Virus record (IMG/VR): IMGVR_UViG_3300046373_000033
Span: 1-39,158 of that record
Length of the DNA stretch: 39,158 nucleotides
Direction: 5' to 3' (one strand)
Source of the DNA: a virus
The number at the start of each line of letters is the position of its first letter. Positions within the stretch are counted from its first letter, which is position 1. The notes beneath the pieces are model-generated. The model made no database searches. It saw nothing but the letters and a program-made list of their open reading frames with translations, and was not told the DNA's origin. Made by a program: the position numbers and the translations under genes. Positions 1-39,158 of this stretch are shown piece by piece.

Positions 1-127
1 CGCATTAACGAGCGTGGCGCTACGTTGCACCAACTCAATGTTGACAACATCCGTAACAACTACGGAGCAGAACCGCTTGATACCTCTGGGTATAAGTCGC
101 AGCCTGCCACGGTAGGCGCAAACGTTG
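1..127. repeat. Terminal duplication, copy 1 (identical to 39032-39158)
   Basis: cgcattaacgagcgtggcgctacg...ggtaggcgcaaacgttg reads identically at both window ends (127/127 by eye). Confidence 0.9.
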
Positions 128-300
128 TCCAGAGACCAGCCAATCCACAAGCAGCAGTCAAAGCCGCAGTGGATAGCGGCCAAGTTCGCCAGCTTGCCGC
201 CTCTCGCCCTGTAAGCGTGAACAATCCGCAGGAATATGCTCGCCTGCCATCCGGCACTCTATACATGGCCCCCGATGGCTCAATGAGGACTAAACCATAA
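1..300 (+). CDS. 3' part of the ejection protein gene that starts at 37931
   Basis: Position 1 equals 39032, which is codon position 1 of the 37931 frame. This is the same frame as track ORF 25..300. Stop TAA at 298-300. Confidence 0.7.
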   Translation, partial: RINERGATLHQLNVDNIRNNYGAEPLDTSGYKSQPATVGANVVQRPANPQAAVKAAVDSGQVRQLAASRPVSVNNPQEYARLPSGTLYMAPDGSMRTKP

Positions 301-1985
301 TGGCAAACTTTTGGGAAAACGATCCGGTTTACAAGCCGAATGCTCCCAAGCAGGCGTCGGCCAACTTTTGGGAGAATGACCCTGTAGCGCAGGCTCCAAA
401 AACGCAGCAATCCGCTCCCGCGCCTGGACAGCCATCCATGTTGCAGAACATAGGCCAAGGGGCAGGAAACCTCGCTGCCGGCTTAATCCGCGGAGCCGGT
501 TCAATCGGCGCTACCATCCTGGCCCCATACGACATGGCAAAGGATGCGCTAGACGGAAAAGGATTATCCCTGGAATCTAACCGCGCTCGACGCCAAGGCA
601 TTGACGATGGATTGCAAACCCTGGGCGCGCAGCCTAATTCAACGCTTTACCAGGGCGGGAAAATCGCTGGCGAAATCGCTGGGACGGCTGGTGCTGGCGG
701 TGTTCTAGGCAATGCTGTCGCTAGGGTTGCTCCTGGCGCCACCAATATTGCCAATGCACTGGCAACCAATGGATTCAGAGCTGGCGAAACAACTGGAGTT
801 AGGAATGCTCTTACCCGAGCAATTGGTGGATCTGTTGCTGGCGGCGCTACCGCAGGCTTGATTGATCCTAACGATGCCGCTTCTGGTGCAGTGATAGGCG
901 GCGCACTGCCTGTTGCATTCCGTGGAGCTGGTGCAGTCGGTGGAATAATTGGCAAAGGGATTAGCGGTGCTGGTAAACTTGTCGGCGGGGAAGTTTCGCC
1001 CGAAGTTTCAGCATTGGCAAAGCGCGCAAATGAGTTGGGAATCGACATCCCCGCCGACCGCATCACCAATAGCCGCCCACTCAACGCTTTAGCTTCCAGC
1101 TTAAACTATGTCCCGTTCAGTGGCCGAGCCGCTGTTGAGAAAAACATGGAGAACCAGCTTACCAAAGCGGCTACTCGGACCTTCGGTCAAGAGTCAGACA
1201 ACATGGGTCAAGCTTTGCGCACTGCTAGCAAAGATCTTGGCGGAAAGTTTGATGATGTCCTGAAGAATAATCAGGTCAAAGTCACGGACTCATTCCTGAG
1301 CCAGCTTGGTGAAATTGGCGCTACGGCAGAGCGGGAGCTTGGTAAAGATGGATTGCAGGCAATTTCCGGTCAGATAAATGAAATTCTGCAAAAAGGCCAA
1401 TCAGGCGTCATCGATGGTCAGGCAGCCTATAACATCAAAAAAGCACTAGACCGTATTGGCCGACGCAACACGCCGGAAGCATATCACGCCACGGAAATGA
1501 AAAAAGCGCTGATGGGCGCACTGAATGAGTCTATCGGACCCGAAGCGGCAGCAGCCTTTGCCAAAACTCGCCAGCAGTACGGGAACATGCTTTCACTGGA
1601 AAAACTGGCTCAGAACGGCGCAGAAGGCGATATCTCAATTGCTCGCATGGCAAATATGCGAAACATCAACAACGAGCCATTGCAAGAGATTGCAGACATC
1701 GCCGCACAGTTCGTCAAGTCTCGTGAAGGCGCTCATGGTGCTGCGCAAAGAGCAATCACAGGCGGCATTGCCGCATACCTAGGCGGCCCTGCAAGCTTAG
1801 CCGCTGGAGCCGCAAGTGGACGAGCAACGAATGCCCTATTGAACAGCAACGCAGGACGCAAGCTATTTGCCGGCCAAAGCTATGCGAAACAGACTGGGCG
1901 GCTTGGCTCAGGCTTCAATGCTCTTGTTGATCTGGCGGAACCGAATGTTTATCGCGCCGCGCCTCAGCTATCGAACGACCGGTAA
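300..1985 (+). CDS. Ejection/internal virion protein (third of three), Gly/Ala-rich
   Basis: 561-aa ORF with a TAATG overlap with the upstream gene. The N-terminal peptide ANFWENDPV is duplicated. Long G/A tracts. Lies between the other E-proteins and the gp10-like hub. Confidence 0.6.
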   Translation: MANFWENDPVYKPNAPKQASANFWENDPVAQAPKTQQSAPAPGQPSMLQNIGQGAGNLAAGLIRGAGSIGATILAPYDMAKDALDGKGLSLESNRARRQGIDDGLQTLGAQPNSTLYQGGKIAGEIAGTAGAGGVLGNAVARVAPGATNIANALATNGFRAGETTGVRNALTRAIGGSVAGGATAGLIDPNDAASGAVIGGALPVAFRGAGAVGGIIGKGISGAGKLVGGEVSPEVSALAKRANELGIDIPADRITNSRPLNALASSLNYVPFSGRAAVEKNMENQLTKAATRTFGQESDNMGQALRTASKDLGGKFDDVLKNNQVKVTDSFLSQLGEIGATAERELGKDGLQAISGQINEILQKGQSGVIDGQAAYNIKKALDRIGRRNTPEAYHATEMKKALMGALNESIGPEAAAAFAKTRQQYGNMLSLEKLAQNGAEGDISIARMANMRNINNEPLQEIADIAAQFVKSREGAHGAAQRAITGGIAAYLGGPASLAAGAASGRATNALLNSNAGRKLFAGQSYAKQTGRLGSGFNALVDLAEPNVYRAAPQLSNDR

Positions 1986-2078
1986 AGGCCGCATAGACGA
2001 GGTTCACTATGAATGACAGGGCCACCAAGCCAAGCGCCTTATACAGCAAGTAGTCTTTGAATTCCATTTCCACTCCCG

Positions 2079-2102
2079 AAGCCCGCCCCGTGCGGGTTTT
2101 TT
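2079..2102 (+). terminator. Intrinsic terminator-like hairpin plus T6
   Basis: Stem cccgc (2082-2086) pairs with gcggg (2092-2096), loop cccgt, followed by tttttt (2097-2102). Confidence 0.55.
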
Positions 2103-2122
2103 GTATTTGCGACAAGGATACC

Positions 2123-3526
2123 ATGCAAGTTCCCCTGTTCGGCGTCTCCCAGGCTGGCAAGTCGCGCACTATTACGGCGCAGCGCCATATTAACCTTTAC
2201 GCCGAAATTGCCGCTGATGCAGACAAGTCTACCGTGTCGTTCTACGGTACTCCGGGCCTGACGTTGGATTACTCCTACGGCGATACGCCAGTGCGTGGAA
2301 GTATCGCCGTAGGCGATTACAAGTATGAGGTCCACAGAGGTACTTTATGGCGAGTTGATAACTCCGGCAATAGGACCATTATCGGCGTCTTGGCGACATC
2401 ATCAGGCCGTGTCGAAATGGCATATAACGGCACCCAAATTGCCATTGCAGACGGCGTTCGATTGTATTGCCTGACTATCGCTACAGGAGTTCTCAACCGG
2501 GTTTCTTCGGGCTTGTTCGACAACCCGATAAGCGTCACATTTGGTGACAGCTATTTTATCGTGGGATTCAGGAACGGAAGGTTTCAAATTTCCTCATCGT
2601 ATGATGGCAACACGTTCGATGCTTTGGACTATGCAACGGCAGAGTCTAATCCAGACGGCTTACTGCGCGTTATTTATGACCATGGAGAATTGATTCTTCT
2701 TGGCGATGTCACTGTCGAGTTTTGGAGTAATACAGGCGGGCAAGACTTCCCATATTCGAACATCAAGGGTAGCACTTTGGAATTTGGACTTGCCTCTCAA
2801 TGGTCGCTAACAAAATTCAATGATTCACTTGCGGGCCTGTTCAGGAACGCCATGGGTCAAGTTCAAGCAATGGTCATGACTGGCCATGCTTTGCAGCCTA
2901 TCAGCAAGCCAAACGAAGACTACATTTTTAACGGATATTCCTCTGTCGCAGATGCGACTGGCTACTCATACCTACTTGGTGGGCACCCCATGTTTCAGCT
3001 CAATTTCCCCTTGGCCGGAAAGTCATGGTTGTTTGATGCTCTAACAGGAATGTGGACTCAACTGGAATCTGGCTTAAACAGTGGCAGGCACCGAGGTGAA
3101 ATAAGAACAGACTATCTCGGCAAACAGAGAATCACAGATTTTGAAAATGGCAACGTGTACACATTGAATCCCGATGTGTACACGGATAACGGCATGCCAA
3201 TTGTGAGAGAGATTATCAGTCGCCACACGTTTAAAGATGCGCATCGCATGCAGGTTTCGTTCTTGCAGGTTGAGTTTGAGCCCGGAGTGGGCCTGCAATC
3301 AGGGCAAGGCTCTGATCCCCAGGCAATGCTTCAAATATCCCGCAACGGCGGGCAAACCTATGGCAACGAACTTTGGACAACGATTGGACCAGTTGGCGAA
3401 TACACGCGCCGTGCAATGTGGTGGCGGCTAGGCATGTCTAGAGACTTCACTTTCAAGATTCGAATCACTGACCCTGTAAAGGTTGTCATATCGAATGGGT
3501 ATATGGATGCAAAGGAAGTCAAATGA
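2123..3526 (+). CDS. Tail hub / packaged-DNA stabilisation protein, P22 gp10-like
   Basis: Track ORF 2057..3526. I place the start at ATG 2123 (AAGGA at 2114-2118). AESNPDGLLRVIYDHGELILLGDVTVEFWSNTG resembles P22 gp10 AESQPDGIIGIGTWRDFIVCFGSSTIEYFSLTG (recalled from memory). Size and C-terminal end are similar. Confidence 0.75.
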   Translation: MQVPLFGVSQAGKSRTITAQRHINLYAEIAADADKSTVSFYGTPGLTLDYSYGDTPVRGSIAVGDYKYEVHRGTLWRVDNSGNRTIIGVLATSSGRVEMAYNGTQIAIADGVRLYCLTIATGVLNRVSSGLFDNPISVTFGDSYFIVGFRNGRFQISSSYDGNTFDALDYATAESNPDGLLRVIYDHGELILLGDVTVEFWSNTGGQDFPYSNIKGSTLEFGLASQWSLTKFNDSLAGLFRNAMGQVQAMVMTGHALQPISKPNEDYIFNGYSSVADATGYSYLLGGHPMFQLNFPLAGKSWLFDALTGMWTQLESGLNSGRHRGEIRTDYLGKQRITDFENGNVYTLNPDVYTDNGMPIVREIISRHTFKDAHRMQVSFLQVEFEPGVGLQSGQGSDPQAMLQISRNGGQTYGNELWTTIGPVGEYTRRAMWWRLGMSRDFTFKIRITDPVKVVISNGYMDAKEVK

Positions 3527-3876
3527 ATAACAATGCGCCCATTCGAGAGCCGGCTGGATCCATATGGAGTCCAGCGTGGGCTGCTTGGTTTCAACAGATA
3601 TTTGATTGCCTCCCCTGGAAGCGTTCCTACAACTACACATTCCCCTTGGATTTTCCTTCAGCGCCTGCGCAATCCCAAAGTTCATTACAGGTAACAGCGA
3701 TTGGAGCGAGAGCAGGAAGCGCGGTTTTGGTTACCCCTTCCATTGATGTCCCGGGCGTTTATTTTTCTGGCGTAGTAACAGCAAACGATATCGTAACGTT
3801 GTACGCAAAAAACTTTACCGGTAGCGCAATTGATCCTTCCGCACAGCCCTTCCGAATCATAATTTTGCAGAACTAG
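3523..3876 (+). CDS. Hypothetical tail-associated protein (117 aa)
   Basis: ATGA overlap with the gp10-like gene. Lies between hub and fibre. No motif recognised. Confidence 0.6.
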   Translation: MNNNAPIREPAGSIWSPAWAAWFQQIFDCLPWKRSYNYTFPLDFPSAPAQSQSSLQVTAIGARAGSAVLVTPSIDVPGVYFSGVVTANDIVTLYAKNFTGSAIDPSAQPFRIIILQN

Positions 3877-3884
3877 GAGACAGC

Positions 3885-5216
3885 ATGGCTCTTTTCTCCC
3901 CATGGGGAAATCAACAGTTTTTGGACCAAAACGGCGCTCCTGCTGTGGGATGGAAACTGTACACATACGCGGCTGGATCCAGCTCACCGATGGCGACTTA
4001 CACGACTTCAGCCGGGACAGTTCAACATCCCAACCCCATTATCATTGACGCCCTTGGTTACTCGACTGCTGGACCTGTTTGGCTGGCTACAGGCACGCTT
4101 TACAAGTTCGTCTTGATGGACGCGAACAATGTAGTTCGCAGGACTGAGGATGGTATTTCTGGGATTGCCGATCCATCCTCGTCAAGCGGTCAATGGCAGC
4201 CATCAGGCGTGACGCCAACCTACATCAGTGCCACCTCATTCTCTTTGCCTGGTGATCAGACAAACGCATTCCATATTGGCCGCCGCCTTCAGTTCGCCAC
4301 GAATGCTGGAACAGTCTATGGAACGATTTCGAATTCTGTCTTCAGTACATTAACCACTGTCACCGTAGTGATGGATGCTGGCCAGATTCTGGATATTGGT
4401 TTGAATGCAGTGAATTTGAGCATTCTTAGGGCTGATGTGAATGCATCCCCTGGCAACAGGATGATGGAAGTTCGCGGCATGCGTGGCGCGCCCAATTCTG
4501 CGACACCGTTGGTGATTTATGATTTTTCCGCAGATGCGGTCACGATGCGTAATTCCGCAGGGTTCGGGATTACCCGTTTCAATACTGGCACCTTGTCTGT
4601 GAATTTGACTGTTGCCGGCCCCGCCCCAAACGCCACAGATCAAGCTGCCGTTATTCCGGCTAATTCTTTCGTGCATCTGTATTTCATCAGCAACGGGTCA
4701 ACAGTTCAAAGCATTGCAAGCTTGCAGCCTCCTACGGTCGGCCCGGCTTTGCCATCGGGTTATGCCTATTGGGCTTATGCTACAACCGTCCGTTGGAACG
4801 CTTCGAGCCAAATCATACCTAGCCTCACGAGAGGAAGCACGGTTAGTTACGACCTTTCTAGCGGGGCAGGAAATCGCATCGTTACAGGCGGATCATCTTT
4901 GGTAATGACTTCGCTTGGCGCGGGAGATTACATCCCAACCTTGGCGTTGATGGCAAATTTTAATGGTTTTCTTTCGCTAACAAGTACGCCTGGCGGGAGC
5001 TTTTCCCTAGTTGTTCGCCCCCTAGGTTCTGGGACTGGTGGGATTGCTGTTGTGAGCGCATACTCCCCGCCAAACGGGGTTGCCGTATCTTCCGCGCCAT
5101 TTAGCTTACCCAACAGCGCGAACACCCAGATTCAATACCAACTCAGCGCAGGTCCGACGACTGGCGGCGCATCAATCGATATCCTCGGCTACACCATTCC
5201 TAACGGTGACTCATGA
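3885..5216 (+). CDS. Tail fibre protein
   Basis: N-terminus MALFSPWGNQQFLDQNGAPAVGWKLYTYAAGSSSPMATYTTSAGTVQHPNPIIIDALGYS is the common podophage fibre N-terminal pattern (F.D.NG.P...G.LY.Y.AG......TY......NPI..D..G). The remainder is S/T/G-rich. Confidence 0.75.
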   Translation: MALFSPWGNQQFLDQNGAPAVGWKLYTYAAGSSSPMATYTTSAGTVQHPNPIIIDALGYSTAGPVWLATGTLYKFVLMDANNVVRRTEDGISGIADPSSSSGQWQPSGVTPTYISATSFSLPGDQTNAFHIGRRLQFATNAGTVYGTISNSVFSTLTTVTVVMDAGQILDIGLNAVNLSILRADVNASPGNRMMEVRGMRGAPNSATPLVIYDFSADAVTMRNSAGFGITRFNTGTLSVNLTVAGPAPNATDQAAVIPANSFVHLYFISNGSTVQSIASLQPPTVGPALPSGYAYWAYATTVRWNASSQIIPSLTRGSTVSYDLSSGAGNRIVTGGSSLVMTSLGAGDYIPTLALMANFNGFLSLTSTPGGSFSLVVRPLGSGTGGIAVVSAYSPPNGVAVSSAPFSLPNSANTQIQYQLSAGPTTGGASIDILGYTIPNGDS

Positions 5217-5605
5217 CTAAATGTGCGTTCACGAATGCAGATGGGATCCTTACGGCATGGGGAAACGTCGATTACAACAATGGGGACGCATGCCATATTG
5301 TTCCCGATGATTTCAATATGCTCCCAGGTAGAGCGCGATTTGTTGATGGTCAATGGCAGGATTACATGCCCATCGAAAAGCCTGCGTCATGCACGCGCAA
5401 GCAGGGGAACATGGCTTTATATGAAATGGGCTATCTGGATGAGGTGCAGGCCATCGTAGCAGCGGCACCAGAGAATGTGAGAATCGCCTACAACGATGCC
5501 GCAACATTCGAGCGCACAGACCCTTTCCTGCAAATGATGGCCTCAGACATTGGTTTGACTGACGAGCAACTTGATCAACTCTTTGCCCTTGCGGTGACAC
5601 TGTAA
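5213..5605 (+). CDS. Hypothetical protein downstream of the fibre (possible fibre chaperone, by position only)
   Basis: 130-aa ORF, ATGA-coupled to the fibre gene. Confidence 0.55.
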   Translation: MTKCAFTNADGILTAWGNVDYNNGDACHIVPDDFNMLPGRARFVDGQWQDYMPIEKPASCTRKQGNMALYEMGYLDEVQAIVAAAPENVRIAYNDAATFERTDPFLQMMASDIGLTDEQLDQLFALAVTL

Positions 5606-5922
5606 TGCCAAATACAAAGCCTGTAGTAGTGGATGACCGTAGAAAGCCCCGGTTCGATATGACGATCAATCTAGGCCATGTGATTACGTTGATTGCCTTT
5701 GTGATTTCAGGATTTGCATTCTGGAATTCCGTTGATAAGCGGATCTTGGTGCTTGAGGTTGCCAATAACAGCCAGAGAGAGCGGGATATCAATCAGGACT
5801 TGTCGAGCAAGGAGAAATTCACCGAAGTTCGGGAGTCTCTCCGAGACTTGCGCCGTAGCGTGGATAAGCTTGCTGACGCCATCACAGATCAACGAGTTAT
5901 AACAGGGAGTGTGAAGAAATGA
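5605..5922 (+). CDS. Membrane-anchored coiled-coil protein of the lysis cassette (holin/antiholin or i-spanin-like topology)
   Basis: One hydrophobic helix (LGHVITLIAFVISGFAFW) followed by a charged helical tail. Overlaps the endolysin start. Confidence 0.5.
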   Translation: MPNTKPVVVDDRRKPRFDMTINLGHVITLIAFVISGFAFWNSVDKRILVLEVANNSQRERDINQDLSSKEKFTEVRESLRDLRRSVDKLADAITDQRVITGSVKK

Positions 5923-6335
5923 TCCGCGACAAACTGATAGCGCAGCTTACTCTGGATGAGGGAAAGCGGAATAAGCCCTACAAGGATTCCGTAGGGAAAT
6001 TGACAATTGGCATTGGCCGCAACCTAGACGATATCGGCGTATCGGATGATGAGATCAATTTCATGCTCTCCAACGATATCGACAAGGTGGCCAAGCAGCT
6101 AGACGACATGATGCCGTGGTGGCGCTCAATGAACGATGCTCGGCAGAATGCGTTCTGCAACTTCGTTTTCAACGTAGGCATTGGCACGGCCATGACGTTC
6201 AAGAACAGCTTGGCACTACTTCAGGCCGGGAAATATGTTGATGCCGCTGATGCAATGATGCAGTCCAAATGGGCAAGCCAAGTAGGCAACCGGGCTGTCA
6301 GAATTACCAGCATGCTTCGCAGAGGGGAATTCTGA
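5919..6335 (+). CDS. Endolysin, T4-lysozyme-type (GH24) muramidase
   Basis: LDEGKRNKPYKDSVGKLTIGIGRNL gives the E-x8-D-x5-T catalytic spacing of T4 lysozyme. 138 aa. Confidence 0.9.
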   Translation: MIRDKLIAQLTLDEGKRNKPYKDSVGKLTIGIGRNLDDIGVSDDEINFMLSNDIDKVAKQLDDMMPWWRSMNDARQNAFCNFVFNVGIGTAMTFKNSLALLQAGKYVDAADAMMQSKWASQVGNRAVRITSMLRRGEF

Positions 6336-6865
6336 TGGACCCATTAACGATTGCCTTGGCGCTGGCATCGCAATTTGCGCCCGCTCTCATGAAGCGTCTA
6401 ACGAATAGCGAGACAGCAGGCGCGGTCACCTCGCAGGTTTTCGATATCGCTCGTACTGTCACCGGAAAGGCTGATCCTAATGACATGCTTGATGCAATCA
6501 AGGCGGACCCAACTGCCGCCATGGAGTTTCAAAAGCAGGCGATGGCATTGGATGCAGAACTTGAAAAAGCTTATCTGGCTGACCGCCAGAATGCCAGGGC
6601 AATGCAAGTCGCCGCCTTGGGCCAGGACGACAAGCTTTCAAAGCAGTTCGTCTATTATTTCTCCGGCGCATGGTCTTTGTTTGCCATGGGGTATTTCTCA
6701 TTCGTGACGTTTCATGAAATACCAGCAACCGGGCAGCGCACAGCGGACACGATACTTGGCGTTCTGATTGGTTCTATCCTTGGCTCAATCTTCCAATATT
6801 TCTATGGGACAAACCGACAGTCTCAAGTTAAAGACGCAACCATTAGCAACCTGACAAAATCCTGA
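6335..6865 (+). CDS. Putative holin, GTA-type 3-TM holin family-like
   Basis: Track ORF 6269..6865. Start placed at ATG 6335 (TGATG overlap with the endolysin stop). Hydrophobic segments FVYYFSGAWSLFAMGYFSFVTF and ILGVLIGSILGSIFQYFYG. Overall pattern recalls Pfam 'holin of 3TMs, for gene-transfer release' (from memory). Confidence 0.55.
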   Translation: MDPLTIALALASQFAPALMKRLTNSETAGAVTSQVFDIARTVTGKADPNDMLDAIKADPTAAMEFQKQAMALDAELEKAYLADRQNARAMQVAALGQDDKLSKQFVYYFSGAWSLFAMGYFSFVTFHEIPATGQRTADTILGVLIGSILGSIFQYFYGTNRQSQVKDATISNLTKS

Positions 6866-6872
6866 GGTGACT

Positions 6873-7184
6873 ATGTACGGCATCAGCGACGACATGATCT
6901 TTAACGAGACACGAGCCGCGCTGAATGCCGGTCAGCCGCAGGCTATCGTGTATGCGGCTGTCTACAATAAGGCGCTCCAAGACATTGCCCACATTGCCGC
7001 ATGCATGGAAGTTGTTCCGACAGCAGGCAATCGCCTGCCTCAGAAGTCGTCCATGGAGTGGATGCGTAGGCAGCTTGAAGATGAGTGGAATAAGGAGTTC
7101 ACCAGGAAGAAGCTGGCGGAAATGAAAGTGATCCGAGAATCAGGCGAGCTAGATACCCGGGCGGTGCGTAGACTTGAGGGTTGA
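6873..7184 (+). CDS. Hypothetical protein, last gene of the lysis block (no TM segment or lipobox seen)
   Basis: GAGG at 6864-6867, 5 nt before ATG 6873. 103 aa. Confidence 0.55.
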   Translation: MYGISDDMIFNETRAALNAGQPQAIVYAAVYNKALQDIAHIAACMEVVPTAGNRLPQKSSMEWMRRQLEDEWNKEFTRKKLAEMKVIRESGELDTRAVRRLEG

Positions 7185-7266
7185 TGGTTGGCCGCTACGC
7201 GCTGCTTAGTCCGCTCCCTACTGAAAGGTTCTGTGGCGGATACCCATTACAGACTCAGTTCTCACC

Positions 7267-7354
7267 ATCAAGTAAGCCGATTTGCTCCGCCATCTACTTA
7301 ATTCGATGTACCCATGGTCAGCGATGGGCCTCACTGCAAATCAGCTTACTTGAT
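7267..7354. repeat. Inverted repeat pair A in the attP-like region (19 bp arms, 1 mismatch)
   Basis: ATCAAGTAAGCCGATTTGC at 7267-7285. The reverse complement of 7336-7354 is ATCAAGTAAGCTGATTTGC. Confidence 0.85.
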
Positions 7355-7445
7355 AGTGCCGGTCTTTCCCGGCTGTCCATGATGGTTTTGCACCGCGCAC
7401 TTCAGCAGATATTTCACGGCCACGCTACGGTCGTTATCCAAAATC

Positions 7446-7541
7446 ATCAAGTAAGCGGCCTTTAACGTAAACTTGCTGACTCACGGGATTGAACCCACCT
7501 GTTGCCAACCGTTCCATCAGATTAAAGGCAGCTTACTTGAT
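7446..7541. repeat. Inverted repeat pair B in the attP-like region (19 bp arms, 1 mismatch). Shares the 11-mer ATCAAGTAAGC with pair A.
   Basis: ATCAAGTAAGCGGCCTTTA at 7446-7464. The reverse complement of 7523-7541 is ATCAAGTAAGCTGCCTTTA. Confidence 0.85.
7474..7495 (-). other. Candidate attP core resembling a tRNA 3' end (T-loop, T-stem 3' strand, acceptor 3' strand)
   Basis: The minus strand reads GGTTCAATCCCGTGAGTCAGCA: a GTTCAATCC T-loop-like string, then CCGTG, then AGTCAGC and A. It sits centrally between the arms of pair B. Confidence 0.3.
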
Positions 7542-7925
7542 GCGCCCATTCCTGAGCGCTGCTAGTTACGGGTTCTAGCGTCCACCGTATTTTGTGGCCG
7601 GTTAAAGCCTGATGCCGGAGCAGAGCAGGTACAGCGCAATTCTACGCCGGTACGTGGGCCTTTACAACAAGGAAAAGGTGTGGCGAAATTTTGCCACGCA
7701 ATAGCGAATAACCTGCGCTGCATGCATGTTGCACCAAGAAAATATCCTTTGTTTACAAGGCTCTTACATCTGTGCGCCATTTGCGCATTATGTGTCGGGT
7801 CCAGCGCGTAGTGCTTTAATTATTCGATTGCATAATTCAATATAAGCCTTACGAATCAATGGCTTGTGTTATGTCGCCGCAAGAAATTACGGCAACATAA
7901 TTTCTATTGGTGTGGAAGAATTCTG

Positions 7926-8888
7926 TCATTTTATTTTTAGAATTGCAGCCTCCATGCTTTCCACCGAAAGGTGTGAATATCGCTGAGTGCTACGGCTATC
8001 CAGATGCCCGAGTACTTTTCCGATAGTGTACAGGTCCACGCCAGCATTGATCATTGATGAGGCGGTACTGTGCCGGATATCATGGAAAACAAGGTTATTC
8101 AGACCAACCGAGTCCATTGCCTCCCTGATCTTGGTTTGGATCCAGCGTTTCTTAAAGCCTATCGGAAACTGCCTCAACGAAGACAGCGCCTTGTGATGGA
8201 CCGGCACAAGTCTTGTCGCCCCGTTCTTCACGACCTTTCCCGGTAGCAGAATTCCCCGCGTTGTAATCTGCGACTCGTTGCCAACGCTGATGATTTCACT
8301 CAGGCGCATTCCAGTGTAAAAGCCCAGCCGCAGTACGGCGCGAGACGGGCGATTCTTGCATGCTCTGGCAATCATGATCATTTCGCGGCGCGTGGCGTAG
8401 ACCTGCCTCTCATTGGAAACGGCTGGCATTGCCACACTCACAGTCCCATTGCCGAACCCGTGTTTCTCGTAGGCATAGTTGATTGCAGACCGGATGTAGG
8501 AGAGCTTGTTCTTGATACTACCCGGCGCAAGCTCGCCCCGCTCATCGTTCATGTATTCCCTAGCGACGGCTGGAAGCTGATCAATATACTTGCCATCGTA
8601 GTATGCGAACAGCCGTGCCAACTCCTTCTTTACGCCATCGCCGTTCTTTAACTCAGGACAGCGATAGCGGTAGTACAAGTCCACAGCATCGGAAATCAGG
8701 TGCCTTTTAGGCCCTGTATTAGTCGCATTTTCGTAGAGGCGGTCTGTTTCTGCTTTTGAGTACGCTTGGGCCTGGGAGCGAGACCATCCTTTCGGAAGGA
8801 GCTTAGTAGCCCTGACCCTTGTTCCATTGATAACCTTTGAGAACTCAAAGCGCCAACGACCCTTTGCACTATCGAAATATGCTGACAT
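7926..8888 (-). CDS. int: Tyrosine recombinase (phage integrase)
   Basis: FYTGMRLSEI (catalytic R), and VFHDIRHSTASSMINAGVDLYTIGKVLGHLDSRSTQRYSHL (H-x-x-R, H, Y). N-terminal GRWRFEF arm-binding-type motif. Confidence 0.9.
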   Translation of the reverse strand: MSAYFDSAKGRWRFEFSKVINGTRVRATKLLPKGWSRSQAQAYSKAETDRLYENATNTGPKRHLISDAVDLYYRYRCPELKNGDGVKKELARLFAYYDGKYIDQLPAVAREYMNDERGELAPGSIKNKLSYIRSAINYAYEKHGFGNGTVSVAMPAVSNERQVYATRREMIMIARACKNRPSRAVLRLGFYTGMRLSEIISVGNESQITTRGILLPGKVVKNGATRLVPVHHKALSSLRQFPIGFKKRWIQTKIREAMDSVGLNNLVFHDIRHSTASSMINAGVDLYTIGKVLGHLDSRSTQRYSHLSVESMEAAILKIK

Positions 8889-9040
8889 GATTTTCTGTAT
8901 TCTTCAATGTGTTGTGGTTCAAACCGGATGCATTTCAATCCGTACCGGCAGCAGGGGATCGGGCCTTTAGGGGCGGCCAGGTCGTACATCGTTCGTTTGC
9001 TGACTCCCAGAATGTCAGCCGCTTGTTGTGCGTCGATCAT
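8696..9040 (-). CDS. xis: Excisionase-like HTH protein (MerR/AlpA-type). Only the first ~53 aa look like the domain.
   Basis: MIDAQQAADILGVSKRTMYDLAAPKGPIPCCRYGLKCIRFEPQHIEEYRK. The frame stays open for 64 further codons across the int start. Confidence 0.6.
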   Translation of the reverse strand: MIDAQQAADILGVSKRTMYDLAAPKGPIPCCRYGLKCIRFEPQHIEEYRKSCQHISIVQRVVGALSSQRLSMEQGSGLLSSFRKDGLAPRPKRTQKQKQTASTKMRLIQGLKGT

Positions 9041-9042
9041 TC

Positions 9043-9339
9043 TTAATTTCCCCCCTTGCCATTTCTGTGTATATCCTCTCGCATCCTTTGCCTGGAATCA
9101 GCAATCCTTTTTCGTTCTCGCTGCACAATCAAAGCAAAGATAGGAGCTGAAATTGGTAGCAATATCAAAGTTATGATTCGGACAAACGGCGCAACGAAGT
9201 ACAAAAATGATGTTTTGAAGCTTTCCCACATATCCGTAATTTCGTGGAGACGTAAAGGCCATTGGATCAAACCCTTTGCAACTATGCGTAGAGATTGCAA
9301 ATAGGTCATGTCTTTATTGAAAACGTCTCGATCAATCAT
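9043..9339 (-). CDS. Small membrane protein, unknown function
   Basis: Track ORF 9043..9345 starts at TTG. ATG 9339 follows GGAGGG. Hydrophobic FLYFVAPFVRIITLILLPISAPIFALIV. AT-rich gene. Confidence 0.55.
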   Translation of the reverse strand: MIDRDVFNKDMTYLQSLRIVAKGLIQWPLRLHEITDMWESFKTSFLYFVAPFVRIITLILLPISAPIFALIVQRERKRIADSRQRMREDIHRNGKGGN

Positions 9340-9341
9340 CC

Positions 9342-9578
9342 TCAATTCCCTCCCTGTTCCTGCTTTGGCAAAACACGCTCAAGAATTTCGTTGAGTACAT
9401 CGATCCTAATTAACAATTCGTTTTTTTCTTCTCCTTGGTGATCTAAATTCATCTTCAAATTGTTGAGTTCTTTTCCAATTTGCATCGCCGTCATTGGCTC
9501 GCCGTTTTTGCATACAACGCCGGCTGTTAGCTTGTATGCTTCCTTCCACGAAAAAAACTTTCTATATTGATTACTCAT
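9342..9578 (-). CDS. Hypothetical protein (78 aa)
   Basis: ATGA overlap with the upstream HD hydrolase gene. AT-rich. Confidence 0.55.
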   Translation of the reverse strand: MSNQYRKFFSWKEAYKLTAGVVCKNGEPMTAMQIGKELNNLKMNLDHQGEEKNELLIRIDVLNEILERVLPKQEQGGN

Positions 9579-10087
9579 TTCTCGTCTCCCTGTTCCTGCA
9601 AAACGGTTTGTGAGCGCGCCAGTGCGAGTAAGCGTGGATCTGCCTTGGTCATAACATCCAGCAGTAGCCGTTTTTCCTCAAGGTATGTGACGGCGAACTT
9701 AGGATCGTGCATGACGATGCTCGATGTGTTGCTAATCAAGTCCGCGCACTTGACAGACTGTATCCACGCGGAACAGGAAGCCAAGCGTTCGCGGGACAAC
9801 TGCTTACGTTCCGAACGGTTACCACTTTCGATATCGGAAAGTCCAGAAACACCAATGGCTACATGCACGCCAAATTCATCTTCAATGGTTGCTAAACTAA
9901 CCCCACAATCTTCGACGCAGTCGTGTAGCCAAGCAGTTGCCAACACAACTTGGCCGAGGTTGAGCGTTGATACGATCCCCGCCACTTCCGCCAAATGATC
10001 CGAGTACGGATTGCCGGTGTACTTTCTAACTTGATCTTTATGCGCCTCGCGGGCAAACATCATTGCCCTGTATGCCAAATCACTCAT
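9575..10087 (-). CDS. SpoT/RelA-type HD-domain (p)ppGpp pyrophosphohydrolase (small alarmone hydrolase)
   Basis: AHKDQVRKYTGNPYSDHLAEVAGIV ... ATAWLHDCVEDC matches the SpoT hydrolase signature (AH.GQ.RK.G.PY..H...VA ... LHD..ED). No synthetase domain. Start chosen at ATG 10087 (GGGGGA upstream); 10099 or 10180 are possible. Confidence 0.8.
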   Translation of the reverse strand: MSDLAYRAMMFAREAHKDQVRKYTGNPYSDHLAEVAGIVSTLNLGQVVLATAWLHDCVEDCGVSLATIEDEFGVHVAIGVSGLSDIESGNRSERKQLSRERLASCSAWIQSVKCADLISNTSSIVMHDPKFAVTYLEEKRLLLDVMTKADPRLLALARSQTVLQEQGDEK

Positions 10088-10295
10088 CTTTTCCCCCATG
10101 TTCACACTCACTGCACCCTGGATCACTCTGCCACGCCGTGTATCGACAGTTCGTTGAATTGACGTGCTGTACCTCCACATCGTTGCGCACCCTGATAGGC
10201 GTCATGTACTGGTCAAACGCTTCCTTGTAGCCGTCCTGGGCGATGTAGGAGGGCTTGAAGGGTGGGCGGTTGTGGCATTGGTATTCGCGAGTCAT
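10080..10295 (-). CDS. Hypothetical protein (71 aa)
   Basis: ATGA-coupled to the upstream gene and overlaps the downstream start by 8 nt. Confidence 0.5.
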   Translation of the reverse strand: MTREYQCHNRPPFKPSYIAQDGYKEAFDQYMTPIRVRNDVEVQHVNSTNCRYTAWQSDPGCSECEHGGKDE

Positions 10296-10675
10296 TTACC
10301 CTCCTGCGCTGCGAGCAATGCCCTGGCGAACTTGATTACATCGTTTTTATAGGCCCACTCAGAGTTGTAAGCGGACCTCATAGGAAGGCCCGCAGCCATA
10401 GCCACCTCTTCAATCCGCTCATCCGTCATTGGCTGCGGTGCGGGTGGCGTAGGGGCAGGTTCGAGCGCAAACAAATATCGAAGCCAATCCTGCGCGCCAC
10501 CTTTGGTCAGATGGCCGTTTTCCTTTGCGGCCCACTCAGGCCAGCAGCCATCAAACCCTGAGCATTCCAGTTGATCGCGCATTTTCTTGACGGTGGTGGA
10601 ACTCCCGCCATACAGCATAAGAAATGATCGCACTGCACGGTTCTCGCCGTCCTCTTTATCAATCAATTCACTCAT
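10292..10675 (-). CDS. Hypothetical early protein (127 aa)
   Basis: Track ORF 10292..10759. ATG 10675 overlaps the upstream stop by 8 nt, the same junction style as at 10080/10087. Confidence 0.55.
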   Translation of the reverse strand: MSELIDKEDGENRAVRSFLMLYGGSSTTVKKMRDQLECSGFDGCWPEWAAKENGHLTKGGAQDWLRYLFALEPAPTPPAPQPMTDERIEEVAMAAGLPMRSAYNSEWAYKNDVIKFARALLAAQEGK

Positions 10676-10877
10676 GCTTATCTCCTGCGCAGATATCAAG
10701 GAAGTCATCCCGGCATGCTTCGCGCAATTCTTTCCAGGTCTCTTTGTTAGCAAACTCATGGGTAAATACTGGGCGGCCTAACATATTTTCCGCATAGCCA
10801 TGGATGTCTGAGAATGGACCGCATGCGATACCTGTAAATGCGCCGATGATGGCGGCTTGTTCGTTTGTCAGTTTCAT
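10668..10877 (-). CDS. Hypothetical protein (69 aa)
   Basis: ORF track. ATGA-coupled with the DUF551-type gene. Confidence 0.55.
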   Translation of the reverse strand: MKLTNEQAAIIGAFTGIACGPFSDIHGYAENMLGRPVFTHEFANKETWKELREACRDDFLDICAGDKHE

Positions 10878-11443
10878 GCTGGCTTATCTCCTGCGTCGGT
10901 TGAGTCGATGGGTGGAAGATTTGGAAACGGCATCCAGTGCGTGACGCTACAGACGTGATGCACTTCACCGAACCCTGTTTCATATTCCACGTAACGCCAT
11001 TGACCATCAAAGCAAAGTCTAGCCTCAACACAATAATCCGTGGGGAATGGATACACCAGACAGTTACCCTCTTGAACCGGCAACCGCTCCTTCACGCTTA
11101 CCCATTGCTCGGCGGGTGGGGTGGGTTGAGCGAATAGCGGTCGGATTTGAAAGTTCTCCCGTGGGTACAACATCAAAACCTCGGCGGCTGCTTTGTCGCA
11201 GATGCTCCAATCCGACCATCCCTCGCCATCACCGGCAAACCATCGAGTTTGATACGCTTGCGGCTCCTGCCCTTGCTCGGCTTGCAGGGCGGCGAACGCA
11301 TCGAGCATTGCCGCGATGTCTTCACCAGTCACCGACAACGTGGAGTCCTGATCGATCCGCCTTCGAACCCATGCGGCCATGTTGCGCACGTTTTCAGGCG
11401 ACAGCTTGTTCGGTGCTTTGAGCGCTTCGAATGTGGGGTTCAT
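10874..11443 (-). CDS. DUF551-domain protein
   Basis: C-terminus WVSVKERLPVQEGNCLVY...DGQWRY...VTHWMPFPNLPP fits the DUF551 pattern (W.SV.D.LP...VTHWMPLP). Start placed at ATG 11443 (AGAGGA 6 nt upstream). Confidence 0.7.
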   Translation of the reverse strand: MNPTFEALKAPNKLSPENVRNMAAWVRRRIDQDSTLSVTGEDIAAMLDAFAALQAEQGQEPQAYQTRWFAGDGEGWSDWSICDKAAAEVLMLYPRENFQIRPLFAQPTPPAEQWVSVKERLPVQEGNCLVYPFPTDYCVEARLCFDGQWRYVEYETGFGEVHHVCSVTHWMPFPNLPPIDSTDAGDKPA

Positions 11444-11601
11444 GGCCGATCCTCTGCTTGGTTTCCAATAGTGAACAAGGTGGGCGTAATGCCCCAATAC
11501 CTTCCTGTTTCTTCCACAGGGCCAATCCAAGTCCATACGCCGTTACGATCAGCGATAAGCCAAGTCGCCCAAGGTGGCGCGTCTTTCCAATCTGGTTTCA
11601 T
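11440..11601 (-). CDS. Small Trp-rich protein (53 aa), not in the ORF track
   Basis: Hand translation gives MKPDWKDAPPWATWLIADRNGVWTWIGPVEETGRYWGITPTLFTIGNQAEDRP. ATGA overlaps at both ends (11598-11601 and 11440-11443). Confidence 0.55.
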   Translation of the reverse strand: MKPDWKDAPPWATWLIADRNGVWTWIGPVEETGRYWGITPTLFTIGNQAEDRP

Positions 11602-11960
11602 GATTGCAGTCCCTTCTTCATGGCTTTATCGAATGCTTCCTCAAGGTACTCCTGACATGTACATGGCGCAGTATCTTCAACGACGTACTGACCCCATTCG
11701 TAAGCCGCATCCGAAATAGCTTCACGTAAAACTGCGATCTCCGCATCCTTCACCCCAGCCGCGCTTACTTGCTCCAGTTCGGCTATGCGCTTGTGGGCGG
11801 CGGTGAGGTCGCGACCGAGGACTGCAATATCATGCTTCGCATCTTTGAAAGCATAGACCAAAGCTGCTTCTGATTGCTTCGCCATCAACTCAGGGGCAGA
11901 TTTACTCCACTGGTCTGGTGTGCGAGCGAGCTTTGAATAAACACGTGGCGTATCGCTCAT
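11598..11960 (-). CDS. Hypothetical coiled-coil protein (MSDTPRV... family, paralogue of 24989..25195)
   Basis: MSDTPRVYSKL...AHKRIAELEQ. ATGA-coupled upstream. Confidence 0.6.
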   Translation of the reverse strand: MSDTPRVYSKLARTPDQWSKSAPELMAKQSEAALVYAFKDAKHDIAVLGRDLTAAHKRIAELEQVSAAGVKDAEIAVLREAISDAAYEWGQYVVEDTAPCTCQEYLEEAFDKAMKKGLQS

Positions 11961-13426
11961 GGCTTTTCCTTTGGTGCGCTTACTTGCGTATCGTCTGTAT
12001 CTTGAAAACGATGCTGCCTACGAATTACCTTCTTTGGTGCGCTTACTTGCGGGCGGGATGCGAGGGCGGCCTCTATTTTTGCAATAAGATTTTTTTCCAT
12101 AGTGCTGGCCTCCGTTTCCAGAAGCTTTATTCCCCCATCATCGGCATTCGAATTCTCACGCACCATGTGAATCAGATCAGCGTATGCATGCGCATATCCA
12201 TATGCCGCCTTGAGAACTGTCTCCCGCTCCGCCGCCAGATCGACCTGGGCAGGTGCTTGCGGGCGAATATTGGCTGACACGAAAGTGATTTGGCACCAGT
12301 TTTGCAGATCGCGTGTCAGCAGGTAAGCGTGCGTCAGCCGATCGTAGGAATCGAACAGCGCCGCCCATTTGACCTTGGGCATTGCTCCACTACCATTGTC
12401 TTCCAGGTATTCCAGGCGATGTTCTATCGTCCGGGCATTTTGCAGCCAATCCTCGCCAGCACGAGCTGCGTCAATTTCGTCCAAGAACGTGAGCCGTGTC
12501 CCCGCCAGATCGGGCGTAGCTGTCAACGATTGGTTGACTACTGGGGCGGCAACACATAAAGCCCGCGTTTCGTAAGACCAATTACCAACCTGAGGGCGCT
12601 CTAAGAGACCATCATATTGACCCTTGCTGCATCTTTGCCATTTGCCCCAAGTTTCGATTGTTTTCCAGCGCATCCTGCATTGGTATTCAACTATTTCTGG
12701 CACCTCGCCTGCATCACCCTGCGCAGCAACCGGGGCGGCAGCTTCCGCACATTCAGGGCAACTTTCGCTTGATCCAGGTTCGCCAATGTAGACATCACCG
12801 CAGGAGCACATCAGCCTGGTGAGTCGATTCTCACCGGCATCGCTGGCATTGCCCGGTGTCGGCGCTAGCCCGGCGTCCTGGAACAACAGCATGTCCTCCG
12901 GTGTCGGCGCTACTTCATATTTGTCGAGTACGGCAGCAAACTCTTTCTGTTTTGCTTCTGTCCAAGGAACCTCCATGCCTGGGAATGGCGCACAAAATGC
13001 CAGTGCTTTCACGGCTTTGGCAAGCTGACCGTTGCTGGAGTCATCGAAATTTCCAGCGGTCAGAGGTGTCTGCGCTACTGCTGGCAGTGGGGCGGCAATA
13101 TCGCCATCTTCGATCAAATCCTGCACAACGTCAGCGTGGTAGGTGCGGTAATCGACATACGCCACGTCCGTAAAACAGCCTTCCACAGTGTCGTTGTGGC
13201 CCCGCTGGTAGCCGCTATTGAATGAGTAGATCAAGTCAGATTCAATGGCTTGCGGCGCAGCTTTGAGCGCGGCGAGTTCGGCCTCAAGTTCTTCGATGCG
13301 AGCGCCAAGGCAATAGACGAATTTGTTTCCCGCCAGTGATTGCCAAGGCTTGCCATAACGCAGTGCGCGCAAGCCATTGTCATCATGAATCAAAGTGTAT
13401 TTGCCACTTTCGAGATCGATTTTCAT
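11957..13426 (-). CDS. Large mosaic early protein (489 aa), function unknown (Ead/Ea22-like modular style)
   Basis: N-terminal module with coiled coil (IEELEAELAALKAA), a Cys cluster CSCGDVYIGEPGSSESCPEC, and a C-terminal duplicated QVSAPK peptide. Confidence 0.6.
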   Translation of the reverse strand: MKIDLESGKYTLIHDDNGLRALRYGKPWQSLAGNKFVYCLGARIEELEAELAALKAAPQAIESDLIYSFNSGYQRGHNDTVEGCFTDVAYVDYRTYHADVVQDLIEDGDIAAPLPAVAQTPLTAGNFDDSSNGQLAKAVKALAFCAPFPGMEVPWTEAKQKEFAAVLDKYEVAPTPEDMLLFQDAGLAPTPGNASDAGENRLTRLMCSCGDVYIGEPGSSESCPECAEAAAPVAAQGDAGEVPEIVEYQCRMRWKTIETWGKWQRCSKGQYDGLLERPQVGNWSYETRALCVAAPVVNQSLTATPDLAGTRLTFLDEIDAARAGEDWLQNARTIEHRLEYLEDNGSGAMPKVKWAALFDSYDRLTHAYLLTRDLQNWCQITFVSANIRPQAPAQVDLAAERETVLKAAYGYAHAYADLIHMVRENSNADDGGIKLLETEASTMEKNLIAKIEAALASRPQVSAPKKVIRRQHRFQDTDDTQVSAPKEKP

Positions 13427-13716
13427 TCTTCACCTTTCAGTATTTGTTCGATGGGCAGGGAGCGGATGGCATCTATGCACTCCGTTACGACTTCTGCCGG
13501 GTCAGCATCGAAATGTTCGTCTTCGTCTTTTGGGTACGCGACTAAACAAAGCTTCGCCGCCGCCTCCCTCGCCTTTTCAGCCCCTCTACGCTCTGCCGCA
13601 GCAATGTCGCGCTGGTAGTCTTCGAAGGTGACGATCGGTCCTTTTTCGTTTGCTGTAAGACGACGATTAAAAATCTCATACCGCTGCACCGCTACAGGTG
13701 CTTCTTTAGTGGTCAT
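13423..13716 (-). CDS. Hypothetical protein (97 aa)
   Basis: ORF track. ATGA overlap with the downstream gene. Confidence 0.55.
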   Translation of the reverse strand: MTTKEAPVAVQRYEIFNRRLTANEKGPIVTFEDYQRDIAAAERRGAEKAREAAAKLCLVAYPKDEDEHFDADPAEVVTECIDAIRSLPIEQILKGEE

Positions 13717-13762
13717 GCTTGATCCTTACTTAGGCCACGCTATGTCTTTGAGTTCGGCTCGA

Positions 13763-14209
13763 TCAGAATGGCAAATCTTCCAAATCATCGAATTTAGTGG
13801 CCTGACTTTGAGGTGATGGATTCGCTGATGGTCTTTGCTGCTGCGGACGTTGTTGGCTGGATTGCTGGGAATCTTGCTTTCCGCCTAACATTTGCATCGT
13901 GTCGGCTTTGATATCGGTCGCGTACTTTTCGACGCCATCCTTGTCCGTGTATTTGCGGGTGCGCAGGCTGCCTTCGACATACACCTGAGAACCCTTCTTC
14001 AGGTACTGGCCGGCGATCTCGGCCAGCTTGCCAAAGAATGTGATGCGGTGCCATTCCGTCTGCTCCTTCTTTTCACCGGTGTTCTTGTCTTTCCACGAGT
14101 CGGTGGTGGCAACGGCGATGGTAGTCATGGCGTCGCCGCTGGGCATGTAGCGTGTTTCGGGATCGCGGCCAAGGTTGCCAACGATGATGACTTTATTAAC
14201 TGATGCCAT
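13763..14209 (-). CDS. ssb: Single-stranded DNA-binding protein
   Basis: [35 protein letters not shown]...[37 protein letters not shown], a Q/P-rich linker and an acidic tip DDLEDLPF. Confidence 0.92.
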
Positions 14210-14218
14210 GATGATTCC

Positions 14219-14875
14219 TTAAGCGGCTTCTAATACGTTGTGGTGGGACCGGATCTTCTCGACGGTTTCGTTTAAGTAATCGCGTGCTGCTTGAACTTTG
14301 GTGATGATCTTTTTCTCAAGCTTGTCATCACGCTCAATGTTCACAGTCGTAACCCTGAGCGCTTCTTCAATGTGATCGACATAGTGCAAGTCTTCTTGCT
14401 CATACTTGATCAACTCGTCAGGAGTGCTGACCATGCAATAAGCGACCTGGAATTGATCCACGTCCCAAAGCATCATGTAGACGCGGCCCTGCCAGTCGTA
14501 TCCGGCTTCTTTAACTGCTTTGGCTGCAACGTCTGGGGAAGCTGGGAAGGTAGCCAGAGACCACGATGTTTTAATATCGATGATCTTTTTTTCTGGAACA
14601 AAAATATCGCACTCGCCAGTTACCCATTCGTTTGATTTCCGCTCGGCATTCTTCTTATGGGCTGTAAAGAAAACGGAGTTGTATAGCTCTATCGACTGGT
14701 CCTCACAGATAATTCCTTTTTCCATTTCCTTCCCGGAAATTACCTTGTTGTAGCCATACACATATTCTTTGGCTATCTGGTTAAGGGCAGTCTTAGCGCC
14801 TTCAGACAAAGGCTCGTCTGCCTTCTTTGCATCAGTCATAATTGTGCTGATCGATGATGCGCGAAACTTGATCAT
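14219..14875 (-). CDS. PD-(D/E)XK recombination exonuclease (YqaJ/lambda-Exo-like)
   Basis: GECDIFVPEKKIIDIKTS gives a D...D-x-K arrangement. N-terminal RASSISTIM is typical of the YqaJ family. Adjacent to ssb. Confidence 0.6.
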   Translation of the reverse strand: MIKFRASSISTIMTDAKKADEPLSEGAKTALNQIAKEYVYGYNKVISGKEMEKGIICEDQSIELYNSVFFTAHKKNAERKSNEWVTGECDIFVPEKKIIDIKTSWSLATFPASPDVAAKAVKEAGYDWQGRVYMMLWDVDQFQVAYCMVSTPDELIKYEQEDLHYVDHIEEALRVTTVNIERDDKLEKKIITKVQAARDYLNETVEKIRSHHNVLEAA

Positions 14876-15357
14876 GCTGCCTCCTTCTCAAAATCAGCGA
14901 TGACCGTTAATTGATCCTCGGTGAGGGTGAAATTACCGCGAAGCTTTCCTAATGTGTATTCACCCCTGCGTATTGATTCCAGCGCGGCAGATAGGCGCGC
15001 TTCATTGATTGGTGGTTTTGGCTTAGCTGCCACGCTAGGTCTGATGCGAAGACACTCCACCATTTCGCCGCCCATTTTTGCAGTGCTGGCAAACAAGGTA
15101 ATTTCTTTGCCCGCCCAATCTTCAATGAATGGCCCATACAGCTTGTGGATTGACTTGCTATTGGTTGCATTGAGAATCATCGGCTTCTGGCCTTTGATGT
15201 AGCAGATGGAGTGATCTTCTTTTTTTCCACCCATCATCGTGACGGTTTCGAGCTGCACATAATCTATCGTCACAGTCATGTCATCGCCGTTAGGCAATGC
15301 ATATGCACCGATAAACCTAGGGTCAACCAGAGTCTTCCAATGCGTTTTCGTTTCCAT
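14872..15357 (-). CDS. Conserved phage protein (161 aa) occupying the annealase slot upstream of the exonuclease
   Basis: ATGA-coupled to the exonuclease gene. AAAGGA lies 6 nt before the ATG. No RecT, Erf or Rad52 motif recognised. Confidence 0.6.
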   Translation of the reverse strand: METKTHWKTLVDPRFIGAYALPNGDDMTVTIDYVQLETVTMMGGKKEDHSICYIKGQKPMILNATNSKSIHKLYGPFIEDWAGKEITLFASTAKMGGEMVECLRIRPSVAAKPKPPINEARLSAALESIRRGEYTLGKLRGNFTLTEDQLTVIADFEKEAA

Positions 15358-15409
15358 GTTTAGTCCTTTGCTCGGGGGCTAAGTTTTTAGGGGTACTTCT
15401 ATAAAACTG

Positions 15410-15583
15410 TCACTTCACCTTGCATACCGCTGTCTGACTTGGAGGCACTTCACCGATGCCGGCCAATGACATGAAGAAAAGGATTGCCGCCATGATGAGC
15501 ATCCCTGCCGCTGCATCCTTCCAGGTGACTTCCCTGCCGCACTGTCCGCCGATCTGGTTAGCCGATTGCTTGTAGTCCTTCAT
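15410..15583 (-). CDS. Small membrane protein (57 aa), not in the ORF track
   Basis: Hand translation gives MKDYKQSANQIGGQCGREVTWKDAAAGMLIMAAILFFMSLAGIGEVPPSQTAVCKVK. ATGA overlap with the upstream stop. Confidence 0.5.
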   Translation of the reverse strand: MKDYKQSANQIGGQCGREVTWKDAAAGMLIMAAILFFMSLAGIGEVPPSQTAVCKVK

Positions 15584-15885
15584 GTCGCTTTCTCCACGGT
15601 TTCGTTGGCTGCGTATCCGATTGCCATGTGCATCATCAGCCCGTATATGCCCATTGCTTCGCTTGTCTTGCCTTCCAGGTACAAAGCGAAAGCGCGCTTG
15701 ATCTTTTCCGCATTCACTTCATGACAGAAGGTAGCTACAACATCGTTGATCTGCGAATCTGTGTGCTGAGTGAGCATGAATCCGGGCTTTTGCGCTGCGA
15801 CCAATGTTTTCTTGATCTGCTCCATAGCAGCATTCAGTTCCAACTCAAATATCTCGTCAGCGTCGATGTAAAGTCGTTGGTTCAT
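15580..15885 (-). CDS. Hypothetical protein (101 aa)
   Basis: Track ORF 15580..16062. Start placed at ATG 15885 (GGAGGGAG upstream): MNQRLYIDADEIFELELNAAMEQIKK... Confidence 0.55.
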   Translation of the reverse strand: MNQRLYIDADEIFELELNAAMEQIKKTLVAAQKPGFMLTQHTDSQINDVVATFCHEVNAEKIKRAFALYLEGKTSEAMGIYGLMMHMAIGYAANETVEKAT

Positions 15886-15986
15886 GACTCCCTCCGTGCA
15901 ATAATCGCGTCGATGATCTCGACAGCCTGAGTCGATATCTCCGGTATCCAGCGCTTTGACGGATAAGGCCAAGCTTGTGCACTCAT
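15882..15986 (-). CDS. Micro-ORF (34 aa), tentative
   Basis: MSAQAWPYPSKRWIPEISTQAVEIIDAIIARRES, with ATGA overlaps at both ends. Confidence 0.3.
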   Translation of the reverse strand: MSAQAWPYPSKRWIPEISTQAVEIIDAIIARRES

Positions 15987-16126
15987 TTCCACCTCCGAAG
16001 TTGTTCTTTAATGTCAGCCAATTTCCACAAGTCTGAGCGCTTAGGTGCGGTGCACTCGTCAATGATTCGGCACATCACCAGCGCTGAAATAGCGCCCATC
16101 AGCAGGAAGTAAGTGAGCAGTGACAT
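15983..16126 (-). CDS. Micro-ORF (47 aa) with one hydrophobic helix, tentative
   Basis: MSLLTYFLLMGAISALVMCRIIDECTAPKRSDLWKLADIKEQLRRWK. GAGG lies 5 nt before ATG 16126. Confidence 0.4.
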   Translation of the reverse strand: MSLLTYFLLMGAISALVMCRIIDECTAPKRSDLWKLADIKEQLRRWK

Positions 16127-16138
16127 GTGGGCCTCAGA

Positions 16139-16900
16139 TTAGCTTTTGAATGCTGCCTGCATCGTTGCGAGCCATTCCTCAGACCATTCCAATGCCATCT
16201 TGGAAAATTGATTGGTCTCTGGCGTGTCGCCCCGATTGATACTCAGGAAAAAACGCTCTACTGGCCGACTGGAATTAGGCTTGAGTGAGCCAAGATCGCC
16301 GATTGCAGAATTACGCGCAGTAGCAATTGTCCCGACGAGGCATGAGCATTCGCCTTCGTAAGTAGAACCATCAACGCGACCAGCTTTTAGCGCCGCAATA
16401 AGAGCAGGCACTTCACGTGGAGCAGATGAAAGAACTGCCCAAAGGTCGTCGCGTACTGGCGTCAGGTCGGCACCGCTCAGGTAGGCGTCGCTCAGGTCGG
16501 CACCGCGCAGGTTGGCACCGCTCAGGTAGGCGTCGCTCAGGTCGGCACCGCGCAGGTTGGCACCGCTCAGGTTGGCACCGCTCAGGTAGGCGTAGCGCAG
16601 GTCGGCACCGCGCAGGTTGGCACCGCGCAGGTTGGCACCGCGCAGGTCGGCACCGCGCAGGTCGGCACCGCGCAGGTCGGCACCGCTCAGGTAGGCGTCG
16701 CTCAGGTCGGCACCGCGCAGGTTGGCACCGCTCAGGTAGGCGTCGCTCAGGTCGGCATTGCTCAGGTAGGCACCGCTCAGGTAGGTCGAAGCTTTGATTG
16801 CCATGTACAGCGTGATTGCCAGGGTATTCCCCTCTGCTTCGTGTGCAAAAAGTACGCTGCCATTCCAATGGTGCTTGATTTCGATGCGTGTCATTTCCAT
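16139..16900 (-). CDS. Pentapeptide-repeat protein with a non-repeat C-terminal domain. First gene of the PL-like operon.
   Basis: About 21-22 consecutive A(D/N)L(S/R)xx pentads ([20 protein letters not shown]...), then ...[30 protein letters not shown].... ATG 16894 (AAGGGG 6 nt upstream) is an alternative to 16900. Confidence 0.9.
16454..16783. repeat. Coding tandem repeat, 15-nt unit with 30-nt and ~90-nt higher-order copies
   Basis: The 30-mer GGCACCGCTCAGGTAGGCGTCGCTCAGGTC occurs exactly at 16469, 16514, 16679 and 16724. GGCACCGCGCAGGT(T/C) units lie between the copies. Confidence 0.9.
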
Positions 16901-16952
16901 CCCCTTGTTTGCTGGTTCGTTTAGGTTTGCTTCTGTGCTGCTGATGTGAGTA

Positions 16953-16980
16953 ACTATACACGAACGGATAGATAAAACAA
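16953..16980 (-). promoter_or_regulatory. PL-like early-left promoter (minus strand: TTGTTT-16-TATAGT) with an operator-like module shared with PR
   Basis: The reverse complement of 16952-16990 aligns with 18365-18403 at 34 of 39 positions, with -35 and -10 in register. Confidence 0.55.
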
Positions 16981-17033
16981 TACGCGAATGAATAAAAATT
17001 CAAAATAGTTTTAACGAGGTGAAAACGCAGACG

Positions 17034-17059
17034 AAAAAAAGCCAGCTCGAAAGCTGGCT
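17034..17059 (-). terminator. Intrinsic terminator for minus-strand transcripts
   Basis: The minus strand reads AGCCAGC-TTTCGA-GCTGGCT followed by TTTTTTT. Confidence 0.75.
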
Positions 17060-17068
17060 AGTGGGGAG

Positions 17069-17097
17069 TTGTAAACCTGAGGGAGTGGGCGTAAACT
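17069..17097 (+). promoter_or_regulatory. Candidate sigma70 promoter TTGTAA-17-TAAACT, reading rightward into the 17123 ORF
   Basis: Hexamers at 17069-17074 and 17092-17097. AGGAGG at 17113-17118 and ATG at 17123 follow. Confidence 0.35.
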
Positions 17098-17120
17098 TGC
17101 TGGATGTTAATTAGGAGGGG

Positions 17121-17417
17121 TTATGGAAGCTGATCAAAATGCTGTTGAAGTTTTGCCATCCATTCATCCACTGTTAGACAAGCACTTTCATAGGTTGCCA
17201 CCTGAAATTCTGTTGGGCTCTCTGAAGGAACCATCCCTATCAAAGCTTCGCGAGTATTTTGCAGTGCCTGGAGCAGCTGAGTGGGCTCTAGAACAGCAGG
17301 AATATGCGCGGATGAGGATGAAGCAATTTGGATTGATCTAAGCAGAGACATAATCACTTCCCGCTGCCCGACCTCTCGCCCGATTCCCTGGGCTATATCG
17401 ATCTGTGTAATTTCCAT
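17121..17417 (-). CDS. Hypothetical protein (98 aa), rex-position cargo. Coding strand uncertain.
   Basis: GGAG lies 5 nt before ATG 17417. The minus-strand terminator at 17034-17059 follows. Confidence 0.45.
   Translation of the reverse strand: MEITQIDIAQGIGREVGQREVIMSLLRSIQIASSSSAHIPAVLEPTQLLQALQNTREALIGMVPSESPTEFQVATYESACLTVDEWMAKLQQHFDQLP
17123..17341 (+). CDS. Hypothetical protein (72 aa), fully antisense to 17121..17417. Coding strand uncertain.
   Basis: Strong SD AGGAGG 4 nt before ATG 17123. A candidate promoter lies upstream and a plus-strand terminator downstream (17435-17466). Confidence 0.35.
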   Translation: MEADQNAVEVLPSIHPLLDKHFHRLPPEILLGSLKEPSLSKLREYFAVPGAAEWALEQQEYARMRMKQFGLI

Positions 17418-17434
17418 TCAATCTCCGTAGTGTT

Positions 17435-17466
17435 TGCCCGCGCTAACATAGGCGGGCATTTTTATT
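17435..17466 (+). terminator. Intrinsic terminator oriented for plus-strand transcripts
   Basis: TGCCCGC (17435-17441) pairs with GCGGGCA (17452-17458), followed by TTTTTATTTATT. There is no T-run on the other strand. Confidence 0.6.
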
Positions 17467-17656
17467 TATTGTCGATGGGCCATTTTTTGAATGCAAATAC
17501 CCAAAGAAAAACTAAGTTGAGCAATGGCAGCAGCATTAAAAGCACAAGCCACCTTGAATGGCCGGTTCGGCCAAGCAGTTTTACTAGCGGAATCCCCAAA
17601 GCCAAGAATCCTAAAATGGCAGGAAAGAAAACAGCAATTAATTCAGAGTCATTCAT
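17462..17656 (-). CDS. Small two-helix membrane protein (64 aa), rex-position cargo
   Basis: LIAVFFPAILGFLALGIPLV and WLVLLMLLPLLNLVFLWVFAF. The surrounding DNA is very AT-rich (one 60-nt line counted at 15 G+C). Confidence 0.6.
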   Translation of the reverse strand: MNDSELIAVFFPAILGFLALGIPLVKLLGRTGHSRWLVLLMLLPLLNLVFLWVFAFKKWPIDNK

Positions 17657-17890
17657 CCTTATAAGTTCCTTTTAATAAATATTTCAAATTTGCACTTTTA
17701 ACTGTTCGTCAACTCTGGTAATGTTTCAATCTGCCTGTGTTTACATACAGCGCCGAAAATTTGAAAGGATCGCCGTGCAAGAGAATTCAGTTCCAGTACC
17801 AGCAGATCCCCAGTTCTTGCGTATGTACGCATCCTTCTTGTTAATGACAAAAGAAGAACGAGACCATCAGGAGGATTCTTTTGCCGAAAT

Positions 17891-17919
17891 AGCAAAAGGG
17901 CGCTCCATTAAAAGCGCCC
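17891..17919 (-). terminator. Intrinsic terminator directly after the repressor gene
   Basis: The minus strand reads GGGCGCT-TTTAATGG-AGCGCCC followed by TTTTGCTATTT. Confidence 0.7.
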
Positions 17920-17930
17920 CATCGTTAAAG

Positions 17931-18320
17931 CTAGTTGTTAGTTGCAAGACCGTTTGATTCCGCTCGACGCGCACCCGCTTTCGCAGACTTCATCAAAACA
18001 TTCCTGATGGCTGGGCTGCATTCAAGGTAGGCGGTAACAAGCTCCAATATCTCATCGCCGCTAACTTCCGGCGATTCCAGTCCCTCCACCAGGCTAATTC
18101 CGCGCTCCGGTGGAATTCCCTCGTTCAGCCAATCAAAAGAAACATTCAGTGCGCCTGCCAGCTTTCTTAAGGTGGCAGTCTCCGGGCCTTTCTTTCCATC
18201 CCCTCCGCTCAAGATGCGGCTAATGGTTGCCTGCGGAACGCCGGAAGCACGGGCGAGCGCACTTTGCGAAGTGATCTTCGCGTCTTTCATTGCCTTGTCT
18301 AAACGATCTCCAATGTTCAT
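17931..18320 (-). CDS. XRE-family HTH repressor (CI-like), without a recognisable S24 peptidase domain
   Basis: Track ORF 17931..18380. Start placed at ATG 18320: MNIGDRLDKAMKDAKITSQSALARASGVPQATISRILSG.... Divergent from the cro-like gene. Confidence 0.8.
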   Translation of the reverse strand: MNIGDRLDKAMKDAKITSQSALARASGVPQATISRILSGGDGKKGPETATLRKLAGALNVSFDWLNEGIPPERGISLVEGLESPEVSGDEILELVTAYLECSPAIRNVLMKSAKAGARRAESNGLATNN

Positions 18321-18326
18321 GCGCGG

Positions 18327-18355
18327 ACTATAACCGTGCAGTGAAATAACATCAA
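18327..18355 (-). promoter_or_regulatory. PRM-like promoter (minus strand TTGATG-17-TATAGT), 6 nt upstream of the repressor ATG
   Basis: actata at 18327-18332 and catcaa at 18350-18355 on the plus strand. ATG at 18320. Confidence 0.5.
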
Positions 18356-18374
18356 AAACACATCCATTTGCGTA

Positions 18375-18402
18375 TTGCATTGTCTATCCATTCGTGTATA
18401 GT
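18375..18402 (+). promoter_or_regulatory. PR-like promoter TTGCAT-16-TATAGT, 6 nt upstream of the cro-like ATG
   Basis: TTGCAT at 18375-18380, TATAGT at 18397-18402, ATG at 18409. Confidence 0.6.
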
Positions 18403-18408
18403 TTGGAG

Positions 18409-18648
18409 ATGGACAAGAAAACCGCCCCCTCGATGCTGCACGAAATCCAAGAGCAAACACTTTGGACGCAGCCTAAATTAGCTGCCGAACTTGGCACCTC
18501 TCAACCCACTGTGCACCGCATTCTTAATGGGCAGGAGGAGTGCAAAGTCTCCACTTTTCAAGCCATTCTTTCATTGCATAAATCTGTTCTCGCCAGGAAG
18601 AAACGCGCTGCATCTAACTTGGCTAAATCATCGCACAAAAATACGTGA
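18409..18648 (+). CDS. Cro-like HTH regulator (79 aa)
   Basis: Track ORF starts at GTG 18394 inside the promoter, so I use ATG 18409: MDKKTAPSMLHEIQEQTLWTQPKLAAELGTSQPTVHRILNG.... Confidence 0.7.
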   Translation: MDKKTAPSMLHEIQEQTLWTQPKLAAELGTSQPTVHRILNGQEECKVSTFQAILSLHKSVLARKKRAASNLAKSSHKNT

Positions 18649-18707
18649 ATGAATAATCAAATTTATTCAATTGACAATATTTTTCAAATTTATGTGATGG
18701 GCTAATT

Positions 18708-19253
18708 ATGAAAAAAACAAAGAAAAGTTTGCAAAAGACATCTCGTGTTTGCACATGCGGAAAAGACATCACCTGTTGGAGTGGGCGATTTAAAAAGTGC
18801 ATTTTGTGCCGAAAGGCTGATGCGCCAACCAAAACATGCGGCGATTGCGGCGAGTCATTCCGCGGGCTGTGGGCGCGTCGTTGTGACGTTTGCACAAAAG
18901 TTCGTTACGTCTTCCGAGTTTACGGCTCCGGCCAAACTCTCGCCGTTTCTGAGGTTGCAAAAGCTCGCAACAGGAAAGACCTGCTTCCAGCCTACGACCA
19001 TAAGTGCGTTGACTGCGGCGCAGACGCATTGGAATACGACCATCGAGATTACAGCAAGCCATTGGACGTCGAGCCGGTCTGCAAAAGCTGCAACTGCCAA
19101 AGAAAATCTGCAAAGCCCAAAAACTGGTCATTTGACGAGTTCATGACCTATTACAAAGGCCTGCTTAGCAATTCTGTCGGCCCCCATTACTTCGAAATGA
19201 ATGAGCGCGAGCTTTGTGCCATGCGGAACCAATATTTTGGTGTCGCATCATGA
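18708..19253 (+). CDS. Cys-rich zinc-ribbon protein with an HNH-like C-terminal half
   Basis: CTCG...CILC, CGDCG...CDVC, then HKCVDCGADALEYDHRDYSKPLDVEPVCKSCNCQRK (C.xCG...DH.DY..P..V..C..CN pattern). Confidence 0.45.
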   Translation: MKKTKKSLQKTSRVCTCGKDITCWSGRFKKCILCRKADAPTKTCGDCGESFRGLWARRCDVCTKVRYVFRVYGSGQTLAVSEVAKARNRKDLLPAYDHKCVDCGADALEYDHRDYSKPLDVEPVCKSCNCQRKSAKPKNWSFDEFMTYYKGLLSNSVGPHYFEMNERELCAMRNQYFGVAS

Positions 19254-19448
19254 GCCGAAACATGAAGCATCTAGCAAGCGTAGTGGCCTGGGTAATCGTG
19301 GTTGGACTTATCTACTGGGGAACGAAATGAGCGCAATCCACTTTCTGACGGACGACTACGGCAATCAAGTCTTCTTCGTGATGCTGCCAGTGTGTGCAAA
19401 GCAGGCGCGGTTCGCATTCTTCCGGGTGGAAATATTGTGACTGCATTA

Positions 19449-19898
19449 ATGGGAACATTCGTGACGATGAAGACCATGGCTGACGGCACGCCAAGGATCA
19501 CATTCGATCTGGATTGCACTCTGGCTGAGGCTGCGGCGCTTAACTGGATGCCTGGGACGCCTGCTGGGATTGCTCGGATTACTGGTGAATCCAGTGTCGA
19601 GCCTGCCCTCGACACCCCTGTCGAGCAAAGTGTCGACACCCCAAAACCAAAAGGCGGCGACTTAGCCCGTATGGCTGGCGTTTTCTGCAATGACCCGGTG
19701 TTTTGGGAGTTTCTGAATAGCGATGAACACTTTGCTAGCGCCGACAAAGTCAATAACTCGACAGAGGCGGCAGACCTTATTCGATATATGTGCAATGTCG
19801 ATAGCCGATCTGAAATAGACCATGACATGTACTCGTCTAGTCAGTTTCATTATTTTTTCCGCATCCCATTCCTCGCATTCAAAGAGGCTCGCAAGTGA
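19449..19898 (+). CDS. Hypothetical early protein (start uncertain)
   Basis: Track ORF 19302..19898. The upstream part overlaps other frames. Possible starts are ATG 19449, 19467 and 19476. Conserved-looking C-terminus GVFCNDPVFWEFLN...AADLIRYMCNVDSRSEID. Confidence 0.5.
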   Translation: MGTFVTMKTMADGTPRITFDLDCTLAEAAALNWMPGTPAGIARITGESSVEPALDTPVEQSVDTPKPKGGDLARMAGVFCNDPVFWEFLNSDEHFASADKVNNSTEAADLIRYMCNVDSRSEIDHDMYSSSQFHYFFRIPFLAFKEARK

Positions 19899-20092
19899 GG
19901 CTGAACTTTACTCCGTTCTACATCATGGCGAATGTCCGTCGAATCTGCGCTCATCAATATCGTCGGCAAGCAAACTGGATTTTGGCGATGGAGATATTCG
20001 CTGTCGGCAGCACAACTGCGCATCAAATCTGCCGTGAGGCTGAAATTGATCCTGATGGCCTGACAGTAACAAAAATCAAGGTATCGGCATGA
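19895..20092 (+). CDS. Small putative DNA-binding protein (65 aa)
   Basis: GTGA overlap with the upstream stop; AGAGG lies 7 nt upstream. AMEIFAVGSTTAHQICREAEIDPDG looks HTH-like. Confidence 0.5.
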   Translation: MRLNFTPFYIMANVRRICAHQYRRQANWILAMEIFAVGSTTAHQICREAEIDPDGLTVTKIKVSA

Positions 20093-20454
20093 AGCGTTCC
20101 TACATGAAGTCGAGCCGTCCAAAGATGACGGCTATCCGCAAAGCTGCTCGTGGCCAGGAATGCACCATCAACATGCCCGGAGTCTGCTGCGGCAATCCAG
20201 AGACGGTCGTTCTGTGCCACAGCAACAAGCTTGAGCATGGCAAGGGAATGGGCATCAAAGCTTCAGACGAGTTTGCGGCGTTCGGATGCATAGCCTGCCA
20301 TGCCGTTATCGACGGACGCGCTCCGAGGCCAGCAGGCATGTCCTACGAGGATGCGGACGCGTACTTCATGCAGGGCATGGAAGCTACCAGGGAAATACTG
20401 CGCGAAATGGGTTTGCTTGCTCGCGTTAATGAACAGATGGGAATTGAGAAGTGA
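20089..20454 (+). CDS. YbcO-like (DUF1364) putative nuclease
   Basis: IRKAARGQECTINMPGVCCGNPETVVLCH...CIACHAVIDGR parallels E. coli YbcO LRKAARGRECQVRIPGVCNGNPETSVLAH...CSACHDEIDRR (from memory). Confidence 0.8.
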   Translation: MKRSYMKSSRPKMTAIRKAARGQECTINMPGVCCGNPETVVLCHSNKLEHGKGMGIKASDEFAAFGCIACHAVIDGRAPRPAGMSYEDADAYFMQGMEATREILREMGLLARVNEQMGIEK

Positions 20455-21344
20455 ACTACTACAGCCATCACATCGGGGACTTTAACAACGCTACTCGCCA
20501 CTTGAGTCGCGTAGAGAGAAGTATCTACCGAGACATGCTCGACATGTACTACGACACTGAGCAGCCTCTGCCGCTCGATGTGAAGGTGCTTAGTCGGAAG
20601 TTGCTAGCGAGATCTCCAGAAGAGTCTCAAGCGGTAACTCAATTGCTCGAAGAGTTTTTTACTGAGACAGCTCAGGGCTGGTATCACGAAAGATGCGAGC
20701 AAGAGATTGCCGAGTATCACACGAGCGTTACTGCGAAGTCAGCAGCAGGCAAAGCAAGTGCAGCTAAACGTGAAGCAGGTCGCATTGCACGATTAGCAGA
20801 ATTGAACGGCAGTTCAACACCTGTTCAACAGGTGATCAACGAGTGTTCAACAGCCGTTGAGCAGGTGATGGATTCTGTTGATAGCTCTGTTCAACTAACC
20901 AATAACCATAAACCAATAACCAATAACCATGAACCATTAAAAGAAAAAGCTCCGGCTGCGCCGAAGTATTCCGAAAAGGATGCCATTGCCGAATTGGTCG
21001 CCTTGGGAGTTGATGCGCAAGTTGCTGGCGATTGGATGATTGTCCGAAAGGGCAAAGGCTCTAAGCCGAACAAAACAGGTATTAACGAAGCCCTAAAAAA
21101 CATCGCAGATGCCGGCATGACTGTGGACCAAGGAATACGCATTTGCTGCGAGCGGGGTTGGGCTGGTTTCAATAAGGCGTGGCTGCCAAACGCAATGACC
21201 GGAGCGCATCCACGCGCTGGCCCGCCTTACCAAACCGCACGAGACAAAGCAAAGGCATGGGCAGACATAGCAACGGGGCAGACAAATGGAAATCATCAAC
21301 CGCAGTTCATCGACCTCAACCCCGCTCCCTTCGAACTGGGTTGA
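20451..21344 (+). CDS. Replication initiator-like protein, DUF1376 (YdaU) N-terminal domain
   Basis: MNYYSHHIGDFNNATRHLSRVERSIYRDMLDMYYDTEQPLP is the DUF1376 signature. GTGA-coupled start. Confidence 0.7.
   Translation: MNYYSHHIGDFNNATRHLSRVERSIYRDMLDMYYDTEQPLPLDVKVLSRKLLARSPEESQAVTQLLEEFFTETAQGWYHERCEQEIAEYHTSVTAKSAAGKASAAKREAGRIARLAELNGSSTPVQQVINECSTAVEQVMDSVDSSVQLTNNHKPITNNHEPLKEKAPAAPKYSEKDAIAELVALGVDAQVAGDWMIVRKGKGSKPNKTGINEALKNIADAGMTVDQGIRICCERGWAGFNKAWLPNAMTGAHPRAGPPYQTARDKAKAWADIATGQTNGNHQPQFIDLNPAPFELG
20896..20937. repeat. Six tandem heptamers TAACCAW inside the initiator gene linker (candidate iterons)
   Basis: taaccaa taaccat aaaccaa taaccaa taaccat gaaccat, followed by the A-rich string ttaaaagaaaaag. 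Encodes TNNHKPITNNHEPL. Confidence 0.8.
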
Positions 21345-21978
21345 GAGGTTGTTCGACAAGATGCTGCTTGAGTACGGCAAGAAGTTCACGGACCAGTGGG
21401 GCGGATCTGATCCTGTTCGGCTGCGGGACCACTGGGCGGCAGAGTTGGCTGGATTCTCTGGCGACGAGCTTGGCAAGGGATTGAAGGGAATGGCAGCGAA
21501 GGATTGGCCTCCGACGTTAAACGAGTTCAAAAAGCTTTGCCGTCCTCCTGTCGATGCCATGCATGCCTATTACGAGGCCGTAAACGGGGTTCAGGCAAGA
21601 GATCGTGGAGAGAGAGGGGTATGGTCGCACCGGGCTATCTTCTGGGCCGCTACGGGCCTCTCATTCGATCTGAAGAATCAGACTTACTCGCAGATCAAGG
21701 TTCGATGGGAAATGGCACTTGCAGAACAGTTCGACAAAACAGACTGGTCTCCGATTCCTGATCCGCTGTTGCAACTTGCAGCGCCAGGGAAAGGTGAGTT
21801 GTCGAAAGAGGGCGCAGCAAAGATGCTCAACGAAATCGGCGCATCGGCAATGCTCAAGCCGAAGAACGACGAAATGCGATGGGCGAAAAACATCCTTGAA
21901 AGGCTGAAGCGCAAAGACAAGACCTTGCTGCCGATCCAGATCAAGTTTGCAAAAGAGGCGCTTGAGGTCAAGTCGTGA
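21286..21978 (+). CDS. Lambda P-like replication (helicase loader) protein
   Basis: DWPPTLNEFKKLCRPP...WSHRAIFWAATGL resembles lambda P RPFLPSPGQFVAWCR...NAHYWLVTNL (from memory). Directly follows the initiator. Confidence 0.55.
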   Translation: MEIINRSSSTSTPLPSNWVERLFDKMLLEYGKKFTDQWGGSDPVRLRDHWAAELAGFSGDELGKGLKGMAAKDWPPTLNEFKKLCRPPVDAMHAYYEAVNGVQARDRGERGVWSHRAIFWAATGLSFDLKNQTYSQIKVRWEMALAEQFDKTDWSPIPDPLLQLAAPGKGELSKEGAAKMLNEIGASAMLKPKNDEMRWAKNILERLKRKDKTLLPIQIKFAKEALEVKS

Positions 21979-22169
21979 CATGCGTGAATTGCATTCACTT
22001 CAATCTGAAGAACTCAAGGATGGGTCTGGATGGCCTAGGCAACTGCAAGCACCTAGAGCCATACCAGTACAAGCCAACAAACGGAAGCTGCGACAAGTTT
22101 GAGCAAGCAAGCCAAGACGTAGTTAAACGCCGAGAGGCATATGTAAGTCAACCGAGGAGTAGGAAATGA
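21975..22169 (+). CDS. Small Cys-rich protein (64 aa)
   Basis: GTGA-coupled. CVNCIHF...GNCKH...GSC. Confidence 0.5.
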   Translation: MTCVNCIHFNLKNSRMGLDGLGNCKHLEPYQYKPTNGSCDKFEQASQDVVKRREAYVSQPRSRK

Positions 22170-22747
22170 GCAATCAAACAATCGAGCAGGAAATCATCGC
22201 CAAGGGCAAGACGGCACCACGCATCACCCCGGCTGATGTCGAAGCAAATATCGTCAGCGAGCATTACTTCACAGCCAGGGACGGCGTTGCGCCACCAGTG
22301 GACAAGATGGTTGACAGATTCCTTGCATGGAGATTGCCGGAAGATTTTTACCCGGATGCTGGCGTTTCTTTCAAAGCGCCTGAGCGCCCACTTGACTGGC
22401 CGATCGGCACAAATCTCTTGCATGCTGGACAGGCGAAAGAAATGCTTGAGCATGTGGTCGGCAAAACCAGTGTGCCGCAAGCACTCAGCCTGCTGACCTT
22501 CTGCGTCCTCATCCTGCGCAACGGTTTCACCGTCACTGGCGAGAGCGCCTGCGCCAGTCCGGAAAACTTTGACGCGGAGATTGGTCGCAAGATTGCGCGC
22601 GCCAATGCGGTGCAAAAGATCTGGCCACTGATGGGCTATGCGCTCAAACAAAAACTTCATGTGCAGGGGAAGATGGTCGGCACTTTCTATCTTGCTCACC
22701 CTGATGGCTCTTACTCGATAGCAGAACCACAGCCAGTTATTTTGTAA
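22166..22747 (+). CDS. N4 Gp49 / Sf6 Gp66 family protein with an inserted ~50-aa segment
   Basis: SEHYFTARDG ... LLTFCVLILRNGFTVTGESACASPENFDAEIGRKIARANAVQKIWPLMGY matches the remembered family core. The segment VDRFLAWRLPEDFYPDAGVSFK...GTNLL lies between the two halves. Confidence 0.65.
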   Translation: MSNQTIEQEIIAKGKTAPRITPADVEANIVSEHYFTARDGVAPPVDKMVDRFLAWRLPEDFYPDAGVSFKAPERPLDWPIGTNLLHAGQAKEMLEHVVGKTSVPQALSLLTFCVLILRNGFTVTGESACASPENFDAEIGRKIARANAVQKIWPLMGYALKQKLHVQGKMVGTFYLAHPDGSYSIAEPQPVIL

Positions 22748-22797
22748 TCCAACCGCCCGACTAAAAACGGGGCATATGTAAAACAAGGGAGAGGGTG

Positions 22798-22971
22798 ATG
22801 GGGAAGCTTATAGGGTTGTTTTTGTTTTTTGCGTTTATTTTCCTGGCTGCAATCGGTTGGGTGATGAACATTGCGAAATTGTTTTACGCAACTGGCTTTG
22901 GTGAAGTTGCGGTGCGGTTGATCGGAATGATTGCTTTCCCACTGGGCGCTTTACTTGGATGGGTGGGCTAA
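22798..22971 (+). CDS. Small membrane protein (57 aa), not in the ORF track
   Basis: AAGGGAGAGGG lies before ATG 22798. Hand translation gives MGKLIGLFLFFAFIFLAAIGWVMNIAKLFYATGFGEVAVRLIGMIAFPLGALLGWVG. Confidence 0.55.
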   Translation: MGKLIGLFLFFAFIFLAAIGWVMNIAKLFYATGFGEVAVRLIGMIAFPLGALLGWVG

Positions 22972-22973
22972 TC

Positions 22974-23264
22974 ATGACCAACGCAAAGAAAGAGTTCACG
23001 CGGGAAGAGGTGGAGAACTTTGTCGCTTACATGAAGGCATGGGAATTTGACATTCCACAGCATGTGTACGAAGCCATCCTTCCTATCGCTGAAGCCTTCG
23101 CCGCCAGACTGGCAGAGGATGAGGCGAATAAGCCGGTGTGCTGGATAAATTCTGAATCATTGAAAAAGCTTGAGGAAGGCAAAAAGCCAATGTTTCCGCC
23201 ATCTGTTTTGGAGTATCAGAGCGAATTCCATAACGCCCCTCTCTACACCAGGAGCAAGCCATGA
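22974..23264 (+). CDS. Hypothetical protein (96 aa)
   Basis: Track ORF 22959..23264. ATG 22974 lies 2 nt after the upstream stop. Confidence 0.55.
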   Translation: MTNAKKEFTREEVENFVAYMKAWEFDIPQHVYEAILPIAEAFAARLAEDEANKPVCWINSESLKKLEEGKKPMFPPSVLEYQSEFHNAPLYTRSKP

Positions 23265-23671
23265 ACCCAAACAATTGCATGAATCACATCCGCATACCAG
23301 CAATCCTGAAGATATTGGAAGCAGGCCCAATGCCATCCAAGGATATTGCTGACCACATGATGATGAACGTGGAAAACGCGTTGAAGTACATACGACGCTG
23401 CAAGGTGCAGAACTTGGTTCACATTCATAGCTGGGATGGACAGGTTCCTTATTACAAGCTTGGCCCAGGTCTGGACGCCCCGAAGAAACAGCGTAGCGAC
23501 GAGGAAATACTTGTCTACCAGCGCAAGAAGTGGCAGGAAAATAAGCTCAAGGAAAGGCGTCAGCAGGAGGAAAGCGTCGAGCGCGAGCGCAGAGCATTGG
23601 AAAGCAGGCAAGGCACAAAAGCCACTCCATGGGATGCGCTGAATCCTACTTTGTTCAGGGTGGCGGCATGA
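23261..23671 (+). CDS. Putative winged-helix DNA-binding protein with a charged C-terminal tail
   Basis: IPAILKILEAGPMPSKDIADHMMMNVENALKYIRRCKVQNLVHI looks MarR/ArsR-like. ATGA-coupled. Confidence 0.45.
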   Translation: MNPNNCMNHIRIPAILKILEAGPMPSKDIADHMMMNVENALKYIRRCKVQNLVHIHSWDGQVPYYKLGPGLDAPKKQRSDEEILVYQRKKWQENKLKERRQQEESVERERRALESRQGTKATPWDALNPTLFRVAA

Positions 23672-24012
23672 AAGCGTCACTGCAAGCGCTAGGGCGGCTT
23701 AAGACCGGCGTCATGAACAAGACCGAGGCCGAGTACAACCGGAAGCTTGAGGCGCTTAAGGCAATCGGCAATGTGGCTTGGTACAAGTTCGAGGGGATGA
23801 AGTTCAGGCTGGCCGATAACACTTTCTACACGCCTGACTTTATCGTAATGCTTCCATGCGGAAAGATGCAAGCACATGAGGTAAAAGGATTTTGGACGGA
23901 CGACGCACGGGTAAAGATCAAGGTTGCCGCTGACATGTACCCTTTCGATTTCATCGCAGTGAAGCCAAAGCCAAAGAAAGATGGTGGCGGCTGGGCAGTC
24001 GAGGAGTTCTGA
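23668..24012 (+). CDS. PD-(D/E)XK nuclease, DUF1064-like (possible Holliday-junction resolvase)
   Basis: MNKTEAEYNRKLEALKAIGNVAWYKFEGMKFRLADNTFYTPDFIVMLPCGKMQAHEVKG gives D...E-x-K. Start at ATG 23668 (ATGA overlap). Confidence 0.55.
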   Translation: MKASLQALGRLKTGVMNKTEAEYNRKLEALKAIGNVAWYKFEGMKFRLADNTFYTPDFIVMLPCGKMQAHEVKGFWTDDARVKIKVAADMYPFDFIAVKPKPKKDGGGWAVEEF

Positions 24013-24014
24013 CC

Positions 24015-24458
24015 ATGGCAGGCAACAGCAAACCAAAGCGTAAGAAATACAGGCCCAAAGCCATCTACAAGCCCATGATGGCGAATACCAGGGCAGACAT
24101 AGCACTTGACATGCACCTAGCGGTAGAAGCCTGCATCAACGCTCCTAGTCCTGCCACCTTTGACCAGCTAGGGGCAATGCTGGCTTCCATGGCAACGGCG
24201 ATCAACCAGCAGGGCGACATGCCTATCGAGTACAGGGACGATGAAGACTCCAAGGCAATAGTTCGGATGATGAAGGCGCTGCACAACATCCAGGAGCGAT
24301 TCGACCGGATAGGCAAGTACGGTGCCAGTGAGGAAGAAGCCGCAACGCTGCGGGAGGCGTCGGGCTACATGGACTCAGCGCTTGCCAGAATACCGATGAA
24401 CGTTATGCAAGCATCGATCTATCAGGTAACGCAAATGTGTCAGGGGAGGGTGGGATGA
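24015..24458 (+). CDS. Hypothetical protein (147 aa), basic N-terminus
   Basis: ORF track. No motif recognised. Confidence 0.55.
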   Translation: MAGNSKPKRKKYRPKAIYKPMMANTRADIALDMHLAVEACINAPSPATFDQLGAMLASMATAINQQGDMPIEYRDDEDSKAIVRMMKALHNIQERFDRIGKYGASEEEAATLREASGYMDSALARIPMNVMQASIYQVTQMCQGRVG

Positions 24459-24649
24459 AGGTTACAAAAAGAGCATCCAGAAAGGCTAAGCAAGACCAGA
24501 TTGATTCACTAAATATAGCGATAGAACAGTGGCTGGCCATTCTTGACAAAGCCGAAACAGAAGAAGAGATAGAAGAGTGTGAATGGCAACTATTCCGTGC
24601 AAAGGACGATTTGGACTATATCAGGAAGAACGGGGAGGGCAGTCTATGA
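24455..24649 (+). CDS. Hypothetical protein (64 aa)
   Basis: ATGA overlap at 24455-24458: MKVTKRASRKAKQDQIDSLNIAIEQW... Confidence 0.5.
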   Translation: MKVTKRASRKAKQDQIDSLNIAIEQWLAILDKAETEEEIEECEWQLFRAKDDLDYIRKNGEGSL

Positions 24650-24858
24650 AGCTAACAGGGTGGTATTCAGGCGATCAGAAGCCGGTACGGAAAGGAATTT
24701 ACGAGCGTGATCATGGTTATTGTTCTTCTTTTTCATGGTTCGACGGGGGAAATTGGAGAGCATCGTTTTATTTTATTGAAAAGGCTATCGAAAATAATGG
24801 ATGGGTTTCTAGTTACCAAGACCTACCATGGCGCGGAATTCAAGGAGAGGAAGAATGA
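24646..24858 (+). CDS. Hypothetical protein (70 aa)
   Basis: ATGA overlap at 24646-24649: MKLTGWYSGDQKPVRKGIYERDHGY... Confidence 0.5.
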   Translation: MKLTGWYSGDQKPVRKGIYERDHGYCSSFSWFDGGNWRASFYFIEKAIENNGWVSSYQDLPWRGIQGEEE

Positions 24859-24992
24859 CGGTCGAAGAAATTGTTGCTTGTGCCATGTTTTTAATCCCTT
24901 GTTTCTCTATCGTGGTATGGGTGCTTCTGGAAAACAAGCGTTTTGACAAGCGACTAAAAGAGTGGGACGAAAAATGGGGATCGAAGTCATGA
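24855..24992 (+). CDS. Small membrane protein (45 aa), not in the ORF track
   Basis: MTVEEIVACAMFLIPCFSIVVWVLLENKRFDKRLKEWDEKWGSKS, with ATGA overlaps at both ends. Confidence 0.45.
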   Translation: MTVEEIVACAMFLIPCFSIVVWVLLENKRFDKRLKEWDEKWGSKS

Positions 24993-25195
24993 GCGATACA
25001 CCGAGAGTGGATGCGCAAAGGCGTTTGTCTGATCTTGACCCGGACGGATGGCCTAGCATTTATGCGAACATGAGTTTGCTTTCTGAGGATCTGGAGATAG
25101 AGCTAACCGCATCCAACAAGCGCATAGCCGAACTAGAAGCAGAGAACGCCAAGCTAAAAGAAGACGCAGCCAGGAAAGAGGGGGATTGGAAATGA
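24989..25195 (+). CDS. Coiled-coil protein (68 aa), MSDTPRV... family, paralogue of 11598..11960
   Basis: MSDTPRVDAQRRL...SNKRIAELEAENAKLKED. Confidence 0.55.
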   Translation: MSDTPRVDAQRRLSDLDPDGWPSIYANMSLLSEDLEIELTASNKRIAELEAENAKLKEDAARKEGDWK

Positions 25196-25515
25196 AACGA
25201 GATATCGATCCAACAGAAGAACTCCTGCTGCGCTGGGCAGAGTCAATGCGCCATGGCGGAGGATTGCAAGAGCCGTCCAAAGCCAGTGGTGGATTCATTG
25301 ATTCATGGGTGAAGGATAGCGAGGAACTGTTTGAGGCGGCAGACGACAGGGAGATAGGGCGAATCAACGCAGCAATCGACAGTCTGAGATCGCCGCATCA
25401 GAAAGTTATCTACAAGAAACATAAGCTTGGCTATATGGTATGGCGCTTCGACAACGAGGAAGAACTATATGATTCCGCCAAGAAAGAGTTCGGATTGAAA
25501 TATTTCAGTGCATAA
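25192..25515 (+). CDS. Q-like late-gene antiterminator (tentative)
   Basis: LLLRWAESMRHGGG ... ADDREIGRINAAIDSLRSPHQKVIYKKH parallels the lambdoid Q pattern (LERWGAW ... DDDA..I...V..L......L...Y). Immediately upstream of the late promoter and terminators. Confidence 0.5.
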   Translation: MKRDIDPTEELLLRWAESMRHGGGLQEPSKASGGFIDSWVKDSEELFEAADDREIGRINAAIDSLRSPHQKVIYKKHKLGYMVWRFDNEEELYDSAKKEFGLKYFSA

Positions 25516-25520
25516 ATATG

Positions 25521-25549
25521 TTGTAAACGGCAAGAAGCTGTTGTAGTAT
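25521..25549 (+). promoter_or_regulatory. Late promoter candidate (PR'-like) TTGTAA-17-TAGTAT
   Basis: Hexamers at 25521-25526 and 25544-25549, in the 208-nt gap between the Q-like gene and terS. Confidence 0.55.
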
Positions 25550-25584
25550 TCGTCTTGCCACTAGTCACGTCTAGAGGAAACCAA

Positions 25585-25609
25585 AGCCACCCTAACCCGG
25601 TGGCTTTTT
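25585..25609 (+). terminator. Intrinsic terminator 1 downstream of the late promoter
   Basis: AGCCACC (25585-25591) pairs with GGTGGCT (25599-25605), then TTTTT. Confidence 0.7.
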
Positions 25610-25643
25610 GCATTCCAAGTTTCTCCGCTCTCTCCCGAGCCTC

Positions 25644-25676
25644 GCCCGCATCCATAACGGATAGCGGGCTTTTTTA
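25644..25676 (+). terminator. Intrinsic terminator 2 downstream of the late promoter
   Basis: GCCCGC(A)TCC...GGA(TA)GCGGGC followed by TTTTTTATT. Confidence 0.7.
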
Positions 25677-25723
25677 TTGCCGACTTGCTGCGGATCAGCA
25701 TGCTTATAACTTGGCTATAGGCC

Positions 25724-26026
25724 ATGAAAACCACCATGACTGACACTAAAGAACTGAAGCCTGCTGGTAGGCGTCCGCCTGCCGCTGGCATGGGCCGAAA
25801 GAAGGGTTCGGTGAACAAAACCACCAAAAGCGCCAAAGAGGCTATTGCAGCCGCTGCGGAGGCATTGGGTGGGGCTGAGCGTTTGGCTGAGTGGGCGAAA
25901 GAAGAGCCATCCAACGAGCGTGTGTTCTGGGGAACGATCTATCCTAAGCTGCTGCCATTGCAAGTAACCGGCGAAGGTGGCGGTCCTGTGATCGTTCAGG
26001 CGTCAGCACTGGATGAGCGGATTTAA
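25724..26026 (+). CDS. Terminase small subunit (tentative)
   Basis: 100 aa, basic N-terminus KPAGRRPPAAGMGRKKGSVNKTTK. First gene of the late operon and overlaps terL. Confidence 0.55.
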   Translation: MKTTMTDTKELKPAGRRPPAAGMGRKKGSVNKTTKSAKEAIAAAAEALGGAERLAEWAKEEPSNERVFWGTIYPKLLPLQVTGEGGGPVIVQASALDERI

Positions 26027-27377
26027 GTTAAACGCCAAGCAGGAAGAGGCGCAGCATGTATTAGCGGGCGATGCTACGCACATCATGCTGTTTGGTGGGT
26101 CGCGCAGCGGGAAGACATTTCTACTGACGCGCAATGTGGTGATGCGTGCGCTAAAAGCGCCTGGCAGTCGCCATGCAATCTTGCGCTTCCGCTTCAATGC
26201 GGTCAAAGCGTCTGTTGTGATGGACACTTTTCCTAAAGTCATGGGGATTGCTTTCCCAGGTGTTAAGTGGACTATCAATAAGACTGATTGGTTTGCCACT
26301 ATTGGCGAGGGAACGGGAAACACAAGCGAAGTATGGTTCGGCGGCCTGGACGACAAAGAGCGCACCGAAAAGATCCTTGGTATGGAGTTCTCCACCATCT
26401 ATCTGAATGAATCAAGTCAGATACCCTGGGGGAGTGTAGGTGTTGCTGTGACGCGGCTGGCTCAATTGGCTGTGCAGAAGATTCAGGGCCGCGATGCAAA
26501 GCCTTTAAAGCCGCGTATGTACTACGACTGCAATCCGCCCAGTAAAGTCCATTGGTCGTATATGCAGTTCATCGAAAAGCGCGATCCCGAGAGCAAGAAA
26601 GGGATTGCAAAGCCGATGGACTACGCCTGGTTTCAGATCAACCCAATGGATAACGCCGAGAACCTTTCAGCGGGTTATCTTGAGACGTTGATGAATTTGT
26701 CTCCAAGGCTGCAGAAGCGATTCCTTAAGGGCGAATTCGCAGATGCAAATCCGCATGCGTTATTCCACGACGAAATAATAGACAAATGGCGCGTCACTGA
26801 CGGTGTTGTGCCTGACATGGTTCGAATCGTCGTTGCAGTTGACCCTAGCGGCTCTGATGATGCGGACAACGCTGATAACGATGCGATTGGTATTTGCGTG
26901 GCTGGCCTTGGAACGGATGGCAATGCATACCTACTTGAGGATTGCACTGTGAAAGCTGGTCCTGCCACATGGGGCAAGATCGCGACAGATGCATTTGAGC
27001 GGCATGCTGCCGACATTGTTGTTGGTGAAATCAACTATGGCGGCGCAATGGTGCATCACGTCATCAAGACTGCGCGGCCTCGCACGCCATACAAGCAAGT
27101 TACCGCATCACGCGGCAAGGTTGTCCGCGCAGAACCATTCTCAGCACTCTATGAGCAAGGCAAGGTTCGCCATGTTGGTGACTTCCATGATCTTGAGGAT
27201 GAGCTAGCGGCATTTTCCACATTCGGCTATACCGGCGAGTCATCACCAAATCGTGCCGATGCGCTTATTTGGGCGCTAACAGAACTATTCCCCGGCTTGG
27301 TAAGAGATAAATCCAAGAAGCAAGCGCCGCCTAAGGAGTCCGACGAATATCTAGGAGGTCAATCATGGATGTCATGA
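26013..27377 (+). CDS. terL: Terminase large subunit
   Basis: Walker A in MLFGGSRSGKTF. Acidic nuclease-type motifs (VAVDPSGSDD..., GEINYGG). 454 aa. Confidence 0.88.
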   Translation: MSGFKLNAKQEEAQHVLAGDATHIMLFGGSRSGKTFLLTRNVVMRALKAPGSRHAILRFRFNAVKASVVMDTFPKVMGIAFPGVKWTINKTDWFATIGEGTGNTSEVWFGGLDDKERTEKILGMEFSTIYLNESSQIPWGSVGVAVTRLAQLAVQKIQGRDAKPLKPRMYYDCNPPSKVHWSYMQFIEKRDPESKKGIAKPMDYAWFQINPMDNAENLSAGYLETLMNLSPRLQKRFLKGEFADANPHALFHDEIIDKWRVTDGVVPDMVRIVVAVDPSGSDDADNADNDAIGICVAGLGTDGNAYLLEDCTVKAGPATWGKIATDAFERHAADIVVGEINYGGAMVHHVIKTARPRTPYKQVTASRGKVVRAEPFSALYEQGKVRHVGDFHDLEDELAAFSTFGYTGESSPNRADALIWALTELFPGLVRDKSKKQAPPKESDEYLGGQSWMS

Positions 27378-27691
27378 CAGGTAATCGCCAACGAGGCGCG
27401 ACCAGCCTGATGCTCTCTGTGCCGGAGAGTCTGCCTGAGCATATGAGGCGACACATACGCGAAGTGTCAAAGATCGAAACGAAAGCCAGCCACCGTAACA
27501 AAGGGCTGGCTTCTTTACTTCTGGATCAGGTCTGCGATGAGGCAGATAGCAGCGGTGTGATGCTGATGCTGACAGTTGAACCATACGAACAAGGCAGGAC
27601 TAAACAGGAGCTAGTTGACTGGTACGAGCGCTTCGGCTTTGAAAAGCTGCAAGACGAACCGTATCTGATGGCGCGAAAACCCTATGGCTGA
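27365..27691 (+). CDS. Minimal GNAT-type N-acetyltransferase (108 aa)
   Basis: ETKASHRNKGLASLLLDQVCDEADSSG (R-x-x-G-x-A acetyl-CoA motif A) and ...LVDWYERFGFEKL. AGGAGG lies 6 nt before ATG 27365. Confidence 0.6.
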   Translation: MDVMTGNRQRGATSLMLSVPESLPEHMRRHIREVSKIETKASHRNKGLASLLLDQVCDEADSSGVMLMLTVEPYEQGRTKQELVDWYERFGFEKLQDEPYLMARKPYG

Positions 27692-29864
27692 CGAACACAA
27701 ATCTATCATCGAGGTAGCGAAGAAGCGCTATGAACAGGCGAAATCCGCCTATTCATCGACTCGCGCCCAGGCGGTGGAAGATACCAAGTTCGCTTTGGGT
27801 GACAGTGACAACAACTGGCAATGGCCTGAGCGTGAGCGTATGGGGCGCGTCAATGCGCAAAAGGTTTGCTTGACAGTCAACCTGACAGCGCAGCATTGCA
27901 ACCAGATCATCAACAATATCCGTCAGAACCGCCCACAGTGCCGTGTGCTTCCTGTAGACAATGGCGCAGACAAAAAGACAGCAGAGATCATGGCTGGCTT
28001 GATCCGCAACATCCAATCCTCATCCAATGCCGATGACGCTCACGATACGGCTGCTGAGCACTCGATCTACGGTGGCGAGGGGTACTGGCGCATCCTGACG
28101 GAATACGAGTCTGAAACGTCGTTTAAACAGCGCATTCGCATCGCCACCATTCCTAACCCACAGATGGTCTACATTGATCCATCATCTAAGGAATTAGATC
28201 GTTCTGACGCTGACTGGTGCTTTATCTTCGAAGACATCAGCAAGGAACAGTGCAAGCGCGATCACAAGGGTATCGATCCTTCATCCTGGCAATCAGAGCC
28301 TTCGGGATGGGTAGCGCAGGATACCGTGCGTCGTGCTGAATACTTCTATGCGGAATATACGCCTGACACTGCCTACCTGATCAGCAATGGCACAGAGGAA
28401 GGCGTAAGCGTTCTGAAGAGTGATTACGACAAGGAGCCTGAGCGCTACGCCATGGGCATGATCACCAACGAGCGCCCGACACTGGTCAAGCGCTGGAAGT
28501 GGTGCAAGATCCTTGGCGGGCATGACAAGCCGCTTGATGAGAAGGACTGGCCCGGTGCTTACATGCCTGTTATCTCAGTCGTCGGCAAGCAGTTGAACGT
28601 CAATGGCGAAGTGGTGATTAAGGGCCAAGTGCGTGACCTGAAGGATCAGGCCCGCATGGTCAATTACTCGTACAGTGAGGCGATTCAAACTGTCGCATTG
28701 CAGAACAAGATTCCGTACATCGCTGCTGCTGAAGCCATTGAAGGGTACGAGGACGCATGGAAGGCTGCGAACACTTCCAACGCTTCATACCTACCTTACA
28801 ACGCATGGGATGAAAACGGGAATCAAATTCCTAAGCCCGAACGCCAGCAGCCTTCCGTTCTGCCAGCAGCCCAGGTGCAAATGCTCCAACTGTCCACGGA
28901 GCAGATGCGCGCAGCCAGCGGTCAGCAGAATGCCAACTTCGGCATCAAGTCTGAGGCGCAGTCTGGCGTAGGTATCAAGCGCCTGAAAGAGCAAGGCGAA
29001 GTGGCCACGTTCCACTTCCCTGACAACCAAGTACGAGGCCTGCGGTACGAGGCAAAGGTGCTGATTGATCTAATCCCAAAGATTTACGACACAAAGCGCG
29101 TTGTGCGTATTTTGGGGATGGATGGCAAGGACGAAAAGGTCACTCTCGATCCAGAAGCGCCCGCATACGAAGAACAGTTCACCGACGAGGATATCAATAA
29201 GATATTCAACCCGATGCTTGGTATGTATGACGTGGTGATTGACACCGGCCCGAGCTATCAAACGCAGCGCCAGGAAGCAGCCGAAGCACTCACAGAACTG
29301 TCGAGCAAGAATCCGCAGCTCATGCAAGTGGCTGGCGACATCATCATGCGGTCCTACGACTTCCCGATGGCTGATCAGCTTGCTAAGCGCCTTGAGAAGA
29401 CGCTTCCTCCTGGATTGCAGGATCAGAAGGGCCAGAAGCCATTGCCGCCAGAGGTGCAGCAAAAGCTCGAGCAGGATCAGCAGACCATTCAGCAGATGGA
29501 TGAAGCTATCCAGAAAATGCAGCAGGAATTGGAAAGCAAGGAAATCGAGCGCCAAAAGCTTGAGATTGACCGATTCAACGCTGAAACCAACCGCATGAAG
29601 GCTCAAGGTGAGTTGCAGATCAAGGCTGCCACTCTCAACAAGCCTGATGCCCCGCAAGCGATGGACAACACGGTTGATGACCACATCCTGGCTATCAAAA
29701 AGCAAGAGACTGACCAATACCGCGCTGAGACAGACCGACTCAAGCTTATCCAAGTTGCCAAGCCAGAAGGACTCGCTGAGGCAGTAGAGAGCGAATTCGG
29801 CCTGAGCCTGCCGCATGAAGAAGAACCAGAACCCACCGCCACGAAACCAGAAGGAAACGAATAA
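27684..29864 (+). CDS. Portal protein, P22-like, with a long C-terminal coiled-coil (barrel) region
   Basis: 726 aa. N-terminus AKKRYEQAKSAYSSTRAQAVEDTKFALGDSDNNWQWPE... is portal-typical. The C-terminal ~130 aa are Q/E/K-rich helix. Confidence 0.88.
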   Translation: MADEHKSIIEVAKKRYEQAKSAYSSTRAQAVEDTKFALGDSDNNWQWPERERMGRVNAQKVCLTVNLTAQHCNQIINNIRQNRPQCRVLPVDNGADKKTAEIMAGLIRNIQSSSNADDAHDTAAEHSIYGGEGYWRILTEYESETSFKQRIRIATIPNPQMVYIDPSSKELDRSDADWCFIFEDISKEQCKRDHKGIDPSSWQSEPSGWVAQDTVRRAEYFYAEYTPDTAYLISNGTEEGVSVLKSDYDKEPERYAMGMITNERPTLVKRWKWCKILGGHDKPLDEKDWPGAYMPVISVVGKQLNVNGEVVIKGQVRDLKDQARMVNYSYSEAIQTVALQNKIPYIAAAEAIEGYEDAWKAANTSNASYLPYNAWDENGNQIPKPERQQPSVLPAAQVQMLQLSTEQMRAASGQQNANFGIKSEAQSGVGIKRLKEQGEVATFHFPDNQVRGLRYEAKVLIDLIPKIYDTKRVVRILGMDGKDEKVTLDPEAPAYEEQFTDEDINKIFNPMLGMYDVVIDTGPSYQTQRQEAAEALTELSSKNPQLMQVAGDIIMRSYDFPMADQLAKRLEKTLPPGLQDQKGQKPLPPEVQQKLEQDQQTIQQMDEAIQKMQQELESKEIERQKLEIDRFNAETNRMKAQGELQIKAATLNKPDAPQAMDNTVDDHILAIKKQETDQYRAETDRLKLIQVAKPEGLAEAVESEFGLSLPHEEEPEPTATKPEGNE

Positions 29865-31714
29865 TGGCAGTCATCGATAACGTAGCGGCTGGCACTCAGT
29901 CATCTGCACACTTTGTCCCAGCCGGAACGATCATCACTGTCACTCCTTCTGCGGGTGCCACGGCAACGGTTATGTACACGGTGCAGGACCGCAATGCGAT
30001 CACTAATAACGTTGCCACTTACCTTAATTGGCCGAAGGGTGCGGTTACTTCGAGTGCCAGCGATCTAGCTGCAAGGTCGATGCGAATTAGGGTGGTGGCG
30101 ACTGGCGGAACAGTGCAATTAAGCACAAATACAAATCCGACAAATGTGGATTTGGCTCCGTATTTAGCTGATTTTGGCGGTAGTGCGAAATATGCTACAG
30201 ATTCAACTGGTGCAGTGGTTGGCTTGACCGCGCCGGGAGGCAGCATTATCGGATTTGGCGGCGGCGGTTATGTCCTGCCAACTGCGAGCGCCACTACACT
30301 AGGCGGGATCAAGATAGGCACTGGGCTTTCCATCGATGGTACGGGCACCGTAACAGCCTCTGGTGGCGGCGGCTCCGCCATCAATCAGGACAGCACCTTT
30401 ACGCTCACCGATTGGGTCAACAACAACCGTGACACTTACCCTGTCATGACATCTGGCGCACGTCCGCGCAGTAAAGCGCTCAAGCGCGACCCCGCAACCC
30501 GCCGCCTGGTTCAGTTCGACACGCTTGCAAATACTTACTCGACGCAATCTGGCCTGTCTGATGTGACGACGAACGACGCAATGCTTGGAACAAGCGCGGT
30601 TCAGTTGCAGACAACCAGTCTGACCACGCACTTTGTTGCGCCTACCAATGCAAACGTACTGACGACGCCTATCAATGCAACTGGCGCGATCATGAAGTTC
30701 TGCTACAAGCCTATCAATCCGTCGCCAGTGGGGACTATTTCCACTTTTAACTTCCAATTGTTTTCTTCCGGAACACCAACAGCGCCAGGATCAAACTACC
30801 ACGAGTGGGGCGGTTCCGGCATCGTTCAGACGATTACAGCGAATGGCGGCAATGAAGGGCGCTGGCAGGGTTATGGTGTTGCCATTTCTCAGTTCAGCGC
30901 GGTAGGCACAGGCGCTGACCTGACTGCAATCACTTGGGGTCGTATCGTTGTACGCACCACAAGCGGAACGTGGACTATCCAACTCGGATACATTGACATT
31001 GTGCCCAATCGCCTGACGAAGGCCAAAGTCATCCTTGGCTTTGACGATCTGCACGACGCACAGTGGGAATACGTTTTGCCGCTGATGGCTCGCTATGGCT
31101 TCCCTGGCGTGATCTATCCTGGCGCTCTAGGACAGACCGCCGGCAACAGCGCATCGTGGACGCCAAAGCGCATCCAAAACGCAAATGACTTTGATGACTG
31201 GCAGATTGGCTCGCAGGCGTATTCCACAGAAGCAAATACCCTTGACGGCTTTACGGAAGCGCAACGTGTAGCAGACTTCCAAAAACTGGCATCGCTGCAT
31301 TCCGGCTTAGGTGTGCAGGGCGGCATCGACGGAAGCTATTTCAGCAATGTCGGCTTCGTTGACATGCAGGTGTGGCCGACTTTCCGCAAGTTCTACCGCT
31401 CAATGCGAATTTTTAAGAACGGCGCTCCTGCGGCTGTTCAGACATTCCCGCCTGCTGATCCGCATCTGTGGTGGTGCATGAACGGCGTCACCTTTAACGA
31501 TTCGACAAACGGCGATAGCTTGGTTGCTCATGCGCAGTTGGCAATCACGCACAAAGGCGTTGCTGAGTTTGCTTGGCATAACGACCTTGGGAATGCAGGG
31601 ACGGTAACAGCGGGTCAAACGGGCTTCAAGCAACTTCTGGCGTTCTGCGATGCAAATCGATCATTGGTTGACGTGGTCACCAAAGACGACCTATATCTTT
31701 CATATGGAGGCTAA
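29864..31714 (+). CDS. Fibre-like virion protein with a C-terminal polysaccharide-deacetylase-like domain (tentative)
   Basis: Fibre motif YVLPTASATTLGGIKIGTGLSIDGTGTVTASGGG. C-terminal part KAKVILGFDDLHDAQWEYVLPLMARYGFPGVIY resembles the NodB TFDDG block; other NodB motifs were not confirmed. Confidence 0.45.
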   Translation: MAVIDNVAAGTQSSAHFVPAGTIITVTPSAGATATVMYTVQDRNAITNNVATYLNWPKGAVTSSASDLAARSMRIRVVATGGTVQLSTNTNPTNVDLAPYLADFGGSAKYATDSTGAVVGLTAPGGSIIGFGGGGYVLPTASATTLGGIKIGTGLSIDGTGTVTASGGGGSAINQDSTFTLTDWVNNNRDTYPVMTSGARPRSKALKRDPATRRLVQFDTLANTYSTQSGLSDVTTNDAMLGTSAVQLQTTSLTTHFVAPTNANVLTTPINATGAIMKFCYKPINPSPVGTISTFNFQLFSSGTPTAPGSNYHEWGGSGIVQTITANGGNEGRWQGYGVAISQFSAVGTGADLTAITWGRIVVRTTSGTWTIQLGYIDIVPNRLTKAKVILGFDDLHDAQWEYVLPLMARYGFPGVIYPGALGQTAGNSASWTPKRIQNANDFDDWQIGSQAYSTEANTLDGFTEAQRVADFQKLASLHSGLGVQGGIDGSYFSNVGFVDMQVWPTFRKFYRSMRIFKNGAPAAVQTFPPADPHLWWCMNGVTFNDSTNGDSLVAHAQLAITHKGVAEFAWHNDLGNAGTVTAGQTGFKQLLAFCDANRSLVDVVTKDDLYLSYGG

Positions 31715-31717
31715 AAC

Positions 31718-32068
31718 ATGGCACAAGTAATGATGTACAAATCCCCCGGCCCATACGCTCAGTATGGCAACACGATGATGAATCTGGCTGTTGAGGATGA
31801 GCAGATTGAAATGGCTAAAGCTGAAGGCTGGTTCATGAGTGTTGACGAGGCGAAGAAGGCGCAGGCCGATGCAGAGGCAAACATCCTGATTCCCCAATCG
31901 CCGGCAGTGGATGCCACCATGCCTGAGTTCGTTGACGTTGACAGCCTGAGCCGAAAAGAGCTTGAGCAAGCAGCACGAGACCACGGCATTGAGTTTGATG
32001 GCCGTATTGGCGACGAGAAGCTGAAACGCAAAGTTGCTGAGGCAGCAAAGAACGAAGCTAAGGAATAG
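31718..32068 (+). CDS. Hypothetical protein (116 aa) with a SAP/HeH-like C-terminal helix pair
   Basis: GGAGG lies 7 nt upstream. LSRKELEQAARDHGIEFDGRIGDEKLKRKV. Confidence 0.55.
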   Translation: MAQVMMYKSPGPYAQYGNTMMNLAVEDEQIEMAKAEGWFMSVDEAKKAQADAEANILIPQSPAVDATMPEFVDVDSLSRKELEQAARDHGIEFDGRIGDEKLKRKVAEAAKNEAKE

Positions 32069-32070
32069 TC

Positions 32071-32496
32071 ATGGCAACCACGCCGGTTATCTCAGTAGAC
32101 CAACGAACGAACCAAGGTAATCAGCGGCCCGTTGATTCGGACTTTCCACTGCCAGTATCGCCAACGCCTGGAATGCTGGCCGCTCCGAGCAACGCACGCA
32201 GCACGGCGTATGCAAACAGCCTGTTGGTGAAGGCAACGCCTGGCACGTTGTACGGTATGGCAGGCTATAACAGTGGTCCTGACCAGTTCATCCAACTGTA
32301 TGACGCTGTGAGCCTGCCAGCGAATGGCGTGGCTCCTGTGGTCACTTTCCGCGTGCCTGCGCAGAACAATTTCAGCATTGAGTTTGGGCCGTATGGCTTT
32401 CGCTTCGATGCTGGCATGGTTGTGGGTAACTCGACTACTGGCCCGACCAAGACAATCGGCGCTGCTGACACGTTCTTTTACGGGCGGTACGTATGA
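32071..32496 (+). CDS. Hypothetical virion-module protein (141 aa)
   Basis: AAGGA lies 6 nt upstream. ORF track. Confidence 0.55.
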   Translation: MATTPVISVDQRTNQGNQRPVDSDFPLPVSPTPGMLAAPSNARSTAYANSLLVKATPGTLYGMAGYNSGPDQFIQLYDAVSLPANGVAPVVTFRVPAQNNFSIEFGPYGFRFDAGMVVGNSTTGPTKTIGAADTFFYGRYV

Positions 32497-32744
32497 CGAT
32501 GATCATCATCTCGTCAGGGTTGGATCCGCTCAAGGCTACATCTACCAGTACGCCAACGCTGGTTGGTGGCACGGTAACGGTGGCTGATCCACTCATTCAG
32601 GCCACGTCGGCAATCAGCCCGACAGGCTTAGGCATTATCAACCTCGGCACCCTCACGGTGACGATTAACCCAGGTGTGGGCTACACCATTAAATCGAGCA
32701 ACGTTCTCGATGCACGCAATCTCTCAGTAGGCATCATTTACTAA
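32493..32744 (+). CDS. Hypothetical protein (83 aa), T/S/G-rich
   Basis: ATGA overlap with the upstream gene. Confidence 0.5.
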   Translation: MTMIIISSGLDPLKATSTSTPTLVGGTVTVADPLIQATSAISPTGLGIINLGTLTVTINPGVGYTIKSSNVLDARNLSVGIIY

Positions 32745-32769
32745 CCCTCTTGCCGGGTAGGCATGTTTT

Positions 32770-32793
32770 AGGCTCGCTTCGGCGGGCCTTTTT
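32770..32793 (+). terminator. Intrinsic terminator inside the late operon, upstream of the scaffold gene
   Basis: AGGCTCGC-TTCG-GCGGGCCT (one G-U pair) followed by TTTTT. Confidence 0.65.
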
Positions 32794-32807
32794 ACTTGGA
32801 TATTTCC

Positions 32808-33584
32808 ATGAACGAAGAAAACGCAGTTGAACAAATCGTTGATGTTGTGACGGACCCCGCGCCATCGGCGGAGGCGGAAGCCAAACCAGATGAGACTGTC
32901 GAGAAGCAGCCGGAATCGACCCCGGAACAAGACGCCAAAGCAGCGGAGGATGCCAAGCAAAAGGCTATCCAAAAACGCTTTGATCGTTTGACGAAGGAAA
33001 AGTACGAGGCAAAAGCTCGTGCGGACTACCTTGAAAGCATCGTCAACCAAGGTGCCAACAAGCAGCAGGAAAGCAAGCAAGACGGACGCCCTCAGCAATC
33101 GCAATACGCAAGCGCTGAAGACTTCGTTGAAGCTTTGACGGACTGGAAGCTGGAACAGCGCGAAGCAGTCTCAAAACAAGCTGAATCGCAACGTGCGCAA
33201 CAGTCGGAGCAGCAGAAGATCGAAAAGATTTTTGCTGATGCCGAAGCGCTGGGCAACTTTGACCGTGAAGACTTCGCAGAAAGCGTGAAGATCACACAGC
33301 CAATGGCAGACGCTATCAAGGAGTCCGACATTGCTGCAAAGCTGGTTTCCCACCTGTACGCCAATCCTGAAGAAGCTGAACGCATTGCAAGCCTTTCCAA
33401 TGCACGTCAAGCGGTCGAACTGGGGAAGTTGGAAGTAAAGCTTTCTACCGTCGCCCCGAAAGTCAGCAAAGCCCCTGCGCCCATCGATCCGATTGGTAAG
33501 GGCAAAGCATCCAATTCATCGCTCGACACGGATGATATGGAGGAATTCGTAGCGCTCATGCGTAAGCAGGGCATGCGAGTTTAA
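32808..33584 (+). CDS. Scaffolding protein
   Basis: Highly charged and helical (E/K/A/Q-rich). Immediately upstream of the coat gene. Track start 32796 is TTG, so ATG 32808 is used. Confidence 0.7.
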   Translation: MNEENAVEQIVDVVTDPAPSAEAEAKPDETVEKQPESTPEQDAKAAEDAKQKAIQKRFDRLTKEKYEAKARADYLESIVNQGANKQQESKQDGRPQQSQYASAEDFVEALTDWKLEQREAVSKQAESQRAQQSEQQKIEKIFADAEALGNFDREDFAESVKITQPMADAIKESDIAAKLVSHLYANPEEAERIASLSNARQAVELGKLEVKLSTVAPKVSKAPAPIDPIGKGKASNSSLDTDDMEEFVALMRKQGMRV

Positions 33585-33603
33585 CAATCAACGCAATCAA
33601 CTA

Positions 33604-33626
33604 GCCGCCTCCGGGCGGTTTTTTTT
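33604..33626 (+). terminator. Intrinsic terminator between the scaffold and coat genes
   Basis: CCGCC-TCCG-GGCGG followed by T8. Confidence 0.65.
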
Positions 33627-33648
33627 CGTCCAAAGATAAGGAAATACC

Positions 33649-34869
33649 ATGTCTAACCAATTAGCAACCTCCAACCTCGTTGCCAAGACTGCACTCGCAG
33701 TCCTGGAAAACATGCTCAGCTTCACCAAGAGCGTCAACCGTGATTATGAAGATGAGTTCGGCAAGGATAAAGGCGGCGCATATGCCTCCGGCCAAACCAT
33801 CAACATCAAGCGCCCACCGCGCTACAGCTATCGTGCTGGACGCGTAGCTGCGCCACAATCGACCGTTGAAAACACCATTCCACTGACGCTGCAACAAGGT
33901 GGTGTGGATATCTCGTTTACCAGCCTGGAACGCACACTGTCCCTGACTTCGCTGGAAGACAAGCTGCGTGCCGCAATGGCTCCGGTTGCCAACGAAATTG
34001 ACCGCCAAGGTCTGGCGATGGCTCACTACTCGACGTTCAACGCACTGAACGCGTCGGGCGCACTGCCTACCACTTCGGCACTGGCCATCCAATCGATGAC
34101 CCAAATGGGCCAACGTCTGGATGAAATGGCCGCGCCTCGTGATGGTCGCCGCGCTGCCATCTTCAACCCAGCAATGAACGCTTCGCTCGTTCAAGGCTTC
34201 GGCGGTTTCTTCAACAACCAAGCCAAACTGGCAACGCAGTACAACGAAGGCGTCGTGCAAGACAACTCGTTTGGCTTCGGTACTGTCGGCATGGATCAGA
34301 ACGTTGATGTCCACACCAACGGCACAGCTACCGCAACCAACATCAACGGCGCTAACCAGACCGGTAACAGCATCACCGTTGTTGCTACCACTGGCGGCAC
34401 GCTGACCCGTGGCACCGTGATCAGCCTGCCTGGCGTGTTCGCAGTCAACCCGCAATCGCGTCAATCCACCGGGCAACTGGCGCAGTTCGTGGTTACCGCT
34501 GACGTGCTGACCGGTTCGACCTCGATCCCAATCTCGCCAGCTATCATCCCAAGCGGCAATTTCCAGAACGTCACTGCTTCGCCAACCAACGGTCAGCCAT
34601 ACGTGATCTTTGGCGCTGCTGGTCAAACCTTCAGCACGAACGTGGCATTCCACAAAGATGCATTCACCCTGGCCTGCGTACCAATGTGGGCACCTGCTGG
34701 CGGCAAGGGCGTTGTGGACGTTGCCCGCAAGTCGTACAAGGGTCTCAACCTGCGCGTCATCGAGTACTTCGATGGCACCAACGACGTAAGCGCGATGCGT
34801 ATCGATGTGCTTTTTGGCTGGGCAGCGCCTTATCCAGAATTGGCCGTCAAGTACTACAGCCAGCCATAA
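33649..34869 (+). CDS. Major capsid protein, P22 coat-protein family
   Basis: 406 aa. LVAKTALAVLENMLSFTKSVNRDYEDEFGKDKGGAYASGQTINIKRPPRY matches the remembered P22-coat N-terminal pattern. AAGGA lies upstream. Confidence 0.85.
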   Translation: MSNQLATSNLVAKTALAVLENMLSFTKSVNRDYEDEFGKDKGGAYASGQTINIKRPPRYSYRAGRVAAPQSTVENTIPLTLQQGGVDISFTSLERTLSLTSLEDKLRAAMAPVANEIDRQGLAMAHYSTFNALNASGALPTTSALAIQSMTQMGQRLDEMAAPRDGRRAAIFNPAMNASLVQGFGGFFNNQAKLATQYNEGVVQDNSFGFGTVGMDQNVDVHTNGTATATNINGANQTGNSITVVATTGGTLTRGTVISLPGVFAVNPQSRQSTGQLAQFVVTADVLTGSTSIPISPAIIPSGNFQNVTASPTNGQPYVIFGAAGQTFSTNVAFHKDAFTLACVPMWAPAGGKGVVDVARKSYKGLNLRVIEYFDGTNDVSAMRIDVLFGWAAPYPELAVKYYSQP

Positions 34870-34916
34870 GCAATGATGCCGTCCTAGTGGCGGCTAACTC
34901 AATTCAAGGATAAATC

Positions 34917-35318
34917 ATGACTGTCACACTCAATCGCGCTTATATGGGCCTGCTGTCCGGCTCTACCGTCAACCTTTCAACCAACGTCGAAAATGCTCTG
35001 ATCGCTCAAGGTCTGGCATCGTCGGCACTCGCTGCCAACATCACGCCGGGCCCGTACACCTACAATGGTAACGATGGCCGTGCTGGCATCCCCGCTGGAT
35101 CCAGCTCGGTGACCATCACCAATGCTCTGGTCGATGCCAATTCGAAGATCTACGCCACGGTCGCTCAGGCTACGGCTGACACCGGCTTTGTCCGTGTTGA
35201 ACGTGTCGTGCCTGCTGCTGGCTCGTTCACGATCTACGGCACGGGCAATGCCGCTGCAACCACGCTGGTTGATTGGGGTATCACCAACAACCTCGGCCTT
35301 GTCATCACCAATCCTTAA
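34917..35318 (+). CDS. Hypothetical head-associated protein (possible decoration protein, by position)
   Basis: 133 aa, directly after the coat gene. A GC-rich hairpin follows (35325-35347, no T-run). Confidence 0.5.
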   Translation: MTVTLNRAYMGLLSGSTVNLSTNVENALIAQGLASSALAANITPGPYTYNGNDGRAGIPAGSSSVTITNALVDANSKIYATVAQATADTGFVRVERVVPAAGSFTIYGTGNAAATTLVDWGITNNLGLVITNP

Positions 35319-35351
35319 TCGGAGCGCCCCGGCTTCGGTCGGGGCGATACT

Positions 35352-36041
35352 ATGACCACAGCTATTGATTTCATCAACCGTGCGTTAAGATCCACGGGCA
35401 TCCTTGCGTCTGGCGAATCGGCTGATGCGGCAATGGCTGCTGATGCGTTTGTGACGCTCAATGACATGCTTGATTCATGGTCAGTGGCGAATATCTTCCT
35501 GTATTGCATGGTTGATGTCCCACTATCTGCCACGCTGAATCAGGGGCAATACACCATTGGACCGGGCGGTAATTTCAACACTGTCAGGCCAACGACAATC
35601 CAGAGCATGACCTATCAGGTAGGCGAAATATCCTACGATGTAACTCCTCTGACTCGAGATCAGTTTTCCAGCATTGGCGTGAAGTCGAATGGTGGCATTC
35701 CTGCATGGTTCAACTATGAGCCGACATTCCCACTTGGCGTAATCTCGATCTATCCAGTTCCAGCCACAGCAGGTACTTTGCTTGCCCAACTGCCACAGCA
35801 ATTCACGCAGTTTGCTACGTTGACGACCAATATCAACTTCCCACCAGGGTACAACGAAGCTATCCACCTCGGACTGGCCGTCATGCTGTGCAATGAGTTC
35901 AAGATTGAGCTAACACCACTGTTGAAGGCATCGGAGCAGCGGGCATTCAAACGCATCAAGCGCGCCAACGTGCAGATACCGACCCTCTCTATCCCAGGTG
36001 AGTTGATCACTTACGAATCGCTGCCATACGGGTATTTCTGA
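35352..36041 (+). CDS. Head-to-tail adaptor, P22 gp4-like N-terminus
   Basis: IDFINRALRSTGILASGESADAAMAADAFVTLNDMLDSW parallels P22 gp4 LVRAALRKLGVASDATLT...AVDDLEAMMAEW (from memory). Confidence 0.55.
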   Translation: MTTAIDFINRALRSTGILASGESADAAMAADAFVTLNDMLDSWSVANIFLYCMVDVPLSATLNQGQYTIGPGGNFNTVRPTTIQSMTYQVGEISYDVTPLTRDQFSSIGVKSNGGIPAWFNYEPTFPLGVISIYPVPATAGTLLAQLPQQFTQFATLTTNINFPPGYNEAIHLGLAVMLCNEFKIELTPLLKASEQRAFKRIKRANVQIPTLSIPGELITYESLPYGYF

Positions 36042-36874
36042 TGAAACTGACCGTCACGTATGGAAAGGGATTTGAAGTAGGGCATGCAAGCAAAGTGGAT
36101 TTCCTTGAGTCTGAATTTCTCAAGATGTCTCAAGTTGAATGCCCTGTGGTCCATCGGTTTGGCCCTGGAATCTACATCCGTGAGGTAACTGTTCCAGCCG
36201 GATCGGCTGCAATAGGACACAAGCAGCGGTTCGCTCAGATGAATGTATTTCTGAGGGGGCGAGTCACTGTCGTGAATGACGATGGCACACATACAGAACT
36301 GGTCGCGCCAATGACTTTTGTCGGGCCACCTGGCCGAAAGGTTGGATACGTTCATGAGGATATGGTTTGGCAGAACGTTTACGCTACTGACGAAACAGAT
36401 ATCGAGAAACTTGAGTCTATGTTTCTGGATAAAAGTGAAGTCTGGCAAAATTCACAGCCAAAGCTAATTGCCGTGGATTATTCGGCGGATTTCAAAGAAG
36501 CTCTAAAAGAATTCGGATTTACTGAGCAACAAGCACGCGATCAATCAGAAAATGAATCTGATCAAATTCCTTTCCCGCATGGTTCCTACAAAGTGGCAGT
36601 AGCGGACTCTCCAATCGAAGGTAAGGGTTTATTTGCCACAGCATCAATTCTTTACAAAGAAATAATCGCTCCAGCAAGAATCAATGGATTTCGGACGCCA
36701 GCAGGGCGATTTACGAACCACTCACCAACGCCGAATGCCAAGATGGTATGGATCGGCTCTGACATATACCTGATGGCATTAACCGCAATTCATGGATGCT
36801 CAGGCGGAATCATGGGCGAAGAAATAACAATCGATTACCGCGACGCGCTGCGTTTGCAAATCAAGGAGCAATAA
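36041..36874 (+). CDS. Two-domain protein: N-terminal cupin-like beta-barrel plus C-terminal SET-domain methyltransferase
   Basis: SET signatures IEGKGLFAT, RFTNHSPTPNA (RFINHSCxPN-like) and GEEITIDYR (ELxxDY-like). N-terminal VHRFGPGIYIREVTVPAGSAAIGHKQRFAQMNVFLRGRVTV. Confidence 0.7.
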   Translation: MKLTVTYGKGFEVGHASKVDFLESEFLKMSQVECPVVHRFGPGIYIREVTVPAGSAAIGHKQRFAQMNVFLRGRVTVVNDDGTHTELVAPMTFVGPPGRKVGYVHEDMVWQNVYATDETDIEKLESMFLDKSEVWQNSQPKLIAVDYSADFKEALKEFGFTEQQARDQSENESDQIPFPHGSYKVAVADSPIEGKGLFATASILYKEIIAPARINGFRTPAGRFTNHSPTPNAKMVWIGSDIYLMALTAIHGCSGGIMGEEITIDYRDALRLQIKEQ

Positions 36875-37927
36875 ATGTCAGGTATCGCAACGGCCGTAGT
36901 TGCAAGCTCAGTTATTGGCGGGGTCGTGTCTTCCAGCGCAGCCAGTAAAGCAGCAAATGCGCAAACACAGGCAGCAGACCAGGCTAACGCCACTCAGCAA
37001 GCCCAATACGATCAGACCCGTGCTGACAACATGCCCTGGATGAATCGTGGCAATGCTGCTGGTGACCGCCTGAGCTACCTTCTTGGAACTGGCGGCACAA
37101 ACGGCAGCGCCGCACCAGGGTCATCAATATTCGATCAAGCGGGCTATGACGCAGCCTTGAAGGCTTATCAGAATCAACAATCGCCAGCACAGACTCAATC
37201 CCAGGCTGCGAACCCATACGCAAACCGATACCAATTTGTCAGTGATGCCGAGTTGGATCGAATGGATGCGAGCCAGTTTAAACAATACCAAGACGCTTTA
37301 AATGGCGTCTCGAATACTCAGGCTGCAACCACTTCCGGCACACTTGCCGAGCCTACGCGGGACCAGTTCACCACTACTGTGGCTGGCACGAATGGCTCGA
37401 CCACCGATCCGCAATACGGCTCCCTCCTGCGTAACTTTACTCAGGATGACCTCAATAACGATGTCGTCTACAACTCGGGACTGCAATTCGGCCTGGATCA
37501 GGGCACACGAGGCATCAACAATCAAGCGGCAGCTAGTGGGAGCCAACTTTCAGGCGCGACTCTTAAGGCTCTGACGAAGTACGGCAATGACTATGCATCG
37601 ACCAAGGCTGGCGATGCCTACAACCGATTCCAGACAAACAAAAACAGCAACTACAACATGCTGGCCGGTGTCGCAGGTACAGGTCAGACGGCTAATTCGT
37701 TGCTGGCAAGCACCGGCGCAAATACCGCCAACCAAGTAAGCCAGAACCAACTTGCCGCAGGAAACTCTCGTGCTGCAAGCTCTATCGGCTCTGCAAATGC
37801 TCTTACCAACAGCATCAGTTCCGGGTACAACATGTATCAAAATAACCAGTTGGTGAATGCTCTGTCAAACAAGACTGCAGGTGTTCCACAGCTTCCCGGC
37901 GTAACTGGCTGGGTATCACAGGGATAA
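36875..37927 (+). CDS. Ejection/internal virion protein (first of three)
   Basis: N-terminal hydrophobic segment GIATAVVASSVIGGVVSSSAA, then a Q/N/A/S/T-rich sequence. ATG is directly adjacent to the upstream TAA. Confidence 0.6.
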   Translation: MSGIATAVVASSVIGGVVSSSAASKAANAQTQAADQANATQQAQYDQTRADNMPWMNRGNAAGDRLSYLLGTGGTNGSAAPGSSIFDQAGYDAALKAYQNQQSPAQTQSQAANPYANRYQFVSDAELDRMDASQFKQYQDALNGVSNTQAATTSGTLAEPTRDQFTTTVAGTNGSTTDPQYGSLLRNFTQDDLNNDVVYNSGLQFGLDQGTRGINNQAAASGSQLSGATLKALTKYGNDYASTKAGDAYNRFQTNKNSNYNMLAGVAGTGQTANSLLASTGANTANQVSQNQLAAGNSRAASSIGSANALTNSISSGYNMYQNNQLVNALSNKTAGVPQLPGVTGWVSQG

Positions 37928-37930
37928 ATA

Positions 37931-39158
37931 ATGGCACTCGATCCAAACATCATCCTTCAAGCCAAGCCAGTGCAGTTTGATAACCCACTGAATGCTCTTG
38001 CGCAGTACTCGCAGATTCAAAATGCTCAGAATCAGAACGCACTTTCTCAATACACAATTGGTAAAGCCAAGCGTGATGATGAGCGCTCTACTGCGGTGCA
38101 AAACGCGTTGGTATCAACCGGAGGGGACGCTCAAGCAGGCTATCAAGCATTGGCAAAGCAAGGCTATTTAAAAGAAGCTCTGGATCTTCAAAAGTCGCAG
38201 CTAGATCAAGATAAGACAAGATCTGAAGTTGATAAAAATCGTGCTTCGACAGCTACATCAAATTATGACCTGCAATTAAAGAAAACTGAAACTATTGGGC
38301 AAACACTTGGCGCATTGCTGAAAACTCCCGATGTTGGTCCGCAGCAAATTTCTCAGTCATTGCAGCAACTTGCAGGTTCAGGGATCATCACGCCAGAACA
38401 AGCTCAGCAAGCAATTCAAGGAATCCCACAAGATGCAGCGCAGATTCCAGCGTATTTGCAGCAGCATCAAATGGCGGCCATGAAAACTGCTGACCAGCTA
38501 AAGTACACCATGCCGGATGCAAACGCTCAGCTTAACGCCCAGACCTCACGCCAAAACAACGCCGCCACAAATGCCACCTCATTGGCTACGAACGCCAACA
38601 CGGTCAACAATGCTGCGCAGACGGCAGGAATGGTTGACAGAAGGGCTGCGGCAACGGCTCAAGCCAAGACGGCTCCTAAACCATTGCCAACTGCAGCTCT
38701 TAAAATGCAGCAGGATTCTTTAGATGCGATTGGCACTGCCTCAGGAATCAATTCCGACTTGTCATCTGTTGGTAAACAAATCACTGATGGCAAGCTTGAT
38801 TTCGGCCTTTTTTCCAATGCGAAAAACAGCACTTTGAATACGCTTGGCCTGTCAACCGAAGGAAGTCGAAACTTCCAGAGCTTCAAGTCAACATTGGAAA
38901 AGCTTCGGAATGACTCTCTGCGCCTAAACAAGGGTGTTCAAACCGATGGCGACGCTCAACGCGCATGGAACGAGCTGTTCACGAACATCAATGATAAGCA
39001 GGTTGTTCAACAACGTCTTGATGAAATCCAGCGCATTAACGAGCGTGGCGCTACGTTGCACCAACTCAATGTTGACAACATCCGTAACAACTACGGAGCA
39101 GAACCGCTTGATACCTCTGGGTATAAGTCGCAGCCTGCCACGGTAGGCGCAAACGTTG
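37931..39158 (+). CDS. Ejection/internal virion protein (second of three), 5' part. The ORF runs off the window end and continues in frame at 128..300 (about 466 aa after de-duplication).
   Basis: ATG 37931 follows AGGGA. I translated 37931-39158 by hand and found no stop (MALDPNIILQAKPVQFDNPLNALAQYSQIQNAQNQ...). It is absent from the ORF track because it has no stop in the window. Q/N/A-rich like podovirus E-proteins. Confidence 0.7.
   Translation, partial: MALDPNIILQAKPVQFDNPLNALAQYSQIQNAQNQNALSQYTIGKAKRDDERSTAVQNALVSTGGDAQAGYQALAKQGYLKEALDLQKSQLDQDKTRSEVDKNRASTATSNYDLQLKKTETIGQTLGALLKTPDVGPQQISQSLQQLAGSGIITPEQAQQAIQGIPQDAAQIPAYLQQHQMAAMKTADQLKYTMPDANAQLNAQTSRQNNAATNATSLATNANTVNNAAQTAGMVDRRAAATAQAKTAPKPLPTAALKMQQDSLDAIGTASGINSDLSSVGKQITDGKLDFGLFSNAKNSTLNTLGLSTEGSRNFQSFKSTLEKLRNDSLRLNKGVQTDGDAQRAWNELFTNINDKQVVQQRLDEIQRINERGATLHQLNVDNIRNNYGAEPLDTSGYKSQPATVGANV
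39032..39158. repeat. Terminal duplication, copy 2 (identical to 1-127)
   Basis: Same 127-nt string as the window start. An overlap of exactly 127 nt is what a k=127 de Bruijn assembler leaves on a circular contig. Confidence 0.9.

Follow-up and report, generated by a model that had tools for sequence, protein, structure and literature searches.

The pentapeptide-repeat protein (PRP) encoded at the head of the leftward early operon of a 39,158-nt viral DNA (IMGVR_UViG_3300046373_000033; this whole analysed stretch is called the window hereafter) belongs to the phage early-left PRPs and, among these, to a large unnamed subfamily that carries an orphan C-terminal domain (C-domain). Many temperate phages carry a PRP gene in the early-left operon, and these genes form at least two unrelated families. 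The window offers a clean case of this arrangement, since its PRP gene is the first past PL, with no N gene between, and carries a large, fresh repeat array (Table 1).

An earlier note made from the sequence had described a 253-aa product with about 21-22 uninterrupted pentads followed by a distinct C-terminal domain. The ORF was confirmed; it encodes 22 consecutive, uninterrupted pentads of the form A(D/N/Y)L(S/R)(G/D) and a C-domain of 105 aa. The Pfam model PF00805 matches the 253-aa protein with E = 1.1e-42 and 143.5 bits (cut-off 20.2). Translation probably begins at the second ATG, 16894 (MTRIEIK...), giving 251 aa, because this codon lies 6 nt past an AAGGGG Shine-Dalgarno sequence and aligns with the MKIEIK(NRW) start of the homologues. 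The whole protein has a net charge of -7 and a pI of 5.0, and the array alone a net charge of -4 and a pI of 4.4.

Table 1 Features of the PRP gene and its surroundings in the window
Feature	Position	Strand	Description and basis
Pentapeptide-repeat protein gene	16139..16900	-	253 aa from ATG 16900; stop 16139-16141; ORF list, PF00805, AlphaFold2
N-terminal cap domain (N-cap), aa 1-38	16787..16900	-	beta-hairpin + helix; family-type motif (IEIKNRW...)
Array of 22 pentads, aa 39-148	16457..16786	-	15-nt unit GCC GAC CTG AGC GGT
Helical C-terminal domain, 105 aa, conserved	16142..16456	-	motifs RPVERFF, GDTPETN; 219 homologues, pLDDT 95.7
PL-like promoter with two operator-like 20-mers	16952..16993	-	TTGTTT ... 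TATAGT; inverted repeat of PR region, direct repeat
PR-like promoter/operator, preceding cro-like gene	18362..18403	+	TTGCAT ... TATAGT; inverted-repeat partner
Intrinsic terminator, end of repressor-side (lysogenic) transcript	17040..17059	-	8-bp G+C-rich stem, then TTTTTTT
HTH repressor, CI-like, 149 aa	17931..18380	-	PF01381 HTH_3, E = 6e-12; PHROG transcriptional repressor families
Cro-like HTH regulator	18394..18648	+	phrog_6831 transcriptional regulator, E = 4e-10
Recombination module downstream in leftward operon	13763..15357	-	161-aa phrog_21613 protein, exonuclease, SSB
Exonuclease	14219-14875	-	phrog_5715, E = 1e-68
SSB	13763-14209	-	PF00436, E = 7e-40
Integrase, distal end of leftward gene block	7926..8888	-	PF00589, E = 6e-19

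The same note had placed the gene first in a PL-like operon, behind a promoter/operator copy shared with PR, and had expected its immediate-early expression. The elements at 16952-16993 and 18362-18403 are indeed inverted 42-nt copies, 86% complementary, each with one -35/-10 pair and two operator-like 20-mers. On the minus strand the PL-like copy reads TTCATTCGCGTATTGTTTTATCTATCCGTTCGTGTATAGTT, and the PR-like copy lies directly before the cro-like gene, divergent from the HTH repressor gene. No ORF was found between the PL-like promoter and the PRP start, which are joined by a leader of about 45 nt; therefore, the PRP gene is the first of the leftward, operator-controlled early operon, and the position of the promoter directly ahead of it supports immediate-early expression. 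We propose that the PRP would be an immediate-early accessory protein of a temperate phage, transcribed from the repressor-controlled PL-like promoter once repression is absent or lifted. The terminator is a strong one and lies immediately upstream of PL (17059-17040). Past the PRP gene the operon runs through a gene for a 47-aa predicted membrane protein, several unassigned ORFs, and the exonuclease, SSB, HD-domain protein and integrase genes.

No N-like antiterminator was recognised in the window, a search of the whole window against Rfam gave no match, no tRNA was detected, and PADLOC matched none of the small ORFs neighbouring the PRP gene. When the window was compared with phages by megablast, the matches were limited to the repeat tract and a 38-nt piece common to Moraxella phages. 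The sole relative of its capsid protein, 56% identical, is found in a Saprospiraceae MAG.

These surroundings bear on the idea of a moron, a gene that the prophage would express for defence or superinfection exclusion to the benefit of the lysogen. Its place as an accessory gene adjoining the immunity region, mobile among mosaic phages that share few of its neighbours, would suit a moron, but the operator-bearing promoter should be shut in the lysogen and the terminator isolates the PRP gene from the repressor transcript. Furthermore, the gene is co-oriented with lytic-early recombination genes, and PADLOC matched the PRP to 0 families at E <= 0.01. We consider a moron extremely unlikely.

At the DNA level, Tandem Repeats Finder reports a period of 15 nt with 21.4 copies and 84% matches (16462-16782). 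The 30-mer GGCACCGCTCAGGTAGGCGTCGCTCAGGTC, to which the earlier note had drawn attention, occurs in exactly four copies at all the positions named there (16469, 16514, 16679 and 16724), for an expectation of 0 from shuffles, and the block of about 90 nt that was said to be duplicated 210 nt apart is present as an exact 85-nt duplicate (16463-16547 = 16673-16757). A second exact duplicate, of 59 nt, recurs at offsets of 45 and 165. One codon per amino acid is used in 22 of the 22 pentads (Ala GCC, Leu CTG, Gly GGT, Ser AGC, Arg CGC, Asp GAC and Tyr TAC), and the units of the array differ from the consensus unit GCCGACCTGAGCGGT by 41 nonsynonymous and 0 synonymous changes. Fisher's test on 0 versus 41 gives P = 2e-6 when every unit is counted, and our estimate from distinct variant states only is P of about 0.02, the weaker value reflecting that blocks are copied together.

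Codon bias was ruled out as the cause of this homogeneity. In the rest of the window, GCC accounts for 23% of the Ala codons, GGT for 20% of the Gly codons and AGC for 22% of the Ser codons, and the joint probability of the codon set of the array under genome usage is about 1e-56. The G+C content is 71% in the array versus 51.6% in the window. Since the repeats are near-identical and written in codons that the phage does not prefer, the tract has been amplified or homogenised recently; the recent in-frame expansion that had been put forward is thus supported by the 15-nt period, the zero synonymous differences and the non-preferred codons.

Short-read assemblies tend to collapse or expand arrays of 15-nt units, and the homologues in Logan and ENA assemblies are mostly short, which would speak for the exact repeat count or structure being an assembly artefact of a low-complexity tract. 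We regard such an artefact as very improbable, since the longest exact internal repeat is 85 nt and ordinary reads span it, the frame is intact, and finished phage genomes contain arrays of similar length (IFTN6, 249 aa; ST104, 214 aa).

Comparison of the sequences of relatives indicates that homogeneous arrays and copy-number change are family-wide and not peculiar to the window gene. Across 60 loci, the major-codon fraction is 0.9-1.0 in most arrays versus 0.4-0.7 in the flanks. The Ala and Leu codons of the unit are fixed across arrays, third positions included, and the variable nucleotides of the 15-nt unit are positions 4 and 10-15 in nearly all arrays, which correspond to the outward-facing residues. 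The members fall into S-rich, T-rich and V/D types of array composition. The repeats had been called unlike those of typical pentapeptide genes; this stands against degenerate arrays and fails for phage-borne PRPs, whose arrays are normally homogeneous.

The potential for length variation that had been predicted for the window gene is realised in its relatives, and the copy number is not invariant, as genes with near-identical flanks differ in pentad count. In Burkholderia prophages, 18 versus 15 pentads are found in genes whose flanks are 99-99.7% identical, and 25, 18 and 13 in a trio whose flanks share 96-99% identity. The unrelated P22-like PRPs vary likewise, and ST104 orf19 and epsilon34 gp42, with flanks 97-99% identical, have about 21 versus about 12. 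Phages L and ST64T are >99.9% identical, and their orf232 differs by one 15-bp unit (PMC8022706). Over the family, array length spans about 2 to more than 37 pentads, and the window, at 22, is in mid-range. Because k-mer-based metagenome assembly may have collapsed short arrays, finished phage and isolate genomes are the trustworthy cases. That some short copy numbers possibly come from collapsed short-read assemblies also counts against the functional role proposed below.

We sought a 4-pentad phase constraint on array length and found none. In the main register class, the pentad counts modulo 4 are distributed 9/13/16/14, close to uniform, which implies that the N-cap and the C-domain are not kept at a fixed rotation to each other; this in turn speaks against an array that rigidly couples two end domains working together. 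We propose that the array evolves as its near-identical 15-nt units slip or recombine unequally, so that its length and its outward residues (D/N/Y, S/R and G/D) change fast, with the inward Ala and Leu and the end domains remaining fixed.

The unit itself extends beyond close relatives. It is identical at all positions in the window and in the Bordetella avium phage vB_BaM-IFTN6 (IFTN6), while the C-domain DNA of the two is only 66% identical, and the same unit (with S/R variants) is the consensus in Salmonella and Edwardsiella phage PRPs that have non-homologous end domains. Between the sharers of the unit, the flanking domains are either saturated with synonymous changes or not homologous. 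The shared unit may stem from array exchange or conversion between phages, from selection on the nucleotide sequence itself, or from surface codons being held to a one-step mutational network (GAC/AAC/TAC; AGC/CGC/TGC/GGC). Under the first of these, repeat tracts might be exchanged between otherwise unrelated phage PRP genes, which would explain the occurrence of the same unit in Bordetella, Salmonella and Edwardsiella phages and in the window despite diverged or non-homologous flanks.

The C-domain defines the subfamily. A search with it retrieved 219 proteins at E <= 1e-3 (best E = 4.6e-48), largely from Burkholderiales, for example Janthinobacterium, Massilia, Burkholderia and Glaciimonas, and a profile search of 1.84 billion representatives retrieved 1231 clusters at E <= 1e-3, clustered at 50% identity, 937 of them at E <= 1e-10. 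The genome hits of the family are in Pseudomonadota, Acidobacteriota, Bacteroidota, Verrucomicrobiota, Actinomycetota and Paenibacillus. The sole isolated phage with a family gene is IFTN6 (gp49, 249 aa, UOK17382.1), and the paper on this phage does not discuss gp49 (PMC10269795). An exact protein look-up and a metagenome scan with the C-domain found no relative of the window gene above 80% C-domain identity. In the literature, we found mentions of phage PRPs at the level of annotation only.

Modelled alone, the C-domain reaches a pLDDT of 95.7. It has no match among PDB sequences, Pfam or NCBIfam, and Foldseek against PDB and BFVD gave a best E of only about 2-3. PHROGs matches of the PRP are confined to the N-terminal part and the repeats, and all are to families without assigned function. 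Among 62 sequences, 19 columns of the C-domain are invariant, with the invariant motifs Y-x-G-x-C-x-C-L-V-G-T and R-P-x-E-x-F-F; the family motifs also include GDTPE and, in the N-cap, (I/F)E(I)(K/R)xRW, which is present in the window protein. Between the window and IFTN6, synonymous differences occur in 61 of the 105 C-domain codons and nonsynonymous differences in 21, and coding-sequence comparison indicates that the C-domain is under strong purifying selection. As for the frameshifted or pseudogenised relatives that the earlier note had considered, a few of the 64 loci look degraded (L046 by an internal deletion, L047 by a frameshift, L050 by loss of the Cys motif) and the rest are intact.

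The position of the gene is conserved as well. Synteny was read from called genes with Pfam hits or from GenBank annotation. In the readable contexts, the PRP gene lies close to the promoter of the leftward operon, on the side of the immunity switch where the repressor gene is, and a recombination module comes after it; downstream of it are ERF, SSB and integrase in locus L004, YqaJ and integrase in a JGI contig, a DUF3799 nuclease in L072, and exonuclease VIII and RecT in IFTN6. In the Paenibacillus prophage L057, ERF and DUF3799 follow the gene and the contig is cut directly upstream, with the repressor side outside the contig; in L071, an S24 repressor and P22_Cro precede the gene and the contig ends directly past it. 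The PRP gene is the first in the window, L004 and IFTN6, and one to four small ORFs precede it elsewhere. No Pfam match to Gam or Abc2 was found in four annotated contexts. Besides the PRP gene, few genes are shared between the family loci, from which it follows that the gene travels as a cassette.

An AlphaFold2 monomer model of the PRP, built on the 62-sequence alignment, has a mean pLDDT of 90.1 and a pTM of 0.72. In the model, the N-cap contains E3-9, E16-23 and H27-39, one short strand per pentad follows over residues 40-146, and the C-domain consists of five helices and a small hairpin. The array is predicted to be a rigid beta-helix of about 5.5 coils and roughly 26 Å. The right-handed quadrilateral beta-helix plus C-domain that the earlier note had anticipated is thus what structure prediction returns (pLDDT 90), with a Foldseek probability of 1.00 to PRP crystal structures. 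The matches comprise 2j8k, the synthetic beta1, MfpA, QnrB1, AlbG and EfsQnr (E = 1e-11 to 1e-4); consensus-type PRPs rank at the top (2j8k, at 1.1 Å over 106 columns, and the designed beta1 solenoids), and MfpA, QnrB1, EfsQnr and AlbG lower.

Because MfpA, QnrB1, EfsQnr and AlbG are among these matches and share the fold class, protection of topoisomerases has to be weighed. The PRP would then act in the Qnr/MfpA/AlbG manner, shielding gyrase or topoisomerase IV from poisons (TA or abortive-infection toxins, microcins or quinolones) or modulating supercoiling for phage replication, and these are the best-characterised bacterial PRPs of this type (PMC10886550). The NCBIfam scores of the PRP, though, are 40.4 bits for Qnr (cut-off 240), 47.7 for MfpA (cut-off 360) and 25-44 for QnrA/B/S/VC and others (cut-offs 425-500). 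The array is without Qnr-type loops, its closest structures are the consensus-type PRPs, the C-terminal domain is different, and array lengths that vary as they do in the family cannot be reconciled with one fixed fit to the gyrase saddle. The variation in both charge and length makes a simple Qnr-like mechanism less likely, and we consider topoisomerase protection improbable.

A different division of labour would make the C-domain the functional unit, binding for example a host protein, a metal or a small molecule via its invariant motifs. The beta-helix would then be no more than a stalk or cap, and slippage and recombination of perfect 15-nt repeats would let its length drift almost neutrally. 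Conservation is highest in the C-domain, with its invariant columns and strong purifying selection, and the domain marks a large family of clusters; the near-uniform counts modulo 4, the very wide length range and the greatly differing array compositions also agree with a passive stalk. Against it, 17 of the 18 representatives inspected have a PRP array and an IEIKNRW-type N-cap ahead of the C-domain, and the array frame and the inward-facing residues are always kept. Moreover, 41 of the 41 unit differences in the window array change the protein. This reading is possible and, in our judgement, unlikely. Proteins that looked like stand-alone C-domains proved to be mostly contig-edge fragments or miscalled starts.

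Stated most cautiously, the PRP would be an immediate-early accessory protein with a rigid solenoid that evolves quickly in length and surface between conserved end domains. The reading that we tentatively prefer, at rather less than even confidence, is that it counters a DNA-processing enzyme of the host or a defence nuclease, its solenoid serving as a DNA-sized rod. The promoter-proximal niche of lambdoid early-left operons holds ral, gam or abc, kil and sieB-type functions, and in annotations of P22-like phages unrelated PRPs are found there too, alongside ral, abc and erf. This niche, together with the constant place of the gene ahead of the recombination module, favours such a role, which would most likely be one in host takeover or counter-defence. 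The protein would fold into a rigid beta-helix with the small N-cap at one end and the conserved helical C-domain, the latter acting as a cap, dimeriser or specificity element. The solenoid would form a DNA-sized, mostly acidic rod that fills the DNA-binding site of the host enzyme. The target would more likely be a nuclease that endangers incoming or recombining phage DNA (RecBCD/AddAB-like, restriction or other defence) than gyrase. A DNA-mimic or anti-defence role, of the kind that the earlier note had suggested, would be plausible.

Several observations bear on the proposed action against a host enzyme. The anatomy and timing fit, with the PRP as the first gene past the terminator of the repressor-side transcript and an operator-bearing promoter that is duplicated at PR. 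The predicted fold, the conserved niche, the acidic repeat region and whole protein, and the lack of Gam or Abc2 Pfam matches in the four annotated contexts count on the same side. The pattern of sequence change also appears to favour it, as rapid evolution is limited to surface positions, the C-domain is under selection and most of the 64 loci are frame-intact. Meanwhile, the net charge in the family spreads from 0 to -22 and several members are not acidic, which weakens a universal DNA-mimic reading, and with arrays of about 2 to more than 37 pentads and no phasing the DNA site of one enzyme would be hard to match. P22-like phages encode both a PRP and Abc2; thus, the PRP is not the sole anti-RecBCD function there. 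PRP domains are also used more generally as scaffolds for protein binding, as in HetL, PipB2 and NleL. In a test of DNA mimics, McbG and QnrB gave no relief of BREX (PMC7261183).

Carried further, the family would represent a new class of phage counter-defence, a length-tunable beta-solenoid that slippage or recombination would lengthen, shorten and re-pattern on its surface to track different host DNA-binding targets, and that is joined to a C-domain whose fold is absent from the PDB; we hold this wider proposal to be doubtful. The family analysis yields testable predictions, namely hypervariable length, surface-confined variation, an orphan C-domain and a constant place ahead of the recombination module. 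If the PRP neutralises a host nuclease or defence, these genes would form a widespread anti-defence family and a natural length-tunable scaffold; if array length is neutral, the family would still be a useful marker of very recent phage divergence.

Phages encode DNA-mimic inhibitors such as Gam, gp5.9 and Ocr together with, or close to, their recombination or early genes. By functional analogy only, the window PRP, as an early, acidic and rod-like protein encoded upstream of a phage recombination module, resembles lambda Gam, T7 gp5.9, T7 Ocr and plasmid ArdA (PMC7261183, PMC2731889). These inhibitors have no sequence or fold similarity to the PRP, and its charge is much weaker (net -7) than theirs, which is a dense negative surface charge that imitates the phosphate backbone.

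MfpA, Qnr, AlbG and McbG share with the window PRP the right-handed quadrilateral beta-helix, which is predicted for the window protein, and an overall acidic character (PMC10886550), and are a plausible analogue for its working. Qnr and MfpA have a fixed solenoid of about 8-10 coils, with loops in Qnr, and dimerise through a C-terminal helix, whereas the window PRP has an uninterrupted 5.5-coil array and a predicted five-helix domain of 105 aa. That group is found in chromosomal, plasmid or immunity-gene contexts with fixed length, in contrast to the phage-early, hypervariable family of the window. In structure and sequence, the array is matched best by Np275/Np276, Rfr23, Alr5209 and the designed beta1 solenoids; the array shows 52% identity to 2j8k over the superposed 106 columns (rmsd 1.1 Å), and the PRP scores 110.9 bits against NF052603, below the Alr5209 cut-off of 125 bits. 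These cyanobacterial consensus-type PRPs and designed solenoids have no counterpart of the end domains, and any function assigned to them is unrelated.

Closer in setting are the P22-like PRPs (ST64T/L orf232, ST104 orf19 and epsilon34 gp42) and Edwardsiella MSW-3 ORF62, which like the window gene consist of homogeneous 15-nt units with the same consensus codons. The P22-like genes are in the PL operon among ral, c3, kil, erf and abc, and their copy number varies between near-identical phages; for most early-left genes of phages L and ST64T, the authors give the function as unknown (PMC8022706). Their C-domains are unrelated to that of the window PRP (hhalign probability 3.9%), their N-termini differ (MNSADLSKILEEHKVW... 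versus MTRIEIK...), and N/24 and ral precede the PRP gene, which is first in the window. Sequence comparison therefore points to shared behaviour and not whole-gene ancestry between the window and P22-like PRPs. The closest counterpart is IFTN6 gp49. The flanking DNA shares only 66% identity, the pentads of the two arrays are not of the same types or in the same order, and the leader is about 450 nt long in IFTN6 versus about 45 nt in the window. Nevertheless, gp49 has the same parts as the window PRP, namely an IEIKNRW-type N-cap, a PRP array built from the identical unit GCC GAC CTG AGC GGT and an RPxERFF C-domain 80% identical, and in both phages the gene lies past a terminator and promoter, downstream of the repressor and ahead of exonuclease/RecT.

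The array consensus of the pentapeptide-repeat protein (PRP) gene in the window (16457-16786) is a 15-nt unit, GCC GAC CTG AGC/CGC GGT, and the same unit is the consensus in the PRP gene of Bordetella phage IFTN6 (locus L073, 5700-6000) and in the PRP genes of Salmonella and Edwardsiella phages (loci L001-L003). The domains that flank these shared-unit arrays either share 66% identity, with synonymous sites at saturation, or are non-homologous. Because the unit is the same while the flanking domains have diverged or are unrelated, the sequences suggest either exchange of arrays between genes or selection acting on the DNA sequence itself. A few family members look degraded: the C-domain at L046 has an internal deletion, L047 carries a frameshift after ALIEALKGG, and the array at L050 is irregular with the C-x-C motif lost. 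The repeat itself gives rise to the two long Arg/Pro/Gly-rich ORFs that overlap the array in other frames (see table), which were rejected as genes and should be left out of any annotation.

Features around the PRP gene and the repressor and cro-like genes in the window.
Feature	Position	Strand	Remarks
47-aa ORF	15983-16126		single hydrophobic helix (MSLLTYFLLMGAISALVMC...); directly downstream of PRP gene
196-aa ORF	16413-17003	-	Arg/Pro/Gly-rich; long, other frame, overlaps PRP array
126-aa ORF	16417-16797	+	Arg/Pro/Gly-rich; long, other frame, overlaps PRP array
Ambiguous ORF pair	17121-17417 / 17123-17341	- / +	
64-aa predicted membrane protein	17462-17656	-	weak phrog_16232 match
Third operator-like 20-mer copy	18637-18656		90% identical; just past cro-like gene stop
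181-aa Cys-rich protein	18708-19253		several CxxC pairs and DHRD motif; after cro

Small ORFs similar in size to the one downstream of the PRP gene also follow the PRP genes of loci L004, L005 and L006 (58 aa). On the upstream side, IFTN6 has a leader of ~450 nt without an annotated gene between the terminator and promoter and the PRP start (L073 5040-5586), whereas the leader in the window is only ~45 nt. The long IFTN6 leader could accommodate a regulatory RNA, or else a small ORF absent from the annotation.

On the rightward side, the third copy of the operator-like 20-mer adjoins an AT-rich palindrome (18659-18682) and lies before the gene that follows in the rightward direction. This copy could serve as an additional repressor/Cro site or belong to a second promoter. 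The Cys-rich protein resembles proteins of the zinc-finger or HNH type but had no match in Pfam or PADLOC. Further along, a 38-nt stretch within a replication-region gene (20889-20926) is 97% identical to Moraxella catarrhalis phages. Outside the repeat, no other DNA in the window matches isolated phages; apart from this stretch and the repeat matches, INPHARED contained no close relative of the phage.

The region from the repressor gene to the PL terminator (17121-17920) is flanked by terminators at 17897-17920 and 17040-17059, and its ORFs, the 64-aa predicted membrane protein and the ambiguous pair in the table, gave no matches in PADLOC. In position these ORFs match the rexAB- or sieB-type exclusion genes that lysogens express.

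Follow-up and report, generated by a model that had tools for sequence, protein, structure and literature searches.

Here we describe a small reading frame on the plus strand of a temperate phage genome that is probably a genuine, autonomous antisense gene, nested backwards in a leftward transcription unit and carried on a moron-type cassette between the repressor gene and the PL promoter/operator module. The unannotated frame (72 aa, positions 17123-17341, plus strand) lies wholly within a 98-aa ORF of the minus strand (17121-17417), and it appears to be the better-supported coding frame of the two. Gene finders retain a single ORF at each locus; here the choice fell on the 98-aa ORF, yet the statistics favour the 72-aa ORF that was discarded. 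The initial annotation had offered two readings of this pair, either one ORF being a shadow of the other or the locus making convergent overlapping transcripts. The sequence statistics tip the choice toward convergent transcripts, the plus-strand unit being very unlikely to be a by-product. The finding is drawn wholly from the statistics of a single sequence.

The window, by which we mean the whole stretch of DNA analysed, is the 39,158-bp IMG/VR record IMGVR_UViG_3300046373_000033, a complete virus with direct terminal repeats and a GC content of 51.6 %. No close relative of this phage was found among the deposited phages searched. A soil metagenome run contains almost the entire phage and is probably its source, and none of the sequencing runs listed for the phage is recorded as RNA. 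An exact-sequence look-up placed its 64-aa, 98-aa and 149-aa proteins on this contig only. The nearest relatives of the cI-type repressor are found in prophages of Duganella, Herminiimonas and Oxalicibacterium (48-72 % identity), which makes an Oxalobacteraceae-type betaproteobacterium the probable host. The gene for this XRE-type/cI-type repressor runs on the minus strand from a start at 18380 or 18320 to 17931 and is followed by a minus-oriented terminator (17897-17920, -15.0 kcal/mol). Beyond an AT-rich spacer comes the gene of a 64-aa two-helix membrane protein (17462-17656, minus strand), the upstream cistron of the leftward unit. This protein matches PHROG 16232 with an E-value of 2.8e-4 and DUF5684 weakly, and a 63-aa homologue is present in another phage (L017, 2461-2652). 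The ORF pair comes next, and then the PL module (16952-16993, minus strand), a 42-nt element that is 86 % complementary to the PR module at 18362-18403. To the left of PL lies a pentapeptide-repeat gene, also on the minus strand. The wastewater and marine runs that share only a small part of the region match mostly in the pentapeptide repeats of this neighbouring gene.

The placement of the ORF pair between the repressor and PL had already been recognized; comparison with relatives adds that this interval is a variable cargo slot, limited on the left by the PL module and on the right near the terminator that follows cI. Relatives of the repressor carry the PL/PR module twice, once before cI and once 0.35-4 kb behind it, so that cI and the PL module are kept and 0.35-4 kb of unrelated cargo stands in between. 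Judged by sequence, this cargo comprises a superinfection-immunity-like membrane protein, a nuclease, a MazF-like protein, a large ATPase, a ribbon-helix-helix protein, or almost nothing. As the slot contents differ from phage to phage, the locus of the ORF pair lies in such a variable slot. A gene convergent with cI is conserved in the relatives; thus genes on the plus strand do occur in the slot. From its position, and from what relatives carry in the slot, the cargo may serve the fitness of the lysogen or the exclusion of other phages.

The cargo invites comparison with a moron. It is AT-rich (41-47 % GC versus 51.6 % for the genome, with 47 % in the cassette of the ORF pair), it stands between conserved modules and it is absent or different in close relatives. 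Its terminators are clear, and its promoters match the consensus at just 8 of 12 positions. A PRM-like rightward promoter was sought beside the PL module and was not found. We take the insert of about 17034-17700 to be of the moron type, a judgement that we consider probable as part of the preferred explanation as a whole. A 26-nt inverted repeat of 73 % complementarity links the 3' end of the plus ORF (17312-17337) to the start region of the 64-aa gene (17637-17662); we consider it no better than expected by chance.

On the minus strand, the 98-aa ORF is co-oriented with its neighbours and begins 44 nt after the 64-aa gene. Its ATG at 17417 is the first codon after an in-frame TGA, with a GGAG (17423-17426) located 5 nt upstream, and its stop occupies 17123-17121. 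An intrinsic terminator of the leftward unit (17033-17059, minus strand) follows 61 nt beyond this stop, just upstream of PL. Its 8-bp GC-rich stem (17040-17059) has a folding energy of -13.1 kcal/mol and a z-score of -4.7, and a T-run is present on the minus side only. The 25-26-nt hairpin of this terminator, matched through a 22-mer, also occurs in eight other IMG/VR contigs that share nothing else with the region. The minus stop interlocks with the plus start in the hexamer TTATGG (17121-17126), and the two frames are related such that first codon positions face each other. Both ORFs are open and each has translation signals of its own.

The plus strand carries a full set of candidate expression signals. 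A promoter-like site, TTGTAA-17-TAAACT (17069-17097, plus strand), agrees with the consensus at 8 of 12 positions, as do the PL and PR promoters of this phage. It is the sole plus-strand site with at least 8 matches in 16900-17125; at a density of 1.85 such sites per kb and strand, about 0.1 would be expected in the 60-nt gap. The Shine-Dalgarno sequence AGGAGG (17113-17118, plus strand) lies 4 nt upstream of the ATG at 17123. This hexamer occurs 12 times in the genome, and the same AGGAGG-N4-ATG arrangement precedes the 218-aa exonuclease gene. The start region of the plus ORF is unstructured, folding more weakly than 167-197 of 200 shuffles. Elsewhere in the genome, an AGGAGG at 10247 (plus strand) precedes an antisense 99-codon ORF; thus such coincidences do occur.

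Downstream of the plus ORF stands a plus-oriented intrinsic terminator (17435-17470), formed by a hairpin with a 10-bp bulged stem (17435-17458, -15.2 kcal/mol) followed by TTTTTATTTATT. Its T-run is on the plus side only and is in part dictated by the Asn-Lys-stop codons that close the 64-aa ORF, with which the tail of the predicted plus RNA would overlap by about 5-9 nt. In the minus RNA the same hairpin would sit between the 64-aa stop and the Shine-Dalgarno sequence of the 98-aa ORF, with no U-run after it. To place this element in its genomic context, we scanned for single hairpins of -12 kcal/mol or lower with a T-run immediately after them, using dinucleotide shuffles as background. With these strict criteria the genome yields 6 clean terminators, compared with a mean of 1.5 for the shuffles. 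Five of the six agree in direction with their neighbouring genes, and the one at 17436-17457 (plus strand) is the only one opposing the local gene direction. The initial annotation had described the Shine-Dalgarno sequences, starts, stops and promoter-like site of this locus, the containment and interlock of the two ORFs, and terminators of opposite polarity on either side; all of these were recovered at the same positions.

Marine metagenome runs contain a near-identical phage, and we compared contigs from them with the region. One contig covers 17021-17119 and differs by six substitutions and two compensating indels, all within 17076-17086. The differences are thus confined to the spacer of the promoter-like site, and both hexamers, the 17-nt spacing and AGGAGG are unchanged. 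A second contig of 684 nt agrees with 17435-17773 apart from 2 differences; its remaining 345 bases, which lie to the left of 17435, are less than 80 % like the window. The segment left unmatched in the marine relative, 17120-17434, is exactly the ORF pair, with both flanks kept; it is limited on one side by the plus-ORF Shine-Dalgarno sequence, which adjoins the minus stop, and on the other by the foot of the hairpin. By this comparison of sequences, 17120-17434 is a replaceable cassette between kept flanks. The limits decide neither frame, because they fit the minus ORF with its Shine-Dalgarno sequence as tightly as they fit the start of the plus ORF. Pattern searches with the hairpin (IMG/VR and JGI metagenomes) and with the left flank (IMG/VR) returned no match.

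Open length alone is not unusual here. Over the real genes of this phage, the antisense frame in question has a stop density of 0.05 per codon, and the chance of an open antisense run of at least 77 codons in a 98-codon gene is 7 %, so that the length of the ORFs is ordinary. We therefore turned to codon usage, with a model trained on 23 confident genes of this one 39-kb phage. The model assigns the correct frame to 65 of 68 held-out windows of 297 nt; its scores are to be read with the small genome in mind, with the lower GC content of the cassette (47 % versus 51.6 %) and with the mutual overlap of the 74 calibration windows. True genes score -3.99 +/- 0.08. Stop-free shadows in the same frame score about -4.27 +/- 0.05-0.06 in the phage's own genes (74 windows, maximum -4.157) and -4.27 +/- 0.066 in simulations (n = 4025, maximum -4.049). 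At -4.031, the plus ORF falls on the 31st percentile of true genes, a level that none of the 4025 simulated open shadows reach. The overlapping part of the minus ORF scores -4.099 (9th percentile of true genes); the 26 codons by which this ORF extends beyond the overlap at its N-terminus score -4.044, which favours coding with a likelihood ratio of 2.2. The gap between the two frames, 0.068, is smaller than the minimum of 0.102 in any stop-free gene/shadow window of the phage. Neither ORF resembles an ordinary shadow.

Conditional resampling shows a clear asymmetry between the two frames. Here one protein is held fixed, its synonymous codons are redrawn according to phage usage, and the opposite frame is scored. 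With the minus protein fixed, 7.5 % of draws leave the plus frame open, and 0.22 % of those reach its observed score, a joint p of 1.7e-4; when the residue order of the minus protein is shuffled too, none of 30,000 draws reach the score of the plus ORF. With the plus protein fixed, 19.6 % of draws leave the minus frame open, and 7.7 % of those reach its observed score (joint p 1.5 %, or 0.3 % with shuffled residue order). Permuting the plus ORF's own codons preserves the minus score, with the minus frame open in 3.7 %; thus only the openness of the minus frame needs explaining. The coding signature beyond shadow level, measured with one genome's codon model, therefore amounts to p of about 2e-4 for the plus ORF and 0.3-1.5 % for the minus ORF. 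Treating the plus ORF as a by-product of the minus ORF is very hard to reconcile with these values; the opposite case, the minus ORF as a shadow of the plus ORF, meets only moderate difficulty.

Homology searches returned no relative of either ORF. Neither matched INPHARED phages by DNA or by protein, a 5.8-billion protein index (both ORFs at near lengths, the 98-aa ORF also at longer lengths), PDB sequences, or, with back-translated patterns, IMG/VR, GTDB genomes and JGI metagenomes. An exhaustive phmmer search of the 72-aa ORF against 1.84 billion representatives was likewise blank, and a six-frame search of 401 genomes from the family of a Herminiimonas genome gave a best per-genome E-value of 2e-4, from short noise alignments. 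Protein databases hold called genes only, where a plus-strand family could be hidden, but the six-frame and DNA searches were blank as well. Pfam, PHROGs, PADLOC and NCBIfam gave no significant match for either ORF, Rfam none at the locus, and no sequence relation to rexA, rexB or sieB was found.

Both predicted products are small, acidic and devoid of membrane segments. AF2 models computed with no alignment are mediocre for both: four helices for the 98-aa protein (pLDDT 68.1, pTM 0.56), and short helices with one long C-terminal helix for the 72-aa protein (pLDDT 64.5). Foldseek against PDB assigned neither model to a known fold. The ESM recognition value of the 72-aa sequence, 2621, is protein-like. 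A hint that the 72-aa product could be a toxin of the AHH/SHH/GHH2 (HNH/EndoVII-fold) type was set aside: the ESM value was borderline (0.90), the matches were only partly labelled AHH/SHH, PF14412 was blank in the genome to an E-value of 10, and Pfam was empty.

Under the preferred explanation the standing of the 98-aa ORF is about even, and whether it is translated from the leftward RNA is a nearly balanced question that leans slightly to the negative. A special case of this explanation is true dual coding, in which the 72-aa and 98-aa proteins would both be produced and have a function, for instance as antagonists whose expression the antisense layout keeps mutually exclusive. We regard it as possible and clearly the less probable version. 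Both frames score within the range of real genes with a gap smaller than that of any shadow window, the minus frame as a shadow has a joint p of only 0.3-1.5 %, and its 26 extra codons score as coding. As a full gene the minus ORF must also stay open over those 26 codons, start directly after a stop and carry GGAG-N5-ATG, and the edges of the segment unmatched in the marine relative are only a few bases off those of the minus ORF plus its Shine-Dalgarno sequence. Verified pairs of antisense proteins are uncommon, however, and the minus score is what the actual codons of the plus ORF would lead one to expect, with the 3.7 % openness alone left to explain. In addition, a four-base GGAG is by itself weak evidence, the minus start region is slightly more folded than its shuffles, and the ESM Atlas model of the 98-aa protein reaches a pLDDT of 0.52 with no match by features. 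Should both strands nevertheless code, the 72-aa protein would come from the autonomous plus unit and the 98-aa protein from the leftward cargo operon. With the same reserve, the 315-bp cassette might then encode two alternative products, for example an exclusion factor together with its antidote, as one swappable module beside the phage switch.

That the 98-aa ORF is the sole gene and the 72-aa ORF its shadow is improbable. Such a reading would follow the gene callers in picking the longer ORF, which is co-oriented with the 64-aa gene, follows it at 44 nt and is itself followed by a terminator. Shadow ORFs of 70-130 aa turn up frequently in the phage, the plus signals would be coincidences, the T-run being accounted for in part by an A-rich gene end, and the hairpin would serve as an intercistronic RNA stabiliser on the minus mRNA. 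It has to accept, though, a plus frame that arises as a by-product with a p of about 1.7e-4 or less, a value that leaves out of account AGGAGG-N4-ATG, the unstructured start region and the orientation of the terminator.

About as improbable is a reading in which the 98-aa ORF is the gene and the plus strand makes a non-coding antisense RNA, the 72-aa ORF being incidental. The promoter-like site and the plus terminator are compatible with it, and an RNA of 17104-17466 would cover the minus Shine-Dalgarno sequence and ATG. Functional long antisense RNAs are known from prophages (STnc6030, PMC7067206). Against this, a non-coding RNA needs no AGGAGG-N4-ATG, no open frame of 72 codons and no gene-like codon usage, all of which are present here.

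Prophages also contain type I toxin-antitoxin pairs with 3' overlap, such as txpA/RatA and bsrG/SR4. A pair of this type here, with the 64-aa hydrophobic protein as toxin and the plus RNA as its 3'-overlapping antisense antitoxin, is highly improbable: the neighbour is indeed a small two-helix membrane protein convergent with the plus RNA, but the overlap with its ORF is just the terminator tail of about 5-9 nt, the 63-aa homologue in L017 stands with no such partner, and no toxin-antitoxin or defence model of Pfam, PHROGs, PADLOC or NCBIfam matches. The suggestion in the initial annotation of a toxin/antitoxin-like pair likewise finds no support, given the short overlap and the lack of similarity to such families in these collections.

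The preferred explanation, a nested antisense gene on a moron-type cassette, can be formulated as follows. The 72-aa gene would be expressed from its own promoter-like site, with AGGAGG, an open start region and a terminator, as a plus unit set in reverse within the leftward unit, which begins at the 64-aa gene and extends to the terminator at 17040-17059. Polymerases moving leftward would have to traverse the entire plus gene together with its promoter; as the leftward unit ends only at 17040-17059, overlap is unavoidable if both are transcribed. The plus RNA, predicted to be about 360 nt long (17104-17466), would be fully complementary to the leftward RNA, including the Shine-Dalgarno sequence and start of the 98-aa ORF. 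Mutual interference would follow from the general behaviour of convergent transcription. At this locus we would expect polymerase collision, promoter occlusion and RNA duplex formation, such that high expression of one unit lowers the other.

If the nested gene is real, small prophage accessory genes of this kind may be routinely missed or mis-assigned, and this one occupies a slot that in prophages houses genes for exclusion and defence. Should both frames be in use, the locus would provide a compact, experimentally tractable example of antisense dual coding. A stop can be introduced into one frame and remain silent in the other, which would allow the two to be inactivated individually, and the cassette with its signals (about 450 bp) is short enough to synthesise.

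The closest parallel is with the morons of lambdoid phages. In lambda, rexAB occupies a position equivalent to the locus of the ORF pair, and these morons, including those at the lambda rexAB and P22 sieB position, share with the present cassette an AT-rich, terminator-flanked insert of variable content between the repressor gene and PL. They differ in that here one unit appears to be nested backwards in another and in having no sequence relation to rexA, rexB or sieB. Genes that run against their surroundings are also a feature of noncontiguous operon and excludon layouts. For example, taiEcA, a defence gene, is placed backwards in the late operon of phi80, forming a noncontiguous operon (PMC11364771), and prophage morons can be encoded antisense with their own promoter (PMC7067206). 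As proposed here, the gene stands against a surrounding unit whose transcript is antisense to it. Unlike the lytic operon around taiEcA, the surrounding unit here would be a short cargo operon, and the antisense stretch carries a long ORF with a Shine-Dalgarno sequence.

Embedded antisense overlapping genes are known from E. coli O157:H7 and Pseudomonas aeruginosa (PMC9927249, PMC8850804; reviewed in PMC7457138). They share with the present pair one ORF fully embedded antisense in the other, each with promoter-like, Shine-Dalgarno and terminator elements. There, a conserved and annotated mother gene contains a young embedded ORF, with expression measured, whereas here both ORFs are without homologues and the embedded one appears better supported. 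In Salmonella prophage BTP1, the long antisense RNA STnc6030 excludes phage (PMC7067206). A lysogen-type antisense transcript in a prophage, predicted here, could likewise act by pairing, but STnc6030 contains no ORF of more than 60 aa and targets structural genes, whereas the present locus has a strong Shine-Dalgarno sequence and a gene-like ORF of 72 codons. The Tab/anti-Tab system also includes a backwards defence gene with its own promoter, and a term search of its description gave no mention of antisense overlap of the pair (PMC10884400). What would set the present locus apart from these systems is thus a combination of features: ORFs that have no relatives, an embedded and unannotated ORF that is probably the better supported of the two, and a pair that seems to move as one swappable cassette.

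A small gene at 17775-17957 (+) of the window is convergent with cI, the minus-strand XRE-type repressor gene, and is conserved among relatives, with counterparts on the minus strand at 5346-5552 in L006, 5346-5546 in L003, 5379-5585 in L009 and 5355-5585 in L004. The start codon of the window's copy is probably GTG 17775, with AAGGA upstream of it. The gene overlaps the 3′ end of cI, and in the window its coding sequence includes the cI terminator hairpin (17897-17920, minus strand). In the window and the relatives the products are 60-78 aa long, and the copies are 21-33 % identical and have in common the pattern L..MF..M..EE....GR..RP.L.LV. Searches of the product against Pfam, PADLOC and NCBIfam returned no match.

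Left of the ORF pair, the 25-26-nt minus-strand terminator hairpin at 17034-17059 has exact copies, A-tract included, in 8 other IMG/VR phage contigs, all of them otherwise without similarity to the region; the hairpin may be a reused terminator module. Further left, the pentapeptide-repeat tract at 16404-16807 is matched at 80-95 % by thousands of contigs from marine and wastewater runs. Such contigs are the source of the run matches covering a small share of this stretch, which are uninformative about the phage itself. A second AGGAGG stands at 10247 (+), on the strand opposite the early-left operon, with a GTG 9 nt downstream opening a 99-codon ORF; this ORF is either a further antisense candidate or an instance of chance background.

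A 26-nt inverted repeat, 73 % complementary, has its arms at 17312-17337, within the ORF pair, and 17637-17662, at the start region of the 64-aa membrane protein gene (17462-17656, minus strand). These two stretches could pair in the leftward RNA; the repeat is probably due to chance.

The searches brought up a single homologue of the 64-aa membrane protein, a 63-aa protein of another phage (L017, 2461-2652); it is 53 % identical across 43 aligned C-terminal residues, and both carry the end motif WVFAFKKWPID. Within L017 1272-2652 this homologue has no antisense cassette beside it and adjoins an apparent toxin-antitoxin pair of two genes.

Follow-up and report, generated by a model that had tools for sequence, protein, structure and literature searches.

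Why should a temperate, short-tailed phage carry a gene that joins a cupin-like barrel to a SET methyltransferase domain, and why should this gene lie directly ahead of the proteins that eject the phage DNA? The gene was found in a stretch of 39,158 nucleotides, positions 1 to 39,158 of the IMG/VR virus record IMGVR_UViG_3300046373_000033, which we refer to as the window. It was taken from the list of open reading frames at positions 36041 to 36874, encodes 277 aa plus a stop codon and, like every feature described below, is on the + strand. The encoded protein is matched over its full length by PHROG 34170 (E=4.9e-87), a family annotated as of unknown function. The original prediction had placed the gene between a gp4-like adaptor and the first ejection protein and had described it as stop/start-coupled on both sides. 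Both descriptions were confirmed. The gp4-like head-tail adaptor (35352 to 36041; phrog_12985, E=6.8e-45; phrog_637 'head-tail adaptor Ad3', E=3.2e-10) ends in a TGATG stop/start overlap read from the sequence at 36039 to 36043, where the adaptor TGA and the cupin-SET ATG have 1 nt in common, and the same overlap is present in the closest relative, L114. At the other end, the cupin-SET TAA (36872 to 36874) is followed with zero gap by the ATG of ejection protein E1 (36875 to 36877). The AAGGAG Shine-Dalgarno sequence for E1 (36863 to 36868) lies within the 3' end of the cupin-SET ORF, the whole junction spanning 36863 to 36877.

The genes that follow form an ejection block. E1 (350 aa; 36875 to 37927) matches phrog_598 'DNA ejection' (E=3.7e-24) and has a hydrophobic N-terminus in common with VvAW1 gp03 and RSK1 ORF14. 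E2 (466 aa in all) is an open frame that runs from 37931 to 39158 and over the window end to position 300, completed across the 127-bp terminal assembly overlap that joins the window ends. E2 had no match in PHROG or Pfam, and we infer its role as an ejection protein from its gene position; it is 96% identical over 201 aa to the gene at the same position in L114 (455 aa). The stop of E2 and the start of E3 overlap as TAATG. E3 (561 aa; 300 to 1985) matches phrog_26400 'DNA ejection protein' (E=7.5e-37), and beyond it lies the gp10-like tail hub (head closure Hc3; 2057 to 3526; phrog_578, E=5.4e-97).

The C-terminal part of the protein had been read as a SET domain with three hallmark blocks, for which profile and structure searches for the fold and the catalytic Tyr had been proposed. 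The blocks are present (IEGKGLFAT, aa 192-200; RFTNHSPTPNA, aa 223-233; GEEITIDYR, aa 259-267), and the SET-only family profile, Pfam SET and Foldseek delimit a minimal SET domain at aa 181-277 (36581 to 36871). Searching the PDB with the SET-only family profile returned 149 sequences at E<=1, and the best 60 of the 149 were all SET-domain methyltransferases. MLL1 was the best match (2.3e-11), and vSET (6e-8), EZH2, NSD2 and SMYD3 were matched too. An AlphaFold (AF2) model of the whole protein was obtained with a pLDDT of 89.9 and a pTM of 0.85, and Foldseek with this model retrieved the SET domain of MLL1 (1.3e-4), vSET (2.2e-4; TMt 0.64, rmsd 3.3) and EZH1/2 at a probability of 1.0. The Pfam SET profile (PF00856) scored the full-length protein at 21.1 bits, just below the cutoff of 22.4, and the SET domain scanned alone at 24.1 bits, above the gathering score of 22.4. 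It was matched by 25/26 family members, and the match spans only model positions 61-104 of 105. NCBIfam and PADLOC scans gave no meaningful match. Together, the MLL1 profile match, Foldseek and Pfam support the predicted fold.

Alignment to MLL1 placed SET motif I (G194-K-G196, the GxG of the SAM pocket; 36620 to 36628) on HGRGLF and motif III (N226-H227-S228 of RFxNHS; 36716 to 36724) on RFINHS. Motif IV (ELxF/YDY; E261 to Y266, 36821 to 36838) was aligned to EELTYDY, with Y266 on the invariant Tyr of MLL1. The Ile in EEITIDY occupies what we take to be the F/Y-switch position of SET enzymes. Conservation was calculated over 143 divergent representatives that are 37-58% identical, and was 95% for G194, 98% for G196, 95% each for N226 and H227, 98% for E261 and 96% for Y266. 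Judged from these 143 sequences, the SET catalytic residues are under purifying selection. According to the model, the C-terminal half is a SET domain that is apparently intact. Its SET-I insert is nearly gone, with ~10 residues between the conserved blocks compared to ~45 in MLL1 and 32 in vSET; in canonical SET enzymes, SET-I helps to form the lysine channel and substrate groove. At ~95 aa the module is below vSET in size and is, to our knowledge, among the smallest SET modules known. A GCxGG insertion ahead of motif IV is specific to the cupin-SET family.

The N-terminal part had been described as a small double-stranded beta-barrel and the whole protein as a SET domain fused to a cupin-like domain. 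The model, Foldseek and the profiles support both folds, and by Foldseek on the model the barrel is a genuine small cupin. An N-terminal helix and a small RmlC-type cupin barrel, assigned by Foldseek and PHROG, make up aa 1-135 (36041 to 36445). The structures matched by this half were 2fqp, 3d82, 8awp, 3lag and ectoine synthase (E=1.6e-4 to 5e-4, TMt 0.5-0.65), with a probability of 1.0 for 2fqp, 3d82 and 8awp (E about 2e-4). Two PHROGs, phrog_12032 (E=1.6e-32) and phrog_24280 (E=8.8e-25), match the N-domain only. The Pfam Cupin_2 profile did not match the window protein; phiAp1_43 reached 17.4 bits with this profile (cutoff 27.2), and the double-cupin relative P0267 has a precomputed PF07883 match. 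V36, Y45, R47, E48, G59, G73 and G98 are kept in 9/9 aligned cupin homologs, the cupin-only ones included. The ligand positions of the cupin vary across the family: H60, Q62, Q66 and H105 of the window protein fall in the region of the HxH...E...H metal motif, the first two recur in close relatives together with H66, and RSK1 and SnaP-R1 have HxHxH at 62-66. A JmjC-like or other specific cupin enzyme was also considered; the best 50 fold matches are generic small cupins, and the metal ligands are variable. No cupin homolog was found in solved structures, either by sequence or among the 50 best fold matches listed, and solved structures therefore lend no support to a virion location. Podophage virion reconstructions fall within the structure set that was searched.

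The two domains are joined by a conserved helical linker (aa 136-180; 36446 to 36580), defined from the AF2 model and from conservation. The model has four short helices within aa 121-169, and the linker pLDDT is 84-92. D150, Q168, D174 and P179 of the linker are invariant among 50 close relatives, and this is the segment of the gene with the lowest GC content (41%). Vibrio phage FGH is without SET and retains a linker remnant like that of PH1.

The cupin-SET protein has 1701 homologs, and clustering at 50% identity with E<=1e-30 gave 304 clusters. The family occurs in 551 IMG/VR contigs, and the hosts of its prophages are environmental Proteobacteria, mostly Burkholderiales. The SET module is found in only about five deposited phages, and a megablast search with the region gave no match among deposited phages. 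Cultured carriers are Rhodoferax phage P26218 (gp30) and Pseudoalteromonas phage PH1 (gp49). The proposed survey of related podophages showed that, as a rule, E1 comes directly behind cupin-SET: across 80 IMG/VR loci the genes run adaptor, hub, cupin-SET, E1, and the gap between cupin-SET and E1 is 0 or 1 nt in 53/62 related loci. The hub lies upstream of the ejection block in these relatives and downstream of it in this phage. The whole block of cupin-SET, E1, E2 and E3 is thus on the other side of the hub compared to the 80 relatives, so the gene has moved as one unit with the ejection genes. Median identity across the same loci was 57% for cupin-SET, 39% for the adaptor, 34% for E1 and 31% for the hub, a comparison that is biased because the loci were picked by similarity to the cupin-SET protein.

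Cupin-only homologs in SnaP-R1, phiAp1, RSK1 and VvAW1 sit between tail tubular B or hub genes and internal-virion or DNA-transfer genes. The cupin is the ancestral occupant of the slot upstream of the ejection genes in P22-like and T7-like podophages. On the cupin tree the presence of SET switches at least 7 times, by loss or exchange, and the cupin is always retained. SET is an accessory part of the cupin protein. The architectures among the best 120 matches are cupin-only or cupin-SET, plus one double cupin, and on this basis we rejected the idea that the cupin carries cargo domains of many kinds.

Is the gene a recent arrival? The original prediction had noted that it is AT-richer than its neighbours and had taken this as the mark of an acquired gene. 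The composition itself was reproduced. The gene has 46.5% GC compared to 53.4 +/- 2.3% for the structural genes and is in the lowest 5% of 834-nt windows, and the hand counts of 60-nt lines (25 and 26 G+C in the gene, 33 in the next gene's first complete line) were obtained again. This copy also has a modest extra deficit at third codon positions (GC3 43%, compared to 57% in structural genes and 50-54% in other ejection genes). Both values speak for a recently acquired moron, a foreign AT-rich gene that was inserted into the late operon and does something unconnected with the virion. The family as a whole speaks against this interpretation. The gene is AT-richer than its flanks in 72/79 related loci across a GC range of 32-63%, and the deficit is confined to codon position 2 (-11 points, in 70/70 loci; -0.2 points at position 3), and hence reflects amino-acid composition. 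The slot and the linkage to E1 are conserved over 80 loci and in P22-like and T7-like phages. In L114 the gene is in the same place, nucleotide homology is continuous over both borders, and the amino-acid identity of 88% is inside the neighbours' range of 78-96%. The gene is also without a promoter or terminator of its own, no promoter-like or terminator-like site having been found on the + strand in or beside it. A recent horizontal insertion was rejected on account of the conserved synteny, the position-2 deficit and the continuous L114 homology; a moron origin is largely refuted, and we consider it very unlikely. Databases suggest another name. Of the two PHROGs matched by the N-domain, phrog_12032 is labelled 'short tail fiber protein' and phrog_24280 'tail fiber adhesin', and RefSeq homologs bear these names. 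Taken literally, they would make the protein a short tail fibre or a tail-fibre adhesin for host recognition. The fold, however, is a compact cupin plus SET with no fibre architecture, and the gene lies ahead of the ejection genes, away from fibre or spike genes. The sole paper that we found with the label, on R8W gp34, offers a predicted model, contains no mass spectrometry and describes its own proteomic analysis as limited. The label seems to have spread by annotation transfer; a fibre function is highly improbable, and the label of the cupin family should be treated as unverified.

We tentatively favour, at somewhat less than an even chance, the reading that cupin-SET is an accessory enzyme linked to the ejection proteins, a SAM-dependent protein methyltransferase whose substrate is an ejection or internal virion protein. 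The analysis shows the folds of both domains, the conservation of the motifs, the linkage of the genes, how the family is distributed and how SET was lost; on this reading we infer a catalytically active enzyme, a docking role for the cupin and a phage substrate. The gene is built from two parts with different histories, the cupin and the SET domain, and it is expressed as part of the late operon, its translation being coupled to that of the adaptor on one side and of E1 on the other. The cupin may bind or escort a component of the ejection or virion machinery. Since SET-I is missing, substrate presentation must come from elsewhere, and the SET domain would rely on the cupin and the linker for it. 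Methyl groups would then pass from SAM to a lysine (a histidine is less likely) of a phage protein docked by the cupin. The docked protein would be one of the ejection proteins or of the other internal virion proteins, and it would receive the methyl groups before packaging or in the course of it. Such a modification would be conditionally useful and not essential, which fits the repeated loss of SET. A comparison of lysines, which among the virion proteins covered E1, found no conserved lysine that distinguishes the E1s after cupin-SET from the E1s after cupin-only genes. The E1s downstream of cupin-SET are lysine-poor, at about 2%, and E1 as an obligate substrate marked by a SET-specific conserved lysine was rejected. 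Further points count against the favoured reading. The loss of SET-I removes a region that contributes to the lysine channel, so that activity is not guaranteed, and a host target that is itself conserved would also be in keeping with a protein more conserved than its structural neighbours.

The latter point leads to the possible, less probable reading that the protein is packaged and co-ejected, with the cupin anchored in the capsid and the SET domain entering with the DNA to methylate a conserved host protein early in infection. Candidate targets would be silencers associated with the nucleoid, defence proteins, and factors of translation or of the envelope. The gene belongs to the ejection block and moves with it, and the block of related phages also encodes enzymes, among them VvAW1 gp01, a giant DarB-like protein, and the RSK1 transglycosylase. 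The protein that fills the equivalent slot in T7, gp13, bears the annotation of an internal virion protein. Conservation of the cupin-SET protein greatly exceeds that of the surrounding structural proteins, as would be expected if its target were a conserved host protein, and the repeated loss of SET fits a host-dependent benefit. There is also a parallel in the chlorovirus PBCV-1, which 'encodes and packages' vSET, an enzyme that acts in the immediate-early phase (PMC7019647). However, the literature search found no proteomic study that places a cupin or cupin-SET protein in virions, and no signal or cleavage motif was identified in the protein. The prophage hosts are environmental Proteobacteria, which offer neither a histone target nor a known candidate substrate. 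P22 has gene 14 in this slot, with the annotation 'head morphogenesis' and not that of an ejected protein.

A further reading dispenses with catalysis: the truncated SET would bind a peptide or a SAM ligand with no methyl transfer, and the protein would be an assembly or structural factor. In favour of this are the near-complete absence of SET-I, the full-length score just under the Pfam SET threshold and the dispensability of the SET half in many lineages. In addition, gp13 and gp14, the analogues in this slot, have been described as proteins of scaffolding or morphogenesis. The GxG, the NH and the Tyr of ELxxDY, however, are kept in 95-98% of divergent members, which is hard to explain without catalysis, and stand-alone SET proteins of ~100 aa recur in other viruses with target-normalised TM-scores of 0.71-0.75. 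We consider a non-catalytic SET unlikely. We would also give only slight weight, by analogy, to a more elaborate proposal, in which the mini-SET is brought to its target by the cupin and either pre-methylates lysines of the phage's own ejection or internal virion proteins as a shield or is ejected along with the DNA to methylate a nucleoid-associated silencer or a defence protein. The shield might protect virion proteins after entry from lysine-directed host attack, such as Bil-type ubiquitin-like conjugation or proteolysis. This would resemble Rickettsia, which methylates OmpB and so escapes ubiquitylation. If true, either mechanism would be the first protein-lysine-methylation mechanism of counter-defence or host takeover described in bacteriophages; we know of no earlier one.

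The original prediction was aware of no characterised system of this kind, and our literature search likewise found no paper on one. Searches on phage SET proteins, the cupin protein, virion proteomics of the relatives and P22 gp14 found nothing specific. Hardly any work exists on protein lysine methylation in phages, and little is understood of the accessory proteins that belong to podophage ejection modules; the cupin-SET family is one such group, widespread in environmental phages. Its presence in cultured phage-host pairs (P26218 and PH1) makes its function directly testable. The alignments further suggest that SET-I may be dispensable when another domain is fused, which bears on the minimal requirements for SET catalysis.

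Among known systems, vSET (PBCV-1 A612L) resembles the cupin-SET protein in being viral and in having a very small SET domain without pre-SET and post-SET zinc clusters, and the GxG, NHS and ExxxxY motifs are common to both. vSET is a minimal viral SET, a stand-alone histone H3K27 methyltransferase of 119 aa from a eukaryotic virus. In contrast, the SET domain described here is shorter (~95 aa, with ~22 fewer residues between the conserved blocks) and sits behind a cupin in a bacteriophage ejection module, with no histone to act on. As an enzyme packaged in the virion and active at the start of infection, vSET is a precedent for a virion-linked SET. The MLL/KMT2 enzymes are the closest solved sequences, and their SPIHGRGLF, RFINHS and EELTYDY align to SPIEGKGLF, RFTNHS and EEITIDY. 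They differ in having ~45 residues (SET-I) between the blocks compared to ~10 in cupin-SET, and the MLL SET includes a post-SET zinc motif and depends on the WRAD proteins as partners. Prokaryotes also encode SET lysine methyltransferases. Legionella RomA/LegAS4, Chlamydia NUE and Bacillus anthracis BaSET are cellular or secreted SETs aimed at eukaryotic histones, and Methanosarcina Go1-SET acts on MC1-alpha, a case in which a prokaryotic DNA-binding protein is a SET substrate. In contrast to cupin-SET, none of these is known to be fused to a cupin or to lie in a phage virion operon.

In gene position, the nearest counterparts are T7 gp13 (PF11090) and P22 gp14 (PF11039), small proteins annotated as internal virion, scaffold or head-morphogenesis proteins. 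Their genes occupy the same slot, after tail adaptor, nozzle or needle genes and with the trio of ejection or internal-virion genes directly downstream. We rejected homology between these proteins and the cupin, for which hhalign gave probabilities of 0.3% and 0.1%, respectively; nor is there a common Pfam family. With values below 1%, both are positional analogues only. Stand-alone homologs of the cupin occur in many podophages, and those of phrog_12032 and phrog_24280 include RSK1 ORF13, VvAW1 gp04, SnaP-R1 gp38 and phiAp1_43. They are 31-38% identical in the N-domain, reach a Foldseek E of about 1e-10 in BFVD and occupy the same slot ahead of ejection genes, but they are without the SET half (140-193 aa compared to 276-306 aa). 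They are labelled as tail fibre, a label without support in the evidence found. The P1 DarB-type methyltransferase-helicases are very large, virion-delivered proteins that act on DNA, and in VvAW1 the last protein of this block is a giant one of the DarB-like kind. They resemble cupin-SET as modifying enzymes carried with or among ejected proteins, whereas cupin-SET is small and is a putative protein methyltransferase.

The 277-aa ORF at 36041-36874 (+) lies exactly where the original prediction had placed it and encodes a cupin-SET protein, in which an N-terminal cupin is joined by a helical linker to a C-terminal SET domain. Its start codon overlaps the upstream stop as TGATG (36039-36043), its TAA (36872-36874) directly precedes the ATG of the next gene, and the AAGGAG ribosome-binding site of that next gene (36863-36868) is embedded in the 3' end of the ORF. 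No promoter-like or terminator-like sites were found on the + strand in or beside the gene. The three SET blocks and the beta-rich N-terminal sequence reported earlier were both confirmed in the ORF.

The first 127 bases of the window are identical to bases 39032-39158, showing that it is a circular assembly of a complete phage genome of 39,031 bp. The phage is a temperate P22-like podophage with an integrase (7926-8888, -; PF00589), assigned large terminase, portal and scaffold genes, and a P22-type coat protein (PF11651, 3.4e-37); no deposited phage close to it at the nucleotide level was found. The gp4-like adaptor (35352-36041) precedes the cupin-SET gene, which is followed by the ejection proteins E1 (36875-37927, phrog_598), E2 (37931 across the window end to position 300, assigned by position) and E3 (300-1985, phrog_26400), and by the gp10-like hub (2057-3526, phrog_578). 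Directly 3' of the portal gene, a 616-aa protein without a family match (29864-31714) shares its first 119 aa at 81% identity with the start of a 1172-aa protein in the same position (228-3746) of L114, the closest relative locus, and the rest is unaligned. Receptor-binding or cargo proteins typically keep their N-terminus while the body is exchanged; the 616-aa protein appears to follow this pattern, and its portal-scaffold position would be unusual for them. The 133-aa protein directly after the coat gene (34917-35318) has a near-threshold match to PF24146, the K1 capsule lyase C-terminal domain (26.3 bits, cutoff 27), and could be a head decoration or fibre element; the weak PF24146 match in L114 falls on a different small protein (83 aa, 4467-4718). 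Two small ORFs adjoining the integrase (9043-9578, -) have a GC content of 39-41% against 51.6% for the genome and no Pfam match, and are better candidates for genuine morons than cupin-SET is.

PHROG 34170, of unknown function, matches the cupin-SET protein over its full length (4.9e-87). Pfam SET scored 21.1 bits on the whole protein (cutoff 22.4), covering only the C-terminal half of the Pfam model. The window SET domain scanned alone reached 24.1 bits, above the gathering score, and Pfam SET matched 25 of 26 family members. A SET-only family profile matched 149 PDB sequences at E<=1, and all 60 of the matches listed are SET-domain methyltransferases (MLL1 best at 2.3e-11, vSET 6e-8). Together, these matches make the SET assignment of the C-terminal half solid. 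An AlphaFold2 model built from an alignment of 50 relatives (pLDDT 89.9, pTM 0.85) comprises an N-terminal helix, a beta-barrel (aa ~36-114), four short helices (aa 121-169) and a beta-rich C-terminal domain (aa 181-277). The PDB structures matched by Foldseek, all with probability 1.0, fall into two groups: small RmlC/cupin_2 proteins (2fqp, 3d82, 3lag, 8awp and ectoine synthase) and SET domains (MLL1, 1.3e-4; vSET, 2.2e-4, TMt 0.64; EZH1/2). Among 143 representatives of 50%-identity clusters, conservation was 95% for G194, 98% for G196, 95% for N226 and H227, 94% for P231 and N232, 98% for E261 and 96% for Y266. The equivalent residues of canonical SET enzymes make up the SAM pocket and supply the catalytic Tyr.

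The protein thus has the sequence, fold and catalytic motifs of the SET family and departs from it at SET-I: the GxG and NHS blocks are ~10 residues apart, compared to ~45 in MLL1 and 32 in vSET, so the SET-I insert is essentially absent. There is also no post-SET cysteine cluster, and a GCxGG insertion before motif IV is specific to the family. According to a chlorovirus review, vSET is the smallest histone methyltransferase (PMC7019647); the SET module here, at ~95 aa, is smaller still. In BFVD, stand-alone SET proteins of ~100 aa from viruses overlap well with it in structure, indicating that mini-SETs recur in viruses. These include A0A6J5M2C6 (97 aa) and A0A481YSP5 (100 aa), such genes being carried by uncultured phages and giant viruses; BFVD also holds a 971-aa "SET domain-containing protein" from an uncultured virus (A0A218ML49). 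SET modules may be commoner in viral proteomes than the literature suggests.

The N-terminal half is a cupin by its modelled fold; it had no match to a Pfam profile, the cupin ones included, and no sequence homolog of solved structure was found. V36, Y45, R47, E48, G59, G73 and G98 are identical in 9/9 aligned cupin homologs, including those without SET, and the classical metal-ligand positions vary (H60, Q62, Q66 and H105 in the window protein; H66 in close relatives; HxHxH in phages RSK1 and SnaP-R1). Codon 66 (36236-36238) encodes Gln in the window protein and His in at least 90% of 50 close relatives. In the classical metal motif this is where the Glu ligand sits, so metal binding in the window copy may be altered or absent.

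The family is widespread, with 1701 matches in a collection of 5.8 billion proteins, 3750 clusters at 50% identity with E<=1e-3 (304 of them with E<=1e-30) and 551 IMG/VR contigs, many of 34-40 kb. Only ~5 deposited phages carry it (Rhodoferax P26218, zth2-2, the Manatee Spring podophages and Pseudoalteromonas PH1), and 185,579 species genomes yielded 23 loci, mainly in Burkholderiales with some in Gammaproteobacteria. In 80 related IMG/VR loci (L011-L090) the gene order is adaptor, hub, sometimes a small ORF, cupin-SET and E1, with a cupin-SET-to-E1 gap of 0 or 1 nt in 53/62 cases. In the window phage, and likewise in L114, the hub follows E3, and the cupin-SET-E1-E2-E3 block lies between adaptor and hub. 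The block has therefore moved as a single unit relative to the hub and was left intact by the rearrangement. In the same loci, which were selected on the cupin-SET protein, median identity to the window protein was 57%, compared to 39% for the adaptor, 34% for E1 and 31% for the hub.

Cupin-only homologs of 140-193 aa occupy the same slot in other podophages, both P22-like (RSK1 ORF13, Vibrio phage VvAW1 gp04) and T7-like (SnaP-R1 gp38 and phiAp1_43, flanked by tail tubular B on one side and the internal virion proteins on the other). The best 120 matches of a cupin profile search comprised cupin-only and cupin-SET architectures and one double cupin. A neighbour-joining tree built on the cupin domain shows at least 7 changes in SET presence; SET-positive PH1 falls with a marine cupin-only clade, and Vibrio phage FGH keeps a PH1-like linker remnant without SET. 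The simplest history would be an old fusion followed by repeated SET loss and perhaps some exchange. The core function seems to lie in the cupin, with SET as an accessory. In VvAW1 (L006, 5498-7333 and beyond), a giant "DarB-like antirestriction" gene (record positions 19-10941) closes the same ejection block, and relatives thus load large enzymes into the ejection module.

The original prediction took the gene to be acquired on account of its AT-richness. The AT-richness stands: the hand counts of 25, 26 and 33 G+C per 60 nt were reproduced, and the gene has 46.5% GC against 53.4 +/- 2.3% for structural genes, within the lowest 5% of equal-sized windows. The acquisition does not. In 72/79 related loci, whose background GC runs from 32% to 63%, cupin-SET is lower in GC than its flanks, and the deficit sits at codon position 2 (-11 points, in 70/70 loci; -1.6 at position 1 and -0.2 at position 3), so it mirrors amino-acid composition rather than foreign origin. 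The proteins of neighbouring genes are richer in residues with G or C at the second codon position, such as Ala and Gly. L114 (Logan run SRR30224757) carries the gene at the same position, ATGA overlap included, 88% identical to the window copy (neighbours 78-96%), and a single 4.9-kb nucleotide alignment spans both cupin-SET borders. Against this family-wide deficit and unbroken homology, a recent moron is very unlikely. What remains of the acquisition argument is a GC3 of 43% in the window copy (other ejection genes 50-54%, structural genes overall 57%), which may reflect allele exchange or drift.

The cupin-SET gene is translationally coupled to the ejection genes and moves with them, its cupin is always kept and its SET repeatedly lost, and the linker is structured and conserved. 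The catalytic motifs are intact in sequence and under purifying selection; a non-catalytic SET domain seems improbable. PHROGs carrying the labels "short tail fiber" and "tail fiber adhesin" match the protein in its N-terminal 115 aa only, but the "short tail fiber" label is unsupported for the cupin, and a function read from it is scarcely credible. Instead, the cupin would tie the protein to the ejection or virion machinery, and the SET half, without a substrate-binding insert of its own, would methylate what cupin and linker present. Our leading, tentative reading is that late in infection the enzyme uses SAM to methylate ejection or internal virion proteins of the phage itself, a modification that would be conditionally useful. 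No lysine conserved specifically in E1 of SET-positive phages was found, and E1 is only ~2% lysine. This simple test, which covered E1, weakens it as a substrate candidate and leaves E2, E3, portal, hub and coat as candidates. The main rival, possible although rather unlikely, is that the protein travels in the virion, is co-ejected and then modifies a conserved host protein by methylation, by analogy with chlorovirus PBCV-1, which packages vSET (PMC7019647).

In the model phages, the slot of the cupin is held by T7 gp13 and P22 gp14. Homology of the cupin to either was rejected; both are positional analogues of the cupin-SET protein, not homologs. The first 29 residues of T7 gp13 (L009, 3308-3724) and P22 gp14 (L010, 3912-4367) are 31% identical (hhalign E=0.008, probability only 4.7%), and by eye both give the impression of a GNAT-like C-terminal pattern. 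If that pattern is real, the pre-ejection slot of the model phages would also hold a lysine-modifying fold. Our literature search found no paper on family members, and some copies are already named "SET domain-containing protein-lysine N-methyltransferase" by NCBI. We consider the interest moderate to high because an abundant, conserved and uncharacterised family is open to experiment, tempered by a domain already flagged in databases and a putative function. Compared to known SET enzymes, we rate the cupin-SET protein as a predicted methyltransferase that is new in its minimal form, its fusion and its genomic context.
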